Under the pieces are notes generated by a model, which saw nothing but the letters and a program-made list of their open reading frames with translations, had not been told where the DNA came from and made no database searches. Positions 1 through 64,000 of a stretch of DNA of 64,000 bases are shown in pieces. Position numbers and translations under genes: made by a program. How positions within the stretch are numbered: position 1 is the first letter of the stretch; every line of letters starts with the position of its first letter. The DNA comes from a virus: the IMG/VR virus record IMGVR_UViG_3300042556_001828, positions 1-64,000 of that record; one strand, 5' to 3'.

Positions 1-2295
1 GGTCATGGCTTCTTTGGCAGCCGCGGCAGGATTCGCGTGCCCTCGTTTCGTAAATACATCCGTGAGCGACGCTTCCATGTTCTTCTGGATATGTGTGATC
101 TGTTCGCCGCGCTCCATGTCTGACGTTGCAATAATTAAATCGGTAAGCGCGGCGCCCGCATCGTGCGACAGCTCGTTGCGGTCTTTTTTGCTCAGCTTTG
201 CGAATTCGCTGCCAGCGTTTTTGCTGGCATATGTTGCTATGTTGCTATGGATAGCATTTGACGTTTCAGCGTTATTGATATCCCGCGCAACTTCGTACTT
301 TTGTGTAGAAAACCCGAACCCAGCTTGCACATGCTGTTTTGTCGTCGGGTCATAGTACGTGGTAGAGAACTGCGACTGGGTGCCGCCAGCGCGTTCAAAC
401 ATTTCACCGGCTGCTTGGATGCCACCTTTGCCAATGACTTCTTTAATATTTTTCTTTTCGCCGGTTTTGGGGTCTTCATAAGTGCCGTCAGAGTTTGGAT
501 CGCTATAGGCTTTAATAGCGGCTTCCATTTCAGAACCGGCATACTTTCCGGGGCTGGCTTCGTACAGCGCTTTGAGCGTGGCCATACCCATCGCGTTGGT
601 CGACGCGTTACCGCGCATTTCCCGCTCCGCGACGTTCTGCATCGCTTCTTCTTGGCTCATCGCACCATAGACAGGCTTTGCAAACGCGCCGGTGTCTCGC
701 ATGACCTTCGTCGCGGCGAGTACGTGCGCTGTACTTTGCATGGTGGTGCCTTTGGCGACGCCCAGCATGTCGCCCATCGCGCCCATGTTGGCAGACAACC
801 CCGCCAGCTGCTCAAAACCAACGCCGCTTTCTTTTGCCAGCGTTTGCATCTGCCGCAACGCCGTCTCGACTTTGCCGCCGCTAACTTGGCTGCCCGCGCC
901 CTGTGTTAACTGATCCAGTGCCGCAAGCAGTGCCGGCATCGGAGCGTTGGGATTGCCGTTGTCTCCAAAGATCTCGCGCACGGCGGCTACGGCGCCGGTC
1001 ATTTCTTTAATAGCGCCGGCTGAGCGTTTGGCGTCAACGTTGCCGGCCATTAGGTCCATGCCAGCAAGCTGCTCAAGCTTATCTACAGATTTTGCGCCCG
1101 TGTCACCGCGCTGCGCTTTGTCTAATTCTTTAAACGTTTCGCCCAGTGTGTCTTTGAATGTGCCCAGCTTCGACTCAAGCTCTTTTTTCTGGCCTTCGGC
1201 TGTCTTGCCGCGGTACTCGGTGTCTTTCATCAGCTCGCGGTGGCCATAGTCGCGCGCCAGCTTGTCCATAGTTTCTTCGTCACGGCCAGAACTCTGGATG
1301 AGCTTCACGCGATCAGCCGCCGACATAGACCCGAGCGCCTGCGGTAACTTACCGCGTTGAAACATGTCTTCCGCAAGCTGGCCAATCTGCCCGGCCATAA
1401 ACCCGTGCATGTCGTTCGTGGCCATCTTGTCGGCACGTTTCTTCAAGCCGCCGACTGTAATTTCGGTGTCTGACAGGACGCCGGCTTCATTCAACGCGCG
1501 GTCGAACTTTGTTAGTTCTTTTGCCTGTTCTTTAAGATCCGTCGCTTTGCCGCCGGAAACGTACTTCTTATACAGCTGGTCAACGCGGGTTTTAGAGTCG
1601 TCTAGCTCCATTAGCCGTGTGCTGGCCATATCATCAGACACGATCTCTTTTTCTTCCGCGCGGGCGGCTTTTTTAAGCCGGCGCGCGCTGTCTGCGTTAC
1701 CCTTGCGCGTTTCGTCGGCGAGCTGTTCGGTGTTGCCGTGCGGCTCGTACAGCTCGTTGTAAATGCCAGTGCTGTAGCTTTGCAGCCCCTGCGCGCTCAT
1801 GCGCCCGCCGCCAGTAGGGTCTTGGCGAAAATAGCCGATTTTATTAACACTCTGCGCTAGCGCACCCACGTCGCCCTTGCTGCCGTGGAAGGCGGCCTCA
1901 AGGTTCTCTGGCCCAACAGCTGCGCCAAGTAAGGCTTTGGTCACGGGATTGTTTAACATCCCGGCCATGTTTTGCGCTTGTTCGTGATTGAGCTGTGTCG
2001 CCGGCGCGTTTGTGACAGCAGCCCGCATACCCAGCAGGCGCGTGGCAAGATTGTCGTTGCCCGCGGCATTGGTGTTAAACGTGGCCACCCGCGTATCGTT
2101 CTGGTATGCCCGCATGGCGTGCTGGTCCATGACAGCCTGCGTCGGCATCAGGTGGGGCACGAAATTGCCCGGGCCCGCCATTGCGCCCATTAATGGCCCA
2201 GCAAACATGGCCATCAGCTGGCCCAGATCGCCGCTGCCGGGCCCCATATTACCCGGATTATACGGCGTCGGGTGTAAAAATGGGTACTGCGGCAT
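1..2295 (-). CDS. Tape measure protein (5' part; runs off the left edge; missing from the ORF track)
   Basis: ATG at 2295 (MPQYPFLHPTPYNPG...). The frame reads open toward position 1 (>=765 aa), is Ala/Gly/Met/Lys-rich and helical, and lies directly downstream of the chaperone pair. Confidence 0.75.
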   Translation of the reverse strand, partial: MPQYPFLHPTPYNPGNMGPGSGDLGQLMAMFAGPLMGAMAGPGNFVPHLMPTQAVMDQHAMRAYQNDTRVATFNTNAAGNDNLATRLLGMRAAVTNAPATQLNHEQAQNMAGMLNNPVTKALLGAAVGPENLEAAFHGSKGDVGALAQSVNKIGYFRQDPTGGGRMSAQGLQSYSTGIYNELYEPHGNTEQLADETRKGNADSARRLKKAARAEEKEIVSDDMASTRLMELDDSKTRVDQLYKKYVSGGKATDLKEQAKELTKFDRALNEAGVLSDTEITVGGLKKRADKMATNDMHGFMAGQIGQLAEDMFQRGKLPQALGSMSAADRVKLIQSSGRDEETMDKLARDYGHRELMKDTEYRGKTAEGQKKELESKLGTFKDTLGETFKELDKAQRGDTGAKSVDKLEQLAGMDLMAGNVDAKRSAGAIKEMTGAVAAVREIFGDNGNPNAPMPALLAALDQLTQGAGSQVSGGKVETALRQMQTLAKESGVGFEQLAGLSANMGAMGDMLGVAKGTTMQSTAHVLAATKVMRDTGAFAKPVYGAMSQEEAMQNVAEREMRGNASTNAMGMATLKALYEASPGKYAGSEMEAAIKAYSDPNSDGTYEDPKTGEKKNIKEVIGKGGIQAAGEMFERAGGTQSQFSTTYYDPTTKQHVQAGFGFSTQKYEVARDINNAETSNAIHSNIATYASKNAGSEFAKLSKKDRNELSHDAGAALTDLIIATSDMERGEQITHIQKNMEASLTDVFTKRGHANPAAAAKEAMT

Positions 2296-2307
2296 TGGGC
2301 GACTCTG

Positions 2308-2694
2308 CTATTTATCGGCTGGTTTTTCGGCGCGCCAAACTTTGTACTTATTAACTAGGCGCTGCGTCTCGTCATCTATTGTACCTTTTTCGTCTTTATT
2401 CTCGGTTTTTACAGCCCACGGGAAAACAAGGGCCTGTAATTCAGTCAAAGTGTCTGTCGCAGAGCCTTTGATATTTTTAAAACTGTCCTCGGTAAGCGAC
2501 CCGTGAGCGACATAGGCGCACCAATGCCGGTGCAGGTGTTCTGTCAGGGATTGTTCTTCTCGGCGCTGTAGCTCGGTCAGCAGTAATCTGTGTTTTATCC
2601 GCCAGTTTATGTCTGTGGGATCGGCACGGGAGTAGTCAACCGCTCCCGACGCGGCAGCGCGCACCATATACGCTGCTATTCGATCCCGTTCCAA
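2308..2694 (-). CDS. Tail assembly chaperone, frameshift extension (gpT-like)
   Basis: Overlaps the end of the upstream ORF in the -1 frame, has only a TTG start inside a T5 run, and precedes the tape measure gene. Confidence 0.6.
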   Translation of the reverse strand: MERDRIAAYMVRAAASGAVDYSRADPTDINWRIKHRLLLTELQRREEQSLTEHLHRHWCAYVAHGSLTEDSFKNIKGSATDTLTELQALVFPWAVKTENKDEKGTIDDETQRLVNKYKVWRAEKPADK

Positions 2695-3686
2695 AAACTT
2701 GGTTCAAGCGCCATGGCTTCAAGAGCTTCAACCAGCCTTTGGAACTGCCGCAGGTGCGTTGCGACAAGGCGTCGTGTTACTTCTTGGGCCAAAATCTTCG
2801 TACTTACAAACTCTAACTGTTTTACAAGTGCTGTTTCCAGCGGCTGCTCTGGATTTCGCGTAAACGGCATCTCGCTCAGCTCTGGTACCACCGCGATAAC
2901 CTTGCCCGCCTTGTCTTTGATATCTTCTAGCGAGCACGCCAGCCGATAATCCATCATCTGGACGAACCACTCAGCTTCTGTTGCAACTTTATTCTCTTGC
3001 TGGTCTAGGACAAGCTGCCGATAGATCAGTTTGTTCTCGTCGGCCAGCAAACCCCTGAATGTCACGATAATTTTGCCGCCAAACAGCTCGTAGCTCTTCT
3101 TGAAGCGCGTACCACCAAGCAACGTGGCCAAAAAGTCTTCTTTATCGCGGTCTGTCGGCTGCACCTCGAACTTTTGTCGCATGTCCCAGCCGCAGCGCGG
3201 GCAAAAAGGCAGAATTACCGACTGTTCCGCCGGCGGATTGGCGATAACGGCAGGTTCTTGCGGTACGTCAACCTCGATAGTCGGTTTTTCCATCTCGGGC
3301 GCAGGCTCTTTGCTGATTTCAGCGCGATCATCGACGATCTGCGGCGCTTCTGGTGGCTGCGCCTCACCTTTTACGATTTGCTCGTATACCGCACGGGCGC
3401 TGGCAGACAGGCCAGCTGTTTTTTGGTCAATTTCTGCTTGCTGTGTCTTATCCGCCGCGTACTTTTTGGCGGCTACCAGTAAGTTTTTAACTTCTTCAAC
3501 GCTTTCGGGCGTCATTACAGCCAAATCGACTAAAACATCCGTACGTTGAGACGGCGGCAACGTTTCTTTAATGCGCAATAACGTGTCGCTGAGCGCTGTC
3601 GGCAGAGGATCGCCTTCGACCCAGCCAAACTGCGCCAGTGTTTTCTTTGTAAAGTCAGAAAAATACGGATTTTCTACCAATTCCAC
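2676..3686 (-). CDS. Tail assembly chaperone (gpG-like)
   Basis: 336-aa ORF upstream of the tape measure gene, ending ...EPSFWNGIE over a slippery AAGTTTTTGG. Assignment is by synteny. Confidence 0.55.
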   Translation of the reverse strand: MELVENPYFSDFTKKTLAQFGWVEGDPLPTALSDTLLRIKETLPPSQRTDVLVDLAVMTPESVEEVKNLLVAAKKYAADKTQQAEIDQKTAGLSASARAVYEQIVKGEAQPPEAPQIVDDRAEISKEPAPEMEKPTIEVDVPQEPAVIANPPAEQSVILPFCPRCGWDMRQKFEVQPTDRDKEDFLATLLGGTRFKKSYELFGGKIIVTFRGLLADENKLIYRQLVLDQQENKVATEAEWFVQMMDYRLACSLEDIKDKAGKVIAVVPELSEMPFTRNPEQPLETALVKQLEFVSTKILAQEVTRRLVATHLRQFQRLVEALEAMALEPSFWNGIE

Positions 3687-3703
3687 AGCGCACTCCTTTG
3701 CGG

Positions 3704-6592
3704 TTACTTTCTCGGGATAATCGGGTACGTACCGTCCAGTGTTTGCTTATTGTTATCTTTGAACTCGGGGTTTTTGTACTCGCCGGACAGGCTTGGCGCT
3801 GTACCACGAGCCTTATCAATGTACCCGCCGTTTTGCTGCACGATATTAAAGTCTTGCTCGACGTACGTCTGCTCGTCTTTCGTCCACTTTTTACCCGGGA
3901 ACGGAAACGAGTCGGGCCCCGTTTTGACTTTCACAGGCTTTTCTGTCCATTTTTCCGGGCTACCAGAGCCCAAGCGCGCCATCTGCTGCCAACGGTCTTC
4001 GTACAGCACAAAATCAGGGATGTTGTAGTCGGCGTCGGTGCGGAACGAAAACTCAGCGATATCCATAACGCGCGCATTGCCAGCTTTTTTATCTGCGTAC
4101 CACAGCTGTTCTAGCAATTGGTTATCAATCTGCGCGCCGATTTGCGGTATTTCGTCGTCAATAAGCTTGCGGATCTCGTCAATGGCTTTGTTAACCTGCG
4201 TTTGGCAGTCGCCGTCACAGGGCGCCACGAAAATAGCGCCTTTTGCCGCGGCCTCTGTAACAATGTGGCCCTTTGCGACCAAGACGCTGGCTTTTGATAA
4301 CAATCCACCGCCCGCAATGATGTGGCTTTCAGTGCCTAGCGGCCCAGTCAACAGCGTAAAGTTCTCTGAGAACATGTTCGCCTTCTGGTAGTCGTTCATG
4401 CCGAAGAACTGATAATGCCGACCTCCGCGCTGCAAGAACTCATAGAAGTTATTCGACTTAGTAACGATCTCTTTTTCACCCTTGCCGGCGTCGATGGTGA
4501 TGTTGCCCGGCTTGATTGAACTGCCGCCGCCACCCGTGCGCAGGTAAATCTGGTGTGCCAAACTGACAACATTGGCGTTCGGCGCGCGCAGCACAATGCC
4601 GGCAAATTTAACGTTATCACCGCTTTGCTCGAAATCGTAGTTCGGCGTTTTCATGCGGCTTTCAAGCAAAATCCCGCCTTCTTTTTCGGACGAGTCGTTG
4701 CCGGCGAGCACCATCACGTTGGCCTCGGCCTTAATGCGCACATTCTTTTTCGTCGCAGAAATGTCGACCGACTTGTACGCTTTCTGGATTACATCGTTGC
4801 CCGCCCATGTTTGCACGTCACGGCCGCCCTTGAGCCATACGTCGCCGGGCGCGGAGATGAACACGCACCCGCCGGACATGCGAATCTCAGCGCCGTAACC
4901 GTCTCCGATAACTACACCCCCGTCTTCCAGCAACGACACGAACGATTCTGTCTCATAGAACTTCTGTTCGCCGGCCTTTTCATACCGATGGTCAATTTTG
5001 AATGTCTTCGGCTCTTCTTCCTTGAGGTACATCTTTGACGCAGCAAGGTCTTGAAATTTTGGAATCTTTTGATTGACCTGCGCGTACTCTAGCTCTTGCT
5101 GCTCCCACGTCTTGTAGTCTTTCGCGTGCCAGTAAAAAGGATGCAGCCCCGCGTAATTAAACAGATAGCCGTGCAAGTCGAGAACGGCAGCAGCGCGCTG
5201 TAAATTAGGGTAATCAGTGTCGGTAGCCTTGATCGTACCGGTAATCGAATGTTCTGGTCCTTCGCCGTATTTGCTCGCTGCCTTGTAGTTTTTTTCAGCG
5301 TCGTCGCCTTCCTTTTGATCTTCCGGGCGCTTAATCCGTTGCGGCATGGGCAACAGGATCCGCTTGGACAGCACAATACCTTTGGCCGACGCAAAGAATA
5401 AACGCCCGTCTTGCGCTGTGTTTTCTTCGCGCAAACCGTAAGCGGGTTTCGGGTTGTGATCTGTCAGTTTGTCGCCGCCGCCGCCGCAATCAGGCGCGCC
5501 ACCCCCTTCAGTCTCAACGCGAGAGTCGTAAGGCGTTTCGCCGGGGCTGCCCTTTTTGCCGTCATACGTCCAGCGCTCTAGTCCGGGCGGCGGCGCATGA
5601 ATAACATTACGGCTGCCTTGTCCTAAATAGCCAAAGAACTGCTGGGTGCGATGGTACGGCTGCTGAAACTCGTGTTTATTTTCCCAGTGCGCATAATAGG
5701 GCTTTGCCGACGAGCACTGGTAATCTGCGGGCTGATACTCTTCAATCATTTCGCCCGGGATTAGCATGCCCATGGCTTCCCACGGATACGGCGAATAACC
5801 CTGCGTATCGTTGCACTCGGCTTGATCCATGAACGCCTCGCGCTCACTGCCGGCCGTCCACACCTGCATGTTATAACCGGCCACCCGCAAGAGGGAGTCG
5901 TGGTAGAAGCCGTACACGCCGCAAAACTCGTTCATCGACACGCGGAACATGAAATCGTCCAGCGTGACGCCCGCGCCCGTACTGGTGATGGCGCCCCATT
6001 CACTGGCGAGCGTGGCGTCCCACGCCCGCCACGCGCTGTAATCGACCATTTGCCCGCTTTGGGGCTGCTTCAGGTACTTCTTGTGTACGTCGTCTACGCG
6101 CTTCCTAGAGGCCTGTGAGATATAGTCGTGGTAAGCGCGTTTACCGATATCCAATACGTTTGGCACGGCGCCAAGGATAAACCCTTTAAACTGCTTATCG
6201 TGCGCCATGACGATAACGCAGGTGCCGGGAGTGTATGTATTGATCTCCGTGGCGCCAAAAGCCACGCCACTGGTCCCAGAACAGGCCGTGGCAATAATGG
6301 GCGTAAAACCCTTTTCTAGATGCACGCGGTAGCAGTTCGCTATCGACGTGCCGTCCATGATCCAGCCCAAACATAGCCGGCCAGTATCTTGGAACCCCGT
6401 TTTAAAGCCCGTAAGATTGCAGTTAGGGTCGGCAACCGGGGTAGTGTGGGCACCATACGCTGTCGTCGTAGTCCGCCCGCCGTACTGCGTCTGGTTTTGC
6501 AGCCGGCGCGTGGCTAACGTCGGATCATTGGCGTACGGCGGGCTCGACGCGGGCGTAGTGCCCACCCGATGAGCCGGGGGGTCGATGCTCAT
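3704..6592 (-). CDS. Putative baseplate hub/central spike protein (gp5/VgrG-like)
   Basis: 962 aa. OB-fold-like N-terminal region and a beta-helix-like stretch (GAEIRMSGGCVFISAPGDVWLKGGRDVQTWAGNDVIQKA...), located in the tail module. Confidence 0.5.
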   Translation of the reverse strand: MSIDPPAHRVGTTPASSPPYANDPTLATRRLQNQTQYGGRTTTTAYGAHTTPVADPNCNLTGFKTGFQDTGRLCLGWIMDGTSIANCYRVHLEKGFTPIIATACSGTSGVAFGATEINTYTPGTCVIVMAHDKQFKGFILGAVPNVLDIGKRAYHDYISQASRKRVDDVHKKYLKQPQSGQMVDYSAWRAWDATLASEWGAITSTGAGVTLDDFMFRVSMNEFCGVYGFYHDSLLRVAGYNMQVWTAGSEREAFMDQAECNDTQGYSPYPWEAMGMLIPGEMIEEYQPADYQCSSAKPYYAHWENKHEFQQPYHRTQQFFGYLGQGSRNVIHAPPPGLERWTYDGKKGSPGETPYDSRVETEGGGAPDCGGGGDKLTDHNPKPAYGLREENTAQDGRLFFASAKGIVLSKRILLPMPQRIKRPEDQKEGDDAEKNYKAASKYGEGPEHSITGTIKATDTDYPNLQRAAAVLDLHGYLFNYAGLHPFYWHAKDYKTWEQQELEYAQVNQKIPKFQDLAASKMYLKEEEPKTFKIDHRYEKAGEQKFYETESFVSLLEDGGVVIGDGYGAEIRMSGGCVFISAPGDVWLKGGRDVQTWAGNDVIQKAYKSVDISATKKNVRIKAEANVMVLAGNDSSEKEGGILLESRMKTPNYDFEQSGDNVKFAGIVLRAPNANVVSLAHQIYLRTGGGGSSIKPGNITIDAGKGEKEIVTKSNNFYEFLQRGGRHYQFFGMNDYQKANMFSENFTLLTGPLGTESHIIAGGGLLSKASVLVAKGHIVTEAAAKGAIFVAPCDGDCQTQVNKAIDEIRKLIDDEIPQIGAQIDNQLLEQLWYADKKAGNARVMDIAEFSFRTDADYNIPDFVLYEDRWQQMARLGSGSPEKWTEKPVKVKTGPDSFPFPGKKWTKDEQTYVEQDFNIVQQNGGYIDKARGTAPSLSGEYKNPEFKDNNKQTLDGTYPIIPRK

Positions 6593-6655
6593 TGATTATC
6601 CACCAAAAATGGTGTGGTTACGGGTATAAAACCCAAGGCGTTACCGCCTAATACC

Positions 6656-6692
6656 TTAAACGGCGGTTGCGTAAAACGCAACCGCCGTTTAA
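6656..6692. terminator. Perfect 17-bp inverted repeat downstream of the tail tube gene
   Basis: TTAAACGGCGGTTGCGT-AAA-ACGCAACCGCCGTTTAA. Confidence 0.7.
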
Positions 6693-6720
6693 TTACCGAC
6701 ATAAATAGCAAAACCGCAAA

Positions 6721-7164
6721 TCAGGCATAGTCAATGTCTAAAAACATGAAACCAAGGTTTTCCGTGATCACGACATCTTGCGCCGTGACGCTGGCGCCCA
6801 GTTGCGTGAGCGTTGCCTTTTTCAGCGTATACGTTACGGAACCGCTAGTCCCGCCGCAGCCGCCGGCGGCTGTCAGTACGACGTCCTTGGGCGTGCACAT
6901 ATCGCCGTAGTCATTGACCAGAGTCTTAAAGTTAGCAGTGCCGCCCACAATGCGACTCAGCTGCGCTTGACCCTGACGCCGATTACCGACGTAATACACG
7001 TTTGACGAACCGATTTCATACAGCGTGTTAATCTGCCGCGTCAGCGTGAAATTAACTTGCTGTACGAGCGCACCCGGGCCGCCTGCTCCGCCAAATGTCA
7101 TTGTCAGATCTTCAGCGCGAAACGAGCCATTGTGCGTTTGTTCTTTACCGAAAGGAGATGCCAT
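6721..7164 (-). CDS. Tail tube protein
   Basis: 147 aa immediately after the sheath gene. The QQVNFTLTRQINTLYEIGS...G...LSRIVG pattern is typical of myovirus tube proteins. Confidence 0.75.
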   Translation of the reverse strand: MASPFGKEQTHNGSFRAEDLTMTFGGAGGPGALVQQVNFTLTRQINTLYEIGSSNVYYVGNRRQGQAQLSRIVGGTANFKTLVNDYGDMCTPKDVVLTAAGGCGGTSGSVTYTLKKATLTQLGASVTAQDVVITENLGFMFLDIDYA

Positions 7165-7209
7165 AGTTCACCTAAGTGTTGTGAAGTTGACTGCTTAACT
7201 AATTTGAGA

Positions 7210-10200
7210 TCAGACCACCAAGTGCAGCTCAATGTTGTTGAGCGGCGCCGGGACAACAAGGTCAAGAACGATTTCAATACGATCCTTCAGCAGCGGATGA
7301 ATCTGCAGCTTGCGGATACTACCGCTGATGAGCTGCGACCCAAGCTCTTCTGTGTAACCGTTACTCGACAGGAAATCGATCACGGCTGTGACTTCGTATT
7401 TCAGCCGTGCGACCATGCCCGGTTGCGCGTTGGTGCGGCCGATAAACGGACGCAGGCGGCGCAGGAACAGGTACGACATGCTATCCACGTTGCGGCGGAT
7501 CATCTCTTCCCGACGATTCAGGTCGAGGTTGTCCGTCGTCAGCGCATGCCGCGTGAACGGCGTGCCGTCCTTGTCTTCAGTCACGATCCACGTTCCCGCC
7601 TCGGCAAGCCGATTAAGCTGCGTTTCGTTGAAGTACTTGTACGACCGGCTGTAGTCGTCAAAACCGGCGACTTCCACGTTCGTCAGCGGCTGGTGGGGCA
7701 CAACACCCGACACCAAACCAGCCAGCGCGGCCGACAGGTAATAGCCGGGCTGAACTGTGCCAGCCTCGCCAACCTGATCGGGCCACACTGCGCACACGCG
7801 ACGATTCGACAGCGAACCAGCCTGTTGCACAATGTCGTCAACGACTTCGTTGCGAGTACGGTTGTGATAGATCTCAACGCGCTGCGGCACGGTCACGGCG
7901 ACGTCGCCGCCCGAGTACAACAGCAGTGTCGATTCCGAAACAACCGCGTCTACAACGTATTCTTCGTATTGCTCTTCACCGAAACCGTCAACAGTGTAGT
8001 TATACCGAACGACGTCGCCCGGACGCACGTCGTTGGTGATGAAATAACCGTTGCCCGACGTGACCGTAAGCCGCGTGTACTGCGTGTTGGTCGCATTCGG
8101 ATCATCCGACAATGTCGCCAGCACGGGGTCGACTACTTCTTCGCCAAGCACGCCTGCGATCAGCGCGCCCTGACCAGCAACCTTCGCTACCGGGTGCGCC
8201 TTCACGGCGAAGAACCCAGCCTTCCAGTTGTTGGCGATCTCGTTCGACTCGCCGCCGATGTGCGCCGCCCACAGGTTCTGCACCCTGCGGTCGAACGTCA
8301 TCGGGACAAGGTTGTACATGTCGTCGCGACCCTTGATGCGCTCAAGCACTTGCGCCCATTTGGCGAGGTCCGGTCCGAGCGAGCGGCCTTCCTCGTCAAA
8401 CAGTTCGGGATCGGCAACCGCGGTGTACTTCACAACTGTACCATTGCTGTTAGAGAGCGCCTTGTACACGCCCCATTTCAGCGGGTTATCGGGGTCAAGC
8501 TGGCCCTTGATCTGGTCGAGGTTAGCCACGTCGCTGATCGAGTTGACCTCGTCGGCCAGCTCAGCCAGCCACTCGCGGTACTCGACGTACACCTTGCCAG
8601 CCATGACGTTCAGCGGCTGCTCAGCGCCGGCGCTTGTCCACTCAGGGTGGTAAGCGACGATGCCTTCTTGCACGCAGATCTGGGTATCCTCGTACCAGAA
8701 GTTCGTCATCGGCGCGAAGCCAATGCGGTTCTTCGAGATCTGGATATCGTCCTTGATGAACAGCTTGAGGTCCATGTCCTCACCGCTGATCAACTGGCAG
8801 GTTGCCGTAGCTGTTACCGACCCGCCGCCGGCGGGCGGCGCCGCAATCGTAATAGTCGGGGCAACGGTGTAACCGGCGCCACGATTTGTTACGGTGATGC
8901 CAACAACCTTACCGGCGTTGTCGCCAGTACCGAGCACAGCCGTGCCAGTAGCTGTCGCAGCGCCAACAACACCTTCACCCGGAGCCGAGAACGTTACCGC
9001 GGGCACAGTGCCGTATCCGCCGCCGACATTCGTGATGCTGATCGGGCCCACCTTGTCGACCGGCACGTTGTCCTGCGTCAGCAGTGCAACCGGCAGGTCG
9101 TCGCGGAGGATAAGCTTGCGCACCGGGCCAGCCTGACTGGAATTCACGGTGATGTACCACTTGTCGCCCTTGCGCAGACCGGGCACAGCGTAATCGTCTT
9201 CTTGACCGTCGGTGAACGACTTAAACTTCACCTTCACGCCGTTCGTGCCGATGTTTACGCTGACCGCGTTGCCACCGACGCCGTCGCCAGCCACTTCAGT
9301 CGGGCCGGAGAAATCGAGGCCCTTGACGGTGCGCACGGTGATCTCGGGGAGATCAGCCCACACGCCGCCCTTGGTGCACTCGATGACGTAAGTGTCGTTC
9401 TTGGCACCAGCGTAGGCACCCAGAATATCAAGGTCGCCCATCACGCCGTTCACGGACTCACCAGTCGCGTTAACGCCGTCGGCGTCCGACACCGCTTTGA
9501 CCTTTTCGTAGGTCTGCTTAACGTCAAACTTCCACTTCTGGCCGACCACGAACTGGTCGAGGTTGACTGTCGTGAAACGTACCGACAGGCCGCGGGTGCC
9601 GATAAAGGTCACGCCATCAGCATCGTCGAAATCATTCGGCTGAATTTCAGCCACGTCGTCGGTGCCACTGGCAGACGTGACGCGCAGACGCGCGGCAGCG
9701 CAACCAGCCACCGAACTCTTAACAACTTCGACAACGTACTCTTCCTCGACGTAACCGGCGGCAAGGCCGTCATAATCGTTGGCGCCTTCGTCCTCAGCAT
9801 CCAGCACGGTCACTGCCACGCTGTTGTCAACGCCATCAATTTGCGAAACTGTAACGTCAACGCCGTTAACGCTTAAGGCTGTATAACTGTCTTGGTTGTT
9901 TACGTCAGCCGTCGCCGGCAGAATGCGCGACGGCACGAGGTCGCTGGCAAAGCCAGTGACGTACGTGCTAAGCACAGTCTCTTCGCAGTCGTTGTCGGCG
10001 CTTACGCTCCGAAGCTGAACGACGTCGCCGAGCTGTACGTCACGATCAAAAAACACACCGGATCGCGGGTAGGCCGCGCCGTTCGACTTGAACGACAGCG
10101 TGCTGGACTGAATCCAGTTCATCTTGCCCGGGACGGCAGTGATAGTTGTATCACTCTCGCCGAGATTGTGCACGTAATATTGCAGCATGGCGTCGTCGAT

Positions 10201-10443
10201 GTGAACCTTCACATACGGAAGGTCAACAACCGAACCCGGCTGGCGCTGCGGCCACGGATAGCATGTGTCGTTCAGCCGGTCGTACGTGCCGAGCAGCGTG
10301 TGCTTCTTTTCATCCGTGTTGCTGTAACGATGGAGAACGGCGTGAGGGCCGGCGATGTGAGCGCGCAGCGGCTCCGTGATCTCGGTCGGGACGATCTTGA
10401 ATTCTTGGAAAACGAGAACTTGGGGTTTTACGTAGCTCGACAT
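7210..10443 (-). CDS. Contractile tail sheath protein
   Basis: 1077 aa. N-terminal YVKPQVLVFQEF and a sheath-like C-terminal domain (LNRLAEAGTWIV...RHALTT...IEIVLDLVVPAPLNNIELHLVV), followed by the tube gene. Confidence 0.85.
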   Translation of the reverse strand: MSSYVKPQVLVFQEFKIVPTEITEPLRAHIAGPHAVLHRYSNTDEKKHTLLGTYDRLNDTCYPWPQRQPGSVVDLPYVKVHIDDAMLQYYVHNLGESDTTITAVPGKMNWIQSSTLSFKSNGAAYPRSGVFFDRDVQLGDVVQLRSVSADNDCEETVLSTYVTGFASDLVPSRILPATADVNNQDSYTALSVNGVDVTVSQIDGVDNSVAVTVLDAEDEGANDYDGLAAGYVEEEYVVEVVKSSVAGCAAARLRVTSASGTDDVAEIQPNDFDDADGVTFIGTRGLSVRFTTVNLDQFVVGQKWKFDVKQTYEKVKAVSDADGVNATGESVNGVMGDLDILGAYAGAKNDTYVIECTKGGVWADLPEITVRTVKGLDFSGPTEVAGDGVGGNAVSVNIGTNGVKVKFKSFTDGQEDDYAVPGLRKGDKWYITVNSSQAGPVRKLILRDDLPVALLTQDNVPVDKVGPISITNVGGGYGTVPAVTFSAPGEGVVGAATATGTAVLGTGDNAGKVVGITVTNRGAGYTVAPTITIAAPPAGGGSVTATATCQLISGEDMDLKLFIKDDIQISKNRIGFAPMTNFWYEDTQICVQEGIVAYHPEWTSAGAEQPLNVMAGKVYVEYREWLAELADEVNSISDVANLDQIKGQLDPDNPLKWGVYKALSNSNGTVVKYTAVADPELFDEEGRSLGPDLAKWAQVLERIKGRDDMYNLVPMTFDRRVQNLWAAHIGGESNEIANNWKAGFFAVKAHPVAKVAGQGALIAGVLGEEVVDPVLATLSDDPNATNTQYTRLTVTSGNGYFITNDVRPGDVVRYNYTVDGFGEEQYEEYVVDAVVSESTLLLYSGGDVAVTVPQRVEIYHNRTRNEVVDDIVQQAGSLSNRRVCAVWPDQVGEAGTVQPGYYLSAALAGLVSGVVPHQPLTNVEVAGFDDYSRSYKYFNETQLNRLAEAGTWIVTEDKDGTPFTRHALTTDNLDLNRREEMIRRNVDSMSYLFLRRLRPFIGRTNAQPGMVARLKYEVTAVIDFLSSNGYTEELGSQLISGSIRKLQIHPLLKDRIEIVLDLVVPAPLNNIELHLVV

Positions 10444-10491
10444 GCGTCAGCCTCCGTGCCTAAATTTGTGTGCGGTATGGTGCTCAGCAGT

Positions 10492-10502
10492 AGTATACAC
10501 AA
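10492..10502 (-). promoter_or_regulatory. Candidate late promoter (TGTG-TATACT) for the sheath-tube operon
   Basis: TATACT with upstream TG in the intergenic gap. The same hexamer occurs at 13718-13723 and 59125-59130 ahead of other genes. Confidence 0.4.
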
Positions 10503-10540
10503 CCACGCGTTTCAAAAAAAAATACACGACCGCAAAATTC

Positions 10541-11251
10541 TTAATAGGACAGTAAATCTGATGCCTTAAAGACAATCCGCTTTAAACGCGGTACGTACGG
10601 CTGGAGCGTCCAAGCTTCCTCGGCGACATACGAAACAGTGACAGGTACGGCATAACCCTGTACAACTTCTTGAATCTCTCCTATCCCACCAACCTCGGCC
10701 ACAATAAACCGGTGAAGGTTCATTTGGTCGCGGATGAGGGGCGAAAAATTGATTAAAAACTTAACGACTTCCGTCGTTAAAAATTCGGTTTCAGCGCCGT
10801 TTGGAGACAGGCAATACAGTGTGTGACTGCCCTCCCACACTCCGGCGTACGCATCAGCACCAGTATACTCATTTTTACTTGCCAAATCACCAATACCCTG
10901 CCGCAACCATTTCCAGCCGTTGCGTTTAATTAACACAGCCGGGCGTTTATCGGCAGTTTGGGGCAGCCAACGAGTAATACTTTCTATCAAAATGCCGCCG
11001 GCGTTCAAACCGTTATCTACCGGCTGCCACGCGCCAAGGTTCTGGATGTGCTTCCGTACGCGCGGCTCGTCAATATTGCTCGGGTCAGAGAAGTGCCCGA
11101 TTAACAATTGCCGTAAAAGCCCGGTCATAACGTGCGGGCGCATACCATAAGAACATAGCGTGCTGACCTTATCAACACGGTTCTCCGGCTCGCTGCCCGG
11201 CGGGAACTGGGCTTCAACCTCTGGCGGATTTGAGTCGTCGTAGGTACTCAC
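10541..11251 (-). CDS. Putative tail terminator/completion protein
   Basis: 236 aa between the neck genes and the sheath. Contains a KRPAVLIKR motif. Assignment is by synteny. Confidence 0.5.
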   Translation of the reverse strand: MSTYDDSNPPEVEAQFPPGSEPENRVDKVSTLCSYGMRPHVMTGLLRQLLIGHFSDPSNIDEPRVRKHIQNLGAWQPVDNGLNAGGILIESITRWLPQTADKRPAVLIKRNGWKWLRQGIGDLASKNEYTGADAYAGVWEGSHTLYCLSPNGAETEFLTTEVVKFLINFSPLIRDQMNLHRFIVAEVGGIGEIQEVVQGYAVPVTVSYVAEEAWTLQPYVPRLKRIVFKASDLLSY

Positions 11252-11405
11252 GCAACGGGTCCTTTTTTGGCTGTTCCAACATCTTTACGGGCGGCAACAT
11301 TTTCGGCAGTTTTGACCCAAGCTTGATTTTGGCTAGTTGCGGCACGTGCTTGGCCGCTTCTTTGGCAGCATTGGCTTCGGCTGTTTCGTCCGCATTTTCG
11401 CGCAT
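11214..11405 (-). CDS. Small hypothetical protein
   Basis: 63-aa ORF filling the gap between the neck and terminator genes. Confidence 0.35.
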   Translation of the reverse strand: MRENADETAEANAAKEAAKHVPQLAKIKLGSKLPKMLPPVKMLEQPKKDPLREYLRRLKSARG

Positions 11406-11407
11406 AC

Positions 11408-12670
11408 TTAAATCGCCCAGAAGTCATTTTTGTCCGCTTCTTTGGCCGGTTTTGTCTGCACAGGTATGTTACGCGACGCACTTGGCTTTAATACAGGTGC
11501 GACGTCGGCCGCGTTGCTCATAATAGCGGCCGGGGCTGTCACTGTGAGCGCCTGCACGTCTGGGCCGTAATCGCCGACACGTTCAAATAACAAAACGTAA
11601 TTACCGGGATTGAGCTTTAAACCTGTGTCCCAACGCCCGCTTCCTGCCGTGTTTGCCCGCGCAATCGCGACATCACGGGCTGGAAAACTGGGTTGCGCCG
11701 CGGCATAGACGGCCGCTGGAAACACGTATACTGTCGCCCCTTCAATTGGGCAGCCGGCGCCATTGTAATAAGCTAACGTATCGGGCCCGCCGTAGTTATG
11801 GTCTACAAGCACGCTCCCGGCGCCTACAATTGGTCGCCTGTATACCGGTGTTTCTGCTGGCGCGCCGGTAACGTCTAACGCGTAAATTGGGTTGCTAAAC
11901 GGCATTAAACCCAGCTGCACGTTATACACAATGGGTACGTTACGTAGCGCCGCAATGATCTGAATTGATTCCACCAGCCAGCGCTCATCACTGGCGGCGT
12001 TAACCCAGACGTCATTTTTATTTAGCGCCGGAAATCCGATTACGCGGGCTGTGATATATGGATTGTCGCGTGTTGTGCCTTTAAGCTGCTCGTCAACTTG
12101 TTCCGTAATCGTCGGCAGCGACAGGTCCCAGCACTGCAGTTCCAGCGGCGGATGATAGCCAACCCTAAACCCGGTACCTTGGCAGACGGGGCAGTCCGAG
12201 TCTGTGATTTCTTGAGTTAGCTGGTCACGGCAGCGCGGACACGGCTCACCAAAACGCATTGGTTTGACTAAATAGCCGGGCGTCGCAACGAGCCTATTGC
12301 GCACTTGTTCTTTGCGAATAATCTCACGCGACAGCGCCCAGTCGTGCTCGTTTAGTTCGCCGAAACAGCTGGCCGGTTGCGAGACGTATGTTTCCGCCGG
12401 TGTTGTGAGCGTGACGCGGTAATGGCTGAGTAAATCGTAGCCAGAGTCGTGCCAAGCCGGGTCATAGGCTACAAAGCCGTTGGTAACAGGCGGGCCAATG
12501 TTTACCCAGTCGTTGGCGTTGCGCAGCCCTGTTTTGCCGAACTGCAGCTGGAATACATACGGTCCCGGCTGCTTAAAATCTGTTTCAAGCTGCCACCAGA
12601 CACGGGTAACGCCGCGGACCATATGATCCACAGATACGCGGCGAAAAGGGAATATGCGCTGTTGCGACAT
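11408..12670 (-). CDS. Putative neck/head-closure protein with a Zn finger
   Basis: 420 aa with CPRC...CPVCQGTGFxxGY, lying after the adaptor gene. Confidence 0.55.
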   Translation of the reverse strand: MSQQRIFPFRRVSVDHMVRGVTRVWWQLETDFKQPGPYVFQLQFGKTGLRNANDWVNIGPPVTNGFVAYDPAWHDSGYDLLSHYRVTLTTPAETYVSQPASCFGELNEHDWALSREIIRKEQVRNRLVATPGYLVKPMRFGEPCPRCRDQLTQEITDSDCPVCQGTGFRVGYHPPLELQCWDLSLPTITEQVDEQLKGTTRDNPYITARVIGFPALNKNDVWVNAASDERWLVESIQIIAALRNVPIVYNVQLGLMPFSNPIYALDVTGAPAETPVYRRPIVGAGSVLVDHNYGGPDTLAYYNGAGCPIEGATVYVFPAAVYAAAQPSFPARDVAIARANTAGSGRWDTGLKLNPGNYVLLFERVGDYGPDVQALTVTAPAAIMSNAADVAPVLKPSASRNIPVQTKPAKEADKNDFWAI

Positions 12671-12672
12671 GT

Positions 12673-13692
12673 CTAGTACCGAATACGAATAGCGTCACTG
12701 TAAGAGCTGTACTTGTACGTTGACGAAACCTCGCTGTAACACCCCTCAAGATTAATGCTGGCTTTTGTCGCCCGCACCCAGTCTTTGTACGCCTGCCAGC
12801 GCGCTTGTGCCGCGCGTTCGTAATTCGCTTCTTTGTTCTGGTCGTCGACAGACATGCCGCCGGCTGTATAGCCCAGTTGATTGCGGCGAAATTGCTCCGC
12901 GACCATCATGAACAAGTTGGCGCAAATCCCTTCGAGCCAATGATATCTAAACGGAAAATTCTGCGTTGTGTACACAGCGTCAATTGGCGGCGGGATCTCG
13001 TTCCAGTACATCACAGGGCGCGTAATAGCCAGCGCAATCTCGGCGTCGTCGAACATGAAGTTATCCAGCAAAAAGCTTTCGCTGGGGCTTGAGTCGCGCA
13101 AATGTAGCCGGATCTCAGCAATACTGGGCGGGCCGCCGTAGCCAGCTTGCTCGTTGCCAAACGTGCTGCGCGCAATAACCACAGAGAATGTGTTGGAAAA
13201 AATGACGCAGCGGGCTGTGCCGGCGTCGGCCGGCGCCGTAACAAGGGCCATTTCGCCGTAATAGATGCCCGGAATACCAACCATGTTGGCGCCAAGCTGT
13301 GCCGTTACTTGGCCCGTGGCGGCGTCTGTAACGGTCGCGGGCACTTCAACCGGCGCGTTTCCAACCCCCAGAGACAGCTGCTCCTTGATGCGAAATACGA
13401 CGGCGTAGGGATTATTTGGCGGCGTACTCGGACCAAAACCGGCGCCTGTCAGGTCAACCGGTGCGCCGGCATTGTCGTGCAGCTGCCACGTAATCGTCGC
13501 GCACTGCCCCTGCGTCAACGACACAGATCGCATGCGCGACAGGTTTGGCTTGCCGTTGACCGTCGACACATTTGAGCTGATGACGTTCTGCCCGATTGCA
13601 GCAACCGGTGGCTGCGGCTCTTGCCCGGTGGTGTCTGTGTTATTGCAACATGTCACAATTGGGTGCGGCGCAGGCGTGGCAATAACTACCAT
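12673..13692 (-). CDS. Putative head-tail adaptor with an N-terminal Ig/BppU-like domain
   Basis: C-terminal EIRLHLRD...LLDNFMFDDAEI...WNEIPP...RNQLGYTAGGMSVDD, located downstream of the capsid genes. Confidence 0.55.
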   Translation of the reverse strand: MVVIATPAPHPIVTCCNNTDTTGQEPQPPVAAIGQNVISSNVSTVNGKPNLSRMRSVSLTQGQCATITWQLHDNAGAPVDLTGAGFGPSTPPNNPYAVVFRIKEQLSLGVGNAPVEVPATVTDAATGQVTAQLGANMVGIPGIYYGEMALVTAPADAGTARCVIFSNTFSVVIARSTFGNEQAGYGGPPSIAEIRLHLRDSSPSESFLLDNFMFDDAEIALAITRPVMYWNEIPPPIDAVYTTQNFPFRYHWLEGICANLFMMVAEQFRRNQLGYTAGGMSVDDQNKEANYERAAQARWQAYKDWVRATKASINLEGCYSEVSSTYKYSSYSDAIRIRY

Positions 13693-13725
13693 AGTGCTGT
13701 TCTCCGGTTATCTCATCAGTATACA

Positions 13726-13761
13726 AATAGAAAGGGCTGGCCAGTAACGGCCAGCCCTTCC
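13726..13761 (-). terminator. Intrinsic terminator of the capsid operon
   Basis: AAGGGCTGGCC-GTTACT-GGCCAGCCCTT hairpin followed by TCTATTT on the minus strand. Confidence 0.7.
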
Positions 13762-13786
13762 GTGAAACGATTGCGCTTGCGTGAGA

Positions 13787-14140
13787 TCAGTCGTCGTTCT
13801 GGACGAAGTTCGGGTCTGCGCCTTGCGAGTACGACGGGTCAGTCGTACCAAGAACGCGGCCGGCCATCGCCAGTTCAGCCGTACCGACACCATCCTCGTC
13901 GAGGATGTACACAGACGGGGACTTAATGATCTCAAGGTCGCCGTTCAGCAGGGCGCGTTCCAGCGCCTGAAAATTCCTCTGGCTACGCTGGGCGCCCAGC
14001 GCGCCGACAAGGTCACCGGGGACCGTGAACGTCGCATTGTTAGCCAGCCGCTTGCCGTGCTTGCTCAGAAAGCCGAACACCCGGTCCGCGCCGGACGTGT
14101 TCTTCACTGTTGTATACAGGTCAGTTGTCGTGTTGGGCAT
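13787..14140 (-). CDS. Hypothetical virion protein
   Basis: 117 aa with a GGAG SD, in the capsid operon. Confidence 0.7.
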   Translation of the reverse strand: MPNTTTDLYTTVKNTSGADRVFGFLSKHGKRLANNATFTVPGDLVGALGAQRSQRNFQALERALLNGDLEIIKSPSVYILDEDGVGTAELAMAGRVLGTTDPSYSQGADPNFVQNDD

Positions 14141-14158
14141 TGTTCACTCCGTTATTCT

Positions 14159-14542
14159 TTAGGCGTTCTGCATGGCCGCAGCCGCGGCGGCTTGCAACGT
14201 TAAAACAGCCTGCGCAATTGCAGGCGTCGCGGCCGCTACGTCGGCAGCGCCGGCGTAAGCAGACGACTTCTCAGCGCGGCCGCCAAGGCCCGCGGCGGCA
14301 AGTACCTCGTCAAGCTGCTTGTTAGCAGCACTGAGCGAGGATACTTGCGCAGCCGCGGCCTTTTCCTGTTCAGCCGTGTAGAGCACATGCAGTTTGGACG
14401 CCGCCGACCACATTTCTGCGGCCTCGCTTTCCGAGCGCGGGGCAATCCCGTGCGCGGCAAGCTTTTCGAAGAAATGCGGCGCAGCAAGTTCCGTCACGAT
14501 TGTGGCGTATGCCTGCTCAGCCGCTACCTTAACATTGTCCAT
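14159..14542 (-). CDS. Ala-rich head-associated protein with K-x-A motifs
   Basis: 127 aa with an AGGAG SD. Contains VKVAA, EKLAA, EKAAA and EKSSA. Confidence 0.7.
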   Translation of the reverse strand: MDNVKVAAEQAYATIVTELAAPHFFEKLAAHGIAPRSESEAAEMWSAASKLHVLYTAEQEKAAAAQVSSLSAANKQLDEVLAAAGLGGRAEKSSAYAGAADVAAATPAIAQAVLTLQAAAAAAMQNA

Positions 14543-14577
14543 AACTAGTGCTCCTTGTAATTAAAACGTACGCAATA

Positions 14578-15504
14578 TCACTTGAAGTCAACGCGAGCCA
14601 GACCGTTCGTGTGACCGAACGAGCCGCCTTGCGTCTGGTAGGCAAAGTACTCCAGCATGAACGCCTCACGACGGATGTACATCGTGGTGGGCTCAAGCTC
14701 GTAGTTCTTGCCGATGAACTTCGGCGACGCGAACATGAACAACGAGTCGTCAGGCACAAGATCGCGCTTGATCGTAACAATCCAGCGAGTGTTGAGGAAG
14801 TTAGTCTCCGCCCAACCGTTCTTGATGATGTCCTGCGAGAAGTCGCCGCCCATTTCGTCGCGGCCGAACTTCAGCAGTTCCTTGATGGTGATGTTGTTCA
14901 CCAAGCAAGTCTCCACTTCGAAGTGCGACGGCGTGCGGGGCATAACCTTCAGGGCGTCAACAAGCGTCTCACGGGTGATGCCGCCGCTGATCTCCTCGTA
15001 CTGCACAACGCCGCTAGCGACGTTAGCAACACCAGCAGTCGGCAGCACGGCGTTGAAGGCGGCAATAAACTTGCCGTCTTCCTCAGCGAGCATGTCCTTG
15101 ATCATGTTGTCGCTGAGCACCTGACGAATGTCGATGACATACGTACGGAGTTCGTCGACGTCCTTCACAGCGCGGGGCGACACGATCCGGTCAAACATGA
15201 CGCGGTAACGCGGGCCACGGATGTAGAAGTTGATCGGGAGTGTCGCAAACGGGAGCGACACAGCCGCCGGGGAATCGGGCTCCTTGTCCACAACCTTGAC
15301 GGGCTTGTCAGTGTCAACCTGACGGTCCAGCTCGTCGTTGGTGATGGTCAGCGGGGGCATAATCCGACGGTAGAAACCGTCTTCACGCATCTTGGTGCGC
15401 GTGAAGTCGTTAACTGCGTCGATGGCCTGCTTCTGCATGCCGGGGGTATCGAGCTGCTCAAACAGTGTTTCGTTGAGCAGTTGTACTTCTTGCTGAGTGG
15501 GCAT
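14578..15504 (-). CDS. Major capsid protein (HK97 fold, inferred)
   Basis: Start moved to MPTQQ after a GGAGGT SD. 308 aa with strongly biased codons, in the order protease-scaffold-decoration-MCP, ending ...HTNGLARVDFK. Confidence 0.75.
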   Translation of the reverse strand: MPTQQEVQLLNETLFEQLDTPGMQKQAIDAVNDFTRTKMREDGFYRRIMPPLTITNDELDRQVDTDKPVKVVDKEPDSPAAVSLPFATLPINFYIRGPRYRVMFDRIVSPRAVKDVDELRTYVIDIRQVLSDNMIKDMLAEEDGKFIAAFNAVLPTAGVANVASGVVQYEEISGGITRETLVDALKVMPRTPSHFEVETCLVNNITIKELLKFGRDEMGGDFSQDIIKNGWAETNFLNTRWIVTIKRDLVPDDSLFMFASPKFIGKNYELEPTTMYIRREAFMLEYFAYQTQGGSFGHTNGLARVDFK

Positions 15505-15542
15505 TGTGGGAACCTCCATGTTCCGAGTAGTTAAAAGTTAGG

Positions 15543-16112
15543 TCAGTCGATAGTGGCAGCAGTGCCGGCGGGCAGATAAACGCTCCAGAACGAAAGTGTC
15601 TGGACGCCGTTATGGTTATTCGACGCGCCGCTGGAAACAACACCGCAGACCGCGTTGACGTACTGAACAGCGCTTTGGTTCGTCAGCACGCCGCCCGTGG
15701 AGGCAACGCTAGTCGAAGTACCGGCTGTGAGCAGGTCGCCGGGGTTATAAGTCTGCGAGGTGTCGAATTCAGTCGAAGCAATCTCGTAACCGCCGGTGGC
15801 AACAAGACCCGACAGCTTGCCCGAAGGCGAAACGGCCTGATGCATGAACTTGCCGCCAGCTGTCGTGCCGGGGTTGCTGACGTCGGCATCGCCGGCGCCG
15901 TTCAGCAGGAAGATCGCCATGTGCGAACCGCTAACACCGGGAAGGAATACTTCCTTGCCGGCAGCCAGTTCAAGATGCACAACGCGACCGCGCGGAACAT
16001 CGAACGACACAGAACTCGACAGCTTGGCCGAGTAGTCAAGGGACGCCATATCGAACCAGCCCTTTTTAACGTCAAGGCCGTGTTCGAACATCAGATCGGG
16101 AGCGTAAGCCAT
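15543..16112 (-). CDS. Putative capsid decoration/cement protein
   Basis: 189 aa, beta-rich (YNPGDLLTA...VCGVVS), immediately upstream of the MCP, with a GGAGGT SD. Confidence 0.55.
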   Translation of the reverse strand: MAYAPDLMFEHGLDVKKGWFDMASLDYSAKLSSSVSFDVPRGRVVHLELAAGKEVFLPGVSGSHMAIFLLNGAGDADVSNPGTTAGGKFMHQAVSPSGKLSGLVATGGYEIASTEFDTSQTYNPGDLLTAGTSTSVASTGGVLTNQSAVQYVNAVCGVVSSGASNNHNGVQTLSFWSVYLPAGTAATID

Positions 16113-16174
16113 TGTAAGACCTCCATGTCTTTGTCAATTGTGGGAACATCATGTTCCCGGGTAGTTAAACGAAT

Positions 16175-16603
16175 TCAGGCAGTGGGCGGATTCAGACCAA
16201 GGCCGGTGAACAACTTCACGTCAGAAGCCTTGAGGCGACCATCGCGGGCACCCACATACCCGCTCGTCAAACTAGCCGACGGATCATACCCAGCTGTCTT
16301 CGTTGTCGAAGACAGCGGAGCACCAATGCGAGACAACTCAGCCGCGTTTTTATGCGAGGCCAATTTGATCACAAGTTCCATCGCGCGGACCGGATCCCGA
16401 AGGGCAGCGTCAAGCGCCTCCTTCTGGTGGGCTTCAATGCGCTCATTCTCAACGCAAGCCTTCACAGCTTCGGGGATAAGCCGAGCCAGCTTTTCTTGCG
16501 TTTCTTCTTGAGCTTTGATTACGGACGCGGCCTTAGTCATCGCGGCATCGGAAAACCCGATGTAGTCGACGATCTTCTGTACGAGAGCGTTGTTTGTAGA
16601 CAT
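16175..16603 (-). CDS. Helical head assembly protein
   Basis: Start MSTNN after GGAGGT. Contains TKAAS, EKLAR, HKNAA and TKTAG. Confidence 0.65.
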   Translation of the reverse strand: MSTNNALVQKIVDYIGFSDAAMTKAASVIKAQEETQEKLARLIPEAVKACVENERIEAHQKEALDAALRDPVRAMELVIKLASHKNAAELSRIGAPLSSTTKTAGYDPSASLTSGYVGARDGRLKASDVKLFTGLGLNPPTA

Positions 16604-16619
16604 TAAAACCTCCGGGATA

Positions 16620-17984
16620 TCAACGGTTGACAAGTTCAATAACGTGCTGCTTCATCATATCGCGGAGTTCACGCGACCGCTTGGTGCGCGCTTCCTTGAT
16701 CTGAAACTTGCCAGCTCGTTTAAAATTCACAACAGCGCGGCCAATGGTGTCCAGCTCACCAGCCGGTGTAGCAGCCGCCAGCTTTGGCGCGCCGCCCATC
16801 GCAGCCGGGTCAACCGGAGCCTCACCACCCATGCCGCCCATAGCGTCAGCCTCGCCGCCGGCAGGAGCGCCGCCGTGAGAAATAGCCTGAATCAGTGCTT
16901 CCGGCGGAATACCAAGCTCTTGCAGAGCCATAGCAAGTTCCTGCACGGCGTCGTCTTCCGACGGCGCGCCGCCCATTTCGCCGCCCATTTCGCCGCCCAT
17001 TTCGCCGCCCATTTCGCCGCCCATTTCAGGGGCAACGCCGCCAGCAGCTTCTTCAGCCGCAACCGGAGGAGCGTCACTGGCACCAGAGGCTGCATCGGCC
17101 GGAGCCGAGTGATCTTCGCCCTCAGCAGCTTCTTCAGTCGGATCAGCGGCTGCAGCCTTGGAGCTAGCAAACCCGATAAACAGGTCAGCCATTTCGTCGG
17201 CTTCACGAATCGTGTTAGCGCAAACTTCGCGCACGGAAGCTTCAGCAGCAGCCTTGTCCATGCCGAGCTGCGCAGCCAGCTCGTAACCAGCGTTAAACGC
17301 GGCTTCTTTGCCATCGCGCAGCGACTTAAGATCCGAGCCTTCAATCTTTCCGTCTTTATCGACGTCAAGCTTCTTTTGGCCGCCCTTTAATTCGCCGGTC
17401 GGCGCATTACCGGCTTCCTCTTTTTTTTCTTCGATCTTCTCCTTCAGAAAAGCCGGCATCTCAGCCTGCTTATCAAGGTTCGCGGTACCGAAGTTAATGA
17501 GGTTGGCCAGAATGTCGTTGCCGAGGTTGCTGCAATGCGCACGGGCTTCCTTGAAGTTTACCGAGCTATACTTCTCGCCATCATTGGTCTTGGCGGGATG
17601 CGTGGTGCCCGGGTCATCCTTGGTGCCCTTGTAATCGCGCTCAGCGGCGGGATCTTCGCCGGTCGCAGCAACATTCGTGTTGATGTTGAGCTGCACGTCG
17701 TCTTGACGACCTTCTTGCGACATCTCTGGTGTGTTGTCAACGGCAAGAGCGCCTTGCTGCTTCTTGATGTCAGCTTCGTACTCGCTCGCGCGGGCGCCGG
17801 TGTTGGCGGTTTGCACGTCGTTGTCGACGCTGGTGCTGGGGTGAGTCGAGGCGCCCTGATAGCCACCCGGATCGGACGGCGTGGGGCCAGCGACCTTCTC
17901 GGCGGCAGACTTCACAGAGCTTTGCGAAATCTCTTCAGCCAGAGCGTTAAGTTGAGCGAACAGTGAACGTTGCATCCGTGCCAT
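16620..17984 (-). CDS. Putative scaffolding protein
   Basis: Acidic, Ala-rich, low-complexity protein between the protease and capsid genes, with many K-x-A motifs. Confidence 0.6.
   Translation of the reverse strand: MARMQRSLFAQLNALAEEISQSSVKSAAEKVAGPTPSDPGGYQGASTHPSTSVDNDVQTANTGARASEYEADIKKQQGALAVDNTPEMSQEGRQDDVQLNINTNVAATGEDPAAERDYKGTKDDPGTTHPAKTNDGEKYSSVNFKEARAHCSNLGNDILANLINFGTANLDKQAEMPAFLKEKIEEKKEEAGNAPTGELKGGQKKLDVDKDGKIEGSDLKSLRDGKEAAFNAGYELAAQLGMDKAAAEASVREVCANTIREADEMADLFIGFASSKAAAADPTEEAAEGEDHSAPADAASGASDAPPVAAEEAAGGVAPEMGGEMGGEMGGEMGGEMGGAPSEDDAVQELAMALQELGIPPEALIQAISHGGAPAGGEADAMGGMGGEAPVDPAAMGGAPKLAAATPAGELDTIGRAVVNFKRAGKFQIKEARTKRSRELRDMMKQHVIELVNR
16968..17027. repeat. 12-bp tandem repeat x5 (GCCGCCCATTTC), encoding (EMGG)5
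   Basis: Five perfect copies are visible directly in the sequence. Confidence 0.95.
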
Positions 17985-18030
17985 GGTCATCTCCTTTGGG
18001 TTCTAATCGTTTTAAACGACTAGCTTCCGT

Positions 18031-19488
18031 TCATGTAACATAATTTTGCAGTACACAGTGGTTTGCTGTCAACCAAGTATTTCCATATTTTTCGCAGACC
18101 AGAGCGCAGGCAGCAATCTTATACAAGGCGTAATGTTGCGCAAGAGCTGTTTCTGCTGTTCCGCTTGCTTGTTTCTCAGATGGAAATTCAACCGGTTGAA
18201 CGTTACGAATTGCGGCTAAATAAGCTCGTTTCTCGACGTTAGTCGGTAATACGCTATGAGTGCGCGCTACTTTTTCTGCCCATACGCGCACTGCTGGTGC
18301 CGCGCTTTCTGAAGGCAAATATACGTTATTTTCTAGTAACGACACAACTTCTGGATCGTTAGCCACCTTTGAAAAGATGTTGGGCAGCGCAGTTGCTACA
18401 GCGCCAACAAGCTGGTCGTTTGATGCCTTAACGGTGAGCTGCAAAAAGTCGCGCAGCGGAAGGATAACACCCGCGTCAGCCAAACCGCTTAACACCCCAG
18501 CTATTTTAACAGCCGGACAGGTATTCATATCAATAGGCGGCTGTACGGTCGGCGCCGCTGCCAGCGCAACTTGCATCCAGCCTGAAGCGTTGGCTCCGGC
18601 CAACTTTTCAGCCTGCACAAGTTGTGTTAACGCTTCTAGCTGTAACTGCGCGCGTTTTGACAGGCCGCCGGCGTCAAAGCCAATAGGCGCTGTTACGCCC
18701 AGCTGCTCAGCCAGTTCCGAACCAGACAGAACGCCCACACCAGCAGCTTTTTCAAGCTTTCCAGAAACATACGCAATGCGATCAGCCGGGCGGAAAACAT
18801 GAGAAATGTCAAAAAAGCTAGGGTTGGGATTGTCAGCGTGTAAGACGTGCCCGTCTTCCATAACACGACCGATATTGTGCTTAAGTCCGCCAGCTTTGCA
18901 ATGGCCACCGTTTTCAATAGCGTCGCAATACTCAGCCCGCGTCTTGGCCGAGTTACCGCAGGACGAACACTTATCAAACGGGATCTTGCAGGCCATCGAG
19001 ACGGCAATGTCTTTATCGTTAGCCAGCTTCTCAATCTCTTTGTCAGCGATTAAACCGCCGTTACGCTCAGCGGCTTCTTTCGAGCCGTTCAGCGCGCAGA
19101 CAAGTTCAATTCGGCGCATCGGCTCGTGGTAGGCGCTGGCTTTAACAATACCAAAGCTCTTGGCCGGGTTTTTATTGGCGTGGTCCCGATAGAACCGCGC
19201 AAACTTCTCAAACGTCGGGTGGTACTTCTCGCAGCACTCGCGGGAAAAGCCGTCACCGTTACGATTGGGGCCGTAGTCTTCCGTGGCGCCGATGGCGATC
19301 AGGTGCACAGGAACTTCATCTTTTGCGAATTTAATGTGCTCCAGCTTGTGCGCAAATTCGGCGCCAGCGCGTTTCACAAAATCTTGCTTGTCGGCGCCAA
19401 TCAGGCCGCGGCTGGAGATTTTAATCAACGACGCCACCGGCTCGCTGAAGTCTTGCGCGTGCGGCTGAATAACTTTGATCATGCTCAT
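18031..19488 (-). CDS. Prohead maturation protease
   Basis: NRNGDGF, RDH (candidate catalytic His), VSMAC (candidate catalytic Ser), a CSSC Zn-type insert and FFDISHVFRPAD. Lies upstream of the scaffold and MCP. Confidence 0.75.
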   Translation of the reverse strand: MSMIKVIQPHAQDFSEPVASLIKISSRGLIGADKQDFVKRAGAEFAHKLEHIKFAKDEVPVHLIAIGATEDYGPNRNGDGFSRECCEKYHPTFEKFARFYRDHANKNPAKSFGIVKASAYHEPMRRIELVCALNGSKEAAERNGGLIADKEIEKLANDKDIAVSMACKIPFDKCSSCGNSAKTRAEYCDAIENGGHCKAGGLKHNIGRVMEDGHVLHADNPNPSFFDISHVFRPADRIAYVSGKLEKAAGVGVLSGSELAEQLGVTAPIGFDAGGLSKRAQLQLEALTQLVQAEKLAGANASGWMQVALAAAPTVQPPIDMNTCPAVKIAGVLSGLADAGVILPLRDFLQLTVKASNDQLVGAVATALPNIFSKVANDPEVVSLLENNVYLPSESAAPAVRVWAEKVARTHSVLPTNVEKRAYLAAIRNVQPVEFPSEKQASGTAETALAQHYALYKIAACALVCEKYGNTWLTANHCVLQNYVT

Positions 19489-19505
19489 GGCGTGTTCCTA
19501 GCGAG

Positions 19506-20906
19506 TTACGACAGGAGATCTTGTTCTGTTTGACGATTACGTAGTAGCGACGAATCGCGGTCAGCGCGCAGCTTGTCCATTTCGAGCAGCTGCTTTACGT
19601 CAAAGTCGCCCATTTCGCCGGCCTGCAGGCGCTTGCGCATCATGGCCTGCATAACAGCTGGAGAATCACCAAGACTGGGCGCCGTGTCAGAGATCTCGTT
19701 GTACGCCATCGCCACATCGTGCGGGTCGTAACCGGAGATCACGGGGTCGTTCAGCATCAAGTCATGAATAGTACCTTGCGATCTGATATCGCGCAGCGCC
19801 AGCTCGTGCTCGGGGTCGGTAAGTTTGCCGTACTGATCTTTTACAACATCTTTGTTTGTTTGCGGCGCGTCAAACATAAGTCCAGACAAACCTGATGGTT
19901 TTTGCGGTGCGCCAGCCATCCGTTTAGCCACGTTAACAGCCGGCGCTTTGAAAAAATCTTTTAAAGTCATTGTCGGTTCCGGCGCTGGTGCATGCGGCGG
20001 TCTGGGTGCGGCTTCTTTCAGCGTCAGGGGCGCTTCGACCGGGCTGTACAGGATCGACCCTGTAAGAAACTCTGGTACTTCTTTCTTAGTCGGCGCCGAA
20101 GCTGTTTTGATATTATTAGCCGCTTTTTGAGCCGTGTTGTAGTCTTCTACAGCGTTTAACACGTTCTCGACAAGCTGGCACGGGACTGGGTTGCCAATAT
20201 ACATTTCTCGCGTGGCCGCTTGCTTGGTCACATGCGGATACACGGCAGCTACTTTGTTCAACACCATTTCGCCGTCGTTGCCGAGCCGCATGCTCACTTC
20301 GCGCACAGCGTCGCCGAACGACATGTTGCCGGGAACGCGGAAATACTCGCAAAGCTTTTCCATCTCGGCGGCAGCTTTCTGGTACGCCGCGCTAGCGACT
20401 CGCCGTACTTCTTCAGCCGCCCGCTTTTCAGCGACCTTCTGGCTGTAAGCTCGCTCAACAGCAGCTTGTTCGTCACGCGGAGCTGGCACCCATGTTTTGG
20501 CCGGCAGGACTGCTTGCGCGGCAGCAGCCTTGTCCATCTCAGCCTTGCGCCGGCCAAGAAAACCCATCGGCGATACGGCATACTCGGTCGACACAACGCT
20601 GGACTGCTCAATCGCGCTGGATGTCTTTACCTGCTTGGGGTACAGCGCTTCCATGACCGCATCGGCGTTCGCCAGCTGGAAATCCGCCGACTTGTCGAAT
20701 GTGTTCTCGCCCTGTTCGCGCTGCTTGGTGGTGCGGCCAGTGTTGTAGGCGTGCACCATGAGATTGATGTGCCCGGCCGGGATATTGGCGTCAGACGCGC
20801 TCTTGATAATGGCGTCGTTCGGCGTCGAGCCCGCGTTGACAAGGCTTGCGGCGCGCTCGATAGCACTGATCAGTTTCTGCTCAGCTTCTTTATTTAGTGC
20901 CCGCAT
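19506..20906 (-). CDS. Putative internal head protein
   Basis: 466 aa, helical, with repeated VKTSS, DKAAA, TKQAA, IKTAS and LKEAA. Confidence 0.65.
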   Translation of the reverse strand: MRALNKEAEQKLISAIERAASLVNAGSTPNDAIIKSASDANIPAGHINLMVHAYNTGRTTKQREQGENTFDKSADFQLANADAVMEALYPKQVKTSSAIEQSSVVSTEYAVSPMGFLGRRKAEMDKAAAAQAVLPAKTWVPAPRDEQAAVERAYSQKVAEKRAAEEVRRVASAAYQKAAAEMEKLCEYFRVPGNMSFGDAVREVSMRLGNDGEMVLNKVAAVYPHVTKQAATREMYIGNPVPCQLVENVLNAVEDYNTAQKAANNIKTASAPTKKEVPEFLTGSILYSPVEAPLTLKEAAPRPPHAPAPEPTMTLKDFFKAPAVNVAKRMAGAPQKPSGLSGLMFDAPQTNKDVVKDQYGKLTDPEHELALRDIRSQGTIHDLMLNDPVISGYDPHDVAMAYNEISDTAPSLGDSPAVMQAMMRKRLQAGEMGDFDVKQLLEMDKLRADRDSSLLRNRQTEQDLLS

Positions 20907-21837
20907 TGTTTGTCTCCGGGAAGTGCAGTCCTTGAATTTCGGTCTTGTTCGTTAGCGCGCCGCCAGTAGCAAGCGTCATTAACTCGTCGTTGCGTAACTC
21001 CGCTGCGCCATCATCAAAAGGTAACATTTTTATAGCTGCGGAATCCAGTTTTGTCGCTACTTTGAACGGTAGGGACGCCAGCATGGCGCCGATATTTTCG
21101 ACAATTGTACCGTGCGCTTTACTGGCGCTTTCCGTCGTACGCTCGATTTCAACGTATTTTACAAACGAGTCAATAAGCGCCAATTGCGTGTGGGTATTGA
21201 TCTGGACCGTCAATGTAGCCAGCGCCGCCTTGTATTTCATTGTATTGATCGCGAAGTCTTGGAAGAAACCGGAGACTTCGTCTGGCGTGTCCGGGCGCTT
21301 GGTTGCGGTAAATTTGTTAATTACCGCATTTAGAACGTGCGAGCCGCCGTGATATCCAAGTAATTTCCAGAGTAGGTCGTAGTGCCGTTCTTGCAGCCCG
21401 CGGGTGACGGCGTCGGCCATTACCACGTTAACCATGTAGTCTGTGTGGTTAACTTTGTCGCGAATATCGAAAAAGACGTTAGCGTAGGCTGAAATAACAG
21501 CCGGGCTAACGCCGACTTTCTCCGCGATTTCATCGTCTGTCTCGCCGGCAATAATCCGGGCTTCGATACCCCAGCGGGTCGGCGCCTTATCCTCGGCCCA
21601 CATCGAGTGCGCCCAGAATAAATCGCTGTCGCGCTCTAACAGGGCGTAAATTGCGTCAGGGCGGTTGTTTGCCTGCTCAAACCGCCGTTTCAGCCGCACG
21701 GCCCGGCGAATCCACTCAAAACCGTCCGGCCCGTCAACCGCGCGCGAAGCTCGTTTGCCGCCGCCGTCAATTTGTACAGCCCGCAGCCAGCGCCAGTTTG
21801 GCGCACGCCGGGGGCTATTTTTAAATGCGTTCAGCAT
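20890..21837 (-). CDS. Hypothetical protein
   Basis: 315-aa ORF tightly packed in the operon. Confidence 0.75.
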   Translation of the reverse strand: MLNAFKNSPRRAPNWRWLRAVQIDGGGKRASRAVDGPDGFEWIRRAVRLKRRFEQANNRPDAIYALLERDSDLFWAHSMWAEDKAPTRWGIEARIIAGETDDEIAEKVGVSPAVISAYANVFFDIRDKVNHTDYMVNVVMADAVTRGLQERHYDLLWKLLGYHGGSHVLNAVINKFTATKRPDTPDEVSGFFQDFAINTMKYKAALATLTVQINTHTQLALIDSFVKYVEIERTTESASKAHGTIVENIGAMLASLPFKVATKLDSAAIKMLPFDDGAAELRNDELMTLATGGALTNKTEIQGLHFPETNNAGTK

Positions 21838-21861
21838 ACGTTACGCGATTTTGTAATGCCA

Positions 21862-22917
21862 TCACGGCACGTTCTGGTCAACAAACCCGAAACAGACTGT
21901 GCAGTAATATTCACTGACTGTGTAGTTAAACGTCACACTACTCATTGTGCCGTCGATTCGAATAATGTTAAACCCTTCTGCGCCAGTAAATTGTGTGTAC
22001 TGCGTAGCGCCTACGGGATTTTGATATGTTGTTTCGCTGCCTGACTCCCATACCGGCGTAAACGGTTTTGGCGCGCCATTCGCATCGCGTACCTGCACTG
22101 GAACTGCCGTACCGCCATTACCGACGCTCGCAAACGCGACTAAGGCATCTGTGACGGGCGAACTAAACGTCGCAGTAAATACCCCGGTCTGCGTGTTTCC
22201 AATTTGCTTGCCGCTGCTTGGTACGCCGTATTCTGCCGGAAAAGTGCTGGGGTTGTACATGCCGCTGTGTTCAAACATCCCGCCACCACTTTGGGTAATT
22301 GCGACTGTGATGTTGTTCTGCCCAATTCCAGACGCCGTGGTGGAAGCTACGCTATTCATTCTCATCCACTTAAAACCGGAATCGCCAGTACACGAAAAGT
22401 CATCGCAAGTTGCTAACGGGTTGTAATTGTCGGCGGCTGGATTCATGCAACCATAGACGCATGGAATACACGAGCCGTCGTCGCACGTTGCGTTAGGGTT
22501 GTAGTTAGTGGCCGTGTTATCCGTGCATCCATTAACGCACGGAGGGCAAACCTGTTCAGCCGTAAACGGGGCCGGCCAATTGACTAACCACGGGCGGGCC
22601 GCATAACTGTATGCCCGCGCAAGTTCTCCGTACGTCGCATTTGTGTAAAGCCATACGCCCGTCTCGTAGCGAACAACTTCATCCCCGTATTGATAAGTCT
22701 CACGCCCATAAGGCGCGTAATTAATAGGAGAAAGCGTACGCTCGCCGGCAACCCAGCCAGTCATTTTGACCGGAGCCGTTGCTTCAGAACAACACGAGTC
22801 GCCGCGGCAAAACACCAAAGTATCGCCTACAAACACGCGTTCAACGTCGTCATCGCCTATTTTGATAGCCGTGATATTGCCGCTGCCTATGTATGTGTCG
22901 CTGTCTACTCTTGGCAT
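21862..22917 (-). CDS. Putative fiber/adhesin protein with Cys-rich GCTD-type repeats
   Basis: Two GC(T/M)(D/N)xxAxNYNPxATCDDxSC repeats and a beta-rich C-terminal domain. Confidence 0.6.
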   Translation of the reverse strand: MPRVDSDTYIGSGNITAIKIGDDDVERVFVGDTLVFCRGDSCCSEATAPVKMTGWVAGERTLSPINYAPYGRETYQYGDEVVRYETGVWLYTNATYGELARAYSYAARPWLVNWPAPFTAEQVCPPCVNGCTDNTATNYNPNATCDDGSCIPCVYGCMNPAADNYNPLATCDDFSCTGDSGFKWMRMNSVASTTASGIGQNNITVAITQSGGGMFEHSGMYNPSTFPAEYGVPSSGKQIGNTQTGVFTATFSSPVTDALVAFASVGNGGTAVPVQVRDANGAPKPFTPVWESGSETTYQNPVGATQYTQFTGAEGFNIIRIDGTMSSVTFNYTVSEYYCTVCFGFVDQNVP

Positions 22918-22922
22918 AGCAA

Positions 22923-23240
22923 TTACCCGGAAACAATGTAGTACACAGTTGCCGGATCTTTAGTCGTCAGCGCGTTATACCCGGTTTGAGTAATTTTAAC
23001 GATGTTTGTAATCACCGTTGCGCTCTGAATCCCGGTGGCGTCACTCTCTACATAGTTGTTATCCGCGCCACCAATCTGCACAGCCGTTGTGTCTTCAAGG
23101 CCGGCATACAGTTTGTTTGCTGCCTCATCGTACAACATCTCGCCGGGTTGGACGTTGGTCGGCGTTGGGTTTGCGTTGCTTACAACTTCACGGCGGCGGT
23201 GTGGAAAATGCAGCGCGCGAAATACACGTGTATCAGGCAT
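22923..23240 (-). CDS. Small fiber-related protein
   Basis: PGEMLYDEAANKLYAG and the C-terminal ITQTGYNALTTKDPATVYYI are motifs seen in phage fiber proteins. Confidence 0.55.
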   Translation of the reverse strand: MPDTRVFRALHFPHRRREVVSNANPTPTNVQPGEMLYDEAANKLYAGLEDTTAVQIGGADNNYVESDATGIQSATVITNIVKITQTGYNALTTKDPATVYYIVSG

Positions 23241-23259
23241 GATATTGCTCCGTAAATAT

Positions 23260-23679
23260 TTAGCGCAGCATCGGTGTTTCAACAGTGACGGTCAGCACGA
23301 AATTCTTCGAGCCGCTGCCGTTCGGTTTGATTCGCAGATACAAAAACCGTTGCGGGTTTGACGGCGAACCGTCGCGATTAAGGTACGCCACGTTTACGTT
23401 GCTATTTTCGGCAATCGCTACGACGTCTTGATCTGATACAACGTCAGCAAAATCAGCCAAACTAAGAACGTGAAAAGCCTCAGCCGGCAACGCGCTATTC
23501 GGCGTGGTGTCCTGCTTGCTGGAATAAAGGTCAGCCTCAAACTTGTTGTCAGCGCCGGTTAGCTGAACGAGCGCGTATCCGCGCAGAATTGCGCGGTGCG
23601 GCATCTTTACCGGCACAACTGTTTCAGAGCCGCTGGGCGCTGTAAATGTAGTAGTGCCCGACCAAATCGTGCTAGCCAT
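23260..23679 (-). CDS. Hypothetical beta-sandwich virion protein
   Basis: 139 aa, beta-strand rich, with an AGGTG SD. Confidence 0.6.
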   Translation of the reverse strand: MASTIWSGTTTFTAPSGSETVVPVKMPHRAILRGYALVQLTGADNKFEADLYSSKQDTTPNSALPAEAFHVLSLADFADVVSDQDVVAIAENSNVNVAYLNRDGSPSNPQRFLYLRIKPNGSGSKNFVLTVTVETPMLR

Positions 23680-23689
23680 TTTTCACCTA

Positions 23690-26065
23690 TTAGGAGTTTG
23701 CAGTAGCGCCGAGATCTACGTCCGCGCCGGCCTCTTCGGGATACGGCTCAATCGTCTTTTGCTTGAGGAACAGGATTACGTCGCCAAGCATTTCAAACGC
23801 GTTGCGCAGCGAGTCTTCGAGTTCTGGCATATCCGACTTGCCATACCGCTCAGCGAACCGGTCGCCGTGCCAGTAGAACATGAACAGAATCCGGCCTAGC
23901 TTATCGAGGCCCTTGGTCAGCTCGCCCATGTAACGATCCACCATGCTGTCGTCACGCACGGCCTTAAGCATCGACCCGATCATGGCGGTGTCGAATACTT
24001 CTCGCTGACCAGTCTGCGCGGCATCAGTCACCGCGCGGATATCTTTTTTGTCAAGCAGGGTGTTCGGGTTGTAAATACTGCGGTCGGTATTGCTCGCGCT
24101 CATGCCAGATACCGGCACACCAATATCAATGCCTAACTGCGTCGGCACGCTGGCGCCCATAATTGTCTCGCCGCCCATAACAGGGCCCGGATCACTCGGC
24201 GCGCCGGGCGCGCTGTTGACCATCATCGGGCCACCATACGGGTCGGCGTACTTAATGCGGCCTTCGTACTTGCGCTTGGCGGCGGCTGTCTTGAGAATTT
24301 CACGGGCGGCGTCTTCGCGCAGACCGTGATGCTCCACAAGCGTTACCAGCGCCTGCACAGGGCTGGCGGCAGCTTCTTTGTTAATCGTTACAGCCGTGCC
24401 GTTGTGATACACAGTCAGGCTGGCGGTTTTGCTCATCAGCGCCAACTGGGCGTCAGCGAGATTGCCCGGCATCAGCGGCGGATCCTCACTGCCGCCGCAG
24501 CCACAGCTTTCTTGGCCCTCTGGCTTGTCTGTGTCGTCTTCACCCTTGCTGGTCGGCAGGAGCTTGAAGCCTTCCGGCACGAAGATATCGCCCATGCTAG
24601 AGCGCAGCTTAGAACCCTTCTTGGCGTTCAAGTGGAGCCGTACGCCGTCACGATACTTGTCGTAGTTCAGCGGGTCGGTATAGGCGCAGCCCATGATGCT
24701 GCCGCGGGGCGGGTGCTTGGAATAATCTTCCAAATGCACTTCGTACGACGTGGTGTCATACTCGCTGGTGCCGTACTCGCGCAGGACGCGGGCTGGCACA
24801 GTGGCGTCGCCGTTCTTGCCGATCAGCATGACACGGCTACCGGCAGGAAGGCTATTTGCGTCCGTCAGGCCGTTGAACCACGTGTCGAAGTCTTCGCCTT
24901 CGATGCGAACCAGTGCAAACACTTGGTCGGCCCGCGTGTTCACCCAGTCCGGCGTGCCTTCCGTGCGCACGACTGTTACGAAATCAGCCCGCTTGGCGGC
25001 ACCTTGCGGATGCACAGCCACGTAGCAACGCTCAATGTCACCACCCTTGACAAGAATGTCATACAGTCCCGACTCAGACGGCGTAAACAGCTTCTTTTCG
25101 ACTTGGATGTTATACGGCACCGAAACGCTGTCGTCGCCGCGCTCGTCCTTGATCAGCACGCCGTCGCGGAGCAGCTTCTCTTGGTCTTCTTCGCTGTAGC
25201 CGGCCGGGAGCTTGGTTTGCACCGTAACATCAAACGAAATAACTTTAAGACCCGCCTGCGCTTCTGGTTTCTTGGGCGCGTCAGACAGCACGCTGGCGAT
25301 CTTGGGCTGGTTGGCCCGCGCCTTCGCCAAGTCGATGGCTTCCTTAATGATATTTAAACCGTGAAACTCGTCGATGGCCTGCGCGACAGCGGGGGCTGCC
25401 TGACATGTCTTCACAAGCATGTTCAGCGTCTCAAGCCGAGCTTCCTTGAGGAACTTCTTCAAGTCCATCAGCTGGCCAATCTCGACAAACGCGGCAGCGG
25501 TGTTCTGCGTAGCAGTCTTGGCAAACGTCGCCATGACCGCCGTAATCATCTCTTTCAGCGTAGGCTGCGCCGAGCCAAACTTCGACGGCGACCGCGAAAG
25601 CTGCGTAAAGTCAGGGTTGCGCTGGCCAAAACCCGCAAGGTTTCGGTCGATGCCGCTGCCTAGAATGTTGGGTTTGCGGTTAAGCAGGTAGTTAATCCAG
25701 TTTTCCTTGAGCGGCACGAACATGTCCTGATTCTTGATGTACAGGAGTTCGTGCCCCTTCAAGTCGCCGTTCAGAAAGAACACGGGCGCGTACAGCCACA
25801 TCGAACCGAGCTTGAACGCGAACACACCGATAGCTTTGGTGTTTTCGCGGTTACGGTCGAGCAGCTGGAAACCGATTTCGTGATCCAACAGCTTGGGGGC
25901 TGAATCGCGGAGGTAGGCGTGGGCTAAGTTACTAAAAGACTGCTCGAAGGACGTGTCGTCGCCCTTGCCGCCAAGATCAGCTTGCTTGGTCTGGCTGCGG
26001 TCGTGCGACCTGACAACATTCAGCCAGTGCTTCCACGACGCTTCTTTAGTCTTTTTGTTATACAC
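23690..26065 (-). CDS. Large putative head/inner-body protein
   Basis: GTG start after GGAGGT. About 790 aa with TKEAS, TKQAD, AKTAT, SKTAS, NKEAA, LKTAA and IKYAD. Confidence 0.7.
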   Translation of the reverse strand: MYNKKTKEASWKHWLNVVRSHDRSQTKQADLGGKGDDTSFEQSFSNLAHAYLRDSAPKLLDHEIGFQLLDRNRENTKAIGVFAFKLGSMWLYAPVFFLNGDLKGHELLYIKNQDMFVPLKENWINYLLNRKPNILGSGIDRNLAGFGQRNPDFTQLSRSPSKFGSAQPTLKEMITAVMATFAKTATQNTAAAFVEIGQLMDLKKFLKEARLETLNMLVKTCQAAPAVAQAIDEFHGLNIIKEAIDLAKARANQPKIASVLSDAPKKPEAQAGLKVISFDVTVQTKLPAGYSEEDQEKLLRDGVLIKDERGDDSVSVPYNIQVEKKLFTPSESGLYDILVKGGDIERCYVAVHPQGAAKRADFVTVVRTEGTPDWVNTRADQVFALVRIEGEDFDTWFNGLTDANSLPAGSRVMLIGKNGDATVPARVLREYGTSEYDTTSYEVHLEDYSKHPPRGSIMGCAYTDPLNYDKYRDGVRLHLNAKKGSKLRSSMGDIFVPEGFKLLPTSKGEDDTDKPEGQESCGCGGSEDPPLMPGNLADAQLALMSKTASLTVYHNGTAVTINKEAAASPVQALVTLVEHHGLREDAAREILKTAAAKRKYEGRIKYADPYGGPMMVNSAPGAPSDPGPVMGGETIMGASVPTQLGIDIGVPVSGMSASNTDRSIYNPNTLLDKKDIRAVTDAAQTGQREVFDTAMIGSMLKAVRDDSMVDRYMGELTKGLDKLGRILFMFYWHGDRFAERYGKSDMPELEDSLRNAFEMLGDVILFLKQKTIEPYPEEAGADVDLGATANS

Positions 26066-26148
26066 GGCCACCTCCATGCGGCACTATTGACACTGGGCAC
26101 TGAATAATAATTTACAGTGCTTCGCCCCTATATCCTACATAAATACGC

Positions 26149-28023
26149 TCAGGGCTTCCACCCACTTGTCGTTCCGGTCACGCCAAAGTTTTCGCCTTGT
26201 GCCAGCGCCGGAACATAACTGCTACCGGCGGTATTGCTCGTTAAACCGCGGTGTACGCTGTTCAGCAGGCCTTTTTCTTGGTACGACCCGAGCATGCGGG
26301 TCATCCAGTCAGGATCGTTGGAGATGTTCGACATGCCGCGTACCATTTCGGGCTGAAACGGCGGCGGCTCTCTGTGCGCTTGAATATTTGTAATGCCGTG
26401 CTGGCCCAAGGTTTTAACAACGTTTTTTGTGATTGGCGTGCCGACGGAATAATGCAGCGCGGGCTGTTCCAGATAGTGCCCAGAAAGCGTACTCGGCGCG
26501 CCGGCTACGCTCCCGTCGCGCGGCGTCCAGTTTCGCTCCAACATCGAATACGGCACGATATCGTCAGGGGAGTAGTCGCCGTGCTCGTCCGTCATGCGCA
26601 CGTGGTTAATCAAGCCGCGCGAAAGCAACTCAATGTTTCTGCGGTGGGCTGTAATACCGCTATTTTGCATCACCTGCCGCATCGCTTGGACAAAATAGCG
26701 GCGGCCTTCACCCACGCCTTTATGGCGGACAATTTCAGCTGGGTTCGGCATACCCTCCGAAATTGTGTCACCAGCTTCGATCTCGTCACCCTTTTTAACC
26801 GTAACGCCGCGGTCCGTTGGGACATAATGGTCTTGACCGTTAATTTGCACATAAAAGCCGCCCTGTGGCGCAGGACGCACTTCTTGGACATGCCCATCTG
26901 CCTGAGCGTGTGTTGCCCCGCCGGGAAACTTCTTCGGCACCTGTACAAGCGCGTTGAGCGCTTTAAAACCAGAAATCCCGCCTGCGCCACCGACGCCGCC
27001 AGAGTGCTTGGAGCTAATCTGACTTTGTGTGACAGGCTCTGAAAGCGCCTGCGCGGCTGCAATACCCACATAGTCTCCGACAGGCGGCAGATGGCCTTTT
27101 TCGCGATAGCCGACGTCATTTGCATAGACACCGCCGTCTTCTGGGCCGCCGACAATTGGGCTGCGCACTAAGATATCTTTAACGCCCATCTCTTTGATGT
27201 CGCGCATGATTTTGGGCGTCAGCACAGTATTGCGCTTGTACGGCCCTACGGGTCGCGACAGCATTGCGCCCTCGTTGTCGGGGTCGTCTATGTCCGTGGG
27301 AAAACCGCGCTCGTGGGCGTTGGCTAGGCGCTCTTGGTCTTGCTCGTCTTGGTCCGTGACAAGCAGTCTGTGCGCCATCTGCGTAAGCTGCTTGCCGTAG
27401 AACCCGGCGTCAGCTGTGGCGGTCTTCAGGTCAATTACACCCTTGCGGGTGCCGAACGCGCCGGCAAAGTACTCCACGGGCGTTAAGCCTTGGGCGTATC
27501 CGCGCATAACAGGAATTGGAATAGGCTCGCCGCGGTGGTCGAGATACTGCATGTCGGCGCCAAGGATCGAGTTCAGCTGGAACTTGTTGCCCACGCCGGA
27601 TCCAGCAATCTGGTGCGCTAACGGATTATCGTGCCCGTGGGCCTCGTTATACACATCATCCACAAGCTGCCGCTGCGCTTCCGACGCCAGCTTGAGTATT
27701 TTCGCATTGCGCTGCTCGTCGTTGAGGCCCCTATCCGCCAGAATCTGCCGCAACTGCTGTTTTACTTTCAGCTGCGTGTGCTGCGCCGCCAAACTCGGCC
27801 GCACGTCTTTCAGGCCGAACGATAAGCCGTTTGTTGTGTACGCGGAATCAAGCGCCACGTCATGAAGCTTTTTCATGACTTCGCGGTATTTTTCCGGGTA
27901 TTTCTTGGCTAATTCTGTCGCCAGCGCGCCCGTGTTTTTCTTGTTCAAAACGCGCGTATAGTCCCGCATGTCTTCCGGCAGCGCGTCATTAACCAGCAAC
28001 TGACCTAGCGTTGTTTTCAACAT
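26149..28023 (-). CDS. rpoC: DNA-directed RNA polymerase beta' subunit, C-terminal half
   Basis: TTLGQ, the bridge helix GLTPVEYFAGAFGTRKGVIDLKTATADAGF and the trigger loop GIAAAQALSEPVTQSQISSKHSGG all align with bacterial RpoC motifs. Confidence 0.9.
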   Translation of the reverse strand: MLKTTLGQLLVNDALPEDMRDYTRVLNKKNTGALATELAKKYPEKYREVMKKLHDVALDSAYTTNGLSFGLKDVRPSLAAQHTQLKVKQQLRQILADRGLNDEQRNAKILKLASEAQRQLVDDVYNEAHGHDNPLAHQIAGSGVGNKFQLNSILGADMQYLDHRGEPIPIPVMRGYAQGLTPVEYFAGAFGTRKGVIDLKTATADAGFYGKQLTQMAHRLLVTDQDEQDQERLANAHERGFPTDIDDPDNEGAMLSRPVGPYKRNTVLTPKIMRDIKEMGVKDILVRSPIVGGPEDGGVYANDVGYREKGHLPPVGDYVGIAAAQALSEPVTQSQISSKHSGGVGGAGGISGFKALNALVQVPKKFPGGATHAQADGHVQEVRPAPQGGFYVQINGQDHYVPTDRGVTVKKGDEIEAGDTISEGMPNPAEIVRHKGVGEGRRYFVQAMRQVMQNSGITAHRRNIELLSRGLINHVRMTDEHGDYSPDDIVPYSMLERNWTPRDGSVAGAPSTLSGHYLEQPALHYSVGTPITKNVVKTLGQHGITNIQAHREPPPFQPEMVRGMSNISNDPDWMTRMLGSYQEKGLLNSVHRGLTSNTAGSSYVPALAQGENFGVTGTTSGWKP

Positions 28024-28049
28024 AGAGCGTATCCGGCGCTAAGCAGTGT

Positions 28050-28256
28050 TCAGTCAATAAACGTAACCACAGGTACTGTTTCAATCCCCGCGAGTTTCAA
28101 AATACCCGGGAAATCTTTTTGGCTGGCGTCTGAATACACAATTCCCTCAGACATATGCAGCGCGACAAAGATTGGGTTTCCATTGTCATCTTCGATCACA
28201 ACGGTGTGTGCCAGTTGCTCTGCCGGCTGCAAGTTATGGTGGGTTTTAACCCGCAT
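28050..28256 (-). CDS. Small hypothetical protein
   Basis: 68 aa between the RNAP genes, overlapping the stop of the upstream gene. Confidence 0.55.
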   Translation of the reverse strand: MRVKTHHNLQPAEQLAHTVVIEDDNGNPIFVALHMSEGIVYSDASQKDFPGILKLAGIETVPVVTFID

Positions 28257-37272: not shown

Positions 37273-38298
37273 TCAGATGTTACCCTGCGCGCCATAATTC
37301 TTAAGCTTCTTCGGCGGCCAGCCGTTCACGCCAGAGATGGCAATCATATAACGGTTTTTGATATCTGCCCAGCGAGCCCAGAACGAACCCACCGGAATAT
37401 CTACTGTCGTGCCAAAGATGCGCCGACTTCCGTCATTCCACGAACCCCAGCTGTTTTGGACCATCACGAGCGGGCCGTTATACAGCTTTTTAATTTCGTC
37501 GCGGTCGTCCACGGCCAGATAAGCGAGGGCGTGGGCCCACCCGCCCTGCCTATTACTCACGCCGTTTAAGTCACGTGTCGACGAGAAGCCTTCTCCGCCG
37601 CAGCTGCTCACGCAGTACCCGTTAGCTAACAGATCACGCAGCGCTTCGTATTCTTCGACTTCTGTAACAGTTTGCACAAGATGGTTCTTACCAATCTCGC
37701 GCCACGACTCCGGGGGCGTTTTACCGCCATAAATCCCGGCATTGCGCGAGCTGTACTGCGTGAAGTCGACGTCGATTTCATCGTACTTTTTGCGCAACCA
37801 CAGGCCGGAATCATTCAGCACTACTTGGGCGGCTTCAGCGCAGCTCCAGCCGTCCCCGCCGTGCCGGCGCCAATTGTAAATCGCTTCCGTGCTGAGGACG
37901 CCGTTGAGTCGCGCAGTATCAGAAACTTCCGGGGCGCCTTCTAACTTATTGCTGTTCGGATCGGGCACGCCGCTGGTAATTTCGCAGCACATGGTGCCCA
38001 AGCAGGCGTTCCGCGTCGACCATGAAACACAATCGCCACGGCCCTGCGCGCCACCCGGCAACGACTCTGGATAGAGCTTCAGGATCTCAAGAAACGGAAG
38101 GCTTAATTTGCCTTTGCCGGTTTCCTCAAGTTTATATGCCGAGCATGCCATGGCGCCGTCGGGGATACCACCAGCGGCTTGGATCTGATCGCGCAACGCT
38201 TCTGCAGCTTCGGGGCTGCTATATGCGCCCACGAAGCCCGTTTGATACGCTGCCACAACGTCATAGACGTTCTCAAAAAAATGCTCGTTGGCGGCCAT
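37273..38298 (-). CDS. Papain-like (C1) cysteine peptidase
   Basis: QGRGDCVSW (Gln, Cys), WAHAL (His) and QNSWG (Asn). Confidence 0.85.
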   Translation of the reverse strand: MAANEHFFENVYDVVAAYQTGFVGAYSSPEAAEALRDQIQAAGGIPDGAMACSAYKLEETGKGKLSLPFLEILKLYPESLPGGAQGRGDCVSWSTRNACLGTMCCEITSGVPDPNSNKLEGAPEVSDTARLNGVLSTEAIYNWRRHGGDGWSCAEAAQVVLNDSGLWLRKKYDEIDVDFTQYSSRNAGIYGGKTPPESWREIGKNHLVQTVTEVEEYEALRDLLANGYCVSSCGGEGFSSTRDLNGVSNRQGGWAHALAYLAVDDRDEIKKLYNGPLVMVQNSWGSWNDGSRRIFGTTVDIPVGSFWARWADIKNRYMIAISGVNGWPPKKLKNYGAQGNI

Positions 38299-38319
38299 GG
38301 CATGTCTCCGGCATGTAGA

Positions 38320-38679
38320 TCAACCGTTCGTGGTATCAGTCTCAGGTGTGACGTCCTCAACAACCGGCGCGTCATCCACCACCTTCTCGCTAACCAGTGT
38401 CACGTTGAAACCACCGGGCTGCGCAGGGGCAAGCGTGTCGAGCGCAACGAACTCAACCGTCGCCGGCGCCGACTTGTTACCGGAATCATCAACGTCGACC
38501 AAAGAAAGCACAACGAGCGAATCTTGCGGCACGTCCACAGAACCAAGGTCAGTTGCATTCCCGGCAGCCGTCACCACCGATGACTCAACGCCGTTCACCG
38601 TCACGGTCAACTCACGCGACACGACGTCGCCGTCAACCGGGGCATTCACAGAAACACGATATGTCAGAACATTCGCCAT
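38320..38679 (-). CDS. Ig/FnIII-like acidic protein
   Basis: GAGGTG SD before MANVL. Contains the VDVDDSGNKSAP...DTLAPAQP pattern. Confidence 0.6.
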   Translation of the reverse strand: MANVLTYRVSVNAPVDGDVVSRELTVTVNGVESSVVTAAGNATDLGSVDVPQDSLVVLSLVDVDDSGNKSAPATVEFVALDTLAPAQPGGFNVTLVSEKVVDDAPVVEDVTPETDTTNG

Positions 38680-38857
38680 AGTCTCACCTCTTTGTAAAAC
38701 GACTCTCAAACCTACCGGCACACTTACAAATATGTTTAAGCCGCGATAGAGCGCGGCGTACACGGCAAGCGCGATGTACACCAAATACCACAACAAAACC
38801 AGCGTATAACCTACTTTTGCTGCAAGAAGAATCACTGTATCAGCCATCTCAAAATTC

Positions 38858-39313
38858 CTATCGCGCGGACGCCGCAATGGTGTCGCACGCGTCGATTAAC
38901 TTGGCCTGTGTTTCCGGCGTACCGGGCACCACGTCATCCGTGCCTACCTTGGCCAGAAACACAGCCTCAATCGCCCGATCCAGTCCCGGATACTTGCCGG
39001 GCTGGTCAATCGCAAGCCGCAACGTATTAGCTTGTAGATCAGCCCACTGCTCCGTAGTTGTGACCCGCGTACCAGCGTCGCGCTTCAAAATCACGCTCAG
39101 CGCCGAGTACACGTCGCGAATACGCAGCTTGTCGGCCGCGTCGGCTTCGGCGAGAAGCTTTACAATCTCCGAATCAGTAGCCTGCGGAGTTACCGGCGCA
39201 GACGGCGACACAGTTGGCCGCACAACGGTCGGTCCGTTGGGGAACAGCAGCGACACCGCCAGTAAAATACCGGCCAGAACAACTAACACACCGCCAGAAT
39301 TTTTTGTGGTCAT
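38858..39313 (-). CDS. Membrane-anchored/exported protein
   Basis: N-terminal TM or signal segment, Pro-rich linker and a helical domain. Confidence 0.7.
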   Translation of the reverse strand: MTTKNSGGVLVVLAGILLAVSLLFPNGPTVVRPTVSPSAPVTPQATDSEIVKLLAEADAADKLRIRDVYSALSVILKRDAGTRVTTTEQWADLQANTLRLAIDQPGKYPGLDRAIEAVFLAKVGTDDVVPGTPETQAKLIDACDTIAASAR

Positions 39314-39591
39314 ACAACACCCTTTGACGGTTGCTGGTACTCGACAATCACGCGCAGCAACACAGTGCACGCGTCAACACCTTCAGTGCAGCCCTCGGCG
39401 GCCAAGCGGTCGCGCAAGTTAGTCACCGACACAATATCGTTCACCAGATTCACGGCGATCGACGGCTGCACTGCGGGCACGTCGGACTTCTTGCGAAACA
39501 AGCCACGGACAACCGCCGCAAGCTGTGCCCGATACACAACCAACACCGCCAGTACAAACAACGCAGCGCAGAGCAATTGAAAAGATGTCAT
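39310..39591 (-). CDS. Small membrane protein
   Basis: N-terminal TM helix, GGAG SD, ATGA overlap with the next gene. Confidence 0.7.
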   Translation of the reverse strand: MTSFQLLCAALFVLAVLVVYRAQLAAVVRGLFRKKSDVPAVQPSIAVNLVNDIVSVTNLRDRLAAEGCTEGVDACTVLLRVIVEYQQPSKGVV

Positions 39592-39628
39592 AAAAACTCC
39601 AGTCGTAAACAGTGGTTACTTGAGTGTA

Positions 39629-40459
39629 TCACGTCTTGGGAACTAACACGTACGGTCGGCCATTGATAACAATAGTGCCGCCGACGCGCAATGAGGCGTC
39701 TTGGGTAATCGCGTACGGCTTGGTCCGCTTGCCGTACAGTTTTACGATCTCCTCAACGTCGCCCTTCTGCGGCGCAGTAACGTTCGGATCGTAGTACGGC
39801 GCCATCAGGTTGCCGTTGCTCAAATGCGGCAAACCCAGCGCGTGGCCCAATTCGTGGCAGATCACCGCCACGGCCATGTTGAAGCTCCATGCCTCGGCCT
39901 CGTCAAACATCTGATCCAGCTGCACGTTCTCCGCCACGCCGCACGGCAGCTCGCTCCACGCCAGTGTGCCGCCGCGGTCATCTAACCCGTTTGCTCGACC
40001 CACACCCGACTTGGCGTAAATGTTTGCTTTATTCGGCGTGTCCACGCGAGTGGGGTCGATGTCGCACACCTTGGCCCACTGCGAGAACGCAATGTCATAG
40101 GCCTCTTTCACCTGCTCGTCTGTCATGCCCGGCAGGGTAATCTCGTGGTGGTACGTGATCTTCGCCATCGGCCACTTGCACGGCGCACTGTTCGCCGCCG
40201 TGATGTTGAAGTCCGGCAGGCCGCACCGACGCTTATTGATATTATTGGCGGTCTTCGGCCCCACCACGCCCGTGGGATTCAGCCCGTGAAACGACTGAAA
40301 AGCCTTGATGGCCTTGGTCAGCTGCGTGCCCTTGAGCTTCTGCACGTCAGCCCACGACTTCGAGCCGAAATAGCCCAGATCGTAGAGTTTCTTCAGGATC
40401 TCTTGCGTGGGCAGCACATTCGCCGCCGGAATTGCGCGCTTTTTTGCTTTCTTGGCCAT
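39629..40459 (-). CDS. Matrixin (M10) metallopeptidase with a peptidoglycan-binding-like prodomain
   Basis: AIKAFQSFHGLNPTGVVGPKT, cysteine switch RCGLPD, HELGHALGLPH and Met-turn LMAPYY. Confidence 0.9.
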   Translation of the reverse strand: MAKKAKKRAIPAANVLPTQEILKKLYDLGYFGSKSWADVQKLKGTQLTKAIKAFQSFHGLNPTGVVGPKTANNINKRRCGLPDFNITAANSAPCKWPMAKITYHHEITLPGMTDEQVKEAYDIAFSQWAKVCDIDPTRVDTPNKANIYAKSGVGRANGLDDRGGTLAWSELPCGVAENVQLDQMFDEAEAWSFNMAVAVICHELGHALGLPHLSNGNLMAPYYDPNVTAPQKGDVEEIVKLYGKRTKPYAITQDASLRVGGTIVINGRPYVLVPKT

Positions 40460-40490
40460 GCGTTGCGTCCTTGCAAGCGAAAAGAAAAGA

Positions 40491-40895
40491 TTAGTCCGGT
40501 ACGTTCGCGAGGGCCAGCAGCTCATTGAGCGCCGCGTCCTCGGCAGTTTCTCCCAATTCATACATAACCGTCAGCATGGGATTCGGATCCCTTGGATTCA
40601 CCGGGTAATCAGGAAATTCTTCGCGCCACAGCTTGTTCACCCGGCGCCGCAAGCGCATCAGCTTCCGCGGCGGCAAGGTCCGAATGTTCCGCATGTCCTG
40701 CAGCAGTTCAGCTTTATTTTTGTTCTTGCAGTACGTGGCGATTTGAATGGCCAAAGAGATCATGCTGAGAATCAAAATAATGCCAAACTGCGCAGAGTTG
40801 TCCACGCGAAAAGACATCTCTGTCATGCACTTATCGCGCAGCTCGCGCAGGGCGGGCGACGCGTTCACTTTGGCTTCCAGCTCTTCCAGTTGCAT
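40491..40895 (-). CDS. Single-TM membrane protein
   Basis: FGIILILSMISLAIQIATYC followed by a basic region. Confidence 0.7.
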   Translation of the reverse strand: MQLEELEAKVNASPALRELRDKCMTEMSFRVDNSAQFGIILILSMISLAIQIATYCKNKNKAELLQDMRNIRTLPPRKLMRLRRRVNKLWREEFPDYPVNPRDPNPMLTVMYELGETAEDAALNELLALANVPD

Positions 40896-40897
40896 GC

Positions 40898-41275
40898 TTA
40901 GAAACTCCCGTCTGACCGCAGTTTTTCAACTGCAATCGCTTCCATGTATCGGAATCGGGCGTCGATCATCTTGGCCCGGATCTGCGTGCGGCCGGAGATG
41001 TACTTCCAAATCAGCGCGCTGTTGAGTACCACGACCTGTGTTGCGCCAAGGAGCGCCGTCAGGGCCTTAGTGATTGTTTCAGCGTCAGACGTGTTGATCC
41101 AGCCGATCATCACCGCAACCATTACCAAATTCGACACGGCGCCCGCGGCCATCGTCCAGAATTCGGGGGTCAGCCAGCTGTTTGTGTCGTCTGCGGCCGG
41201 CGTGACATCATTGACGGAATCATTCAGCACACGCAGCTCTTCGCGTACCGTTGTAACACTTTTCTTTGTGGCCAT
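40898..41275 (-). CDS. Holin-like membrane protein
   Basis: WLTPEFW followed by two TM helices, AGGAG SD, first gene of the membrane/protease cluster. Confidence 0.5.
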   Translation of the reverse strand: MATKKSVTTVREELRVLNDSVNDVTPAADDTNSWLTPEFWTMAAGAVSNLVMVAVMIGWINTSDAETITKALTALLGATQVVVLNSALIWKYISGRTQIRAKMIDARFRYMEAIAVEKLRSDGSF

Positions 41276-41348
41276 GTGTATATCTCCTGTGAGTAGGTTT
41301 CTCTATTGTGCCAGAGAACCCCGGAGACAGCAACAGCCGTTACTGTAA

Positions 41349-42380
41349 TTAACGTGACCCAAAGAGTTGCGGCACAATGGCGTGCATCATGCCGCCCCAC
41401 AAACCCATGTCCTGTAACTTATTCTGCCCTTCGGGCGTTAACCCGGCCAACGCAGACAAGGTACGGCCCGCGAGATTTGCCGTCGCCAGCCCAACGCCCG
41501 CGGACGCAATCCCGTGAATGACGTCAATCGGCCGGATAATCGGCGATCGGTTTTGCGTGCTGAGCCCGGCCATAAGTCCTGTCGTCGCCGCGGCATACTG
41601 GGGCGGCGTGTGATTTTGATATCCGTAGGCCATGCCGCGCTGCACGTCATTCCACGCGGCGCTATTAAACTGCGGCACCGACACCGTGGGCGAATACAGC
41701 CCAGAGTCGCCGGGCACCATCGGATTCGGCCCCGGATGGAAATCAAACGCGAGCTTTTCGGCGGCGCTGTATTTCACTGGTGTGTCATTACGCGTGAGCA
41801 AGCCCTGAAACAGATTTGTTTTCATCGCCCGCGAGTTGGCATAGGCGTTATTGAGCCCAATGCCGGCGCCAAACAGTAGCCCCGCATTACCCAGTGTGCG
41901 CCGTAATTTGCCCCGCTGGATATACCGCTCGGGGAACAAGTGCTCGGCAAGTGCGCCAGCGCCGTACCCCAGTCCGCCGGCGACCAACCCGCTGACAATA
42001 CCGTTGGACAGCGGCGTCGGTCCACCCAGTAATTTATTGGCCGTGTCCCATGCACCGGCCGTCCAGTTCGAGAGGGCGCCGCGCTTCACAATCAGCTCGT
42101 AGTCCCAGTCCGGCTGCGGGCCACTGACGATAGCCAACGGGCGGGCACTATCAACCATTTCGCGTTCGTAGATATCGACAGCCTGCTTGGTAGCCCGTTC
42201 TGGCAAATACAGCGTCACGGCATTGGTATCAGGTGCCCATGTCGCCACGCCAACACTTAACAAACCAGCCTTGTCCGCGGCGATTTCGTGCGCGACTTTG
42301 ACGGCGATAGCGCAGGGCATCAGCTCGGCGATTCGGGCCGGGACGCGCTGCCACTCAGTTGCTGTAAGCTTTTCAAACAT
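41349..42380 (-). CDS. Gly/Ala-rich putative virion protein
   Basis: Glycine-zipper segments with VKVAH and EKLAF motifs. Confidence 0.7.
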   Translation of the reverse strand: MFEKLTATEWQRVPARIAELMPCAIAVKVAHEIAADKAGLLSVGVATWAPDTNAVTLYLPERATKQAVDIYEREMVDSARPLAIVSGPQPDWDYELIVKRGALSNWTAGAWDTANKLLGGPTPLSNGIVSGLVAGGLGYGAGALAEHLFPERYIQRGKLRRTLGNAGLLFGAGIGLNNAYANSRAMKTNLFQGLLTRNDTPVKYSAAEKLAFDFHPGPNPMVPGDSGLYSPTVSVPQFNSAAWNDVQRGMAYGYQNHTPPQYAAATTGLMAGLSTQNRSPIIRPIDVIHGIASAGVGLATANLAGRTLSALAGLTPEGQNKLQDMGLWGGMMHAIVPQLFGSR

Positions 42381-42384
42381 GATA

Positions 42385-42648
42385 TTACCGATTAAACATG
42401 AATATGATGTCGAGCATAAAGCGCAGGAGCACCGCCGCCCACGCGAGTACGCCGCTGATAGCTAAAAAAAGCACAAACCCGCTCGACAGCACAACGGGGG
42501 CTAATTTATGCACCGGAATATTTTTGAGCACCCGCCACGCCTTGACGTAGTCCAGCGCGGAGAGCGGCTCAGGCTGCGGCACCGGGGTTGGTGTCGGCTT
42601 CGGCTTCGGCCAAATCTTGTTGCGCAACGTGTCGAACACATTCGGCAT
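42385..42648 (-). CDS. Small membrane protein
   Basis: PKPKPTPTPVP linker and a C-terminal TM segment. Confidence 0.5.
   Translation of the reverse strand: MPNVFDTLRNKIWPKPKPTPTPVPQPEPLSALDYVKAWRVLKNIPVHKLAPVVLSSGFVLFLAISGVLAWAAVLLRFMLDIIFMFNR
42451..42511 (-). terminator. Terminator-like element, third copy of hairpin-T7-AGCTATCAGCG
   Basis: GCATAAA..CCCG..CGGG-TTTGTGC-TTTTTTT-AGCTATCAGCGGC, matching the elements at 61130 and 61979. Confidence 0.55.
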
Positions 42649-42649
42649 G

Positions 42650-43816
42650 TTATTTCGGCCCTCCGGCCCAGCTGGAAATCTGGTTCAGCGCGCCAGAACC
42701 ATACTGCGAGATCAACTGGTCCTGCCACGATGGTCCGGGCATGTTGCCGCGAAACGCCTGCAGGGCCAATTGATATCTATATTTGGGGTCCAGCGCCGCC
42801 CGGTAGCGCTGCTGATTTTGCTGGGCCTGCAGGATGAAGTCCCCGCGCTGCTTGACTGTCTGCAAGTGATTCTGGACGTTCTCAAACACAGGCTTGTTGT
42901 AGTCGTACTTCAGCGGCCGCTGCAGCAACGACTGCGCGAGCTGCTGGGCGTACACGCTTTCGCTCATCTTCTCTACGAGCGTTTCTTTTTCGTAGTAGCG
43001 CGGGTCTTGGGACAGGTGATCCTTGGCAATTTCTTTGGCGACTTGATCATTGTCTGTGTGTTCGCGCTCATCTGCTTGTCCTTCTTGAAGGGCTTTGGTG
43101 GCAAATTCCCGGTCGGGCATATTATCGGCTTTTCCGCCATGTAACAGGTCTTTTTGTCCCGAGCGGGAAAGTTGGCTAGCCGCCTTCAACTCGCCGCGGC
43201 TCGATGCTTGAACAGGCATGGTGTTCTCGTCCGCGTTGCCCTTGCTCACGCTGTTGTGGCGCAGCACGTTCTTGCGGCGCACAGCCACGGTAATGTGAAA
43301 CGGCTCGTCGTCCTTGGGCATCGGAGATAAGCCGTAGCTCTTGCGCAGCGCAGACAGCGCGGGGCTTGTGACTTGCAGCGCCCAGACTTTGCTCACGCCG
43401 TCGACGTTGCGCACGTCGATTTCTTTCAGGGCGCCCAGCGCGTAGCCGAACATGTGGCCGCGCTCATTGATTTTGTTCGCGCCGATGGATGCGACCTCAT
43501 CGCCTGTCATGACCGATATATGCGCGTTTAACAGCTCGTTCGCCACGTTGGGCACGTTCATAACGCCCGCGGTGGGAAGTTCAGCGCCCGGGGCGGTCAA
43601 GGCGTCGAAGACACCCCGTACAAGGGCGTTGGGCACCGAGAGTAAAAGCCAGCCGGACTTAGAGACATACAGCCGGCCCGAAAGCGGCTGATTGGTGCTG
43701 GCCTGCTTGTCGCCCCGATAGAGCCAGCCCAGCGCATTGCCGGCAGCATACGCCGGATGTTCTTGCAGAAACTCAGGATCCCATGCCAGCGGATCAAGCG
43801 CTGATAAGCTGTCCAT
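42650..43816 (-). CDS. Multidomain protein: 2H phosphoesterase plus a DUF5661-like domain
   Basis: Two HxS/T motifs (AHISV, FHITV) and GGKAD...EREHTDND..AKEIAKDHLSQDPRYY. Confidence 0.7.
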   Translation of the reverse strand: MDSLSALDPLAWDPEFLQEHPAYAAGNALGWLYRGDKQASTNQPLSGRLYVSKSGWLLLSVPNALVRGVFDALTAPGAELPTAGVMNVPNVANELLNAHISVMTGDEVASIGANKINERGHMFGYALGALKEIDVRNVDGVSKVWALQVTSPALSALRKSYGLSPMPKDDEPFHITVAVRRKNVLRHNSVSKGNADENTMPVQASSRGELKAASQLSRSGQKDLLHGGKADNMPDREFATKALQEGQADEREHTDNDQVAKEIAKDHLSQDPRYYEKETLVEKMSESVYAQQLAQSLLQRPLKYDYNKPVFENVQNHLQTVKQRGDFILQAQQNQQRYRAALDPKYRYQLALQAFRGNMPGPSWQDQLISQYGSGALNQISSWAGGPK

Positions 43817-43835
43817 AGCTGGCCTTCAGGATGTC

Positions 43836-44045
43836 TTACGAAATAATGCCGCGTTCGATTAATGTCGAGAAAATATCCCACACCTTCTGGCAGCGCAGTT
43901 CGTGAAGCTCTTGGATTCCAATCAGCGTGTTGGCCAGCATGTCCGGTGTGGTCTCGCCGTCTAACACACGGCCCGTGATTAACTTCAGGTCTTCTGTTGT
44001 ATTAAAACAAGCCGTGATCGCTTCTTCCAACTCGAACCGGTCCAT
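43836..44045 (-). CDS. Conserved small phage protein
   Basis: 69 aa (MDRFELEEAITAC...) with a GGAG SD. Confidence 0.7.
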   Translation of the reverse strand: MDRFELEEAITACFNTTEDLKLITGRVLDGETTPDMLANTLIGIQELHELRCQKVWDIFSTLIERGIIS

Positions 44046-44062
44046 GGTTTTCTCCGTGTGTG

Positions 44063-44134
44063 CTGCCTGACTAGGATTTGAACCTAGAACCTAGCGGTTA
44101 ACAGCCGCGCGCTCTACCGTTGAGCTATCAGGCA
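44063..44134 (-). tRNA. trnN: tRNA-Asn(GTT)
   Basis: TGCCTGA/TCAGGCA acceptor stem, GCTC/GAGC D stem, CT-GTT-AA anticodon loop and CTAGG-TTCAAAT-CCTAG T arm. No encoded CCA. Confidence 0.95.
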
Positions 44135-44140
44135 CTAGTG

Positions 44141-44332
44141 TCAGGGTTGAGCTTGAATCGTCGTCGTCGCCTCGATCGGTGGGCTGGCGTCAGCGGTTTT
44201 ATGCGCCGCGGCAGCGTAGGCTGAAAAGAGCAACAGGCCGCAGAACAAGAGCGACGCGCCCCACGACACAACGCTCAGACATTTACGGGTGGTCATGCTC
44301 ATCGGCGGGATCTCCTGCGTGATCGCGTTCAT
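44141..44332 (-). CDS. Small membrane/exported peptide
   Basis: One TM segment, overlapping the end of the upstream gene. Start is uncertain. Confidence 0.45.
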   Translation of the reverse strand: MNAITQEIPPMSMTTRKCLSVVSWGASLLFCGLLLFSAYAAAAHKTADASPPIEATTTIQAQP

Positions 44333-44639
44333 GGACGATGGTGACTTTAATACCAGCCCCGGACAACAGCGAAATAGCCAAATCGGTCAACGTGGAGCCG
44401 CCCATGCCGGCCAGCACGCAAATTCCGATCAAGCCGTATACATTCTCAGCTTTGCGGTAGTTTTGATACCAGATCAGCGCAATCGCTAACCCCAGAAACC
44501 CGGCGTTAAGCATCGCGCTGACCACTGCTAGTTTAGACAGTTTCCGCGCAAACCGCAAAAGGGTTGCCAGCCCAGCAAAAGCCGCCGCCCCAAAGGCGCT
44601 GCTAAACACTGATAACGCGTGTAAGTAATCATGGTCCAT
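44283..44639 (-). CDS. Three-TM holin-like protein
   Basis: Three hydrophobic helices and a charged C-terminus. ATG start MDHDY. Confidence 0.55.
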   Translation of the reverse strand: MDHDYLHALSVFSSAFGAAAFAGLATLLRFARKLSKLAVVSAMLNAGFLGLAIALIWYQNYRKAENVYGLIGICVLAGMGGSTLTDLAISLLSGAGIKVTIVHERDHAGDPADEHDHP

Positions 44640-44698
44640 AGCGCGTAACTGCTTTGTTGCCAACGACTTTCGCGTTTCGCGAATCCCGGAATAACTAA

Positions 44699-44919
44699 TG
44701 TGTCAAAAGCCCTCGCGATCCCCTTCCGCGAGTCCGGTTCCAGCCGAAGCCGGAATTCTGTAGCGACTTACAAGGTTAATAAATTAACCAGTGTGGCATT
44801 CGCTACTCCTCCACCCGTGAGCCCGACAAAATCTGACCACGGAACCTGTAACCCCCTTCGCATCCCTGCTCCAGAAGAAACGCCTAACCAGCCGGCCACC
44901 ACGACTAACTTTTGACACA
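44699..44919 (-). ncRNA. Candidate structured ncRNA (~220 nt)
   Basis: Closing 11-bp inverted repeat TGTGTCAAAAG/CTTTTGACACA, several internal stems and a C(UUCG)G tetraloop. Intergenic. Confidence 0.6.
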
Positions 44920-45006
44920 CCTTCAGTTTAACAGCTCGTATTACCCTCAGCATAAGGGATACGCAGCTCAACCCTGAGTTGTCAAAGAACAGAGAGAAAC
45001 AAACGG

Positions 45007-45465
45007 TCAAATGTAGCTTGACGGTTCGTTGCTGCAGATCCCGGCCGGCTCATAGTTGTCCAGCCAGTCTGCGGCGGCCAGTTCGGGGTACACGGCAATC
45101 GAACGCGGCGCCAGCTCTCGCGGCGGTAATGTCCAGATGAATTGGTGGCTGGTCATCGTTAAATCCGCCGCCGTGGCAATAAACGCGTGGGCGCCGATGT
45201 TGCACAGCGCGTCGAGCGTGTCGGCGTCGTGGCAGCGGGCCCACACGCGCTGTTTTGAGAAAAATGCCGGCGGCGCGTACTGCATGCCCTTGGCCGTCGG
45301 CAACAGAAACGCCCCGTTGCTGAAAACAACCTCGGCGCAGATGTGATACCCAGCATCCAGAGCCGCCTGTAAGTATTTCAGCTGATTTTCTTTGTCTGGT
45401 TGCCGGCCGGAGATGTTGCCAAGATGCGCAATAATAATTCCGTCAAATCCTCGCCGGCCGCCCAT
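45007..45465 (-). CDS. GDPD/PLC-like phosphodiesterase homolog (degenerate)
   Basis: IIAHLGN...EN...ALDAGY resembles the IAHRGN..EN..GYDVEID family. Confidence 0.6.
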   Translation of the reverse strand: MGGRRGFDGIIIAHLGNISGRQPDKENQLKYLQAALDAGYHICAEVVFSNGAFLLPTAKGMQYAPPAFFSKQRVWARCHDADTLDALCNIGAHAFIATAADLTMTSHQFIWTLPPRELAPRSIAVYPELAAADWLDNYEPAGICSNEPSSYI

Positions 45466-45553
45466 ATTAACATCCTTGTTAACGACTCTACATCCGCCAC
45501 GCTCGGGCGAGCTGCCTATCGTACTGGGCGACCGGAAAGCTGTCCAGAAAGAC

Positions 45554-46588
45554 TCAAAGAATCTTGGCGGCGATCAAGCAGCCACGCGCCACAGCATGCA
45601 ACGGATCATTGGCGTGGCGCACTTCTTTGATAGGCAGCGGAAAATTATTCTCGGCGAGTTTCTTTTCAAACGTCTCCAGAAAGCCCTTGGCCCGCGTTGT
45701 CCCGCCTGCAAATGCTATCAATAACGGCTCTTTGAACTTGGGCAGCGCTTTGTGGCCCAGTAATGCCGCCGCCAGCTGCTTCGTGGTGTAGTCGATCAGG
45801 CGCTCGTAGTAGGCGCCCACCGCGGCTAATACGGGGTTCTCGTTCGCCTCGCCAATAGTGAAGTCCCCCTGCTCTTTCTCAGCCTGCACGACAGAGTCTT
45901 CTTCGCCAGTTGCCACAGCGGCCATTCTGTCGATCCAGTCGCCAGACTTGGTGGTCGAGAACAGCACCGTGGGCTCGCCGTTGAGCATGACACAGACGTT
46001 CACCATGCCAGCGCCCCACGAAAGCCCAATCCCCGTATAGTCGTCGTTGGCCAGCTCAGAGTAGCACAGCGCCTCGGCTTCGTTGATGGCCCGCGCAGCG
46101 TAGCCCTGCTCGGCGAGTACAGCTTTGACGACGTCTTCGTGATAGCCGACGTCAAAGTCTTCGTCGTCTTGGTCCACGGGCTGCGCTGGGACGCAGAACA
46201 CCAGCTTTTCGCCCTCTTCGGTGGCTTTGCCAGCCACTTCCTTGAGAATGAACGCCAGTACGCGCTTGGCTTCTTTCTCTTTCGGGGAGACAACGCCGCG
46301 GTACATGGGGCGCTTGGCAGATTCGTTGCGCTCGATGGCTTTATCAATGGCGTCTTGGCCGATGAGAATGAAACTCCCGTCAGTGTCTTTGACAAACACC
46401 TTGCCCTGCAGGCCCTTCTCAATCATCTTCGTGGCCACAGGCGTCGTGGGCTTGATGACGTAGAACGCGTCCCGGAAATCTTTGTAGCTGATAAATTCAG
46501 CCTTATCGTCGCTGGTGTAGCTGATCGGCTCCAAGCTGTCAGAGGCGAGGACGATAAAAGAAGTTCCGACGTCTAAACCCTTGGCCAT
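45554..46588 (-). CDS. Actin-like ATPase (MreB/FtsA superfamily)
   Basis: GLDVGTS, INEAEA, LSWGAGMVNV, AGGT and AVARG correspond to the five actin-fold motifs. Confidence 0.85.
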   Translation of the reverse strand: MAKGLDVGTSFIVLASDSLEPISYTSDDKAEFISYKDFRDAFYVIKPTTPVATKMIEKGLQGKVFVKDTDGSFILIGQDAIDKAIERNESAKRPMYRGVVSPKEKEAKRVLAFILKEVAGKATEEGEKLVFCVPAQPVDQDDEDFDVGYHEDVVKAVLAEQGYAARAINEAEALCYSELANDDYTGIGLSWGAGMVNVCVMLNGEPTVLFSTTKSGDWIDRMAAVATGEEDSVVQAEKEQGDFTIGEANENPVLAAVGAYYERLIDYTTKQLAAALLGHKALPKFKEPLLIAFAGGTTRAKGFLETFEKKLAENNFPLPIKEVRHANDPLHAVARGCLIAAKIL

Positions 46589-46590
46589 GA

Positions 46591-46971
46591 TTATTTCCCT
46601 TTAAGCTGCGCTAACTTGGACACAGACGAGCCAATATCATCCTGTACCGCCGTGGTTTTGCCAAGCTCGCCTGACCCGGCGCGTTCCATGCCGGCAGTGT
46701 TCACAGCGGTCACAAACGTGCTGGTATTGATATCTATGGGCGCCAGCGTGGACTTTGGCGCAGGCTCGGTGGCGCTGAACGTACGGGATTTCTGCGTGGT
46801 GCGCTCGACCGGGCTCGGAGCGCCTGCTGGTTCGGCGCCAAACGCCACCCGTTTCAGGGCGCGCAGCGTGTTGTAAATAATGTCCAGCCGCCCCACGACG
46901 TACCCAGCGACATAGCCGGCAAATATGAGGAACAGGGCTGTAATATACGCCGTCGTGATCTGGTCTAGCAT
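46591..46971 (-). CDS. Membrane-anchored protein adjacent to the actin-like gene
   Basis: N-terminal TM, disordered linker and a C-terminal amphipathic helix (SSVSKLAQLKGK). Confidence 0.7.
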   Translation of the reverse strand: MLDQITTAYITALFLIFAGYVAGYVVGRLDIIYNTLRALKRVAFGAEPAGAPSPVERTTQKSRTFSATEPAPKSTLAPIDINTSTFVTAVNTAGMERAGSGELGKTTAVQDDIGSSVSKLAQLKGK

Positions 46972-46972
46972 G

Positions 46973-47407
46973 TTACAACTCGGCGGGCGGGAAAGCGGGC
47001 GGAAACCATATAGTATCGGGGTTGACGCCCCTGTTTACAAATATGGGCAGGCTTTCACACACGTCGAACTGGTCTTCTAGCTTTTTAAACTCTTTCGGGT
47101 CCGTGGCGCCAATTCCCTCGGGCATGTCGTCGATCCAGATATCGATTTTATAGCCCAGCTGCTGCGTCATCGCGCGCTTGGGCGAATGGTTGCAGAATAT
47201 GCAGCGCGTGAGGCGTTTAAATATCTCTTCGCCAAACACCTGCGCCAGCTGCAGCCTGTTCTGGGGCGTGTCGTACCGGCCCGTGACGCACAGCACTCGG
47301 TGCCCACGCTGCACAGCCTGCCGAATAAACAGGCGCCAAAATTCCACGTCGCTCGTGAACGTCCGGTCGAAATCAATGGCGATGACCGTCGGCCGATACG
47401 GCGTCAT
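46973..47407 (-). CDS. HAD-superfamily hydrolase
   Basis: [13 protein letters not shown] and WIDD motifs. Confidence 0.85.
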
Positions 47408-47664
47408 CCGTGCCCGCCCCCCATGTATTTCACGGCTACATAGGTGCCAACGAACGCGCCGCAGGCCAACGGCAGCAGATACCACATGTTGTGCGTGTAG
47501 CTCATGACACCGTACGCGCCAAGACTGTAAAGCACTGCGCTCACTCCCGCCGCGGCCAACGCTTGCTTACGGCTCACGCACAGCACGTAGAGCGTGTACA
47601 AAATATCAAAAACAACGTAGACACAGAATACCAGCGCCGCCGTGAACCAGCTGAAGTCTTCCAT
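47404..47664 (-). CDS. Three-TM membrane protein
   Basis: Hydrophobic 86-aa ORF with an ATGA overlap. Confidence 0.7.
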
Positions 47665-47684
47665 ACACCCGTGCGGCCTCTTTC

Positions 47685-48212
47685 TTACGGTTGCTTTAAC
47701 ACATCCCACGCGGACGCCCACCGGCTGTCGGGCCGAAAGGTGATCTTGTGGCGGGCCAAGTTAATCTCCCGCGCCGGCACCACGTAAAACAACTGCAGAA
47801 TGTTGTGCACAAACACAAAGACATCGACGTCGTCATGCGTGTACGCGCGGTGCGGGGTTTTCGTGTACACGCCGTTACGCTGATGGCCGGTTTTATGGCG
47901 CGCCAGACAAAACGAGGCGGCGCTGCGCGTCTGGCGCGTCGATTCAGTGGCTTTGACCTGAATGCGCTTGAGCGTGTTGCCGTACACCGACACCAGATCA
48001 AAGCCGATGTCGATGTTGGGAAAACACGGCACGATTTCCTGCCCGAGTAATTCCGCGCACGTGAGCGCGACCCCGCGCGCCCCGATAGCCACAGCCCGCG
48101 GCCAGCTTTTACACAGCACACAGTCCGGGTGCCGCGCCGTGGCGTTTGTAATAATCGGGCTGCCGGCACTTTTTTTAACAGGCATCGCCCGTCGCGCTTC
48201 CATGCGCTGCAA
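47685..48212 (-). CDS. PD-(D/E)xK endonuclease (free-standing homing type)
   Basis: FDLV...RIQVK...YTHDDVDVF. Start is uncertain. Confidence 0.75.
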   Translation of the reverse strand: MQRMEARRAMPVKKSAGSPIITNATARHPDCVLCKSWPRAVAIGARGVALTCAELLGQEIVPCFPNIDIGFDLVSVYGNTLKRIQVKATESTRQTRSAASFCLARHKTGHQRNGVYTKTPHRAYTHDDVDVFVFVHNILQLFYVVPAREINLARHKITFRPDSRWASAWDVLKQP

Positions 48213-48257
48213 GCTCCGTGGAGAAAAGGACCCTGCGCTATCCGTAGCGCAAGCGCT

Positions 48258-48689
48258 TTAACCCAAGCCGGCGAGAATACGCCGCATGCGTTCCGCGTCT
48301 TCATAGCTGTCTTGCAGCTGGTCTTCATAAAAGATTGACAGATAGTTCGACTCCGGCTCACCCCACGCCTGCACTTGGGCAATGCGGGTAGCGTAGTTCG
48401 CCACGACCTGCTGCTCAATCTTGTGGGCGTGCGCCAGAATGTGCTCGACAAACGTAAACGTCGGAAAGGCGTTGCTATCTAGCGTCGGCTCGCCGCCCAG
48501 TCCCCAAATACGATCCTGAAACTGCTGCACGTGCTCCAGCTCGCCTTTGGCGGCATCCGTGAGGAACTCCCGATATTCAGCCGCGTGTAGTCCGGTTACA
48601 GCACTGGCGTGATACAGGTAGAACTGCAGATGCATCCGTTCGTTCTTCAGGTCTTCGTTCAGCAGTTTCAGGATCTCGTGGCGTGCCAT
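48258..48689 (-). CDS. Ferritin/bacterioferritin-like protein
   Basis: LNEDLKNE..QFY..H, ELEH, RIWGLGGEP and EQQVVANY. Confidence 0.8.
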   Translation of the reverse strand: MARHEILKLLNEDLKNERMHLQFYLYHASAVTGLHAAEYREFLTDAAKGELEHVQQFQDRIWGLGGEPTLDSNAFPTFTFVEHILAHAHKIEQQVVANYATRIAQVQAWGEPESNYLSIFYEDQLQDSYEDAERMRRILAGLG

Positions 48690-48715
48690 CCGTGCACCTC
48701 TCAAAAAGAAGAAAA

Positions 48716-49264
48716 CTATTTCTGGAATGTGTGCGTGAGATACTCGGCTAAACGAACAGCCTGTGGTGTCTCTTCCGCCACGATCTGGGCGTAGTACATG
48801 GCGCCGTAGGTGCGGAACACCATGACGTTATTCACAAGCCAGCCCATATGGTACCCCTGTTTCATAAAAGCAACAAGCTGGTCTGTGGCGGCTGTGTCCA
48901 AGATATAGTTGCATTCTGCAAACTTTTGTGCCCAGTATTCCCGCGGCTGGCAGTTAATGTGCCCAAACCCGCCTTGGCCCGGCTGCGCAGCGCTAAAGAT
49001 CACCGTGGGCGCCACTTTAGTGAGCCGGTCAACAAAGTAGTCAGCTTTGCCCTCAGCCAAGTGCTCGGCCACTTCTAGGCACAAGCACACGTCGTACTGG
49101 TTAAAGTACGTCTCAAACTCTGGCGAAAAGACATCGCATTTGTCGTACGGGCAATTGTTATCTAAATCCACGCCCGATGCTTGTGCGCCGGCCTCGTGCA
49201 GCGCTTTGACATAGATCCCCGGGCCGCAACCGACGTCGAGAATACGTAGCGAGTTAGCCACCAT
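48716..49264 (-). CDS. Class I SAM-dependent methyltransferase
   Basis: ILDVGCGPG, CLEVAEHL and GHINCQ. Confidence 0.85.
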   Translation of the reverse strand: MVANSLRILDVGCGPGIYVKALHEAGAQASGVDLDNNCPYDKCDVFSPEFETYFNQYDVCLCLEVAEHLAEGKADYFVDRLTKVAPTVIFSAAQPGQGGFGHINCQPREYWAQKFAECNYILDTAATDQLVAFMKQGYHMGWLVNNVMVFRTYGAMYYAQIVAEETPQAVRLAEYLTHTFQK

Positions 49265-49308
49265 AAACCCCTTTTGTGAAATAACTGTACGCCAACTAAA
49301 AAATTTGC

Positions 49309-49806
49309 CTATTCCTGTGCCGCCGTCGGATCGTTTGGGGGCACATAAAAAGCGTGTTGCGGTTTACAGAATCGCACATACTTTTTGTCAATGACATAAA
49401 AATCGCCGTAACGGCCGGCTTTTGAATCCCACAGGCGCTCAATCTTCCAGTGCGGTCGTGTCCAGCCATACACAACAGCCGCGCATGTCCCGGCCGTGTT
49501 TTCAATGATGTACGCCAGCGGTGCATCTTCTTTGTTGTCGATTTTATATTTCTCGTCAATGATTACAGTGTTAAACGGATAATCGTCTTTACCCGTGAAG
49601 CGGAGTTTTCTTTTTTTGTGCTCTACGCGAGCACACAACATAAAATCGCCGGAGTCGCCGTACTGCATGCGCACAGAACTATCGGGCCTGTCGACGTGCG
49701 GTGTTGTTTCCGCGTAGAAGCCCATATCACAAAGCTCTTGCACGCGCTGAGCTACAATTGTCCGGCTTGCGTTGAGGTCGGCGAAAAAGGGTGCGTCAGC
49801 TTTCAT
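49309..49806 (-). CDS. Hypothetical protein, possible PD-(D/E)xK nuclease fold
   Basis: D.GD...RVEHK motif. Confidence 0.5.
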   Translation of the reverse strand: MKADAPFFADLNASRTIVAQRVQELCDMGFYAETTPHVDRPDSSVRMQYGDSGDFMLCARVEHKKRKLRFTGKDDYPFNTVIIDEKYKIDNKEDAPLAYIIENTAGTCAAVVYGWTRPHWKIERLWDSKAGRYGDFYVIDKKYVRFCKPQHAFYVPPNDPTAAQE

Positions 49807-49886
49807 AGCGCGTGGAATCCTTTCGCGTGAGGTGTGGCGCAGTCTACAAACTGGCGACACCCCACGCAAGAGGAGCGCGGGCGCTA

Positions 49887-50597
49887 TCAGAGCTTTTTCA
49901 GCACAGCCGCTACGATGGGATGCCGTACAACGTCATTGTGCGAAAACTGTATGACATCAATGTTCTGGGTGCCCTTGAGCTTCTCTACGACTTCTTTCAG
50001 CGGCGGCGGCGAAAACGGCAAATCACTCTGGTGTAAGTCGCCTGTAATTACCATCTTCGTATTTTGCCCAAACCGGCTCAACAGCAGCTTCAACTGCATG
50101 TACGTGGCGTTCTGGGCTTCGTCGAAGATACACACGGCGTCGTTGAATGTTCTGCCGCGCATGTAGCATAGGGGTGCTAGCACGATAGCTTTGTTGACGA
50201 ACTCGCGTTTGGCATTGTATTTGCCCAGCAGCGTGTCCATCGTGTCGTACAGCGGCTGCATGTACGGGTTGACTTTCTCGCCGAATGAGCCCGGGAGAAA
50301 CCCAAGCTTTTCACCGGCGTCTACGATGGGCCGGGTAAGAATGATCTGGCTTCTACGCTTCGACAAGATCTCATTGATAGCATAGGCCATCGCCAAGAAC
50401 GTCTTGCCAGAACCGGCCGAGCCCAAGAGAAAACTAATGTCGTTCTTTTGCAGCGTATTCCACGCGTGTTTCTGACTTTCCGTGCGCCACTCGATGTCAC
50501 AGGGCTGCAGGGCTGCTTTCTCTTTCTCTAGTTGGTCTTGTTTTCGCTTGGCTTTCTTTTCGGCACTTCGGGACACTCTCACGGGCTTTTTGCGCAT
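49887..50597 (-). CDS. phoH: PhoH family ATPase
   Basis: GSAGSGKT, LTRP, LGFLPG, YMRGRTF, DEAQN, TGDLHQSD and DVVRHP. Confidence 0.95.
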   Translation of the reverse strand: MRKKPVRVSRSAEKKAKRKQDQLEKEKAALQPCDIEWRTESQKHAWNTLQKNDISFLLGSAGSGKTFLAMAYAINEILSKRRSQIILTRPIVDAGEKLGFLPGSFGEKVNPYMQPLYDTMDTLLGKYNAKREFVNKAIVLAPLCYMRGRTFNDAVCIFDEAQNATYMQLKLLLSRFGQNTKMVITGDLHQSDLPFSPPPLKEVVEKLKGTQNIDVIQFSHNDVVRHPIVAAVLKKL

Positions 50598-50650
50598 AGA
50601 CGTAACCGCCTTCCTTGGCTTGATGTAAGTCGCGTGGCGTGAGCAGAGAT

Positions 50651-52108
50651 TTAGTTATTTGTATTCGTCTGCGTCGCTCCTGCGTCCTCGGGCTTCGGGC
50701 TGTTTGTGCTCTTCTGCTTGTCGTCCACCACCTTCGTCTCGCCGCGGCTCGACGCTGTCTCGGTCATCGTGGTCTGGCCACAGCTGGCCTTGGCGGCCTT
50801 CTCCGCCTCTTTCTTTTTTTTCTTATCGCCTCCAGCCGGCCGGCACGAGTCGTTGCTGTACGGCTTCTTGCCCGGCACCGGCTCATAGCCAGCCCAGCAG
50901 CGCGCGGACTTTGTGATCAGCTGCTGCATAGCGAACTTGTGAAGTAAATTCTGAATCACAGAACCGGCTTTATTTTGCATGGGGAATTCTCCGTAAGCGT
51001 TATGTAACATGTTTGCGGATAAGTCTTCGAACGAGTTTCCACCCGGCAGCATTAGTTCGCCGTTCGGGCCTTTCTTGAGATACTGCTGCAGCGCCGGATC
51101 TTTTTGCATCGTGGCTAGAATCTGGTTTTCGCGATATTTGTTTGCCCACGTACCGCCCTGCTGCCGGGCTTTGAACATGGCGCTCAAAACGCCGCTGTGT
51201 TCTTTGTCTTTTTCCTGCAGTGTTTTGATAGCAGCTTGTTGGGCCTGATTACGCAGATAGGCCGGGTCGCTGATCTCTTGGTGTTTTGCAGCCAGCTGGT
51301 CGTACATCTGGCCAGCAGCTTCAGCTGTCTGTGGCGCGCCTTCGCCCGGTAAGCCCATGAGCATCGTCGTGCCCACATCGCGGCCCATGCCCGTCAGCGT
51401 GCCAAGCTGGCCTTTGTATTTGTCGATCTCCGCTTGACCAGCCGCCCAGCCGCCTGCTTGGCCCTGTTCGTTCTTGGCGTCCATGAGCGACTGCACTGCT
51501 GAGCCGCCGCCCCCATTTAAAGCGCCTGTAACGCTCTGCGCTGTGGGTACGTCTTGGCCAAAGAAACCAGCCACGTTCATCGCGCCTTGGCCGACCATAC
51601 GGCGCGCGTCGTCGCCAAATAAGCCCATACCGGCGCCAGCCAAGCCAGCGGCGCCCAAGCCCAGTGCGCCCACGCCAGTACCCAAGCCGCCGCCCTGCAT
51701 CATGCCGAGCGCGCCAAGGCCCAAACCACCACCCACGGTCCATTTGGCGGCGTTGGGCATGTTGTTCCAGTTCTGCGCGACACCACTAAATGCGTCGCCC
51801 ACTTGTTTGCCGAAGTTTTGCGCTTGGCTGTAAATGCCGTTGTTATTGGGCGGCACTTGTAAACCACCGGGCTGCCCAATCGTCGGCGCTGGCTTTAGGC
51901 CGCCGGGCGCACCAGCATTTGGAGCGGGTTGTGCGCCGCCGAGCTGACCTGCGTTGCCGGGCCTGATGGCGAGCTTATCGGCAGCGAGTGGCGCAGCTGT
52001 CGCGCCCGCAGCAGGCGCTGGCGCTGTTCCGGGCTGTGCCGGGTTAATATCGGCGTACTTCATGTACGCCAGCTGCAACGCGCTATTTACGGCTGCCGGT
52101 GTCGTCAT
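50651..52108 (-). CDS. Gly/Ala/Gln-rich putative virion cargo protein
   Basis: MKYAD, glycine zippers, HKFAM, and TKSA followed by the mini-module RCWAGYEPVPGKKPYSNDSCRP. Confidence 0.7.
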   Translation of the reverse strand: MTTPAAVNSALQLAYMKYADINPAQPGTAPAPAAGATAAPLAADKLAIRPGNAGQLGGAQPAPNAGAPGGLKPAPTIGQPGGLQVPPNNNGIYSQAQNFGKQVGDAFSGVAQNWNNMPNAAKWTVGGGLGLGALGMMQGGGLGTGVGALGLGAAGLAGAGMGLFGDDARRMVGQGAMNVAGFFGQDVPTAQSVTGALNGGGGSAVQSLMDAKNEQGQAGGWAAGQAEIDKYKGQLGTLTGMGRDVGTTMLMGLPGEGAPQTAEAAGQMYDQLAAKHQEISDPAYLRNQAQQAAIKTLQEKDKEHSGVLSAMFKARQQGGTWANKYRENQILATMQKDPALQQYLKKGPNGELMLPGGNSFEDLSANMLHNAYGEFPMQNKAGSVIQNLLHKFAMQQLITKSARCWAGYEPVPGKKPYSNDSCRPAGGDKKKKKEAEKAAKASCGQTTMTETASSRGETKVVDDKQKSTNSPKPEDAGATQTNTNN

Positions 52109-52502
52109 CGTCTACATCCTCTGGCTCCGGCTGGCCGGCACCTACGACGTCTTTTTCGTTGTGGTGCGTGCTCAGCTCCAGTACGCGCGACTCTTCGAGG
52201 CCCTGAAACTTATGCTGCATACCGGGAGGAATATGAAACGCCATGTCGGCTGTCATGGTCAAAGTAGCCGCATGGGACTCATCGTCGTCCCACCCATATG
52301 TTAGCAAAACCTTGCCGCTCTCTACGTATAGCACTTTGTCTTTTACGCGATGATGCACCCACTCACTGGTTTTGCCGCGCTTAATAACAAGCTTTTTGCC
52401 GCAATATCTGCCGTTCCAGAGCCAGTCTTCGCTGCCCCAGTCTTTTTCGACGTACACTCGTTGCTCAGCATTCAAGACAAACTTGCGCGACGCTTCAGCC
52501 AT
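52083..52502 (-). CDS. Cupin-domain protein (sugar isomerase-like)
   Basis: VEKDWG..., HH.VKD..LYVESG and HIPPGMQHKF. Confidence 0.8.
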   Translation of the reverse strand: MAEASRKFVLNAEQRVYVEKDWGSEDWLWNGRYCGKKLVIKRGKTSEWVHHRVKDKVLYVESGKVLLTYGWDDDESHAATLTMTADMAFHIPPGMQHKFQGLEESRVLELSTHHNEKDVVGAGQPEPEDVDDDDTGSRK

Positions 52503-52632
52503 GGGTATCTGTTCCTTCGTCGGGATATATACACCGCCCGCCTTCACAACATGTCTCTAGGATCATGTGGCAGCGGGGACAGATAAGTTTACCGCGGATT
52601 TCAATCGCGGCTACAGCACACAGCGGGCACAT
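52495..52632 (-). CDS. 45-aa Zn-ribbon microprotein (below the ORF-track cutoff)
   Basis: MCPLCAVAAIEIRGKLICPRCHMILETCCEGGRC...; fills the intergenic gap. Confidence 0.65.
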   Translation of the reverse strand: MCPLCAVAAIEIRGKLICPRCHMILETCCEGGRCIYPDEGTDTHG

Positions 52633-52648
52633 ACGCGGCTAGTTTCAA

Positions 52649-53332
52649 TCACTGCGGCGTTGCCATGCCGCTGCCGATAAGCTTGGCGGCAGACGCGGCA
52701 TTGTTGGTCGTGCCGTAGGCTTTTTGCGCTGTATTGGCCGCGTTCATTACGGGCTTGAGCGTTGTTGGCACACGGGCCGCAGCCCCGGCTGCCGCCTGTG
52801 TCGCCTGCAACGGCTTCAGTACTTGACCCACGCCGCCAATCGCTGCCGCCGGGGCAATCGTGGCCGCGGTATCGACAATGTTGAATGCCCGGTCAGAAAA
52901 GTCCCGGGCCCCTTGAGAGACGCCCGGCTGCTGCTCTACGGTTTTCCACGCGGCATCGCCTGCACTGCCAGCCTGATGCGTGCCGGCTAAACCCTGCGCG
53001 CCCAGCCCCAGCGAGTTTGCAAGATCTTGGCCATACCCACGCGCAACATTCGCGTAATTCCCCGCGGTGCCCGCCACGGTATTAACAGCCTCGTTCGAAA
53101 AAGGCTGTTGCCCCACGAGTGACCCGGCCGCGTTGCCAATCAGCATGCCACCCGCGCCAATACCAGCGCCAGCAGCACCCAGCCCTGCGCCTACGGCACC
53201 AGTCATGCCCTTGAACGTCCGCGCGCCGTTGTTCCACATCTGGCTGCCCAGCGTTGATGCGTTGTCCAGCACGCCTGCGGATTTCATACGGCCGCCCAAC
53301 TGCTGTCCAAATTCATATGGCGTCATGGTCAT
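52649..53332 (-). CDS. Gly/Ala-rich putative virion protein
   Basis: Leader TPYEFGQQLGGRMKSA followed by a glycine zipper. Confidence 0.7.
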   Translation of the reverse strand: MTMTPYEFGQQLGGRMKSAGVLDNASTLGSQMWNNGARTFKGMTGAVGAGLGAAGAGIGAGGMLIGNAAGSLVGQQPFSNEAVNTVAGTAGNYANVARGYGQDLANSLGLGAQGLAGTHQAGSAGDAAWKTVEQQPGVSQGARDFSDRAFNIVDTAATIAPAAAIGGVGQVLKPLQATQAAAGAAARVPTTLKPVMNAANTAQKAYGTTNNAASAAKLIGSGMATPQ

Positions 53333-53688
53333 GATTTCAGGCACTTTCGTTTCTGGCAGGCTTTTCTATAGTCCGCAACCATTTTGCGGACGTCCTTATT
53401 GTAGCACTTGAAGTTCATAAAGTGCCCGAACACGATATGGCACGGCTGGGCGCATAATGTTATCAAATTCGTTTCGCTGAGTTCTTTATCCGCGTCGAAA
53501 CTTACTGGAATGATGTGGTGCACGATTAAATTCTCGCGCCGGCCGCAGGCCATGCACTGGGGCTCTAGTTCTAGGTGCTTGGCCCGGATTGCGTGCCATT
53601 GGCTGGCGCGCTGGCGCATCGCTAAGAGCTTGCGGGGACGCCACGAGACAGGCAGCAAGTTGAGTAAGAATTCAAGCATGGTGATCAT
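53329..53688 (-). CDS. HNH endonuclease
   Basis: CMACG..., VHHIIP...NLITLC..PCH...GH. Start moved downstream of the AlkB overlap. Confidence 0.85.
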   Translation of the reverse strand: MITMLEFLLNLLPVSWRPRKLLAMRQRASQWHAIRAKHLELEPQCMACGRRENLIVHHIIPVSFDADKELSETNLITLCAQPCHIVFGHFMNFKCYNKDVRKMVADYRKACQKRKCLKS

Positions 53689-54220
53689 CGTCCCAGCCAC
53701 GAAACACCACGGAATACCGCTGCGCTTGTACGGGCAAAATTTCGTGCGTCCATGTGAACCGAATGTCGTCGCGTATTTGGACGACACTGCGCGGCGGCAA
53801 CACGACAGCGTGCGATTCAGCTGGATCTTTGCGTTTAAATACCATTGTGGCGGGCGAGCCCAGACTGAGTACGGTGATGACTTTGCCGGCGCTGGGCGCG
53901 TCAATGTGGGCCCGAATGACATCCCCGGGCCTGTATTCGTTGACTGTGATGCTCAGCGGCGGCGTAGAGAGTAATTCCAGCGCGCACAGCCGGGCGCCCA
54001 GCGCAACAAAGTGCTCAGGAATAGTGGCGGAAACAAGGTGGTTGCTGTACACCCGCGGATCGCCGTAGCGCTGAATCGTGCTGCGCCCCGCTGTGTCTTT
54101 GTAGCCAAACTGGACGGGCGCCAGTAGTTTGGGCACGAGCGCCAGCTCTTCGCTCGCTGTAATAAACTCGCCGTAGAGAGACAAGCCAATGTGCTCAAGC
54201 CCTGTCGCGATTTGTTCCAT
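53672..54220 (-). CDS. AlkB-family 2OG-Fe(II) dioxygenase
   Basis: VNEY.PG..I.AHID, LSLGS, WTHEI and RYSVVFR. Confidence 0.88.
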   Translation of the reverse strand: MEQIATGLEHIGLSLYGEFITASEELALVPKLLAPVQFGYKDTAGRSTIQRYGDPRVYSNHLVSATIPEHFVALGARLCALELLSTPPLSITVNEYRPGDVIRAHIDAPSAGKVITVLSLGSPATMVFKRKDPAESHAVVLPPRSVVQIRDDIRFTWTHEILPVQAQRYSVVFRGWDDDHHA

Positions 54221-54353
54221 GCTGCGCGCCTATTTCCTTGCTGCCCGCTTTGTGCTTGGGCACATACGGGCAGTTTTTGCATTTGTTTCCGCAACACCTG
54301 CCGTATTGAAGAAGAACATCCCGGGACATGGGCTGTGGCTTCGGCTGGCTCAC
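54195..54353 (-). CDS. 52-aa Cys-rich microprotein (DUF5522-like; below the cutoff)
   Basis: LLQYGRCCGNKCKNCPY, with a GTGA overlap with the upstream stop. Confidence 0.65.
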   Translation of the reverse strand: MSQPKPQPMSRDVLLQYGRCCGNKCKNCPYVPKHKAGSKEIGAQHGTNRDRA

Positions 54354-54700
54354 AGCACGGTCATGTTGGTAAACGCGCGCTCATACGCGGCATAGATCTC
54401 CGCATAGGCGACGCCCCACGCCGCGTCATGGGCGAGCTTATTAAATGCCGCGTCGTCGGCGGCGCTGTCGAGCATGTGGTTCCATGCCCGCGCGTGCGCC
54501 CACTCGTGGATGAGCACGTCCATGGCGCGGGATTCACACAGGGCGCTGTCGATCTGGATATGGAACTTCTTGCCCTGTTTCCAGCACCGACCCTCTAGCT
54601 TAGAGAGCTGTATACGCCGCACGCTCACAGGAAATGCCACGGGGCAGTCCTTTTTGAGCATCCGCAAAAGCGCCTGATACATCTTGAATCTAGCCGCCAT
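54350..54700 (-). CDS. HExxH zincin (SprT-like) metallopeptidase
   Basis: LIHEWAHA...HDAAWG. Confidence 0.75.
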   Translation of the reverse strand: MAARFKMYQALLRMLKKDCPVAFPVSVRRIQLSKLEGRCWKQGKKFHIQIDSALCESRAMDVLIHEWAHARAWNHMLDSAADDAAFNKLAHDAAWGVAYAEIYAAYERAFTNMTVL

Positions 54701-54742
54701 GCTCAAGCTCCTGTGTAGGCGTCCATGCCACAACAGGCTTGA

Positions 54743-56722
54743 TTATAACGCAGGCGCAGAATATTCGCCGCAGGTAAAACTGGCGCTAACTTTCTCGGCT
54801 AATTGGGCGGGATTTTCTTTATGCCGGCTGCCGATTTCACGCAATAAGTTCCTGAACTCTTCGTTGAGTTTCTCTTTCTCGGCGGTAAGTCTTTCTAGGA
54901 CTTCGTCGCCCGTACGCTCGCGCTTGTAGCCCATGAGCTTGCCCAACAGACTGGGTTCTTCAGAGCTAGAGATATACCGCTGCACCGCTACGTTTTTGAG
55001 TTCCTCTGGTAAGCCAGCGTGGGAGTCAAAGCGCAGGCCTCTACCACGCGCCTGCTGCGTCCGGGCTTCGTTCCAGTGCGGGTCCATGAGCTGAATTAAG
55101 CTCGTGCCCTTGGTGGAAATACCCTCGGCGCCGGCAGGGCCAATGAGTAACGCCCTGAGCTTGCCGGCGTTGTAGGCATCGACGGCTGCTTGGCGCACCT
55201 TGGGAGAAACACCGCCGTGGAAGAACGCATGGGGCACGCCAGCCTGTGTTAAGCCAGCAGCGTAGGGGCCCAAGCCAGAATCCACAAAGTTGGAATAGAT
55301 AATAGCTTTCTTGCGCTCATCTGAGTCCAGCGTGCTCTTGAGGTTCTTGAACGCCTCCTGCATCTTGGCTGACTGCTGGAACGCTTTGAGGGGATCTCTA
55401 TCGGCCCGAAATGGCTGCGTGGATAAACCCACTTGGCGTAGGCCCGTCATAAAGCTATTTAATTTAGCTAGTTCCTGCCGAGATAGCGGGAACTCTTTAT
55501 CTAGCTTCCACAAAAACCCCGGCGGAACTTTCGTGCGCACAGCTTTCTGGATGCGCTGCTGCTCTGCAGAAAGTGGTACCCGTATAGTCTGCTCGTTGAT
55601 ATTCACGCCCTCGGGAGTCTTGCTGGGCTGATAATCTACTTTGCCCTCCAGCAAACTCCTGAGCTTGGGGCCATTTCTAATAATGGGCTTCATGCCCGGT
55701 GTCGCGCCATGCAGCCAGCCCCAGAGTCCCGGCCAGACTTTCTTGTAGCCCACGTACTCTTTCTCAAACTGGTCAGGCGTGATCTCCTGCTTGTTGAGCA
55801 TCGAGACAATGCTGGCCAGATCTTTGGGCTCATTGGTAATGGGCGTGCCAGTTAATAACATTAACCGGTCCGCGTTTTGGGCGGCCTGAAAAGCAGCGCG
55901 CGTACTGGCCGCGTCTGGATTGCGCAATCTGGCTGCTTCGTCCATGACCAGTGTCTCGGGCTGGTCTTTGAACTGCTTGCCCATGCCCAGCCCCGTGTAG
56001 CTCATGATCTCGGGCTGGCTGTCGGTGAATTTCTTCACTTCTTTCTGGAAGTTCCCCCTAAGACTAGCCGGGGCCACAATGCCGTAGCTCCCGCCGTGCT
56101 GCCTCTGGGCCGCTTCAGCCGCTGCAAGGGCTGAGAGACTCTTCCCAGAGCCCAGCCCGTGATAGACGAGCATACGGGGGTTCTCGCCAGTCACGCGGTC
56201 TGAGATGCGCTGCTGGTGGTCTTGCAGCTGGATGCCGGGAAGTAAGTCAGCTTGTTTACCCAAGCCTTGCACGTATTTCTGCATGGCTTTGCGCTGATAC
56301 GCGTCGAGCATCTCAGCCGTGGCGCCCGATTGCTCTGCCGGTACGAGCTTGCTGGGGTCGATTCCCCAGTTGCGCAGCGCCCAGCCACGTCGTGGCGTGG
56401 GATTATTAACAAAGGGGCCGCCGTGCCGCGCTTTGAAGCTTGCCCAGCGCTTGATCTGGCGTTCGTCTTCGTCTGGGATACGCCGGCCGCCTGAGTAGCG
56501 CTTGTACCACTGCGCCCAGCCCTTGGGATCGTGCTCTGACACCCATTCGGGCTTCCATGCGCCCAAGCTAGCGAGTCTGGGGCCTTGATTACGGTATAGC
56601 GCGTCGTACACGCCCAAGTTCTCAAGCTGCTCTGGTGTGTAGTCAGGGGTAAAGTCTACAGCGTGCTTTGCCCACGCCTTGCCCGCGGCGCTCGCAATGA
56701 TATCTGTATCGAGGTCGGGCAT
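54743..56722 (-). CDS. SNF2-like SF2 helicase with an extra N-terminal domain
   Basis: HGLGSGKS, MDEAARLRN, LLTGTP, EGIS, DPHWN and QARGRGLR. Confidence 0.88.
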   Translation of the reverse strand: MPDLDTDIIASAAGKAWAKHAVDFTPDYTPEQLENLGVYDALYRNQGPRLASLGAWKPEWVSEHDPKGWAQWYKRYSGGRRIPDEDERQIKRWASFKARHGGPFVNNPTPRRGWALRNWGIDPSKLVPAEQSGATAEMLDAYQRKAMQKYVQGLGKQADLLPGIQLQDHQQRISDRVTGENPRMLVYHGLGSGKSLSALAAAEAAQRQHGGSYGIVAPASLRGNFQKEVKKFTDSQPEIMSYTGLGMGKQFKDQPETLVMDEAARLRNPDAASTRAAFQAAQNADRLMLLTGTPITNEPKDLASIVSMLNKQEITPDQFEKEYVGYKKVWPGLWGWLHGATPGMKPIIRNGPKLRSLLEGKVDYQPSKTPEGVNINEQTIRVPLSAEQQRIQKAVRTKVPPGFLWKLDKEFPLSRQELAKLNSFMTGLRQVGLSTQPFRADRDPLKAFQQSAKMQEAFKNLKSTLDSDERKKAIIYSNFVDSGLGPYAAGLTQAGVPHAFFHGGVSPKVRQAAVDAYNAGKLRALLIGPAGAEGISTKGTSLIQLMDPHWNEARTQQARGRGLRFDSHAGLPEELKNVAVQRYISSSEEPSLLGKLMGYKRERTGDEVLERLTAEKEKLNEEFRNLLREIGSRHKENPAQLAEKVSASFTCGEYSAPAL

Positions 56723-56788
56723 GGCTACTTTTCCACACTACACGCAGGTTGCACCCTACACCGGCGCAGTGTAGTGGGCAAAACTAGT

Positions 56789-57631
56789 TTACTGCACGGC
56801 ATCGAGGATAGGCGTCTGGCCCTCTGTGGCCCGTGCGCGTTGGGCTCGTTCGTACTGCTCGATCTGTGATTCTACCCAATCGGCGTATAAACTCACACGG
56901 GTATGGGCCGACTCGTCTGTGTACGTCCCGTTGGGCTTGCCGTCGACAGCCATAAGAAACGAGTGGATTCCTGCGAGTTTGTTCTCGATGAATAAGCCGC
57001 CGCCAGAATCCCCCGGGGTAATTAAGAACTCCAGCGCTGTTTTGTTATCTTTGCTCGGGTCGCACACTAACACAGAGCGCTCTAGGCTTGAAATCTTGTT
57101 ACTTCCAGCCCTGCGCTTGCCGTCTTGCTCGGTCATGCCTGTATGAAAAGTCCCGAAAAAGCCAAACCCAGCCAGCGTAACAGGCTTGCCCAGCTCATCG
57201 GTGTCGGTGTTTAGCTCTGGGTAAAAGTCCAACCCTAGGTCTTTCTCGGAGTAGCCCAGCGCGATGTCGTAATAGCCGTTTTTGCCGTGATCAAACAGCG
57301 GGTGCGAGATCGTATGCACAAGCGGGTATTCGACGGGCTTTTCTTCGTCGCCCAAGATCGTGGGCTTTTCGACGCCCTCCAGCACATGCGCTGCGGTGAG
57401 AACCCAGTGCGGCCTGATCAAGACAGCCGACGCGTACCAGTGCACCACAGAATCAGGCGTGGGCTTCTCTAGGCCCTGCGCCCGAATTCGCTTCACAAAC
57501 GGAAACTTCTTGCCGAACGCGACGTACTTGCTGTCGGGCGTGTCAGGATCCCGTGTGCCGGCAAGAGTTGCTGCGTCAGACAGCACTAAAACAAACCACA
57601 GGAGGAAGATGAACCATTGGCGTGCGTCCAT
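56789..57631 (-). CDS. Secreted trypsin-like serine protease
   Basis: Signal peptide, LTAAH, DIAL and GDSGG. Confidence 0.9.
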   Translation of the reverse strand: MDARQWFIFLLWFVLVLSDAATLAGTRDPDTPDSKYVAFGKKFPFVKRIRAQGLEKPTPDSVVHWYASAVLIRPHWVLTAAHVLEGVEKPTILGDEEKPVEYPLVHTISHPLFDHGKNGYYDIALGYSEKDLGLDFYPELNTDTDELGKPVTLAGFGFFGTFHTGMTEQDGKRRAGSNKISSLERSVLVCDPSKDNKTALEFLITPGDSGGGLFIENKLAGIHSFLMAVDGKPNGTYTDESAHTRVSLYADWVESQIEQYERAQRARATEGQTPILDAVQ

Positions 57632-57674
57632 GCTCGCCTCCGTGGTTAATGTTTTAGTTGGCTACATAAAACGC

Positions 57675-59081
57675 TTAGCGAATACCCAACTGCTTTTGCG
57701 CGTTAATTACAGCTGATTCTTGTCCAAGCTGTTGCTGCAGCCGACCTTCAGCAGCAGTTGGGGCTGGCGCTGGCGTATTGGGCTCCAAACCCTGCGGGCT
57801 ATTACCCTGTACTCGCGCGGCCTCTAACGATCCGGGTGTTTCACCACGCGCAAAAGCTTCCCGTAGCCGTGTATTCTCGCGATAACCCGGAGAATTTGTT
57901 GCGCCGCGTTGAATACCAGCGTGGCCACTATGAATGCGACCGCCAAGCCCGGCATCTACCATATTGGCATCGGGATCGCTGTAGTCTTCACCCAAAAATT
58001 TTAAGTGCGCGCCCGGAACTGCTTTTGCGCGCTCAAGCTCTTTTGCGTAACTTGTTTCTGGTTTTTGTTTGCCCTTGTACATGCTCTTCAGCCAGTCCTG
58101 CGCCTGCCCCATCGTGCCCGGCCGGAAGTGCTCCAGCGCGCCACCAGCCAGACCACCAGCGGCCCCACCCCCCAAAGCGCCACGCAGCGCGGCCCCAAAC
58201 CGCCCACGTCGCTGCCGACCCACCACGTTACCCTCGTCATCATAGATATCTTCATGGCCCGGCGCGATAAGCCCGTGCAGGCCACCCAGCGCAGCACCAC
58301 CCAGAGCGCCAGCGCCAGCAGCCGGCATGACTTTCTGCAATCCAGCCGGAATGTTCTTGGCAAAATCGCCGATATTAAACGCAGCAACCTTGGCGCCAAA
58401 GTTACGCAGACTGGCAGACTTAGCTTCTTCTTTCTTTTCTTCCTTCTTGGGCGGAAGCGGTGTTTTCTTACCAGTGAAAGATAAGCTACCGGGCGTGCCA
58501 GTGCGGAAAGAAAGCCGGCTATCGGTCGGTTGGCGCGCAGCTACCTTGGTATCGTCTTCAGCGGGCTTTTTCTTCTTACCCATCAAGCCCTTGGCCAGCG
58601 CAGCGCCAGCAATACCGCCACCCAGTAAACCAGTGTTCGCCCGCTCAGCCGCCAACTCCTCTGGCCGATCCATAATCATTCTGTTCACGTCGTCGCGCAG
58701 AAACCGCGCGTCCGGCGACGGGCCGGTTAACGTGTTTGCACCCGTCAGCTGATCAATCTTGTCGCTGAAATACTCGCGGCGCCGTTCGGCTTCGCCTACT
58801 TCACCAGCATCGCGCGAGCCCATTAACCCGTAACCAGCGCCCGCACCAGCGCCAATCAGGCCGCCGACTCCAGCGCCGTGCAGGGCACCACTCAGTCGCT
58901 TACCTTTGCCGCCCATGATCGCGCCGCCCAGACCACCCGCCGCAGCGCCAATGCCACCGCCCGCTAAACCGTGCGCGAGCATAGCGTTGAGAGCGCTATT
59001 AGATTGCTTTTCAAACGCACACATGGCCGCCTGATACAGCTGTCCGGCGCCAGAACCATTGTTGTTATTTACGTAACGCAT
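57675..59081 (-). CDS. Glycine-zipper putative virion cargo protein
   Basis: Repeated GAxxGGLxG hairpins separated by EKQSN, TKVAA, AKSAS and AKVAA. Confidence 0.7.
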   Translation of the reverse strand: MRYVNNNNGSGAGQLYQAAMCAFEKQSNSALNAMLAHGLAGGGIGAAAGGLGGAIMGGKGKRLSGALHGAGVGGLIGAGAGAGYGLMGSRDAGEVGEAERRREYFSDKIDQLTGANTLTGPSPDARFLRDDVNRMIMDRPEELAAERANTGLLGGGIAGAALAKGLMGKKKKPAEDDTKVAARQPTDSRLSFRTGTPGSLSFTGKKTPLPPKKEEKKEEAKSASLRNFGAKVAAFNIGDFAKNIPAGLQKVMPAAGAGALGGAALGGLHGLIAPGHEDIYDDEGNVVGRQRRGRFGAALRGALGGGAAGGLAGGALEHFRPGTMGQAQDWLKSMYKGKQKPETSYAKELERAKAVPGAHLKFLGEDYSDPDANMVDAGLGGRIHSGHAGIQRGATNSPGYRENTRLREAFARGETPGSLEAARVQGNSPQGLEPNTPAPAPTAAEGRLQQQLGQESAVINAQKQLGIR

Positions 59082-59133
59082 GCGTGTACTCTCCAGAAAT
59101 AAATACGAGGTGGTTTGTGGCTCTAGTATAACA

Positions 59134-61065
59134 CTAATTCTTTCGGGCTACAGCTAACTCTGCCGCTTTACTTACAAATTCTTCTGCGCTAGCGAACTTA
59201 TGGTCGTCAGAAAGCAATGGATAAGCATGGGCCAGAGTCTTGGGCTTAAGTAACCCATACTCTTTCATGAGCTTGGCGGTGTTTAAGATATTTTTACGCT
59301 TGTTAGCTGCGTGCATATAAGCGGCAGCTACGCCAGCACCCGTCCCAGCTAGGCCCACACCAGCGCCGTCCATGCCGCCCAGATACCCCAAGCCGGCCGT
59401 GCCCAGTAAACCAAGGGCACCAGCACCAGCAGCGTACATCTTGGGATCCGGCGCCATATCGCTGAGGTTATATTTGTCTTGGCCCTGTGAATTTCTCACG
59501 ATGTGGCGCAGGGATGACTGAAAGCCATCGCGATTCAGGCCCCGAGCGCGCAATGTGTTGTCATCGGGCCGGACAAGGGCTTTGAGCTGGCCATATTGCT
59601 GCACAGCGTGTTGAATCTGGTCAGGGCCTGCAAAACTGGAATAGTTATCTAAACCCAAGGGGCGGGCAGCTTTGTATAGCTGGCTGGCGGCGCCGTATTT
59701 TTGCTGCATCGCTTTAATCGCGGCTGGGCTTAGTTGCGCGCCAATTTGAAACGCGTCGGCTTTTTCGCCTTTTTCGTTTACAAAATCAGCTACTTGCCTC
59801 GCATGCAAACCGTCATCAAATTCTTCTTCTCGTTCATTTTGTCGATAAATTTTTGTGCCGTCAGGCAGCGTGGCGTAATGCATGCGATCTTTTGGATATT
59901 GTCGGCCCTTACGCGAATTTGGTCCGCCGCCAAACATATAAGCTGCGCCAAGCCCGCCAGCAGTAAGTAAACCGCCACCCGCAATTGCCGCGCCGAGCGT
60001 TGGATCAAATGCTGTTTTGGCCAGCATCAGCGCCGAGCACTTGCAGTTCCACTTGCGCAGGGACTTGTTAATACGCGAGTCTGGGTCTTTGGCTGTCGCG
60101 GCGCCAGTATTTACGCTCTTCATGCCGCACATACGCGAGCAGAAAGAGTTCTGTCGCTTAGCCCGGTCGCCGCTGGGATTAGACTCAGTGACAGGCGCTT
60201 TGAGATTCCCGCCGTGTTCGCGCTCGTAGCTCTTGCGGCCCTTCTCGTTCAGGCCGCCTTCGTCGTTCTTACCAGCACTGCGTTGCCATGCGGGAGAACT
60301 GGCAGCCGTTTTGGAACTATCTGGTGAGTTCTTTGTGCCAAACGCCGCATTGCCGTTGATGTTGCCAGACGCAGACAAAGCACCAAACGAGTTGATCGGG
60401 TTGGCAGAAGGCGAGTTCATGCCTGCGCCCTGTGCTTGTGCCGGCTGGGCAGCTTGGGGCTGTTGCGGCTGCGCTGGTTGGGCCGGCTGCTGCATACCCA
60501 TCGGCATAGGGGTGGTATTAACGGGCATGGCGTATCGCTTGATTCCGACGTTTTGCGGCATTTTTGCGGCCATTCGGGCCTGCTGCTCAGCTTTTTCGTT
60601 CTCAATCGCCTGCATAATCGGCTGCGAAAGAACGACGGCAAGCTTCTTCAAAAGTGAATTAACATCACTGTTAACAGTTTCACCCGCCAATTCCTCGCTA
60701 CTCTGGTTGACTTCGTCCTCATTCCGCGTCTGGATCGGCGAAGCCTTATCTTCCCCCGCGTTCTCTGCCGTAACGTGTTCATCGCCGGCAGCTACGGGCT
60801 TGTCTGAGTGCGGAATATCTACCTTGAGCAGCCCAGAGTTCGCTTTTTTAACACATTCGTTGTAAATCGTTAGCCCAATAGTGTTTACGGCAAAAGCCTT
60901 GTTAATGTTATCCATAGCTGCGGCCTTTTCCTTGTCATCGGGTTTCTTTTTATGCGCATACAGGGGCAAGTCTTTCTGCCCCGGGTATTCTTTTGCCCAA
61001 CGTTTCGCGATATCTGGATGCTGCGACCAGAGGAAACGCCGCTGCTTCTCGGACTTAAATGGCAT
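59134..61065 (-). CDS. Mosaic putative virion cargo protein
   Basis: MPFKSEKQRRFLW module, AWQRSAGKN..GGLN..SFCSRM..KWNC module and glycine zippers, with K-x-A motifs between the modules. Confidence 0.72.
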   Translation of the reverse strand: MPFKSEKQRRFLWSQHPDIAKRWAKEYPGQKDLPLYAHKKKPDDKEKAAAMDNINKAFAVNTIGLTIYNECVKKANSGLLKVDIPHSDKPVAAGDEHVTAENAGEDKASPIQTRNEDEVNQSSEELAGETVNSDVNSLLKKLAVVLSQPIMQAIENEKAEQQARMAAKMPQNVGIKRYAMPVNTTPMPMGMQQPAQPAQPQQPQAAQPAQAQGAGMNSPSANPINSFGALSASGNINGNAAFGTKNSPDSSKTAASSPAWQRSAGKNDEGGLNEKGRKSYEREHGGNLKAPVTESNPSGDRAKRQNSFCSRMCGMKSVNTGAATAKDPDSRINKSLRKWNCKCSALMLAKTAFDPTLGAAIAGGGLLTAGGLGAAYMFGGGPNSRKGRQYPKDRMHYATLPDGTKIYRQNEREEEFDDGLHARQVADFVNEKGEKADAFQIGAQLSPAAIKAMQQKYGAASQLYKAARPLGLDNYSSFAGPDQIQHAVQQYGQLKALVRPDDNTLRARGLNRDGFQSSLRHIVRNSQGQDKYNLSDMAPDPKMYAAGAGALGLLGTAGLGYLGGMDGAGVGLAGTGAGVAAAYMHAANKRKNILNTAKLMKEYGLLKPKTLAHAYPLLSDDHKFASAEEFVSKAAELAVARKN

Positions 61066-61129
61066 AGCTCTGATATTAGCTCCCAAGCTGGATAGAAGTA
61101 TTTTGGCACAAGGGGTGGGAAATGCAAAG

Positions 61130-61174
61130 CGCTGATAGCTAAAAAAAAGCGCAGAGGCCCTTGTGGGCGTGCGC
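61130..61174 (-). terminator. Intrinsic terminator with a conserved downstream AGCTATCAGCG
   Basis: GCGCA-C-GCCC-ACAA-GGGC-CTC-TGCGC-T8. Confidence 0.85.
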
Positions 61175-61184
61175 TGTTTATTAC

Positions 61185-61622
61185 TTACAGTCCGATCAAG
61201 AAGCCCTGCGCGAACGAGATGGCAGGATCGTGCGAGATCTGGTCGGCGTCTGTTAAGACAGCGACCTGAAGCTGCACCCCAAATTGCTTCAGGAAGCTTT
61301 TGCTGAAAGACGAACCCGGTGTGTACGCAGGCGTCGCATTCGCAAGGGCTTCAGCAAGCAACCCAGCGCTATAGGCCAAGACCATCCGCTGCCGTGCTTG
61401 CTTGGTATAGTCAATCACGGGCGCTTCAGCCGGCACAGTCACTTCCACAGGCGCAGCAGGAGCAGGAGTCTCGATCTCCAGCTTCTCGTAGTCTGGCGGC
61501 ACTACAAGCTCAACAGCAGCCTGCGCAGCATTCTCGGCAATCAGACTTCGGCACACCGTCAGGCCGTAGAAGACCGCGCCGACAACAACACCAACAATGA
61601 ACATCTTTACGAAATCACGCAT
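61185..61622 (-). CDS. Membrane-anchored hypothetical protein
   Basis: N-terminal TM; the only gene between a promoter element and a terminator. Confidence 0.7.
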   Translation of the reverse strand: MRDFVKMFIVGVVVGAVFYGLTVCRSLIAENAAQAAVELVVPPDYEKLEIETPAPAAPVEVTVPAEAPVIDYTKQARQRMVLAYSAGLLAEALANATPAYTPGSSFSKSFLKQFGVQLQVAVLTDADQISHDPAISFAQGFLIGL

Positions 61623-61669
61623 GGCATAGATCTCCGCACCTGTGGGTTAGCTCAGCGGTTACGCAACAA

Positions 61670-61722
61670 CTGAAAGCTATAGGTGGTTCACTATATATGC
61701 CCGGATTTCGACTTTTATTTAG
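61670..61722 (-). promoter_or_regulatory. Candidate phage promoter, copy 1
   Basis: CTAAATA-N14-GGCATAT-N3-GTG-N6-CTATAGCTTTCAG, with the same architecture as 62431-62482. Confidence 0.65.
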
Positions 61723-61725
61723 ATA

Positions 61726-61803
61726 TCAAGTCCCCCACGCATCAGTCGCGTCGTCTTCTTCAATCTCGCCGAACATGTGCATGAATACATCCTCTATGTC
61801 CAT
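61726..61803 (-). CDS. 25-aa acidic micropeptide
   Basis: MDIEDVFMHMFGEIEEDDATDAWGT preceded by GGGAGGT. Confidence 0.45.
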   Translation of the reverse strand: MDIEDVFMHMFGEIEEDDATDAWGT

Positions 61804-61978
61804 GACGCACCTCCCGGGATATTGATATCTAAGCCCACGACTATTTTACTTGAACAGGGTGCCGGAGCTGCCAGACCAACAACGGTTTGCCGTAACTAGT
61901 TGTGGCTGTTGGGTTTACGTCACACGGCTAATAGTTGCGTGCCGTAAGTCCATTATTCACAACACTTTACGACGATTG

Positions 61979-62026
61979 GCCGCTGATAGCTAAAAAAAAG
62001 CACAGAGGCCCGTGAGGGCATGTGCT
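61979..62026 (-). terminator. Intrinsic terminator with a conserved downstream AGCTATCAGCG
   Basis: GCACA-T-GCCC-TCAC-GGGC-CTC-TGTGC-T8, with a compensatory stem change relative to the copy at 61130. Confidence 0.85.
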
Positions 62027-62443
62027 TTGGTGTCCCATGTTCTACGGTGGCGGACAGACACCTTTAGATGCGGGCTTTCGAGACGCCACGCCGCATCTGC
62101 CAGACTTTCACTGGCTCCCATTTGTGTCGGTGGGTTACCCAAATGCGCAGCGGTTTGATTTTACCGGCCTGCGTGCGCGCAACAGCCGGGGTTACGGGAC
62201 AAGTTTTACGCCATTACCGATTGGGCGAAAGGCTGCCGATTAACGCACGGCAGCACCACGTCCAAGAGTTTCACTGGACCCCATTTAATCGGTGGGTTTC
62301 CATCAAGGCTTTTTTTATACCCGCCTGAGCTTGTCCGACTGTTCCAGTGGTCGGGCACCTTATCCCCGTAGTTAACCGTACGGGTCGGTGTGTCAGCACA
62401 GGCAACACTTTTGGAAAAGCGCTGGCTGTGCTGACAGCTATAG
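61992..62443 (-). ncRNA. Candidate ~450-nt structured ncRNA with a duplicated two-hairpin module
   Basis: Lies between the promoter element and a terminator, has no credible ORF, and forms a near-continuous series of hairpins. Confidence 0.65.
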
Positions 62444-62482
62444 TTCTACACCTAATATGCCGGCTTTTTGCCCGGTATTTAG
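62431..62482 (-). promoter_or_regulatory. Candidate phage promoter, copy 2
   Basis: CTAAATA-N14-GGCATAT-N3-GTG-N5-CTATAGCTGTCAG. Confidence 0.65.
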
Positions 62483-62497
62483 GTGTGTTAGGCCTGC

Positions 62498-62845
62498 TCA
62501 TGCTTTGAGCCCGCCATGTTTCTCAATCACGGCTTCGACCACTTCGACGGGCACGTAGGCGTAGACCGTCTCTGTGGGGTCGTCGGAGTTCTCAGCGTAC
62601 GCCAGCAGCTCCTCCACGCGCTGAGACGGGTAACCGATCTCGACCTCCGTCCACGGCCCAATACTGTCGCGAGGAGCGCAGTAGTGGGTCTGGCTGGCCT
62701 GCACAGACAGCGACAAGCCATCCGCGCAGGTGATAGGCGCCACCTGCCGGAAGCCCCGCGCCTGCATGTAGGGAGTATTAAACTCGCCCTTCAGGTTCGC
62801 GGAATCGAGCAGGTAGGCATTCAGATCAAATTTAACAGCGGTCAT
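62498..62845 (-). CDS. Conserved phage hypothetical protein
   Basis: CADGLSLSVQAS..HYCAPR..VEIGYPS..VYAYVP, with an AAGGA SD. Confidence 0.8.
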   Translation of the reverse strand: MTAVKFDLNAYLLDSANLKGEFNTPYMQARGFRQVAPITCADGLSLSVQASQTHYCAPRDSIGPWTEVEIGYPSQRVEELLAYAENSDDPTETVYAYVPVEVVEAVIEKHGGLKA

Positions 62846-62859
62846 ACTTGTCCTTTCAA

Positions 62860-63216
62860 TTAAATTGCGTCATTCTTAAACGTCCGCTCGTGATCGGCGG
62901 CCGCAAGCAGCGGAAACCGCGCAATCACCCCACGAATCGTCTTGATCCTATTGGGCCGCTCCGTCTCCGAAGAGAAAAAACGCACCTTGTCATCCACCAG
63001 ATCCCACATCATCTTCGCCAGCTCCGCGCGCCTGAACACACTCAGCCGCCGAATAGCGACCGTGTAGTACACAGCGTCCTCTTCCGCTTCCTTGTCCGGC
63101 AGCGTCTCATTCTCGGGCCAGAACTGCGCCATAGAGAACGCAAGCCGGCTGAGATACTCCTGCATGAACTCTTCCCTATCCATTTGCTCCTCTTTCTGTT
63201 TGAGCTGATTATCCAT
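62860..63216 (-). CDS. Hypothetical protein
   Basis: Start moved to MDNQLK to remove the overlap with the upstream gene. Confidence 0.6.
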   Translation of the reverse strand: MDNQLKQKEEQMDREEFMQEYLSRLAFSMAQFWPENETLPDKEAEEDAVYYTVAIRRLSVFRRAELAKMMWDLVDDKVRFFSSETERPNRIKTIRGVIARFPLLAAADHERTFKNDAI

Positions 63217-63223
63217 TTTGATA

Positions 63224-63826
63224 TTAATCCCAAAGGGCTTGGAAATACTTACCAAAGAGTACAAAACCACGAGTCTTACGCTCCTGCCACGTGACATGAC
63301 CAGCTTTGTCATACCCGCCGGCAAAGAATCCATCATCAGCGTCTGGGTCCATCTGCTCGAACGCCCAGATCATCTCATTTATGACCCAGTCCCACCGCGG
63401 CGCCCCGTTGTCGTCGGGGCAGGCGGTGTTGATCTGCTCTTGGGTCAACGCCGGCGCTGACGTGCTGCGCAGATGCTCAGGCACGTCTTCGTCATCCACC
63501 ATTGGATACCCATGCTTCTTCTCTTTGAGGAGCTTGAGCATGGGCAGGATGATATGCGAAAGCGTGTCATCCATGCTCCACACGTCGTAGTCATGGATCT
63601 TGACCTGAATCTTGCGCTCGACCCGGTTATCTATCCAGTTCTCGATATCCATGAGTTTGTCGTAGATCCAGCTGTCCTTGATCTTTTCGACAAGTGCGTC
63701 GTAAGCGTCTACGTCAAACGTATCCGCGGCGACACCGCGGCCAAAGCCGCGTGCCCACAAGATCAGGTCCTTGTACCACGTTCCCGGGCGGAACCAGTGG
63801 CTATAGGGCCCAATGTAAACTTTCAT
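63224..63826 (-). CDS. Conserved phage hypothetical protein
   Basis: YDVWSMD.TL..IILPMLK.LKEKKHG.P.VD.EDVP...LFGKYFQALWD, with a GAGGT SD. Confidence 0.8.
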   Translation of the reverse strand: MKVYIGPYSHWFRPGTWYKDLILWARGFGRGVAADTFDVDAYDALVEKIKDSWIYDKLMDIENWIDNRVERKIQVKIHDYDVWSMDDTLSHIILPMLKLLKEKKHGYPMVDDEDVPEHLRSTSAPALTQEQINTACPDDNGAPRWDWVINEMIWAFEQMDPDADDGFFAGGYDKAGHVTWQERKTRGFVLFGKYFQALWD

Positions 63827-64000
63827 GCTGTAACCTCTTTTTTGGCGTCGAAGACTTCAAACGCATCCTTGTAAGGCATGAGCGCCAGCCCACGCCCGTT
63901 GTCCCACTTCACGCTGATTTGATGCCACTCGCGCGGGCCATCAAAGTTAACAGCATAAATCGTTCCCTCTAACCCGGCCGGCATGCCCGCTTCCACAGGC
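63823..64000 (-). CDS. DUF4314-like small beta-barrel protein (3' part, truncated by the window edge)
   Basis: ...PAGLEGTIYAV...QISVKWDNGRGLALMPYKD..., with an ATGA overlap. Confidence 0.55.
   Translation of the reverse strand, partial: PVEAGMPAGLEGTIYAVNFDGPREWHQISVKWDNGRGLALMPYKDAFEVFDAKKEVTA

Follow-up and report, generated by a model that had tools for sequence, protein, structure and literature searches.

Organization of the RNA polymerase locus

The window analyzed here is a stretch of 64,000 nucleotides of a 73-kb IMG/VR record (IMGVR_UViG_3300042556_001828), which is judged 36% complete and comes from an uncultured lake phage with a genome of ~200 kb. Positions 26149 to 34356 carry a gene for a fused RNA polymerase (RNAP) chain, two small open reading frames (ORFs), P0003 and P0004, and a separate gene for the C-terminal half of beta' (Table 1). 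A contig from a lake-metagenome run of another study covers this stretch in one piece with 116 substitutions and 0 gaps, and in two further runs, shorter contigs read across the fusion junction and both borders of the insert described below with 0 differences. No RNA dataset was listed among the sequencing runs that contain the sequence. The independent contig is thus gapless, with no joints or indels reported, which disposes of the concern raised in the initial annotation that the fusion might be an assembly artifact. Of 42 related loci in IMG/VR, 34 have their genes in the order fused gene, P0003-like, P0004-like, and beta'-C (of the other 8, 1 ends before beta'-C and 7 are cut short or too distant), and the two small ORFs lie between the RNAP genes in 35 of the 42. 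The four-gene order is also seen in Salmonella phage Arash and Vibrio phage D69. Megablast of the 8.2-kb stretch against a phage collection returned no match.

Table 1. Coordinates of the RNAP genes, their parts, and two further genes in the window
Feature	Position	Strand	Remarks
Fused RNAP gene (beta N-extein, intein, beta C-extein, short linker, beta' N-terminal half)	28912-34356	-	One open frame; 1814-aa precursor; ends after the catalytic DPBB
Beta N-extein, residues 1-411	33124-34356	-	Ends ...IDYLRTPE
Intein, 347 aa, residues 412-758, with LAGLIDADG homing-endonuclease domain	32083-33123	-	Between RTPE and S of beta
Beta C-extein, residues 759-1341	30334-32082	-	Rpb2_6/DPBB region; ends KFVNQLKAAGIN
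Linker of ~8 aa and beta' N-terminal half, residues 1342-1814	28915-30333	-	Zinc-ribbon cysteines absent
P0003, Pro/Ala-rich protein, 214 aa	28246-28890	-	Position and sequence conserved in the close clade, 48-69% identity
P0004, 68-aa protein	28050-28256	-	Conserved in the close clade, 43-65% identity
Beta' C-terminal half, 624 aa, starts MLKTTLGQ	26149-28023	-	Bridge helix and trigger loop
SNF2-family helicase, 659 aa	54743-56722	-	Homolog of Arash gp217
Major capsid protein homolog, 313 aa	14578-15519	-	Arash gp226, 30% identity, E = 4e-35

Downstream of the RNAP genes lie homologs of the major capsid protein gp226 of Salmonella phage Arash and of its virion proteins gp222 and gp218. With a capsid homolog nearby, the RNAP genes lie in a virion module, as had been proposed from the letters of the sequence, and in all relatives examined they stand between head genes. 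The remaining neighborhood is sparsely annotated: PHROGs searches with 20 neighboring proteins recovered one family with no assigned function, weak tail/sheath-like matches (7210-10443), and a weak endolysin match (39629-40561), and Pfam searches with 10 neighbors identified nothing beyond the SNF2 helicase, DUF6321, and a 2H phosphoesterase. The capsid protein homolog matched no Pfam family, and a 438-aa upstream ORF gave only sub-threshold leads in the ESM Atlas (0.79). We also considered TAGCTNTCAG as a genome-wide motif and rejected it: allowing 1 mismatch, there were 15 matches against 8.8 expected, a number reached by 6 of 100 shuffles and hence not significant.

A bacterial-type beta fused to the N-terminal half of beta'

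Pfam searches recovered RNA_pol_Rpb2_6 (PF00562; 2.6e-49) and RNA_pol_Rpb1_2 (PF00623; 5e-23) on the same 1814-aa chain. Phmmer searches against PDB sequences aligned residues 93-411 and 817-1341 to bacterial beta, the aligned region ending in KFVNQLKAAGIN (residues 1330-1341), and residues 1417-1810 to positions 142-540 of beta'. The frame is single and uninterrupted up to the catalytic GADFDGD (residues 1718-1724; nt 29185-29205), confirming the earlier observation that beta runs in frame into the N-terminal half of beta' through DFDGD. In this loop the catalytic Asn is replaced by Gly, the form NADFDGD being found in 17 of 116 family members. Among NCBIfam profiles, those of bacterial rpoB scored 263-279 bits with the fused chain (chain 1), against 97-98 bits for archaeal B; since these values fall far below the equivalog cut-offs, the protein is a divergent member of the bacterial-type RNAPs. 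The cellular-type assignment made in the initial annotation is supported: the enzyme is bacterial-type. The phmmer scores were similar, 188-233 bits, against the beta subunits of Clostridioides, Thermus, Bacillus, Mycobacterium, and E. coli, which suggests that chain 1 has no special affinity to one phylum.

The separate 624-aa chain (chain 2) matches RNA_pol_Rpb1_5 (PF04998; 2.6e-23) and aligns from its first residue to positions 663-1183 of Mycobacterium tuberculosis beta', spanning the bridge helix and the trigger loop. On the NCBIfam rpoC profile of 1147 positions, chain 1 ends at position 535 and chain 2 starts at position 548, so that the split is clean. The ORFs and these profile positions bear out the initial reading, in which beta' is broken just before TTLGQ and resumes two ORFs downstream.

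A mobile intein in the beta fork motif

Residues 412-758 of the fused ORF constitute an intein and not part of beta, a feature overlooked in the initial annotation. Its first residue, Cys1, is C412, block B reads VTPNH, and the C terminus ...CGN758 is followed by the Ser+1 residue S759. An alignment of 5 allelic or related inteins, one of them a 144-aa mini-intein, shows no variation at the C1, TxxH, and terminal N positions. Whereas inteins usually have His as the penultimate residue, this one has Gly (..WCGN), and the same holds for all 8 allelic homologs. Alignment with the corresponding proteins of Arash, Vibrio phage D69, and the homolog P0005 shows a clean 347-aa indel at RTPE|S; P0005 provides an empty site, although its exteins are 95.4% identical. 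Among the matches listed, 111 of 120 homologs have no insert of at least 50 aa, a count to be read in the light of the fact that only 9 homologs of >1600 aa were aligned for inserts and that shorter fragments may hide one. In 5 of the 8 intein-bearing homologs the inteins are more identical (85-89%) than the exteins (79-80%), as is expected for homing. The intein is mobile, and close relatives vary in having or lacking it.

The insert had no match at thresholds to the Pfam and NCBIfam intein profiles, LAGLIDADG_3 being reached only at E = 0.022, while this profile was recovered with related inteins of the family at 1.2e-6 and 8e-17; searched alone against PDB sequences, the intein gave only chance matches (E > 1), the solved inteins having no sequence match. 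A model of the intein, of mediocre quality (pLDDT 66, pTM 0.50, 5-sequence alignment), had as its best Foldseek matches in the PDB the TliVMA intein (E = 9.7e-13), PI-SceI, PI-PfuI, and I-DmoI, of which PI-SceI, TliVMA, and PI-PfuI likewise have LAGLIDADG and Hint splicing domains in one element. The motifs and the model together point to a class-1-like intein with a Hint fold and a LAGLIDADG domain, for which self-splicing is predicted. Inteins are dense in the family as a whole, large inserts being present, one or more per protein, in 118 of the 150 best representatives and distributed over at least 15 sites. In some representatives, "C-terminal extensions" of ~450 aa were considered as an unsplit beta' or a split intein and rejected, as they are inserts beside the catalytic loop that had been misplaced by the aligner; the same explanation applies to the apparent C-terminal extension of L037. 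Like the inteins in the second-largest RNAP subunit of eukaryotes and nucleocytoplasmic large DNA viruses, the intein of the window sits at a strongly conserved position close to the active-site cleft. Two inteins have been placed in the "fork" domain of Rpb2 (Goodwin 2006, PMC1635734).

Loss of cysteines and zinc sites

All 12 cysteines of the precursor lie within the intein, leaving 0 in the 1467 aa of the chain 1 exteins and 0 in the 624 aa of chain 2, as against a frequency of 1.03% in the ORF set of the window. In addition, 106 homologs free of an intein have 0 or 1 cysteine each. A mature enzyme devoid of cysteine, a trait missed in the initial annotation, can have neither of the Cys4 zinc sites of beta'. 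The proteins of Arash and D69 differ in this respect, for their beta'-C has 4 Cys at the position of the second zinc site, at which the beta'-C of the window has none.

Distribution of the layout and relation to known RNA polymerases

The family to which this fused and split RNAP belongs is very large. PF00562 and PF00623 occur together in 120 of 120 homologs among the matches listed, and of the best 150 representatives at 50% identity, all 150 match the junction region and none includes beta'-C. Hundreds of assemblies, as well as two cultured phage groups, keep the layout at identities of 24-96%. The first is represented by Arash, whose gp206 (1525 aa) and gp216 (606 aa) align end to end with the two chains of the window. 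The two phages share the fused beta-beta'N, the separate beta'-C, the position among head genes, the same capsid and virion homologs, and the absence of the zinc-ribbon cysteines from the N-terminal part of beta'; Arash further has a Sigma70_r3-containing protein. It differs in having no intein, in its sequence (~32% identity in chain 1 and 24% in chain 2), and in the position of the helicase, which adjoins beta'-C in Arash and lies 26 kb away in the window. The available text of the Arash paper (PMC10585845) has the chains annotated as "beta" and "beta'" and leaves the fusion and split unmentioned. The second group comprises Vibrio phages D69, D181, and D148, which have a 1527-aa fused gene, two small ORFs, and a 609-aa beta'-C and whose head and tail genes are syntenic; D69 genes 0261 and 0264 align end to end with the window chains. 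They differ in identity (~25-33%), in the absence of an intein, and in the 4 Cys retained in beta'-C, and their genes are unannotated in GenBank; our literature search found no paper on these three phages. The possibility, anticipated at the outset, that the architecture is already standard in a described clade therefore holds in part: it is standard in a sequenced clade with a published isolate, Arash, but no paper describing the fused/split layout was found in the literature searched.

Among other phage RNAPs, the mReC enzymes (Weinheimer and Aylward 2020, PMC7481178) are likewise from metagenomic aquatic Caudovirales, some of >200 kb, and their beta and beta' are reported to be bacterial-like and to branch apart from cellular enzymes. 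They were filtered by a NADxDGD motif and by matches to each COG of 800 aa or more, and their capsids match T4 gp23 (PF07068); compared by description, the RNAP of the window has the motif GADFDGD and its capsid protein has no Pfam match. In the main text of that paper, as available, none of the terms fused, fusion, split, intein, sigma, and virion is tied to mReC. The RNAPs of phiKZ and AR9 are also phage encoded and without alpha and omega (PMC7598289), and one of their two RNAP sets is reported to be packaged in the virion (PMC7598289). They are far more divergent, with beta in 2-3 pieces, two paralogous sets, and no sigma70 homolog (PMC7598289, PMC7824862), whereas the beta of the window is whole and fused, and its complete relatives have one set per genome and a sigma70-like gene. 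The earlier statement that phiKZ-type enzymes are split differently proved wrong for beta': their split follows the DPBB and coincides with the cyanobacterial one (Sokolova 2020, PMC7598289), in the same interdomain region as that of the window.

Among cellular enzymes, the RpoBC proteins of Helicobacter and Wolbachia (NF007172, NF011417) likewise have the C terminus of beta in frame with the N terminus of beta', but these chains, of ~2840-2890 aa, contain the whole of beta' and function together with alpha and omega; the window chain, with beta' cut after the DPBB, scores 332 bits against NF007172, for which the cut-off is 5372. The RpoC1 and RpoC2 proteins of cyanobacteria and plastids are broken in the same interdomain region after the DPBB, with beta as a separate gene. 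The residue at the break differs, however: chain 1 of the window ends at 553 of the 619 rpoC1_cyan positions, and chain 2 starts before TTLGQ, some 8-16 positions ahead of the RpoC2 profiles, whereas the cyanobacterial gamma break comes after the TTxGR segment.

Sigma, alpha, omega, and the small ORFs

Profile searches agreed with the initial annotation that no alpha, omega, or sigma gene is recognizable in the window. No match to alpha (PF01000) or omega (PF01192) was obtained in the window record or in 4 complete relatives of ~205 kb, both being sought by Pfam profiles only and with 14 of 14 control genomes matched; divergent analogs of these subunits, or recourse to host alpha, may nevertheless exist. 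The 73-kb record (36% complete) likewise yielded no sigma gene. However, all 4 complete relatives encode a sigma70-like protein (Sigma70_r3, 38.2 bits; cut-off 25.3), while PF04542 had 0 matches in them, the control genomes being matched. To speak of a two-chain enzyme, as was done initially, is thus an understatement, the Arash counterpart of the sigma70-like protein, gp10, being found in virions. Each of the complete relatives has a single Rpb1_2 locus, and the RNAP of the window is probably the only one of its phage.

These results bear on an alternative in which the core has further stable subunits, be they the 214-aa and 68-aa ORFs, other phage proteins, or host alpha and omega. The retention of P0003-like and P0004-like genes between the RNAP genes, the detection of Arash gp213 (214 aa, at the same position) as a virion protein, and the extra phage-specific subunit that the nonvirion RNAPs of phiKZ and AR9 each carry speak for it. 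Against this, P0003 is largely low-complexity Pro/Ala sequence, and neither P0003 nor P0004 has detectable similarity to the ORFs at the same position in Arash and D69 (P0003 and gp213 are both 214 aa long and are dissimilar) or a family match in Pfam, PHROGs, or NCBIfam; P0004 (68 aa) also had no usable match in the ESM Atlas. We therefore dropped the two as candidates for conserved RNAP subunits and consider additional core subunits of any kind unlikely.

A proposed phage-encoded, sigma-served, and packaged RNA polymerase

Taken as a whole, we favor the explanation that the phage has its own bacterial-type multisubunit RNAP, with a two-polypeptide catalytic core that would assemble without alpha and omega, be served by a sigma factor, and be packaged, and give it a probability of roughly 0.78. 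An 1814-aa precursor would be made, and the 347-aa intein, seated in the conserved fork motif of beta (RTPE|S), would remove itself by splicing. The spliced chain 1 of 1467 aa would comprise a compact beta, a linker of ~8 residues, and beta'-N through the Mg-binding GADFDGD loop, and the 624-aa chain 2 would bring the bridge helix and the trigger loop. The covalent link between beta and beta'N probably takes over from the alpha dimer and omega in assembly, no genes for these having been found in the complete relatives. Promoter recognition would probably proceed via the phage sigma70-like protein, encoded elsewhere in the genome. By analogy with Arash, the virion most likely contains the enzyme, the sigma-like factor, and the SNF2 helicase and delivers them along with the DNA, which would let transcription start independently of the host.

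The analogy derives from purified Arash virions, in which both RNAP chains, the sigma-like gp10, and the SNF2 helicase gp217 are reported among the most abundant proteins (PMC10585845): gp206 leads with 3516 spectra and 100% coverage, against 1210 for gp216 and 1333 for the major capsid protein. As gp217 both adjoins beta'-C and is abundant in these virions, the SNF2 helicase is a possible partner of the RNAP. The virion packaging suggested in the initial annotation is therefore plausible, and in the clade of the window it is supported, not proven, by this single isolate, which is ~32% (chain 1) and 24% (chain 2) identical.

These data could also be read as those of a nonvirion polymerase, made during infection for middle and late genes, with the position among structural genes reflecting co-expression only. 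The Arash authors themselves propose that abundant, highly expressed enzymes may simply be carried over and co-purify with the particles (PMC10585845), and the ribonucleotide reductases and RNA ligases also detected in those virions suggest some contamination; moreover, with one RNAP set per genome, the same enzyme must also work late. Yet gp206 is the top protein by spectra, well ahead of the major capsid protein, the RNAP genes lie between head genes in all relatives, and the loss of cysteines and zinc would, as we interpret it, fit an ejected protein, so that we regard an exclusively nonvirion role as rather improbable. The further alternative that assembly or frameshift errors produced the fusion, the split, or the 347-aa insert, or that the locus is a decaying capture of host rpoBC, might be prompted by the origin of the window in a metagenomic contig judged 36% complete but is effectively refuted by the independent contig free of indels, the recurrence of the layout in hundreds of assemblies and two cultured phage groups, the open frames with intact catalytic motifs, and the mass spectrometry of the fused Arash protein.

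Within the favored explanation of a packaged, sigma-served RNAP, we tentatively raise a more specific possibility, namely, a minimal sigma-dependent RNAP re-engineered for delivery through the phage tail. The fusion would free assembly from alpha and omega, the removal of cysteines and zinc would let the enzyme survive unfolding, the oxidizing periplasm, and refolding, and the enzyme might tolerate inteins, or even mature through their removal, since packaging would be confined to the spliced, cysteine-free form. Though we hold this scenario to be doubtful, if true it would constitute a third independent route to transcriptional autonomy in phages, beside the N4/T7-type single-subunit and the phiKZ-type fragmented enzymes, and the simplest among known RNAPs that have kept the use of a sigma factor.

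Implications

To our knowledge, no cellular RNAP does without an alpha-like platform for its assembly or without zinc sites in its largest subunit. The enzyme described here appears to lack both the platform and the zinc but retains a sigma70-type factor, and its catalytic regions of beta and beta' are nearly colinear; it would offer a minimal model from nature for the assembly of RNAP and for initiation with sigma. The RNAP of this fused/split family is not known to have been studied biochemically, and cultured relatives on Salmonella and Vibrio already put such experiments within reach. With so many inteins, the family also provides ample natural material for studies of homing and splicing. 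For the biology of the phages themselves, the findings suggest host-independent early transcription among freshwater phages of ~200 kb, a very abundant group.

Architecture of the RNAP locus

The minus strand carries every plausible gene of the window, whose parent IMG/VR record spans 73 kb with an estimated completeness of 36%, and the four ORFs of the RNAP locus lie consecutively at positions 26149 to 34356. Pfam searches placed a beta domain (RNA_pol_Rpb2_6) and the beta' catalytic domain (RNA_pol_Rpb1_2) in the single polypeptide of the first ORF (chain 1) and RNA_pol_Rpb1_5 in the 624-aa product of the last (beta'-C, chain 2). In searches of PDB sequences, bacterial beta aligns to chain 1 residues 93 to 411 and 817 to 1341, reaching the end of beta at KFVNQLKAAGIN (residues 1330 to 1341), and beta' 142 to 540 aligns to residues 1417 to 1810, with the Mg loop GADFDGD at residues 1718 to 1724 (window positions 29185 to 29205). 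The beta lobe region is compact, with about 140 residues lacking a counterpart (chain 1 residues 231 to 253 span Clostridioides difficile beta 265 to 406). Chain 2 aligns from its first residue (MLKTTLGQ) to Mycobacterium tuberculosis beta' 663 to 1183; on the NCBIfam rpoC profile, chain 1 stops at position 535 and chain 2 starts at 548, and therefore nothing has been lost at the break. The initial annotation, which described an in-frame beta/beta'-N fusion through DFDGD and a beta' broken before TTLGQ with its C-terminal half two ORFs downstream, is correct in every particular; its interpretation as a compact, possibly virion-packaged two-chain RNAP is supported in part.

The fusion is not an assembly artifact. 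The 8.2-kb RNAP stretch occurs nearly verbatim (at least half of the sampled words) in 18 lake or freshwater metagenome runs; 9 of the 20 listed run rows are possible sources of the record, and in the four runs compared that are not flagged as sources, no joints or indels were reported in the stretch. A single contig from a different study covers it entirely with 116 substitutions and 0 gaps, and contigs of two other runs cross both the beta/beta' junction (30283 to 30369) and the borders of an intein (32082/32083 and 33123/33124) with 0 differences.

Coordinates of the RNAP locus, its intein, and the Cys-free proteins of the window
Feature	Positions	Strand	Description
Fused RNAP ORF, chain 1	28912-34356	minus	1814 aa
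Intein	32083-33123	minus	Residues 412-758 of chain 1; insertion relative to Arash/D69 homologs
P0003	28246-28890	minus	214 aa
P0004	28050-28256	minus	68 aa
beta'-C, chain 2	26149-28023	minus	624 aa
Cys-free protein	1-2295	minus	765 aa, open-ended
Cys-free protein	20890-21837	minus	315 aa
Cys-free protein	42650-43816	minus	388 aa, 2H phosphoesterase domain and DUF5661

Distribution of the fused-and-split layout

Within the phage collection, only Salmonella phage Arash and three Vibrio phages gave genuine phage matches to beta'-C (24 to 25% identity), the remaining matches resembling bacterial rpoC. In both annotated regions (Arash and Vibrio phage D69), located among head genes, the fused gene (about 1525 aa) is followed by small ORFs and then by beta'-C (about 606 aa), and the window shares with them capsid and virion-protein homologs in identical order. 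Among 42 related IMG/VR loci, 34 have the fused gene followed in turn by P0003-like, P0004-like, and beta'-C genes; of the rest, one stops before beta'-C and seven are truncated or too distant. When the junction region was used in a word-indexed search, 1420 proteins were recovered (E ≤ 1e-5), with beta and beta' Pfam domains both present in all 120 listed. Searching the 50%-identity representatives exhaustively yielded 7759 matches (E ≤ 1e-3), of which the best 150 (45 to 62% identity) are all of the fused type, none with beta'-C in the same chain. The window RNAP is typical of its phage RNAP family, which is very large and known from sequence but not from biochemistry. The intervening P0003 consists mostly of Pro/Ala/Gly/Met repeats (PxDPAAMG-like) with conserved ends; its position between the two RNAP genes holds across the close clade, but it is unrelated to the same-position ORFs of Arash and D69.

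A mobile intein in the beta part

The initial annotation overlooked a mobile intein. Aligned with Arash gp206 and D69 0261, chain 1 shows one clean 347-aa insertion between ...RTPE and S(G/S)xxG, within the conserved beta fork motif. It has the hallmarks of an intein, namely, an N-terminal Cys, a block B VTPNH, and a C-terminal ...CGN followed by Ser; C1, T-x-x-H, and the terminal GN are invariant across five allelic or related inserts of relatives, one of them a 144-aa mini form that lacks the central domain. The usual penultimate His is replaced by Gly. These features suggest that the precursor undergoes protein splicing. The intein sequence matched no NCBIfam profile or PDB sequence, and LAGLIDADG_3 was barely detected (E = 0.022). 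An AlphaFold model of moderate confidence, built from the shallow five-sequence alignment (pLDDT 66, pTM 0.50), has as its best PDB matches the homing-endonuclease inteins TliVMA (E = 9.7e-13), PI-SceI, and PI-PfuI and the LAGLIDADG enzyme I-DmoI. The site is empty in the closest homolog, P0005, whose exteins are 95.4% identical, and five intein-bearing homologs are more alike in the intein (85 to 89%) than in the exteins (79 to 80%), as would be expected if the element spreads by homing.

In this family, the RNAP genes form a hot spot for inteins. Allelic inteins occur in 8 of the 120 listed homologs, one further homolog (P0123, 2551 aa) carries three at other sites, and 118 of the best 150 representatives, a set possibly biased towards long members, have 1 to 5 inserts of at least 100 aa, at 15 or more sites, with Cys...Asn borders followed by Ser or Thr. 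Among related loci, the beta'-C of L007 is interrupted by a 381-aa intein within AAAQAL|SEPVTQ (12316-13458), L044 carries two inteins, a mini-intein of 144 aa at the site used in the window (7165-7596) and another in GDKL (8731-9810), and L037 (7117-8172) is a further example. Ten of the 150 representatives (e.g., P0139, P0199, P0208, P0216, P0244, and P0162) have an insert of about 200 to 510 aa right at the catalytic DFDG(D) loop, with LAGLIDADG-like motifs inside and borders unlike the usual Cys...Asn|Ser (e.g., ending ...VVYD|T).

Cysteines, zinc sites, and the catalytic loop

The precursor has 12 cysteines, every one of them in the intein; Cys is absent from both its 1467 extein residues and the 624-aa chain 2. 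With the window's ORF set averaging 1.03% Cys, simple arithmetic puts the chance of this absence at the order of 4e-10. All 106 intein-less homologs have 0 or 1 Cys. The enzyme therefore cannot form either of the two Cys4 zinc sites known from bacterial beta'. Arash and D69 beta'-C retain four cysteines, whereas the aligned residues of chain 2 read VTDQDEQ... and ...GGVYANDVG; thus, the second site was lost within the family. Three other sizeable window proteins also lack Cys (see the table) and may be ejected proteins.

The catalytic loop reads GADFDGD as against the near-universal NADFDGD; the first residue is G in 98, N in 17, and A in 1 of 116 family proteins of >1400 aa. The Asn of bacterial RNAPs contacts the substrate ribose, and sugar discrimination by the GADFDGD enzyme may thus differ.

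Other subunits and candidate promoters

In four related genomes of about 205 kb, each with a completeness rating of 100%, profile searches recovered one beta' catalytic locus per genome and no alpha (PF01000), omega (PF01192), or sigma region 2, while control genomes gave matches. All four have an open frame of 270 to 306 aa weakly matching Sigma70_r4; in direct scans against Sigma70_r3 (cut-off 25.3 bits), the ORF of related locus L048 scored 38.2 bits and Arash gp10 scored 35.7 bits. No such gene was found in the window's own 73-kb record, but that record is a fragment. Of the alpha, omega, and sigma genes initially reported as unrecognizable in the window, alpha and omega were likewise not found by profile searches of the complete relatives, but a sigma70-like ORF is present in each.

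The element TAGCTNTCAG occurs exactly five times on the minus, coding strand, mostly at about 61 to 62.4 kb (42455-42464, 61132-61141, 61670-61679, 61983-61992, and 62431-62440). Allowing one mismatch, 15 matches against 8.8 expected are not above chance. The element may serve this RNAP as a phage promoter or be associated with terminators.

Probable virion packaging

According to the available text of the Arash study, gp206 is the most abundant protein of purified particles (3516 spectra, 100% coverage), alongside gp216 (beta'-C; 1210 spectra), gp10 (467), and the helicase gp217 (1148), although the authors warn that enzymes expressed at high levels might copurify (PMC10585845). A gp217 homolog with SNF2 domains (33% identity, E = 1e-69) lies at 54743 to 56722; its gene adjoins beta'-C in Arash but is 26 kb away in the window. 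By analogy, these data support the inference that the RNAP is packaged in the window's clade. A 650-aa protein at 59134 to 61086 matches DUF6321 (E = 4.9e-21).

Relationship to known RNAPs

In Helicobacter/Wolbachia-type RpoBC fusions, the fused chain contains the whole of beta', whereas chain 1 stops at rpoC position 535; the cyanobacterial split falls in the same interdomain region at a different residue. In the available text of the Sokolova review, phiKZ-type enzymes, in two sets and without sigma, have a fragmented beta and a beta' split at the cyanobacterial position (PMC7598289), so the initial contrast with them holds for beta but not for beta'. The multi-subunit-RNAP-encoding Caudovirales (mReC), known from metagenomes, encode bacterial-like forms of beta and beta', were selected for NADxDGD, and bear T4-like capsids; neither of the last two features fits the window, and the main text, as available, does not apply the terms fused, split, intein, sigma, or virion to mReC (PMC7481178). 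The lineage goes unmentioned in the available portions of a comparative jumbo-phage paper and a 2026 review. As to whether the architecture is already standard in a described clade, it is widespread in sequenced phages, but our literature search found no published description of the layout. A beta-beta' fusion and a beta' split following the DPBB domain are each known motifs; their combination here is undescribed in print as far as searched. To these are added a mobile intein, the total loss of Cys and zinc sites, an enzyme for which neither alpha nor omega was found, and a phage sigma.

Follow-up and report, generated by a model that had tools for sequence, protein, structure and literature searches.

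Is the 10-nt sequence that recurs at the start and at the end of two small transcription units in a lake phage genome a cassette boundary, a transcription signal or both? The DNA analysed here (64,000 nt, hereafter the window) comes from a lake-water phage of ~205 kb with a beta/beta' RNA polymerase of its own: a 1814-aa ORF is a fusion of RNA polymerase beta and the N-terminal beta' domains, and the C-terminal beta' domain is found in a 624-aa ORF. Among isolates, Salmonella phage Arash and Vibrio phages come closest, at ~32% identity, and five relatives of 198-205 kb (97-100% complete according to CheckV) show 41-78% amino-acid identity in the flanking genes. The region at 61.1-62.5 kb lies in a hypervariable cluster of short transcription units in this phage clade, all on a single strand; the syntenic region of the relatives is likewise a cluster of promoter-cargo-terminator units on the same strand, with highly variable cargo. 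The 1.8-kb region, used as a nucleotide query, retrieved no match from the phage collection. The initial annotation had described the two units as cassette-like and had taken the same 10-mer core to mark both ends of each.

Anatomy of the two units

At the sequence level, both units carry predicted signals on either side of their cargo, a promoter upstream and a hairpin/T-tract terminator downstream (Table 1). The CTAAATA-N14-GGCATAT motif, which had been reported twice in tandem, is indeed present at both places on the minus strand, and the relaxed pattern CTAAATA-N12-16-GGCATAT gives these two matches in the window for 0.00 expected. They belong to a promoter class that we found 50 times in 17 loci, always on the gene strand, with the consensus aGCTAAATA..ccaAAatCcgGgCATAT.tAgTGA. 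The class can be densely packed, as in G003, where six of nine promoters in 204,621 b are located within 5.6 kb (102.7-108.3 kb). A sigma-70-type promoter is composed of TTGACA-N17-TATAAT-like hexamers; the consensus found here, written as CTAAAT-N17-CATATn, shares the 17-bp spacing and lacks the -35 hexamer. Searches of the genomes G000, G003 and G004 for a Sigma70_r2 domain were negative; the distant phage Arash packages a sigma factor in its virion, as stated in the available part of PMC10585845. A T7/SP6-type promoter for a single-subunit polymerase, suggested by the string ..CTATAG.., was ruled out because N5 and N6 spacings both occur and the phage has a multisubunit polymerase.

Table 1. 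Coordinates of the predicted signals, 10-mer copies and cargo in the window
Feature	Position	Strand	Remarks
Predicted promoter P1, CTAAATA-N14-GGCATAT	62455..62482	-	conserved tAgTGA-like block continues to ~62445
Promoter-side 10-mer TAGCTGTCAG	62431..62440	-	TAGCT begins 14 nt after GGCATAT of P1
5' leader hairpin, unit 1	62391..62436	-	-30.1 kcal/mol, z -6.1, 0/200 shuffles as good; 5' arm begins inside the 10-mer
Unit 1 cargo, putative structured non-coding stretch of ~440 nt	61993..62430	-	no convincing ORF; -177.2 kcal/mol, z -4.3
Predicted terminator hairpin T2, bulged	61998..62027	-	-18.4 kcal/mol, z -2.8; T8 tract 61992-61999
Terminator-side box TAGCTATCAGCG after T2	61981..61992	-	motif match, terminator repeat
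Terminator-side 10-mers TAGCTATCAG	61983..61992 and 61132..61141	-	after T2 and T1
Possible 25-codon ORF with GGGAGG ribosome-binding site	61726..61803	-	between T2 box and P2; no CTAAATA-class promoter upstream; read from sequence
Predicted promoter P2, CTAAATA-N14-GGCATAT	61695..61722	-	motif match, promoter class consensus
Promoter-side 10-mer TAGCTTTCAG	61670..61679	-	TAGCT begins 15 nt after GGCATAT of P2
Unit 2 cargo, 145-aa protein with N-terminal hydrophobic helix	61185..61622	-	ORF
Predicted terminator hairpin T1, bulged	61148..61175	-	-16.4 kcal/mol, z -2.4; T8 tract 61141-61148
Terminator-side box TAGCTATCAGCG after T1	61130..61141	-	44 nt upstream of conserved 650-aa DUF6321 gene
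Fifth 10-mer copy	42455..42464	-	inside 87-aa ORF 42385-42648; encodes ..VLFLAISG.. in membrane helix

T1 and T2 have the layout of intrinsic terminators, each hairpin being followed directly by T8, after the 145-aa ORF and the non-coding cargo, respectively. Together with the T8 tract, the box and a trailing CG, they form a 46-nt direct repeat with 89% identity (61130-61175 and 61981-62026) and are paralogous terminators; the two terminator-side boxes would thus be part of a duplicated 46-nt terminator module flanking unit 2. The statement that the terminator stems covary could be upheld for one pair, since one stem pair changes from G-C to A-U on both sides, and we claim no more than that pair. 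A terminator and box are also located upstream of the homologue of the DUF6321 gene in most relatives. Neither terminator box of the window (0/2) has a promoter within 12 nt: P2 follows T2 after 260 nt, and no CTAAATA-class promoter comes after T1.

The contrast between the two cargoes, a 145-aa ORF with a hydrophobic helix and a well-folding stretch of ~440 nt that is a putative ncRNA, was borne out. The cargo of unit 1 contains an internal repeat with a spacing of ~163 nt (62102-62139 and 62265-62301); it matches no Rfam family (gathering threshold; at E<=5 the sole match is a chance-level miRNA), and its nucleotide homologue is absent from the fetched relatives. The Rfam search also returned one tRNA elsewhere. 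In a near-identical strain from run X15, the interior of this cargo (62032-62353) is swapped for 355 other letters. The 145-aa protein of unit 2 has no Pfam or PHROG match, and a homologue occupies the same slot in the relative L115.

Copies of the 10-mer and the promoter-side element

The 10-mer TAGCTNTCAG occurs five times in the window, always on the minus strand, for 0.26 copies expected; none of 100 shuffles reached five copies, the largest count being two. All four copies listed in the initial annotation were recovered where it had placed them, on the minus strand. A scan of the whole 73,372-b record, which it had proposed as a check for further paired copies, returned the same five copies only and no pairs beyond those already noted; a reversed control pattern gave 0. 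By context, two copies follow promoters, two follow terminators and one is inside a gene. The latter, at 42455-42464, is a coding look-alike: the protein motif is retained in all five orthologues and the nucleotide motif is gone in that of G005. Its interpretation as an internal terminator was ruled out on these grounds, its hairpin being non-significant (z -0.84).

The two copies on the promoter side have a narrow distribution. TAGCT is located only at offsets 14-16 after GGCATAT (12 of the 50 promoters, 8 of 33 lineages), and the full 10-mer accompanies 2 of the 50 promoters of the 17 loci, both of them the window's own, with a single further case carrying one mismatch. CTATAGCTNTCAG is common to the window's two promoters, which agree over 12 of its 13 positions and are otherwise diverged. 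The element on the promoter side is distinct from the terminator box: it is an optional promoter-proximal TAGCT, and it is not a breakpoint. Its spacing to GGCATAT would be set, its place would be the base of the 5' leader hairpin, and in this phage it would extend to ..NTCAG; we leave the sharing of CTATAGCTNTCAG as a probable lineage-specific extension of it. The leader hairpin of unit 1 is highly significant, and that after the second promoter is not (z +0.46). The proposal that the promoter-side 10-mer delimits a cassette is contradicted by its confinement to the window's promoters, by the relatives, where the box before a unit is that of the upstream terminator, and by the near-identical strain, in which the cargo swap starts 77 nt downstream of the promoter-side copy.

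A common core at both ends might also act at the RNA level, as a processing or end-pairing site in primary or read-through transcripts, with the palindromic UAGCUA of the 5' copy pairing with that of the 3' copy. TAGCT(N)TCAG is common to both contexts in this phage, and a unit 1 transcript that continued through the box would, in its minimum-energy fold, have the 5' AUAGCU base-paired to the 3' AGCUAU. However, this pairing amounts to 6 bp only and follows automatically from the palindrome, the full promoter-side 10-mer is restricted to this phage, and a terminated RNA would not contain the box, because the box lies after the T-tract. We therefore regard an RNA-level role as very unlikely.

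A conserved box directly after the T-tract

Terminators were searched for in the relatives with a scan that is blind to the box (hairpin and T>=6, distinct sites on the gene strand, n=53). Exact AGCTAT, usually extended to AGCTATCAGCG, follows 33 of these 53 sites, compared with 5 of 36 T-runs without a hairpin and with 0/12 and 0/95 on the opposite strand. AGCTAT is missing from 18 of the 53 terminators (20 if an exact match is demanded), so that hairpin and T-tract can exist without the box. The hairpin sequences are mutually unrelated and the box is constant. As in ordinary intrinsic terminators, a GC-rich stem of varied sequence precedes 6-9 T on the gene strand; the difference is that a sequence-conserved element of 9-11 nt abuts the T-tract in 33/53 cases. 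Such a conserved box abutting the T-tract is not part of any terminator class known to us, and a full-text literature search for the motif strings returned only an unrelated cyanobacterial paper.

Boxes are strand-biased (7 forward and 0 reverse in G013, for example), and nine of ten reverse-oriented boxes overlap a promoter -35. The exact 17-mer T6-AGCTATCAGCG was found at 51 sites in viral contigs, 37 of which pass a lenient hairpin test. Four of five box-bearing records tested encode a polymerase with 37-80% identity to that of the window phage, the fifth being a 43%-complete fragment. Two of the box-bearing relatives, L129 and L126, lack CTAAATA promoters. A host-wide motif was considered and rejected: the 17-mer has at least 120 matches in bacterial genomes, but they are taxonomically scattered, and ~70 would be estimated by chance in 596 Gb. 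Among the 120 bacterial matches listed, 53 pass the lenient hairpin test; five carriers (three Planctomycetota, one Latescibacterota and one Bythopirellula) have a single copy each.

These data bear on the simplest explanation of the repeat, that one terminator was duplicated locally and that the promoter-side copies resemble it by accident. The paralogy of T1 and T2 agrees with it, as do the differences between the promoter-side copies and the box (at the N position, and in the trailing CG, which they lack) and the existence of one coding look-alike. Against it stand the presence of the box, throughout a deep clade, after dozens of terminators whose hairpins are unrelated, the excess of matches in the window over expectation and the fixed position of TAGCT after GGCATAT. 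Duplication and chance are largely refuted for the terminator side, and as a full account they are extremely unlikely.

A further alternative reverses the polarity of the signal: T-tract plus TAGCTATCAG might be the promoter or initiator of the next unit, read by the clade's own or a second polymerase, so that every 10-mer is a start and never an end. On this account the 10-mer seems to close units because one T-tract serves both the upstream terminator and the start signal of the next unit. All four intergenic copies of the window indeed lie 0-180 nt upstream of a same-strand feature (the RNA cargo, the 145-aa ORF, the 25-codon ORF and the 650-aa gene), two of which, the 25-codon ORF and the 650-aa gene, have no CTAAATA promoter. 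The boxes of L129 and L126 are found 40-140 nt upstream of ORFs with no other recognisable promoter, other lineages have a TAnAAT-like hexamer 4-10 nt after the box, the restricted offsets of TAGCT would suit a start-site element, and the box co-occurs with the phage polymerase. Yet exact copies number 3-7 per 200-kb genome (the exact 10-mer being clustered in four of five relatives), too few for a general promoter class. Furthermore, a complete CTAAATA promoter occurs within 12 nt after 15 of 45 boxes in the relatives, a composite layout that would render the box redundant; the spacing between the box and the next promoter-like element varies between lineages; and, where exact AGCTAT comes after a T>=6 run on the gene strand, a hairpin directly precedes it in 33 of 38 cases. 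A pure start signal appears unlikely to us on balance.

The two functions could also be joined. T-tract plus AGCTATCAG might be a sequence-specific stop-and-restart signal for the clade's own beta/beta' polymerase or a factor bound to it, read in the downstream DNA at transcript release and at the next start. On this view one core would serve for both boundaries, closing units where it comes after the T-tract and opening them where TAGCT stands 14-16 nt downstream of GGCATAT, and its repetition would make the early region recombinogenic. We hold this reading as a tentative one, doubtful in its complete form.

Gain, loss and exchange of units

Comparison of the relatives shows that whole units are gained and lost at these sequences. 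At one syntenic site, where G003 shows one terminator with its box, an additional promoter-ORF-terminator-box unit is present in G004 and in G002, with different cargo in each and a box on both sides. Across the relatives the same slot is empty or contains one ORF, either of two different one-unit inserts or a 3-kb insert of three units, and L094 and L097 present further layouts; a second slot has inserts of 337 nt and 838 nt. The cargo of the slots consists mostly of unique ORFs. Cargo families F30 and F31 and the window's 115-aa gene are found at different positions in different relatives. These observations concern the relatives' units, the fetched relatives being too distant to show presence or absence of the window's own two.

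The initial annotation had suggested a search for breakpoints at the motif. In the relatives, the junctions of present and absent units do fall within the T-tract and box or at the promoter. In two inserts the left junction retains the T-tract alone and the box remains with the downstream unit; this fits microhomology, a start-signal role of the box (both inserts leave it with the unit that it would start) and recombination within the box equally well. In a contig from run X17 (depth 16.1), two G001 box sites that lie 4,016 nt apart are fused: the hairpin of one is connected to the flank of the other through a single T-tract and box. Each flank agrees over 30/30 visible letters; the junction is seen in one assembled contig, and one of the parent sites is a coding look-alike. 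A joint from 61149 to 61977 in X17, which could have been a deletion in the window phage, was ruled out, as one of its sides is 22 nt long and the joint derives from a G001-like phage. No contig of the metagenome runs compared with the window deletes either of its units. The cassette proposal thus stands at the terminator end, where the relatives' units are present, absent or swapped with junctions in the T-tract and AGCTATCAGCG or at the promoter, and fails for the promoter-side 10-mer.

Such exchange could in principle depend on a dedicated site-specific system, the box being a core site like an integron attC that is cut and rejoined by a phage recombinase. Integron gene cassettes are promoterless, are exchanged between attC and attI by an integrase of the tyrosine recombinase family, and have an attC of conserved geometry. 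Like them, the units described here are co-oriented, carry exchangeable cargo and form arrays in which a repeated site delimits each unit; both units with a box on each side and 'empty' sites with a single box exist. However, neither tyrosine recombinases (PF00589, 0/5) nor serine recombinases (PF00239, 0/5) were detected in the window phage's own record and four relatives that are 97-100% complete, and the PF00589 control genomes were matched in 14/14 cases. Unlike integron cassettes, each unit has its own promoter, and its boundary is a terminator with a varied hairpin: the hairpins are ordinary GC-rich stems of varied size, and imperfect inverted repeats with a conserved, attC-like geometry are absent. 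The junctions vary between T-tract, box and promoter, and the box keeps strictly to the direction of transcription and is linked to terminators. The integron-like recombination core of the initial annotation is not supported by these results, and we consider site-specific recombination at the box highly improbable.

The explanation that we prefer, with a probability of about 0.6, is that composite terminator/promoter punctuation signals separate the units and that their repetition drives modular shuffling, as for the promoter-early stem-loops (PeSLs) of T4-type phages and for morons. Each unit would comprise a clade-specific promoter, (A)GCTAAATA-N14-GGCATAT-nTAGTGA, a cargo that may be a small ORF or a structured RNA, and an intrinsic terminator whose T-tract runs directly into the conserved box AGCTATCAG(CG). 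T-tract and box would together form a transcription punctuation element, common to phages whose polymerases are 37-80% identical to that of the window phage and some of which use other promoters; the box itself may aid termination or be part of the start signal of the next unit. With T-tract plus box (18-20 nt) and a promoter of ~30 nt repeated at every boundary, whole units could therefore be inserted, deleted or exchanged, probably by homologous recombination or copy-choice between copies.

Morons, reportedly described in lambdoid and other phages by Juhala et al. and Hendrix et al. in 2000, are usually solitary, with unrelated host-type signals and often a deviant base composition. The units of this clade resemble them as autonomous promoter-gene-terminator units between conserved genes, present in some genomes and absent from relatives. 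They differ in forming tandem arrays with one shared promoter class and terminator box, and the GC content of the units (0.54) is close to that of the genome (0.56).

The likeness to PeSLs, as these are described in the available portions of two reports (Arbiol et al. 2010, PMC2839356; Comeau et al. 2014, PMC4122927), extends to several traits: short motifs that combine terminator and promoter and recur in hyperplastic regions, ahead of small genes without known function; motif-ORF-motif arrangements in one phage and a single motif in its relative, as here between G003 and G004 or G002 and in the two slots; a proposed homologous recombination between motifs; and units that each have their own promoter and terminator. 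The present phage, however, is not T4-like, encodes its own beta/beta' polymerase and has a promoter that is not of sigma-70 consensus. Its most conserved part is the 11-nt box directly after the T-tract, for which the same portions of PMC2839356 and PMC4122927 state no counterpart. A PeSL, as described there, combines terminator and promoter within ~100 bp; the two are non-adjacent in the window, and in the relatives 15 of 45 boxes have a promoter within 12 nt. Excised mini-circles are also described for PeSLs in these portions; the assembled contigs examined here gave one deletion-type junction in a relative and no circle junction. A full-text literature search for PeSL together with jumbo phage returned only a review.

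If the punctuation reading is correct, motif-based modular shuffling, so far a T4-type phenomenon, would extend to a clade of uncultivated, polymerase-encoding lake phages of ~160-225 kb, and would help explain how the early regions of this clade take up many orphan genes. The box can serve as a practical marker of unit boundaries and of clade members in metagenomes. It may be of greater importance than the shuffling: a fixed 11-nt sequence after the T-tract, with hairpins free to change and polymerases that are 37-80% identical, points to a termination or re-initiation step in which the phage multisubunit polymerase reads sequence.

Two tandem units on the minus strand

The sequence between 61.1 and 62.5 kb reads as the initial annotation described it, with promoter, 10-mer, cargo, bulged hairpin, T-tract and box following one another twice on the minus strand (see the table). 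The observation is confirmed by counts against chance and by the terminators themselves. The window has five copies of the 10-mer TAGCTNTCAG, core of the box, every one of them minus-strand, where chance would give 0.26 (none of 100 shuffles has as many as five); the remainder of the 73,372-b record has no additional copy. The CTAAATA-N14-GGCATAT pattern occurs twice against 0.00 expected. Terminators T1 and T2 form a 46-nt direct repeat of 89% identity, with folding energies of -16.4 and -18.4 kcal/mol. Their stems differ by one fully compensated pair, which bears out the claimed covariation for that one pair.

Features of the two units and of related sites in the same phage record
Feature	Position	Strand	Basis
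Promoter-like P1, CTAAATA-N14-GGCATAT	62455-62482	minus	sequence
Downstream of P1: TAG-GTG-N5-CTA, then promoter-side 10-mer TAGCTGTCAG	10-mer 62431-62440	minus	sequence
Unit 1 cargo, ~440 nt without convincing ORF	61993-62430	minus	sequence
Bulged hairpin T2 and T8, then box TAGCTATCAGCG	box 61981-61992	minus	sequence
Possible 25-codon acidic ORF with good ribosome-binding site, between T2 box and P2	61726-61803	minus	
Promoter-like P2, CTAAATA-N14-GGCATAT, 260 nt past T2 box	61695-61722	minus	sequence
Downstream of P2: ATA-GTG-N6-CTA, then promoter-side 10-mer TAGCTTTCAG	10-mer 61670-61679	minus	sequence
Unit 2 cargo, 145-aa ORF	61185-61622	minus	sequence
Bulged hairpin T1 and T8, then box TAGCTATCAGCG, end of region	box 61130-61141	minus	sequence
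Fifth 10-mer copy, inside 87-aa ORF (42385-42648), encoding ..VLFLAISG..	42455-42464	minus	
Third promoter of the class, CTAAATT-N14-GGCATAT, outside the window	own record, 70361-70388	minus	

The unit 1 cargo has strong predicted structure (z -4.3), and two modules within it (62102-62139 and 62265-62301), spaced by about 163 nt, resemble each other. It matched no Rfam family and had no nucleotide homologue in any fetched relative. The possible 25-codon ORF has no CTAAATA-class promoter of its own.

The fifth 10-mer copy was rejected as a real box and is a coding look-alike: its protein motif is kept in 5/5 orthologues from complete relatives, its nucleotide motif is lost in G005, the most distant orthologue with readable nucleotides, and local folding gave no significant hairpin. 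Look-alikes of T-tract plus box within coding sequence correspond to a hydrophobic F(F/L)LAIS motif; besides this small membrane protein, a trypsin-like protease carries it, at its N-terminus (locus L079 of relative G001, 11540-11640). The third promoter has neither the TAGCT element nor the 10-mer downstream, and is probably orthologous to the promoter at 117895-117922 of relative G003, the downstream sequences being alike.

All long ORFs of the genome lie on the minus strand. An ORF of 1814 aa (28912-34356, minus) fuses RNA polymerase beta domain 6 with N-terminal beta' domains, and a separate 624-aa ORF (26149-28023, minus) carries the C-terminal beta' domain. By polymerase, the isolates that come closest are Salmonella phage Arash and the three Vibrio phages D69, D148 and D181, at ~32% identity. 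Arash virions contain beta, beta' and a sigma factor, according to PMC10585845; no Sigma70_r2 domain was found in our record or in two relatives. The record is rated 36% complete, and its DNA is found in lake-water metagenomes; five relatives (198-205 kb, CheckV 97-100% complete) show 41-78% amino-acid identity in the genes around the units. Downstream of the units, all on the minus strand, are the genes for a 650-aa protein that has a DUF6321 domain and long stretches rich in Gly, Ala and Gln (59134-61086), for a 468-aa Gly-rich protein without family (57675-59081) and for a trypsin-like protease (56789-57631). A tRNA-Asn (GTT) at 44062-44134 (minus) is the sole Rfam or ARAGORN match in the window.

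Promoters and boxes across the clade

Between homologues of the 200-aa gene (63224-63826) and of the DUF6321 gene, relatives carry a cluster of short one-strand units. G003 has nine CTAAATA-class promoters in 204,621 b, six of them inside 102.7-108.3 kb. In a survey of the window and 16 relatives, taken as 17 oriented 10-kb loci, we found 50 such promoters, 50/50 on the gene strand, with the consensus aGCTAAATA..ccaAAatCcgGgCATAT.tAgTGA. The cargo between promoters varies greatly, most of it being ORFs with no relative at any of the other loci; a homologue of the window's 145-aa cargo was found in one relative only, L115, in the same slot.

Only the window's two promoters out of 50 are followed by TAGCTNTCAG, and one G001 promoter by a version with one mismatch. 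The TAGCT pentamer follows 12/50 promoters (8/33 lineages). Its offset past GGCATAT is always 14-16, all other offsets examined being without it; it is therefore an optional, position-fixed, promoter-proximal element. P1 and P2 differ over most of the N14 spacer and share CTATAGCTNTCAG at 12/13 positions; this stretch appears constrained in this phage. The leader hairpin of unit 1 begins within the 10-mer (-30.1 kcal/mol, z -6.1); that of unit 2 is weak.

The box on the terminator side is found clade-wide. A scan blind to it (hairpin plus T>=6, gene strand of the 17 loci) returned 53 distinct sites; AGCTAT came next exactly in 33/53 and within one mismatch in 35/53, as against 5/36 gene-strand T-runs without hairpin and 0/12 and 0/95 in opposite-strand controls. 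AGCTAT is the best conserved part of the box, CAG the second, and the hairpins have no sequence in common. In the viral collection, the exact 17-mer T6-AGCTATCAGCG has 51 sites, of which 37 (26/35 distinct contexts) passed a lenient hairpin test; several that failed are near-misses or the coding look-alike. The polymerase (37-80% identity) is encoded by four of five further box-bearing records, the other being a 43%-complete fragment. Box copies are strand-biased (for example seven forward and none reverse in box-bearing record G013), and the exact 10-mer is rare, occurring 3-6 times per 200 kb, clustered in this region in 4/5 relatives. The L129 and L126 lineages have boxes and lack CTAAATA promoters. 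A host-genome motif was ruled out: bacterial matches are, by estimate, about at chance, with one copy in each of five carrier genomes.

The box core TAGCTA is palindromic, and T-tract plus AGCT, when reverse-complemented, is similar to the AGCTAAATA of the promoter. In relatives, the reversed box overlaps a promoter -35 as CGCTGATAGCTAAATA; in L076 (reverse-complemented, 6728-6764 and 8336-8372) the fused sites lie at the stop codons of two ~350-aa genes, each preceded by a 480-nt leader. Other box-bearing lineages (viral loci L010, L011, L024, L034, L038, L050, L054 and L071) show a TAnAAT-like hexamer (CATAAT, TAGAAT, TATAAT or TATACT) 4-10 nt past the box; there the T-tract would occupy the -35 position.

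Gain, loss and exchange of units

The initial annotation had proposed looking for presence/absence breakpoints in related genomes, and units do come and go at the T-tract plus box or at the promoter. One syntenic site has just one hairpin-T7-TAGCTATCAGCG in G003, whereas in G004 and G002 the G003-type module is joined by an extra promoter-ORF-hairpin-T-tract-box unit, with ORFs unrelated to each other. Since G003 has homologues of both the left hairpin and the right flank, the difference falls exactly in the T-tract plus box. Among other relatives, this same slot is empty in L093 and L098, and holds one ORF and a terminator in L100 and L105, a 93-aa unit in L096, a 138-aa unit in L095, a 3-kb block of three units in L092 and further layouts in L094 and L097.

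A second slot contains inserts of 337 nt (between two promoters) and 838 nt. The box may act in termination, as a downstream element. Alternatively, the start signal of the next unit may begin with it, a reading favoured by two inserts whose left junction retains the T-tract alone, the box going with the downstream unit, and by lineages where the box is the sole recognisable signal ahead of ORFs. It may also be a factor-binding site used at both steps. A role at the RNA level is least likely, because terminated RNA would exclude the box.

Two further observations come from metagenome assemblies. A contig from run X17 (depth 16.1) matches the window only over 20-22 nt of T-tract plus box, and of its loose ends, one is identical (30/30) to the hairpin of the G001 box at 15572, the other (30/30) to sequence flanking a box-like G001 site 4,016 nt away, at 19588. 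We read this one contig as a single-box junction in a natural population. The 19588 site is a look-alike within coding sequence, where FFFFLAIS stands near the front of the trypsin-like protease gene, at its start. In run X15, contigs of a strain that differs by a few percent from the window retain the first promoter, its leader as far as 62354 and, from 62031 on, the terminator; the 322 nt between (62032-62353) are replaced by 355 different letters; this could be cargo exchange inside kept regulatory ends, or fast divergence.

A probable hyperplastic region of moron-like units

The suggestion that the repeat serves as a recombination core for shuffling cargo holds in part: units come and go at the T-tract plus box, but searches for tyrosine and serine recombinases found none in the phage's own record or in four near-complete relatives. 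On the best-supported reading, this is the clade's hyperplastic region of moron-like units, which would be set apart by promoters of a single class and by terminators whose T-tract plus box is conserved. These repeated signals would offer a substrate for homologous recombination or copy-choice, by which whole units would be shuffled.

In PMC2839356 and PMC4122927, PeSLs of T4-type phages are described as ~100 bp composite motifs of a sigma-70-type promoter and a stem-loop, concentrated in hyperplastic regions beside orphan genes, with motif-ORF-motif in one phage standing against a lone motif in another; mini-circles are also described. Compared with PeSLs as presented there, this is another type of phage with another promoter, the terminator in the window does not adjoin the next promoter, and a sequence-fixed box is added after the T-tract. 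The proposed mechanism, shuffling of units at repeated motifs, is the same. The present case is not a member of the PeSL family in the strict sense but would work in the same way.

Follow-up and report, generated by a model that had tools for sequence, protein, structure and literature searches.

GOLLD and ROOL are large "ornate" orphan RNAs that are often carried by phages and prophages. Other non-coding RNAs, among them the CsrB/RsmZ sponges, pseudo-ToxI, and the RNA anti-CRISPRs, repeat one short hairpin. GOLLD and ROOL are reported to form homo-oligomeric RNA-only complexes (PMC12286853). The RNA that is the subject of this study resembles these two in being ORF-free, multi-hairpin, several hundred nucleotides long, phage-encoded, and of no known function, and GOLLD likewise comes from lake water. 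It is unlike them in being smaller (~455 nt, with relatives of 370-700 nt) and in that its conserved part is one module of 41-47 nt, not a large architecture; the GOLLD and ROOL models found no match in it, even with permissive filters (E up to 10). Self-complementary 7-mers, of which this RNA has 14 against 8.2 +/- 5.1 in shuffled sequences, are not above chance.

The preliminary description of this locus had proposed a novel phage non-coding RNA, and database comparison agrees with it as far as known families are concerned. No Rfam family matched the RNA at gathering thresholds or at E up to 10. With Rfam 15, the window (the whole stretch of DNA analyzed here, 64,000 nucleotides) gave only a tRNA-Asn at 44063-44134 at gathering thresholds, and the region 61800-62600, searched at E up to 10, gave chance-level matches to mir-3170 (24.2 bits vs 98) and sar (14.3 vs 43). 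Rfam returned nothing relevant on three related loci (L163-L165), and ARAGORN predicted 0 tRNA or tmRNA genes in these loci and in the RNA region. The literature searched, within titles and abstract openings, holds no description of this RNA. 6S RNA has no Rfam match here either, and the minimum free energy (MFE) structure of our RNA is multi-branched, unlike the long rod with a central bubble of 6S RNA. We consider the RNA to be probably a real, unclassified phage RNA family, and we place it as a new family of a known kind, beside GOLLD and ROOL. That the unit is a functional RNA gene seems likely to us. Our preferred reading goes further, taking the unit as a ~455-nt non-coding structured RNA gene that belongs to a small, unclassified ORF-free family from one clade of freshwater giant phages and uses a repeated module as its partner-recognition element; this combined reading is tentative, and we would give it slightly less than an even chance.

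The source is an uncultivated lake-water giant phage with its own multisubunit RNA polymerase. The window covers the first 64 kb of IMGVR_UViG_3300042556_001828, a record of 73,372 bases; because CheckV rates this length as 36% complete, the whole phage genome should be ~200 kb. The record encodes an RNA polymerase subunit of 1814 aa that is a beta/beta'-like fusion, another beta' piece, an SNF2-type helicase, PhoH, and an actin-like protein, and the minus strand carries nearly all of its genes. Lake-water and freshwater DNA sequencing runs from several studies contain the stretch, with no RNA run among those listed, and contigs from 3 runs are either identical to it or different only downstream of the terminator. 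Within one of the 3 longest gene-free gaps of the record (61623-62497) lies an ORF-free unit at 61992-62443 on the minus strand, bounded by a two-box promoter motif and an intrinsic terminator. The unit and its surroundings comprise the following features, in the direction of transcription, with bit scores taken from R1, a covariance model built from the two window copies of the module only:

62498-62845, minus strand: gene for a 115-aa protein, the upstream neighbor of the RNA in the direction of transcription
62455-62482, minus strand: two-box promoter-type motif, made up of CTAAATA (62476-62482), a 14-nt spacer, and GGCATAT (62455-62461)
62332-62443, minus strand: 5' domain, with a 20-bp hairpin at 62391-62436 and two further hairpins
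within 62332-62443, minus strand: nested hairpin of the 5' domain, CACC[..CCCGUA..UACGGG..]GGUG
within 62332-62443, minus strand: hairpin of the 5' domain, CCGAC-loop CACUGGAACA-GUCGG
62260-62300, minus strand: module copy 1, hairpin A and hairpin B, 60.7 bits with R1
62280-62296, minus strand: hairpin A of copy 1, CCCA-loop CCGAUUAAA-UGGG
62260-62279, minus strand: hairpin B of copy 1, GUCCAG-loop UGAAACUC-UUGGAC
62232-62254, minus strand: GC-rich hairpin C1, GCUGCCG-loop UGCGUUAAU-CGGCAGC, in the MFE and centroid structures
62098-62138, minus strand: module copy 2, hairpin A and hairpin B, 56.9 bits with R1
62117-62134, minus strand: hairpin A of copy 2, CCCA-loop CCGACACAAA-UGGG
62099-62115, minus strand: hairpin B of copy 2, GCCAG[UGAAAGU]CUGGC
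62066-62098, minus strand: GC-rich hairpin C2, arms AGAUGCGG and CCGCAUCU, in the MFE and centroid structures
62032-62055, minus strand: third, partial copy with hairpin A only, GUC(CG)CCA-loop CCGUAGAACA-UGGGAC, seen as a repeat, by regular expression, and as a predicted hairpin
61992-62028, minus strand: intrinsic terminator, a stem-loop followed by U8
61983-61991, minus strand: AGCTATCAG, a clade-wide signal directly after the T-run of the terminator
61726-61803: acidic ORF of 25 aa with a strong ribosome-binding site (RBS), downstream of the RNA
downstream of the RNA: gene for a 145-aa membrane-type protein, followed by that for a 650-aa DUF6321 protein

The features named in the preliminary description were all recovered in place on the minus strand, including the long 5' hairpin, whose 22-nt arms are 86% complementary and which is present in both the MFE and centroid structures, the two module copies, which are spaced 162-163 nt apart, and the GC-rich hairpin that follows each copy.

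The RNA was also said to have its own promoter element and terminator. Both are present, but the promoter is a two-box motif of this clade, and no sigma-70-like site was found on the RNA strand. In its AAATA-N14-GGCATA form the motif occurs at 12 sites across this record, G002, and related-phage loci, with a spacer of 14 nt in all 12. We take the motif to resemble the bacterial sigma-28 consensus; sigma-28 (FliA)-type promoters likewise have two short boxes at a rigid distance. Elsewhere, a short 5' hairpin comes after the two-box motif, with an RBS and ATG 45-90 nt on. At the other end of the unit, the terminator is one of 3 in the record that are directly trailed by AGCTATCAG, and T7AGCTATC is invariant at 7/7 sites in two phages while the terminator stems differ. 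A terminator-linked 16-mer is present in at least 131 IMG/VR stretches, many of them on ~200-kb contigs. The RNA unit thus has the grammar of a small-gene cassette (two-box promoter, 5' hairpin, terminator, and AGCTATCAG) with the gene absent. Among the 9 promoter-to-terminator cassettes that could be delimited, it is the only one in which no ORF fills a large part, the longest reaching 50 aa in 456 nt. If these signals are used as they appear to be, transcription would run from ~62447 to 61992.

Folding was compared with shuffled controls for the whole RNA and for its parts, with a divided outcome. The whole RNA (z = -2.70), the 5' domain, and the terminator end (61992-62060; z -2.49) are more stable than shuffles, and the 5' domain stands out at -50.8 kcal/mol against -30.8 +/- 3.5 (z -5.75), a value that 0/200 shuffles equal. 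No stability beyond that of shuffles was seen for the repeat units (z -0.76 and +0.19) or for the modules taken by themselves (z -0.07 and -0.90); the signal of the whole RNA stems from its 5' domain and its terminator end. As 5' hairpins are general after this promoter type, the large hairpin at the 5' end probably serves stability and is not the functional core of the RNA; together with the terminator hairpin it would stabilize the transcript. The related ORF-free regions described below fold strongly as well, with z -6.68 in G021, -4.77 in G032, and -4.72 in G037.

Aligned to each other, the two module copies have 32/44 invariant columns, and their similarity extends upstream beyond the module as it was originally delimited, to a core of ~66-75 nt that includes GGCSGGUAWAAA..AAASC. 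The best segment of 66 columns has 44 matches, whereas 100 shuffles averaged 30.8 and reached 37 at most; in the remainder of the 162-nt unit, similarity is at chance level. The hairpin A motif CCACCG-N3/4-A[AC]AUGG occurs 3 times, always within the RNA, at 62281-62295, 62118-62133, and 62035-62050, the last of these being an addition to the preliminary description, and it is absent elsewhere in the 73-kb record and in a 123-kb relative. The copies recur with periods of 162 and 83 nt, and a faint third unit lies seemingly beyond the terminator. The proposal that loops are conserved while stems vary describes hairpin B well but does not describe hairpin A, whose stem is identical in both window copies. 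The loop word of hairpin C1, UGCGUUAA, recurs in a predicted hairpin loop of G032 and in the modeled hairpin A loop of G021. A kissing or pseudoknot interaction of loop A1 (CCGAUUAA) with UUAAUCGG and AAUCGGU downstream was considered and rejected, as it is not conserved in unit 2 and is at chance level overall.

A covariance-model search found the repeated module in other ORF-free, strongly folded regions of related ~200-kb phages, which strengthens the case for a family. The module-bearing relatives are G021, G032 (also G104 and G105), G037 (also G041), and G013, in regions of 370-700 nt, and each related RNA has one module, placed variously at its 5' end, in its middle, or at its 3' end. 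The model was extended stepwise, with R2 adding G021 to R1 and R3 adding G032. R1 was run on 50 + 45 related records, partly overlapping sets reached via T7AGCTATCAG loci, and matched 1 distinct record, G021, at 23.3 bits (E 0.0077 per genome); because this E-value applies to each of ~95 records, ~0.7 chance matches would be expected before genomic context is considered. That context is an ORF-free region of 370 nt with a variant promoter in front and a terminator plus UUUUUAGCUAU directly behind the module. R2 led to G032, in which the module lies 35 nt past a canonical promoter and heads ~700 ORF-free nt; this RNA has a separate UGGG[UUCGAAU]CCCA hairpin. R3 led to G037 and G041 at 29.7 bits, the two being identical over the 527 nt compared, and in G037 the module lies 60 nt past a 74-aa gene and heads ~500 ORF-free nt. 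The G032 and G037 RNAs have three collinear blocks in common, and the synteny of one of these, a second conserved block, pointed to G104 and G105, with modules equal to that of G032 in score and sequence, and to G013, whose complete genome of 205 kb has a diverged module (15.9 bits). Under R3 the window copies score 52.8 and 49.4 bits. In the reverse comparison, R1 gives 11.2, 10.3, and 7.8 bits on the modules of G037, G032, and G013, which, like that of G021, are the top match in their locus.

From these sequence comparisons, the tie of the window RNA to G021 appears fair, and the tie to the G032 group, which would run through G021 as an intermediate and through iterative low scores, appears weaker. 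The window RNA has the module, the ORF-free folded region, and the promoter/terminator grammar of the clade by which the proposed family is defined; outside the module, it shares nothing detectable with its relatives. Other model matches were set aside: L165 is a region without a gene boundary and apparently coding, L166 is a long hairpin between two genes, L254 and L256 lie inside a 603-aa ORF, and the weak matches L167, L255, and L257-L261 were left out of the family. Searches beyond the related phages added no members. Neither blastn with the "distant" setting against the phage GenBank collection nor comparison with six loci that a metagenome scan had linked to the 115-aa neighbor (L022-L027) found similarity to the RNA, and in bacterial genomes the module pattern had 0 matches and the 115-aa protein 0 relatives. 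Exact patterns run on IMG/VR gave 0 matches for the relaxed module and 0 for the terminator, 3 chance matches for the first hairpin, all without hairpin B, and 2 chance matches within coding region for a 17-mer of the 5' hairpin. A stricter module pattern was present in 84 IMG/VR stretches, among which only G021 scored (52 bits), the others reaching at most 16.3, and a 14-letter pattern was present in at least 118 stretches, mostly by chance, with the extended block in 6 among the matches listed.

In the alignment of six distinct modules (A10), which was fitted to the model and has 2/6 rows from one RNA, 86.4% of cells are paired. Its covariation score of 0.593 compares with 0.217 +/- 0.067 for shuffles (0/500 reach it) and with at most 0.100 for slid partners. 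In hairpin B, 5 of the 6 pairs have both partners changed. Its 5-6-bp stems read GUCCAG, GCCAG, GACCG, GUUGAG, and GCCGA, while the 7-nt loop UGAAA(C/G)U is invariant across all six modules, being UGAAACU in 4/6, UGAAAGU in window copy 2, and UGAAACU(C) in copy 1. Hairpin A is constant in its AACC...GGG frame and its CAC..G.UUAAA loop, and its inner stem has a compensatory change between G037 (CCUGC/GUAGG) and G013 (CCUAU/AUAGG).

With loops that stay fixed as its stems and its position drift, the module would most likely be a recognition element, complete in itself, for a single conserved partner, putatively a phage or host protein or another RNA surface. If so, the 2-3 copies would make the window RNA multivalent, so that it could gather or titrate several partner copies as a scaffold or sponge. 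Read from the sequence pattern, multivalent partner binding as the working mode of the RNA is possible but rather doubtful. Sponge RNAs are multi-site, and by means of one a phage could titrate a protein of its host; the relatives of the window RNA have one module only. The RNA has no excess of the GGA sites by which a CsrB/RsmZ-type sponge is judged (GGA 7 vs 8.1 +/- 2.4 in shuffles; A.GGA 1 vs 1.9), and the head-to-tail repeats of ~34-36 nt that characterize ToxI and pseudo-ToxI have no counterpart in it (Tandem Repeats Finder, 0 rows at a minimum score of 30). The record yielded neither a candidate for the partner nor a CRISPR repeat or toxin gene. Antisense action on the phage's own messages was also considered and rejected, the best match in its own genome being 14 nt at E 0.1.

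A first alternative is that the region acts in cis, as a long 3' UTR or leader that stabilizes, processes, or times neighboring messages, with the module serving as a processing or stability signal. We consider this unlikely. The preliminary description called the RNA stand-alone, which is correct in the window, where it has its own promoter and terminator, but does not extend to the family as a rule, since in G037 and G013 the RNA region begins ~60 nt beyond the stop codon of a small gene, is not separated from it by a two-box motif, and runs to the terminator of the unit. This arrangement favors a cis-acting UTR; against it, the RNA is immediately preceded by a complete promoter motif in the window and in G032. 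The small gene in question, which is Zn-ribbon-like, is absent from this record and from beside the G021 and G032 RNAs. Read-through from the 115-aa gene (stop at 62498) would be possible even in the window, as no terminator separates it from the RNA, and on the downstream side the 25-aa ORF, with its strong RBS, has no canonical two-box promoter after the terminator of the RNA. The generality of 5' hairpins directly after this promoter type also fits a cis role. A riboswitch or attenuator would be recognized by a fixed place in the 5' leader of a regulated gene and by a terminator that competes with an alternative pairing. Here the module may be at the 5' end, in the middle, or at the 3' end, a variability more in keeping with a portable domain than with a processing site of fixed position; the terminator is moreover a generic cassette common to unrelated units, and no alternative pairing with it was seen on reading the sequence.

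It is somewhat less probable, in our estimation, that the region has no function of its own and is an empty or decayed cassette, within accessory DNA prone to recombination, in which the repeat is a leftover duplication and the shared module a recombined patch. The stretch between the 115-aa gene and the DUF6321 gene does vary among relatives. The RNA is absent from G001 and G002 (the nearest relatives by the neighboring protein, at 68% identity; syntenic over 54.7-73.3 kb), both at the syntenic place, where they carry other small genes, and elsewhere, and blastn of the RNA against G001-G003 gave chance matches of 17-20 nt only. A 3719-nt contig from a close relative keeps 61700-62031 and 62354-62578, that is, the promoter, 62354-62443 of the 5' domain, and the terminator (100%), with 8 changed letters over the 225 nt of 62354-62578, while 355 letters, less than 80% alike, replace 62032-62353 and with it both modules. 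Because the middle part has diverged in so close a relative, the RNA body either evolves fast or was swapped. The family is also small and patchy (~8/~100 related records searched, or ~5 distinct family sequences), the repeat units fold at chance level, and the faint unit past the terminator could be read as a further remnant. Yet a recent transfer of a patch would not yield hairpin B stems that are wholly different among phages with the loop fixed and the pairing kept, and decay would not readily account for indels between copies that are confined to loops, for related regions that are ORF-free and strongly folded (z -4.7 to -6.7), or for a read-through frame that has no protein relative.

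A more specific version of partner recognition can be drawn by analogy with tRNA, which we regard as quite improbable. Hairpin B presumably resembles the T-arm and T-loop motif of tRNA, a resemblance seen in the sequence: it has a 5-6-bp stem and a 7-nt loop, and U-N-N-R-A fits the first five letters of the loop in 6/6 modules (A10). The window RNA differs from tRNA in lacking an acceptor stem, an anticodon arm, and a CCA end. If the module were a mimic of the tRNA elbow, with the T-arm-like hairpin stacked on the second hairpin, then the RNA could act as a decoy or scaffold for a factor that recognizes tRNA shape, and the captured factor might be a tRNA-cleaving defense nuclease, RNase P, a modification enzyme, or a ribosomal site, with the 2-3 copies raising the dose. 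Were such mimicry true, giant lake phages would be using an undescribed RNA-only countermeasure or hijacking device.

The repeats might instead act at the DNA level, as sites for a phage DNA-binding protein in operators, partition sites, or origin iterons. A word of 15-16 nt that is present three times in 260 bp and nowhere else in the record, and the A-rich tracts contained in the repeat units, would suit such sites, but we think this very improbable, as the spacing within the site differs by one base from copy to copy, the copies all lie on the transcribed strand with the promoter and terminator on either side, and the cumulative GC skew has no turn at the RNA locus. In addition, stem letters change complementarily across phages, which is a signature of RNA pairing and not of protein-DNA contacts.

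The absence of a credible ORF, as originally claimed for the unit, is upheld by codon scores, RBS searches, protein searches, and checks for a shared frame, all of which were negative. In codon log-odds, the candidate ORFs score -0.31, +0.19, and -0.06, compared with 0.46 +/- 0.22 for real genes and a mean of -0.71 for off-frames; none is preceded by an AGGAGG-type RBS; and for the frame with the fewest stops, translated with X in place of each stop, no relative was found at the "shorter" and "near" lengths among 5.8 billion proteins. A recoded stop codon in the unit was rejected, as the phage uses all three stops normally (TAA 27, TGA 20, and TAG 8 in 55 genes). Between the module copies there are two indels, one of +1 and one of -1, both located in loops, so that the shared letters fall in different frames; because near-identical letters then give unrelated peptides, the conservation is one of nucleotides. 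That the unit encodes one or two 50-aa proteins (62206-62358 and 61990-62142), with the repeat as a duplicated peptide, is the least probable reading of all, for while one frame has 2 stops in 150 codons and the 62206-62358 ORF, with a GGGGA stretch upstream of its GTG start, exceeds the 95th percentile of off-frame scores (-0.23) and narrowly the 5th percentile of in-frame scores (0.11), the copies would give different peptides (IKWGPVKLL vs TQMGASESL) from nearly the same DNA, the second ORF extends into the terminator stem and U-run, an AGGAGG-type RBS and protein relatives are missing as above, and the module regions of the relatives have no shared frame.

The clade-wide grammar CTAAATA-N14-GGCATAT and hairpin-T7-AGCTATCAG helps the annotation of transcription units in ~100 or more uncultivated giant phage genomes. 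For the RNA itself, the clear transcription signals of a clade with its own RNA polymerase are one handle, and others are offered by the compact module of 41-47 nt, with its fixed loop and covarying stem, and by a dosage series that goes from 1 copy in the relatives to 2-3 here. Pull-down, structure-probing, and deletion designs would become easy with a host, or a relative that can be cultivated, at hand. Large structured phage RNAs such as GOLLD and ROOL are among the least understood gene products, and a member with a defined core gives an experimental handle on them.

Upstream of the ORF-free RNA lies a promoter-type motif of two boxes, CTAAATA-N14-GGCATAT, whose spacer is 14 nt long in all 12 sites. 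Genes stand downstream of it, a 5' hairpin usually comes next, and 4 sites carry the extra word TA(TA)GCTNTC 13-17 nt 3' of the motif. The sites in the window and in related phages, together with the terminators that are followed by AGCTATC(A/G), are as follows:

62455-62482, two-box motif, before the RNA
61695-61722, two-box motif
G002 (related phage record) and L041, L072, L100 and L123 (loci from related phages), two-box motif
61983-61999, terminator with AGCTATC(A/G), at the end of the RNA
61133-61148, terminator with AGCTATC(A/G)
42456-42470, terminator with AGCTATC(A/G)
258, 4094, 5318 and 6016 of L004 (related phage locus), terminator with AGCTATC(A/G)

The module-bearing RNAs of related phages have features of their own. 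The G032 RNA ends 3' in a tRNA-like T-arm, UGGG[UUCGAAU]CCCA (L164 ~905-960, minus strand), although ARAGORN finds no tRNA or tmRNA in it, and a second module, GGUUC(G/A)UAAGUC..UCCCACGG.., is present in it twice; this module is common to G032, G037 and G013. The G021 RNA has an internal duplication (L163 ~1320-1345 and ~1395-1425, plus strand): two hairpins of the type CCUGU..ACAGG, with AGGAGGU after each. This word is a perfect match to a Shine-Dalgarno-like sequence, but neither copy has a start codon 3' of it.

Past the terminator of the window RNA, faint traces at 61846-61925 (minus strand) may represent a further, degenerate repeat unit, within which UGACGUAAACCCA and GUCUGGCAGCUCCGGC resemble portions of the RNA's two repeats (units 1 and 2); differences among related contigs are concentrated in the spacer just upstream (61931-61951). 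A gene-free stretch of 359 nt just beyond the window (64537-64895 of the same record, minus strand) is composed of irregular repeats like GGCAGG / CACGGCAGGC. Also past the terminator is a very acidic 25-aa ORF (MDIEDVFMHMFGEIEEDDATDAWGT; 61726-61803, minus strand) whose RBS is strong and whose codon score (0.72) is like that of a gene; the single change in it seen in a relative's contig, at 61768, falls in a third codon position. The interval from the terminator to this ORF lacks a canonical two-box promoter.

The phage also encodes, all on the minus strand:

28912-34356, RNA polymerase protein of 1814 aa, beta (Rpb2_6) and beta' (Rpb1_1/2) domains fused in a single chain
26149-28023, neighboring RNA polymerase gene, Rpb1_5 domain
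45554-46588, actin-like protein of the Volactin family (E 5.9e-61)

Directly 3' of every listed terminator hairpin, in the window and in L004 alike, stands a run of T7-9 and then AGCTATC(A/G), while the hairpin stems themselves are unrelated. The 16-mer T7AGCTATCAG occurs in at least 131 IMG/VR stretches, many of them, among the matches listed, from contigs of ~200 kb, and it is a signal common to the whole clade. It may form the last part of the termination signal, or else belong to the next promoter as an upstream element.
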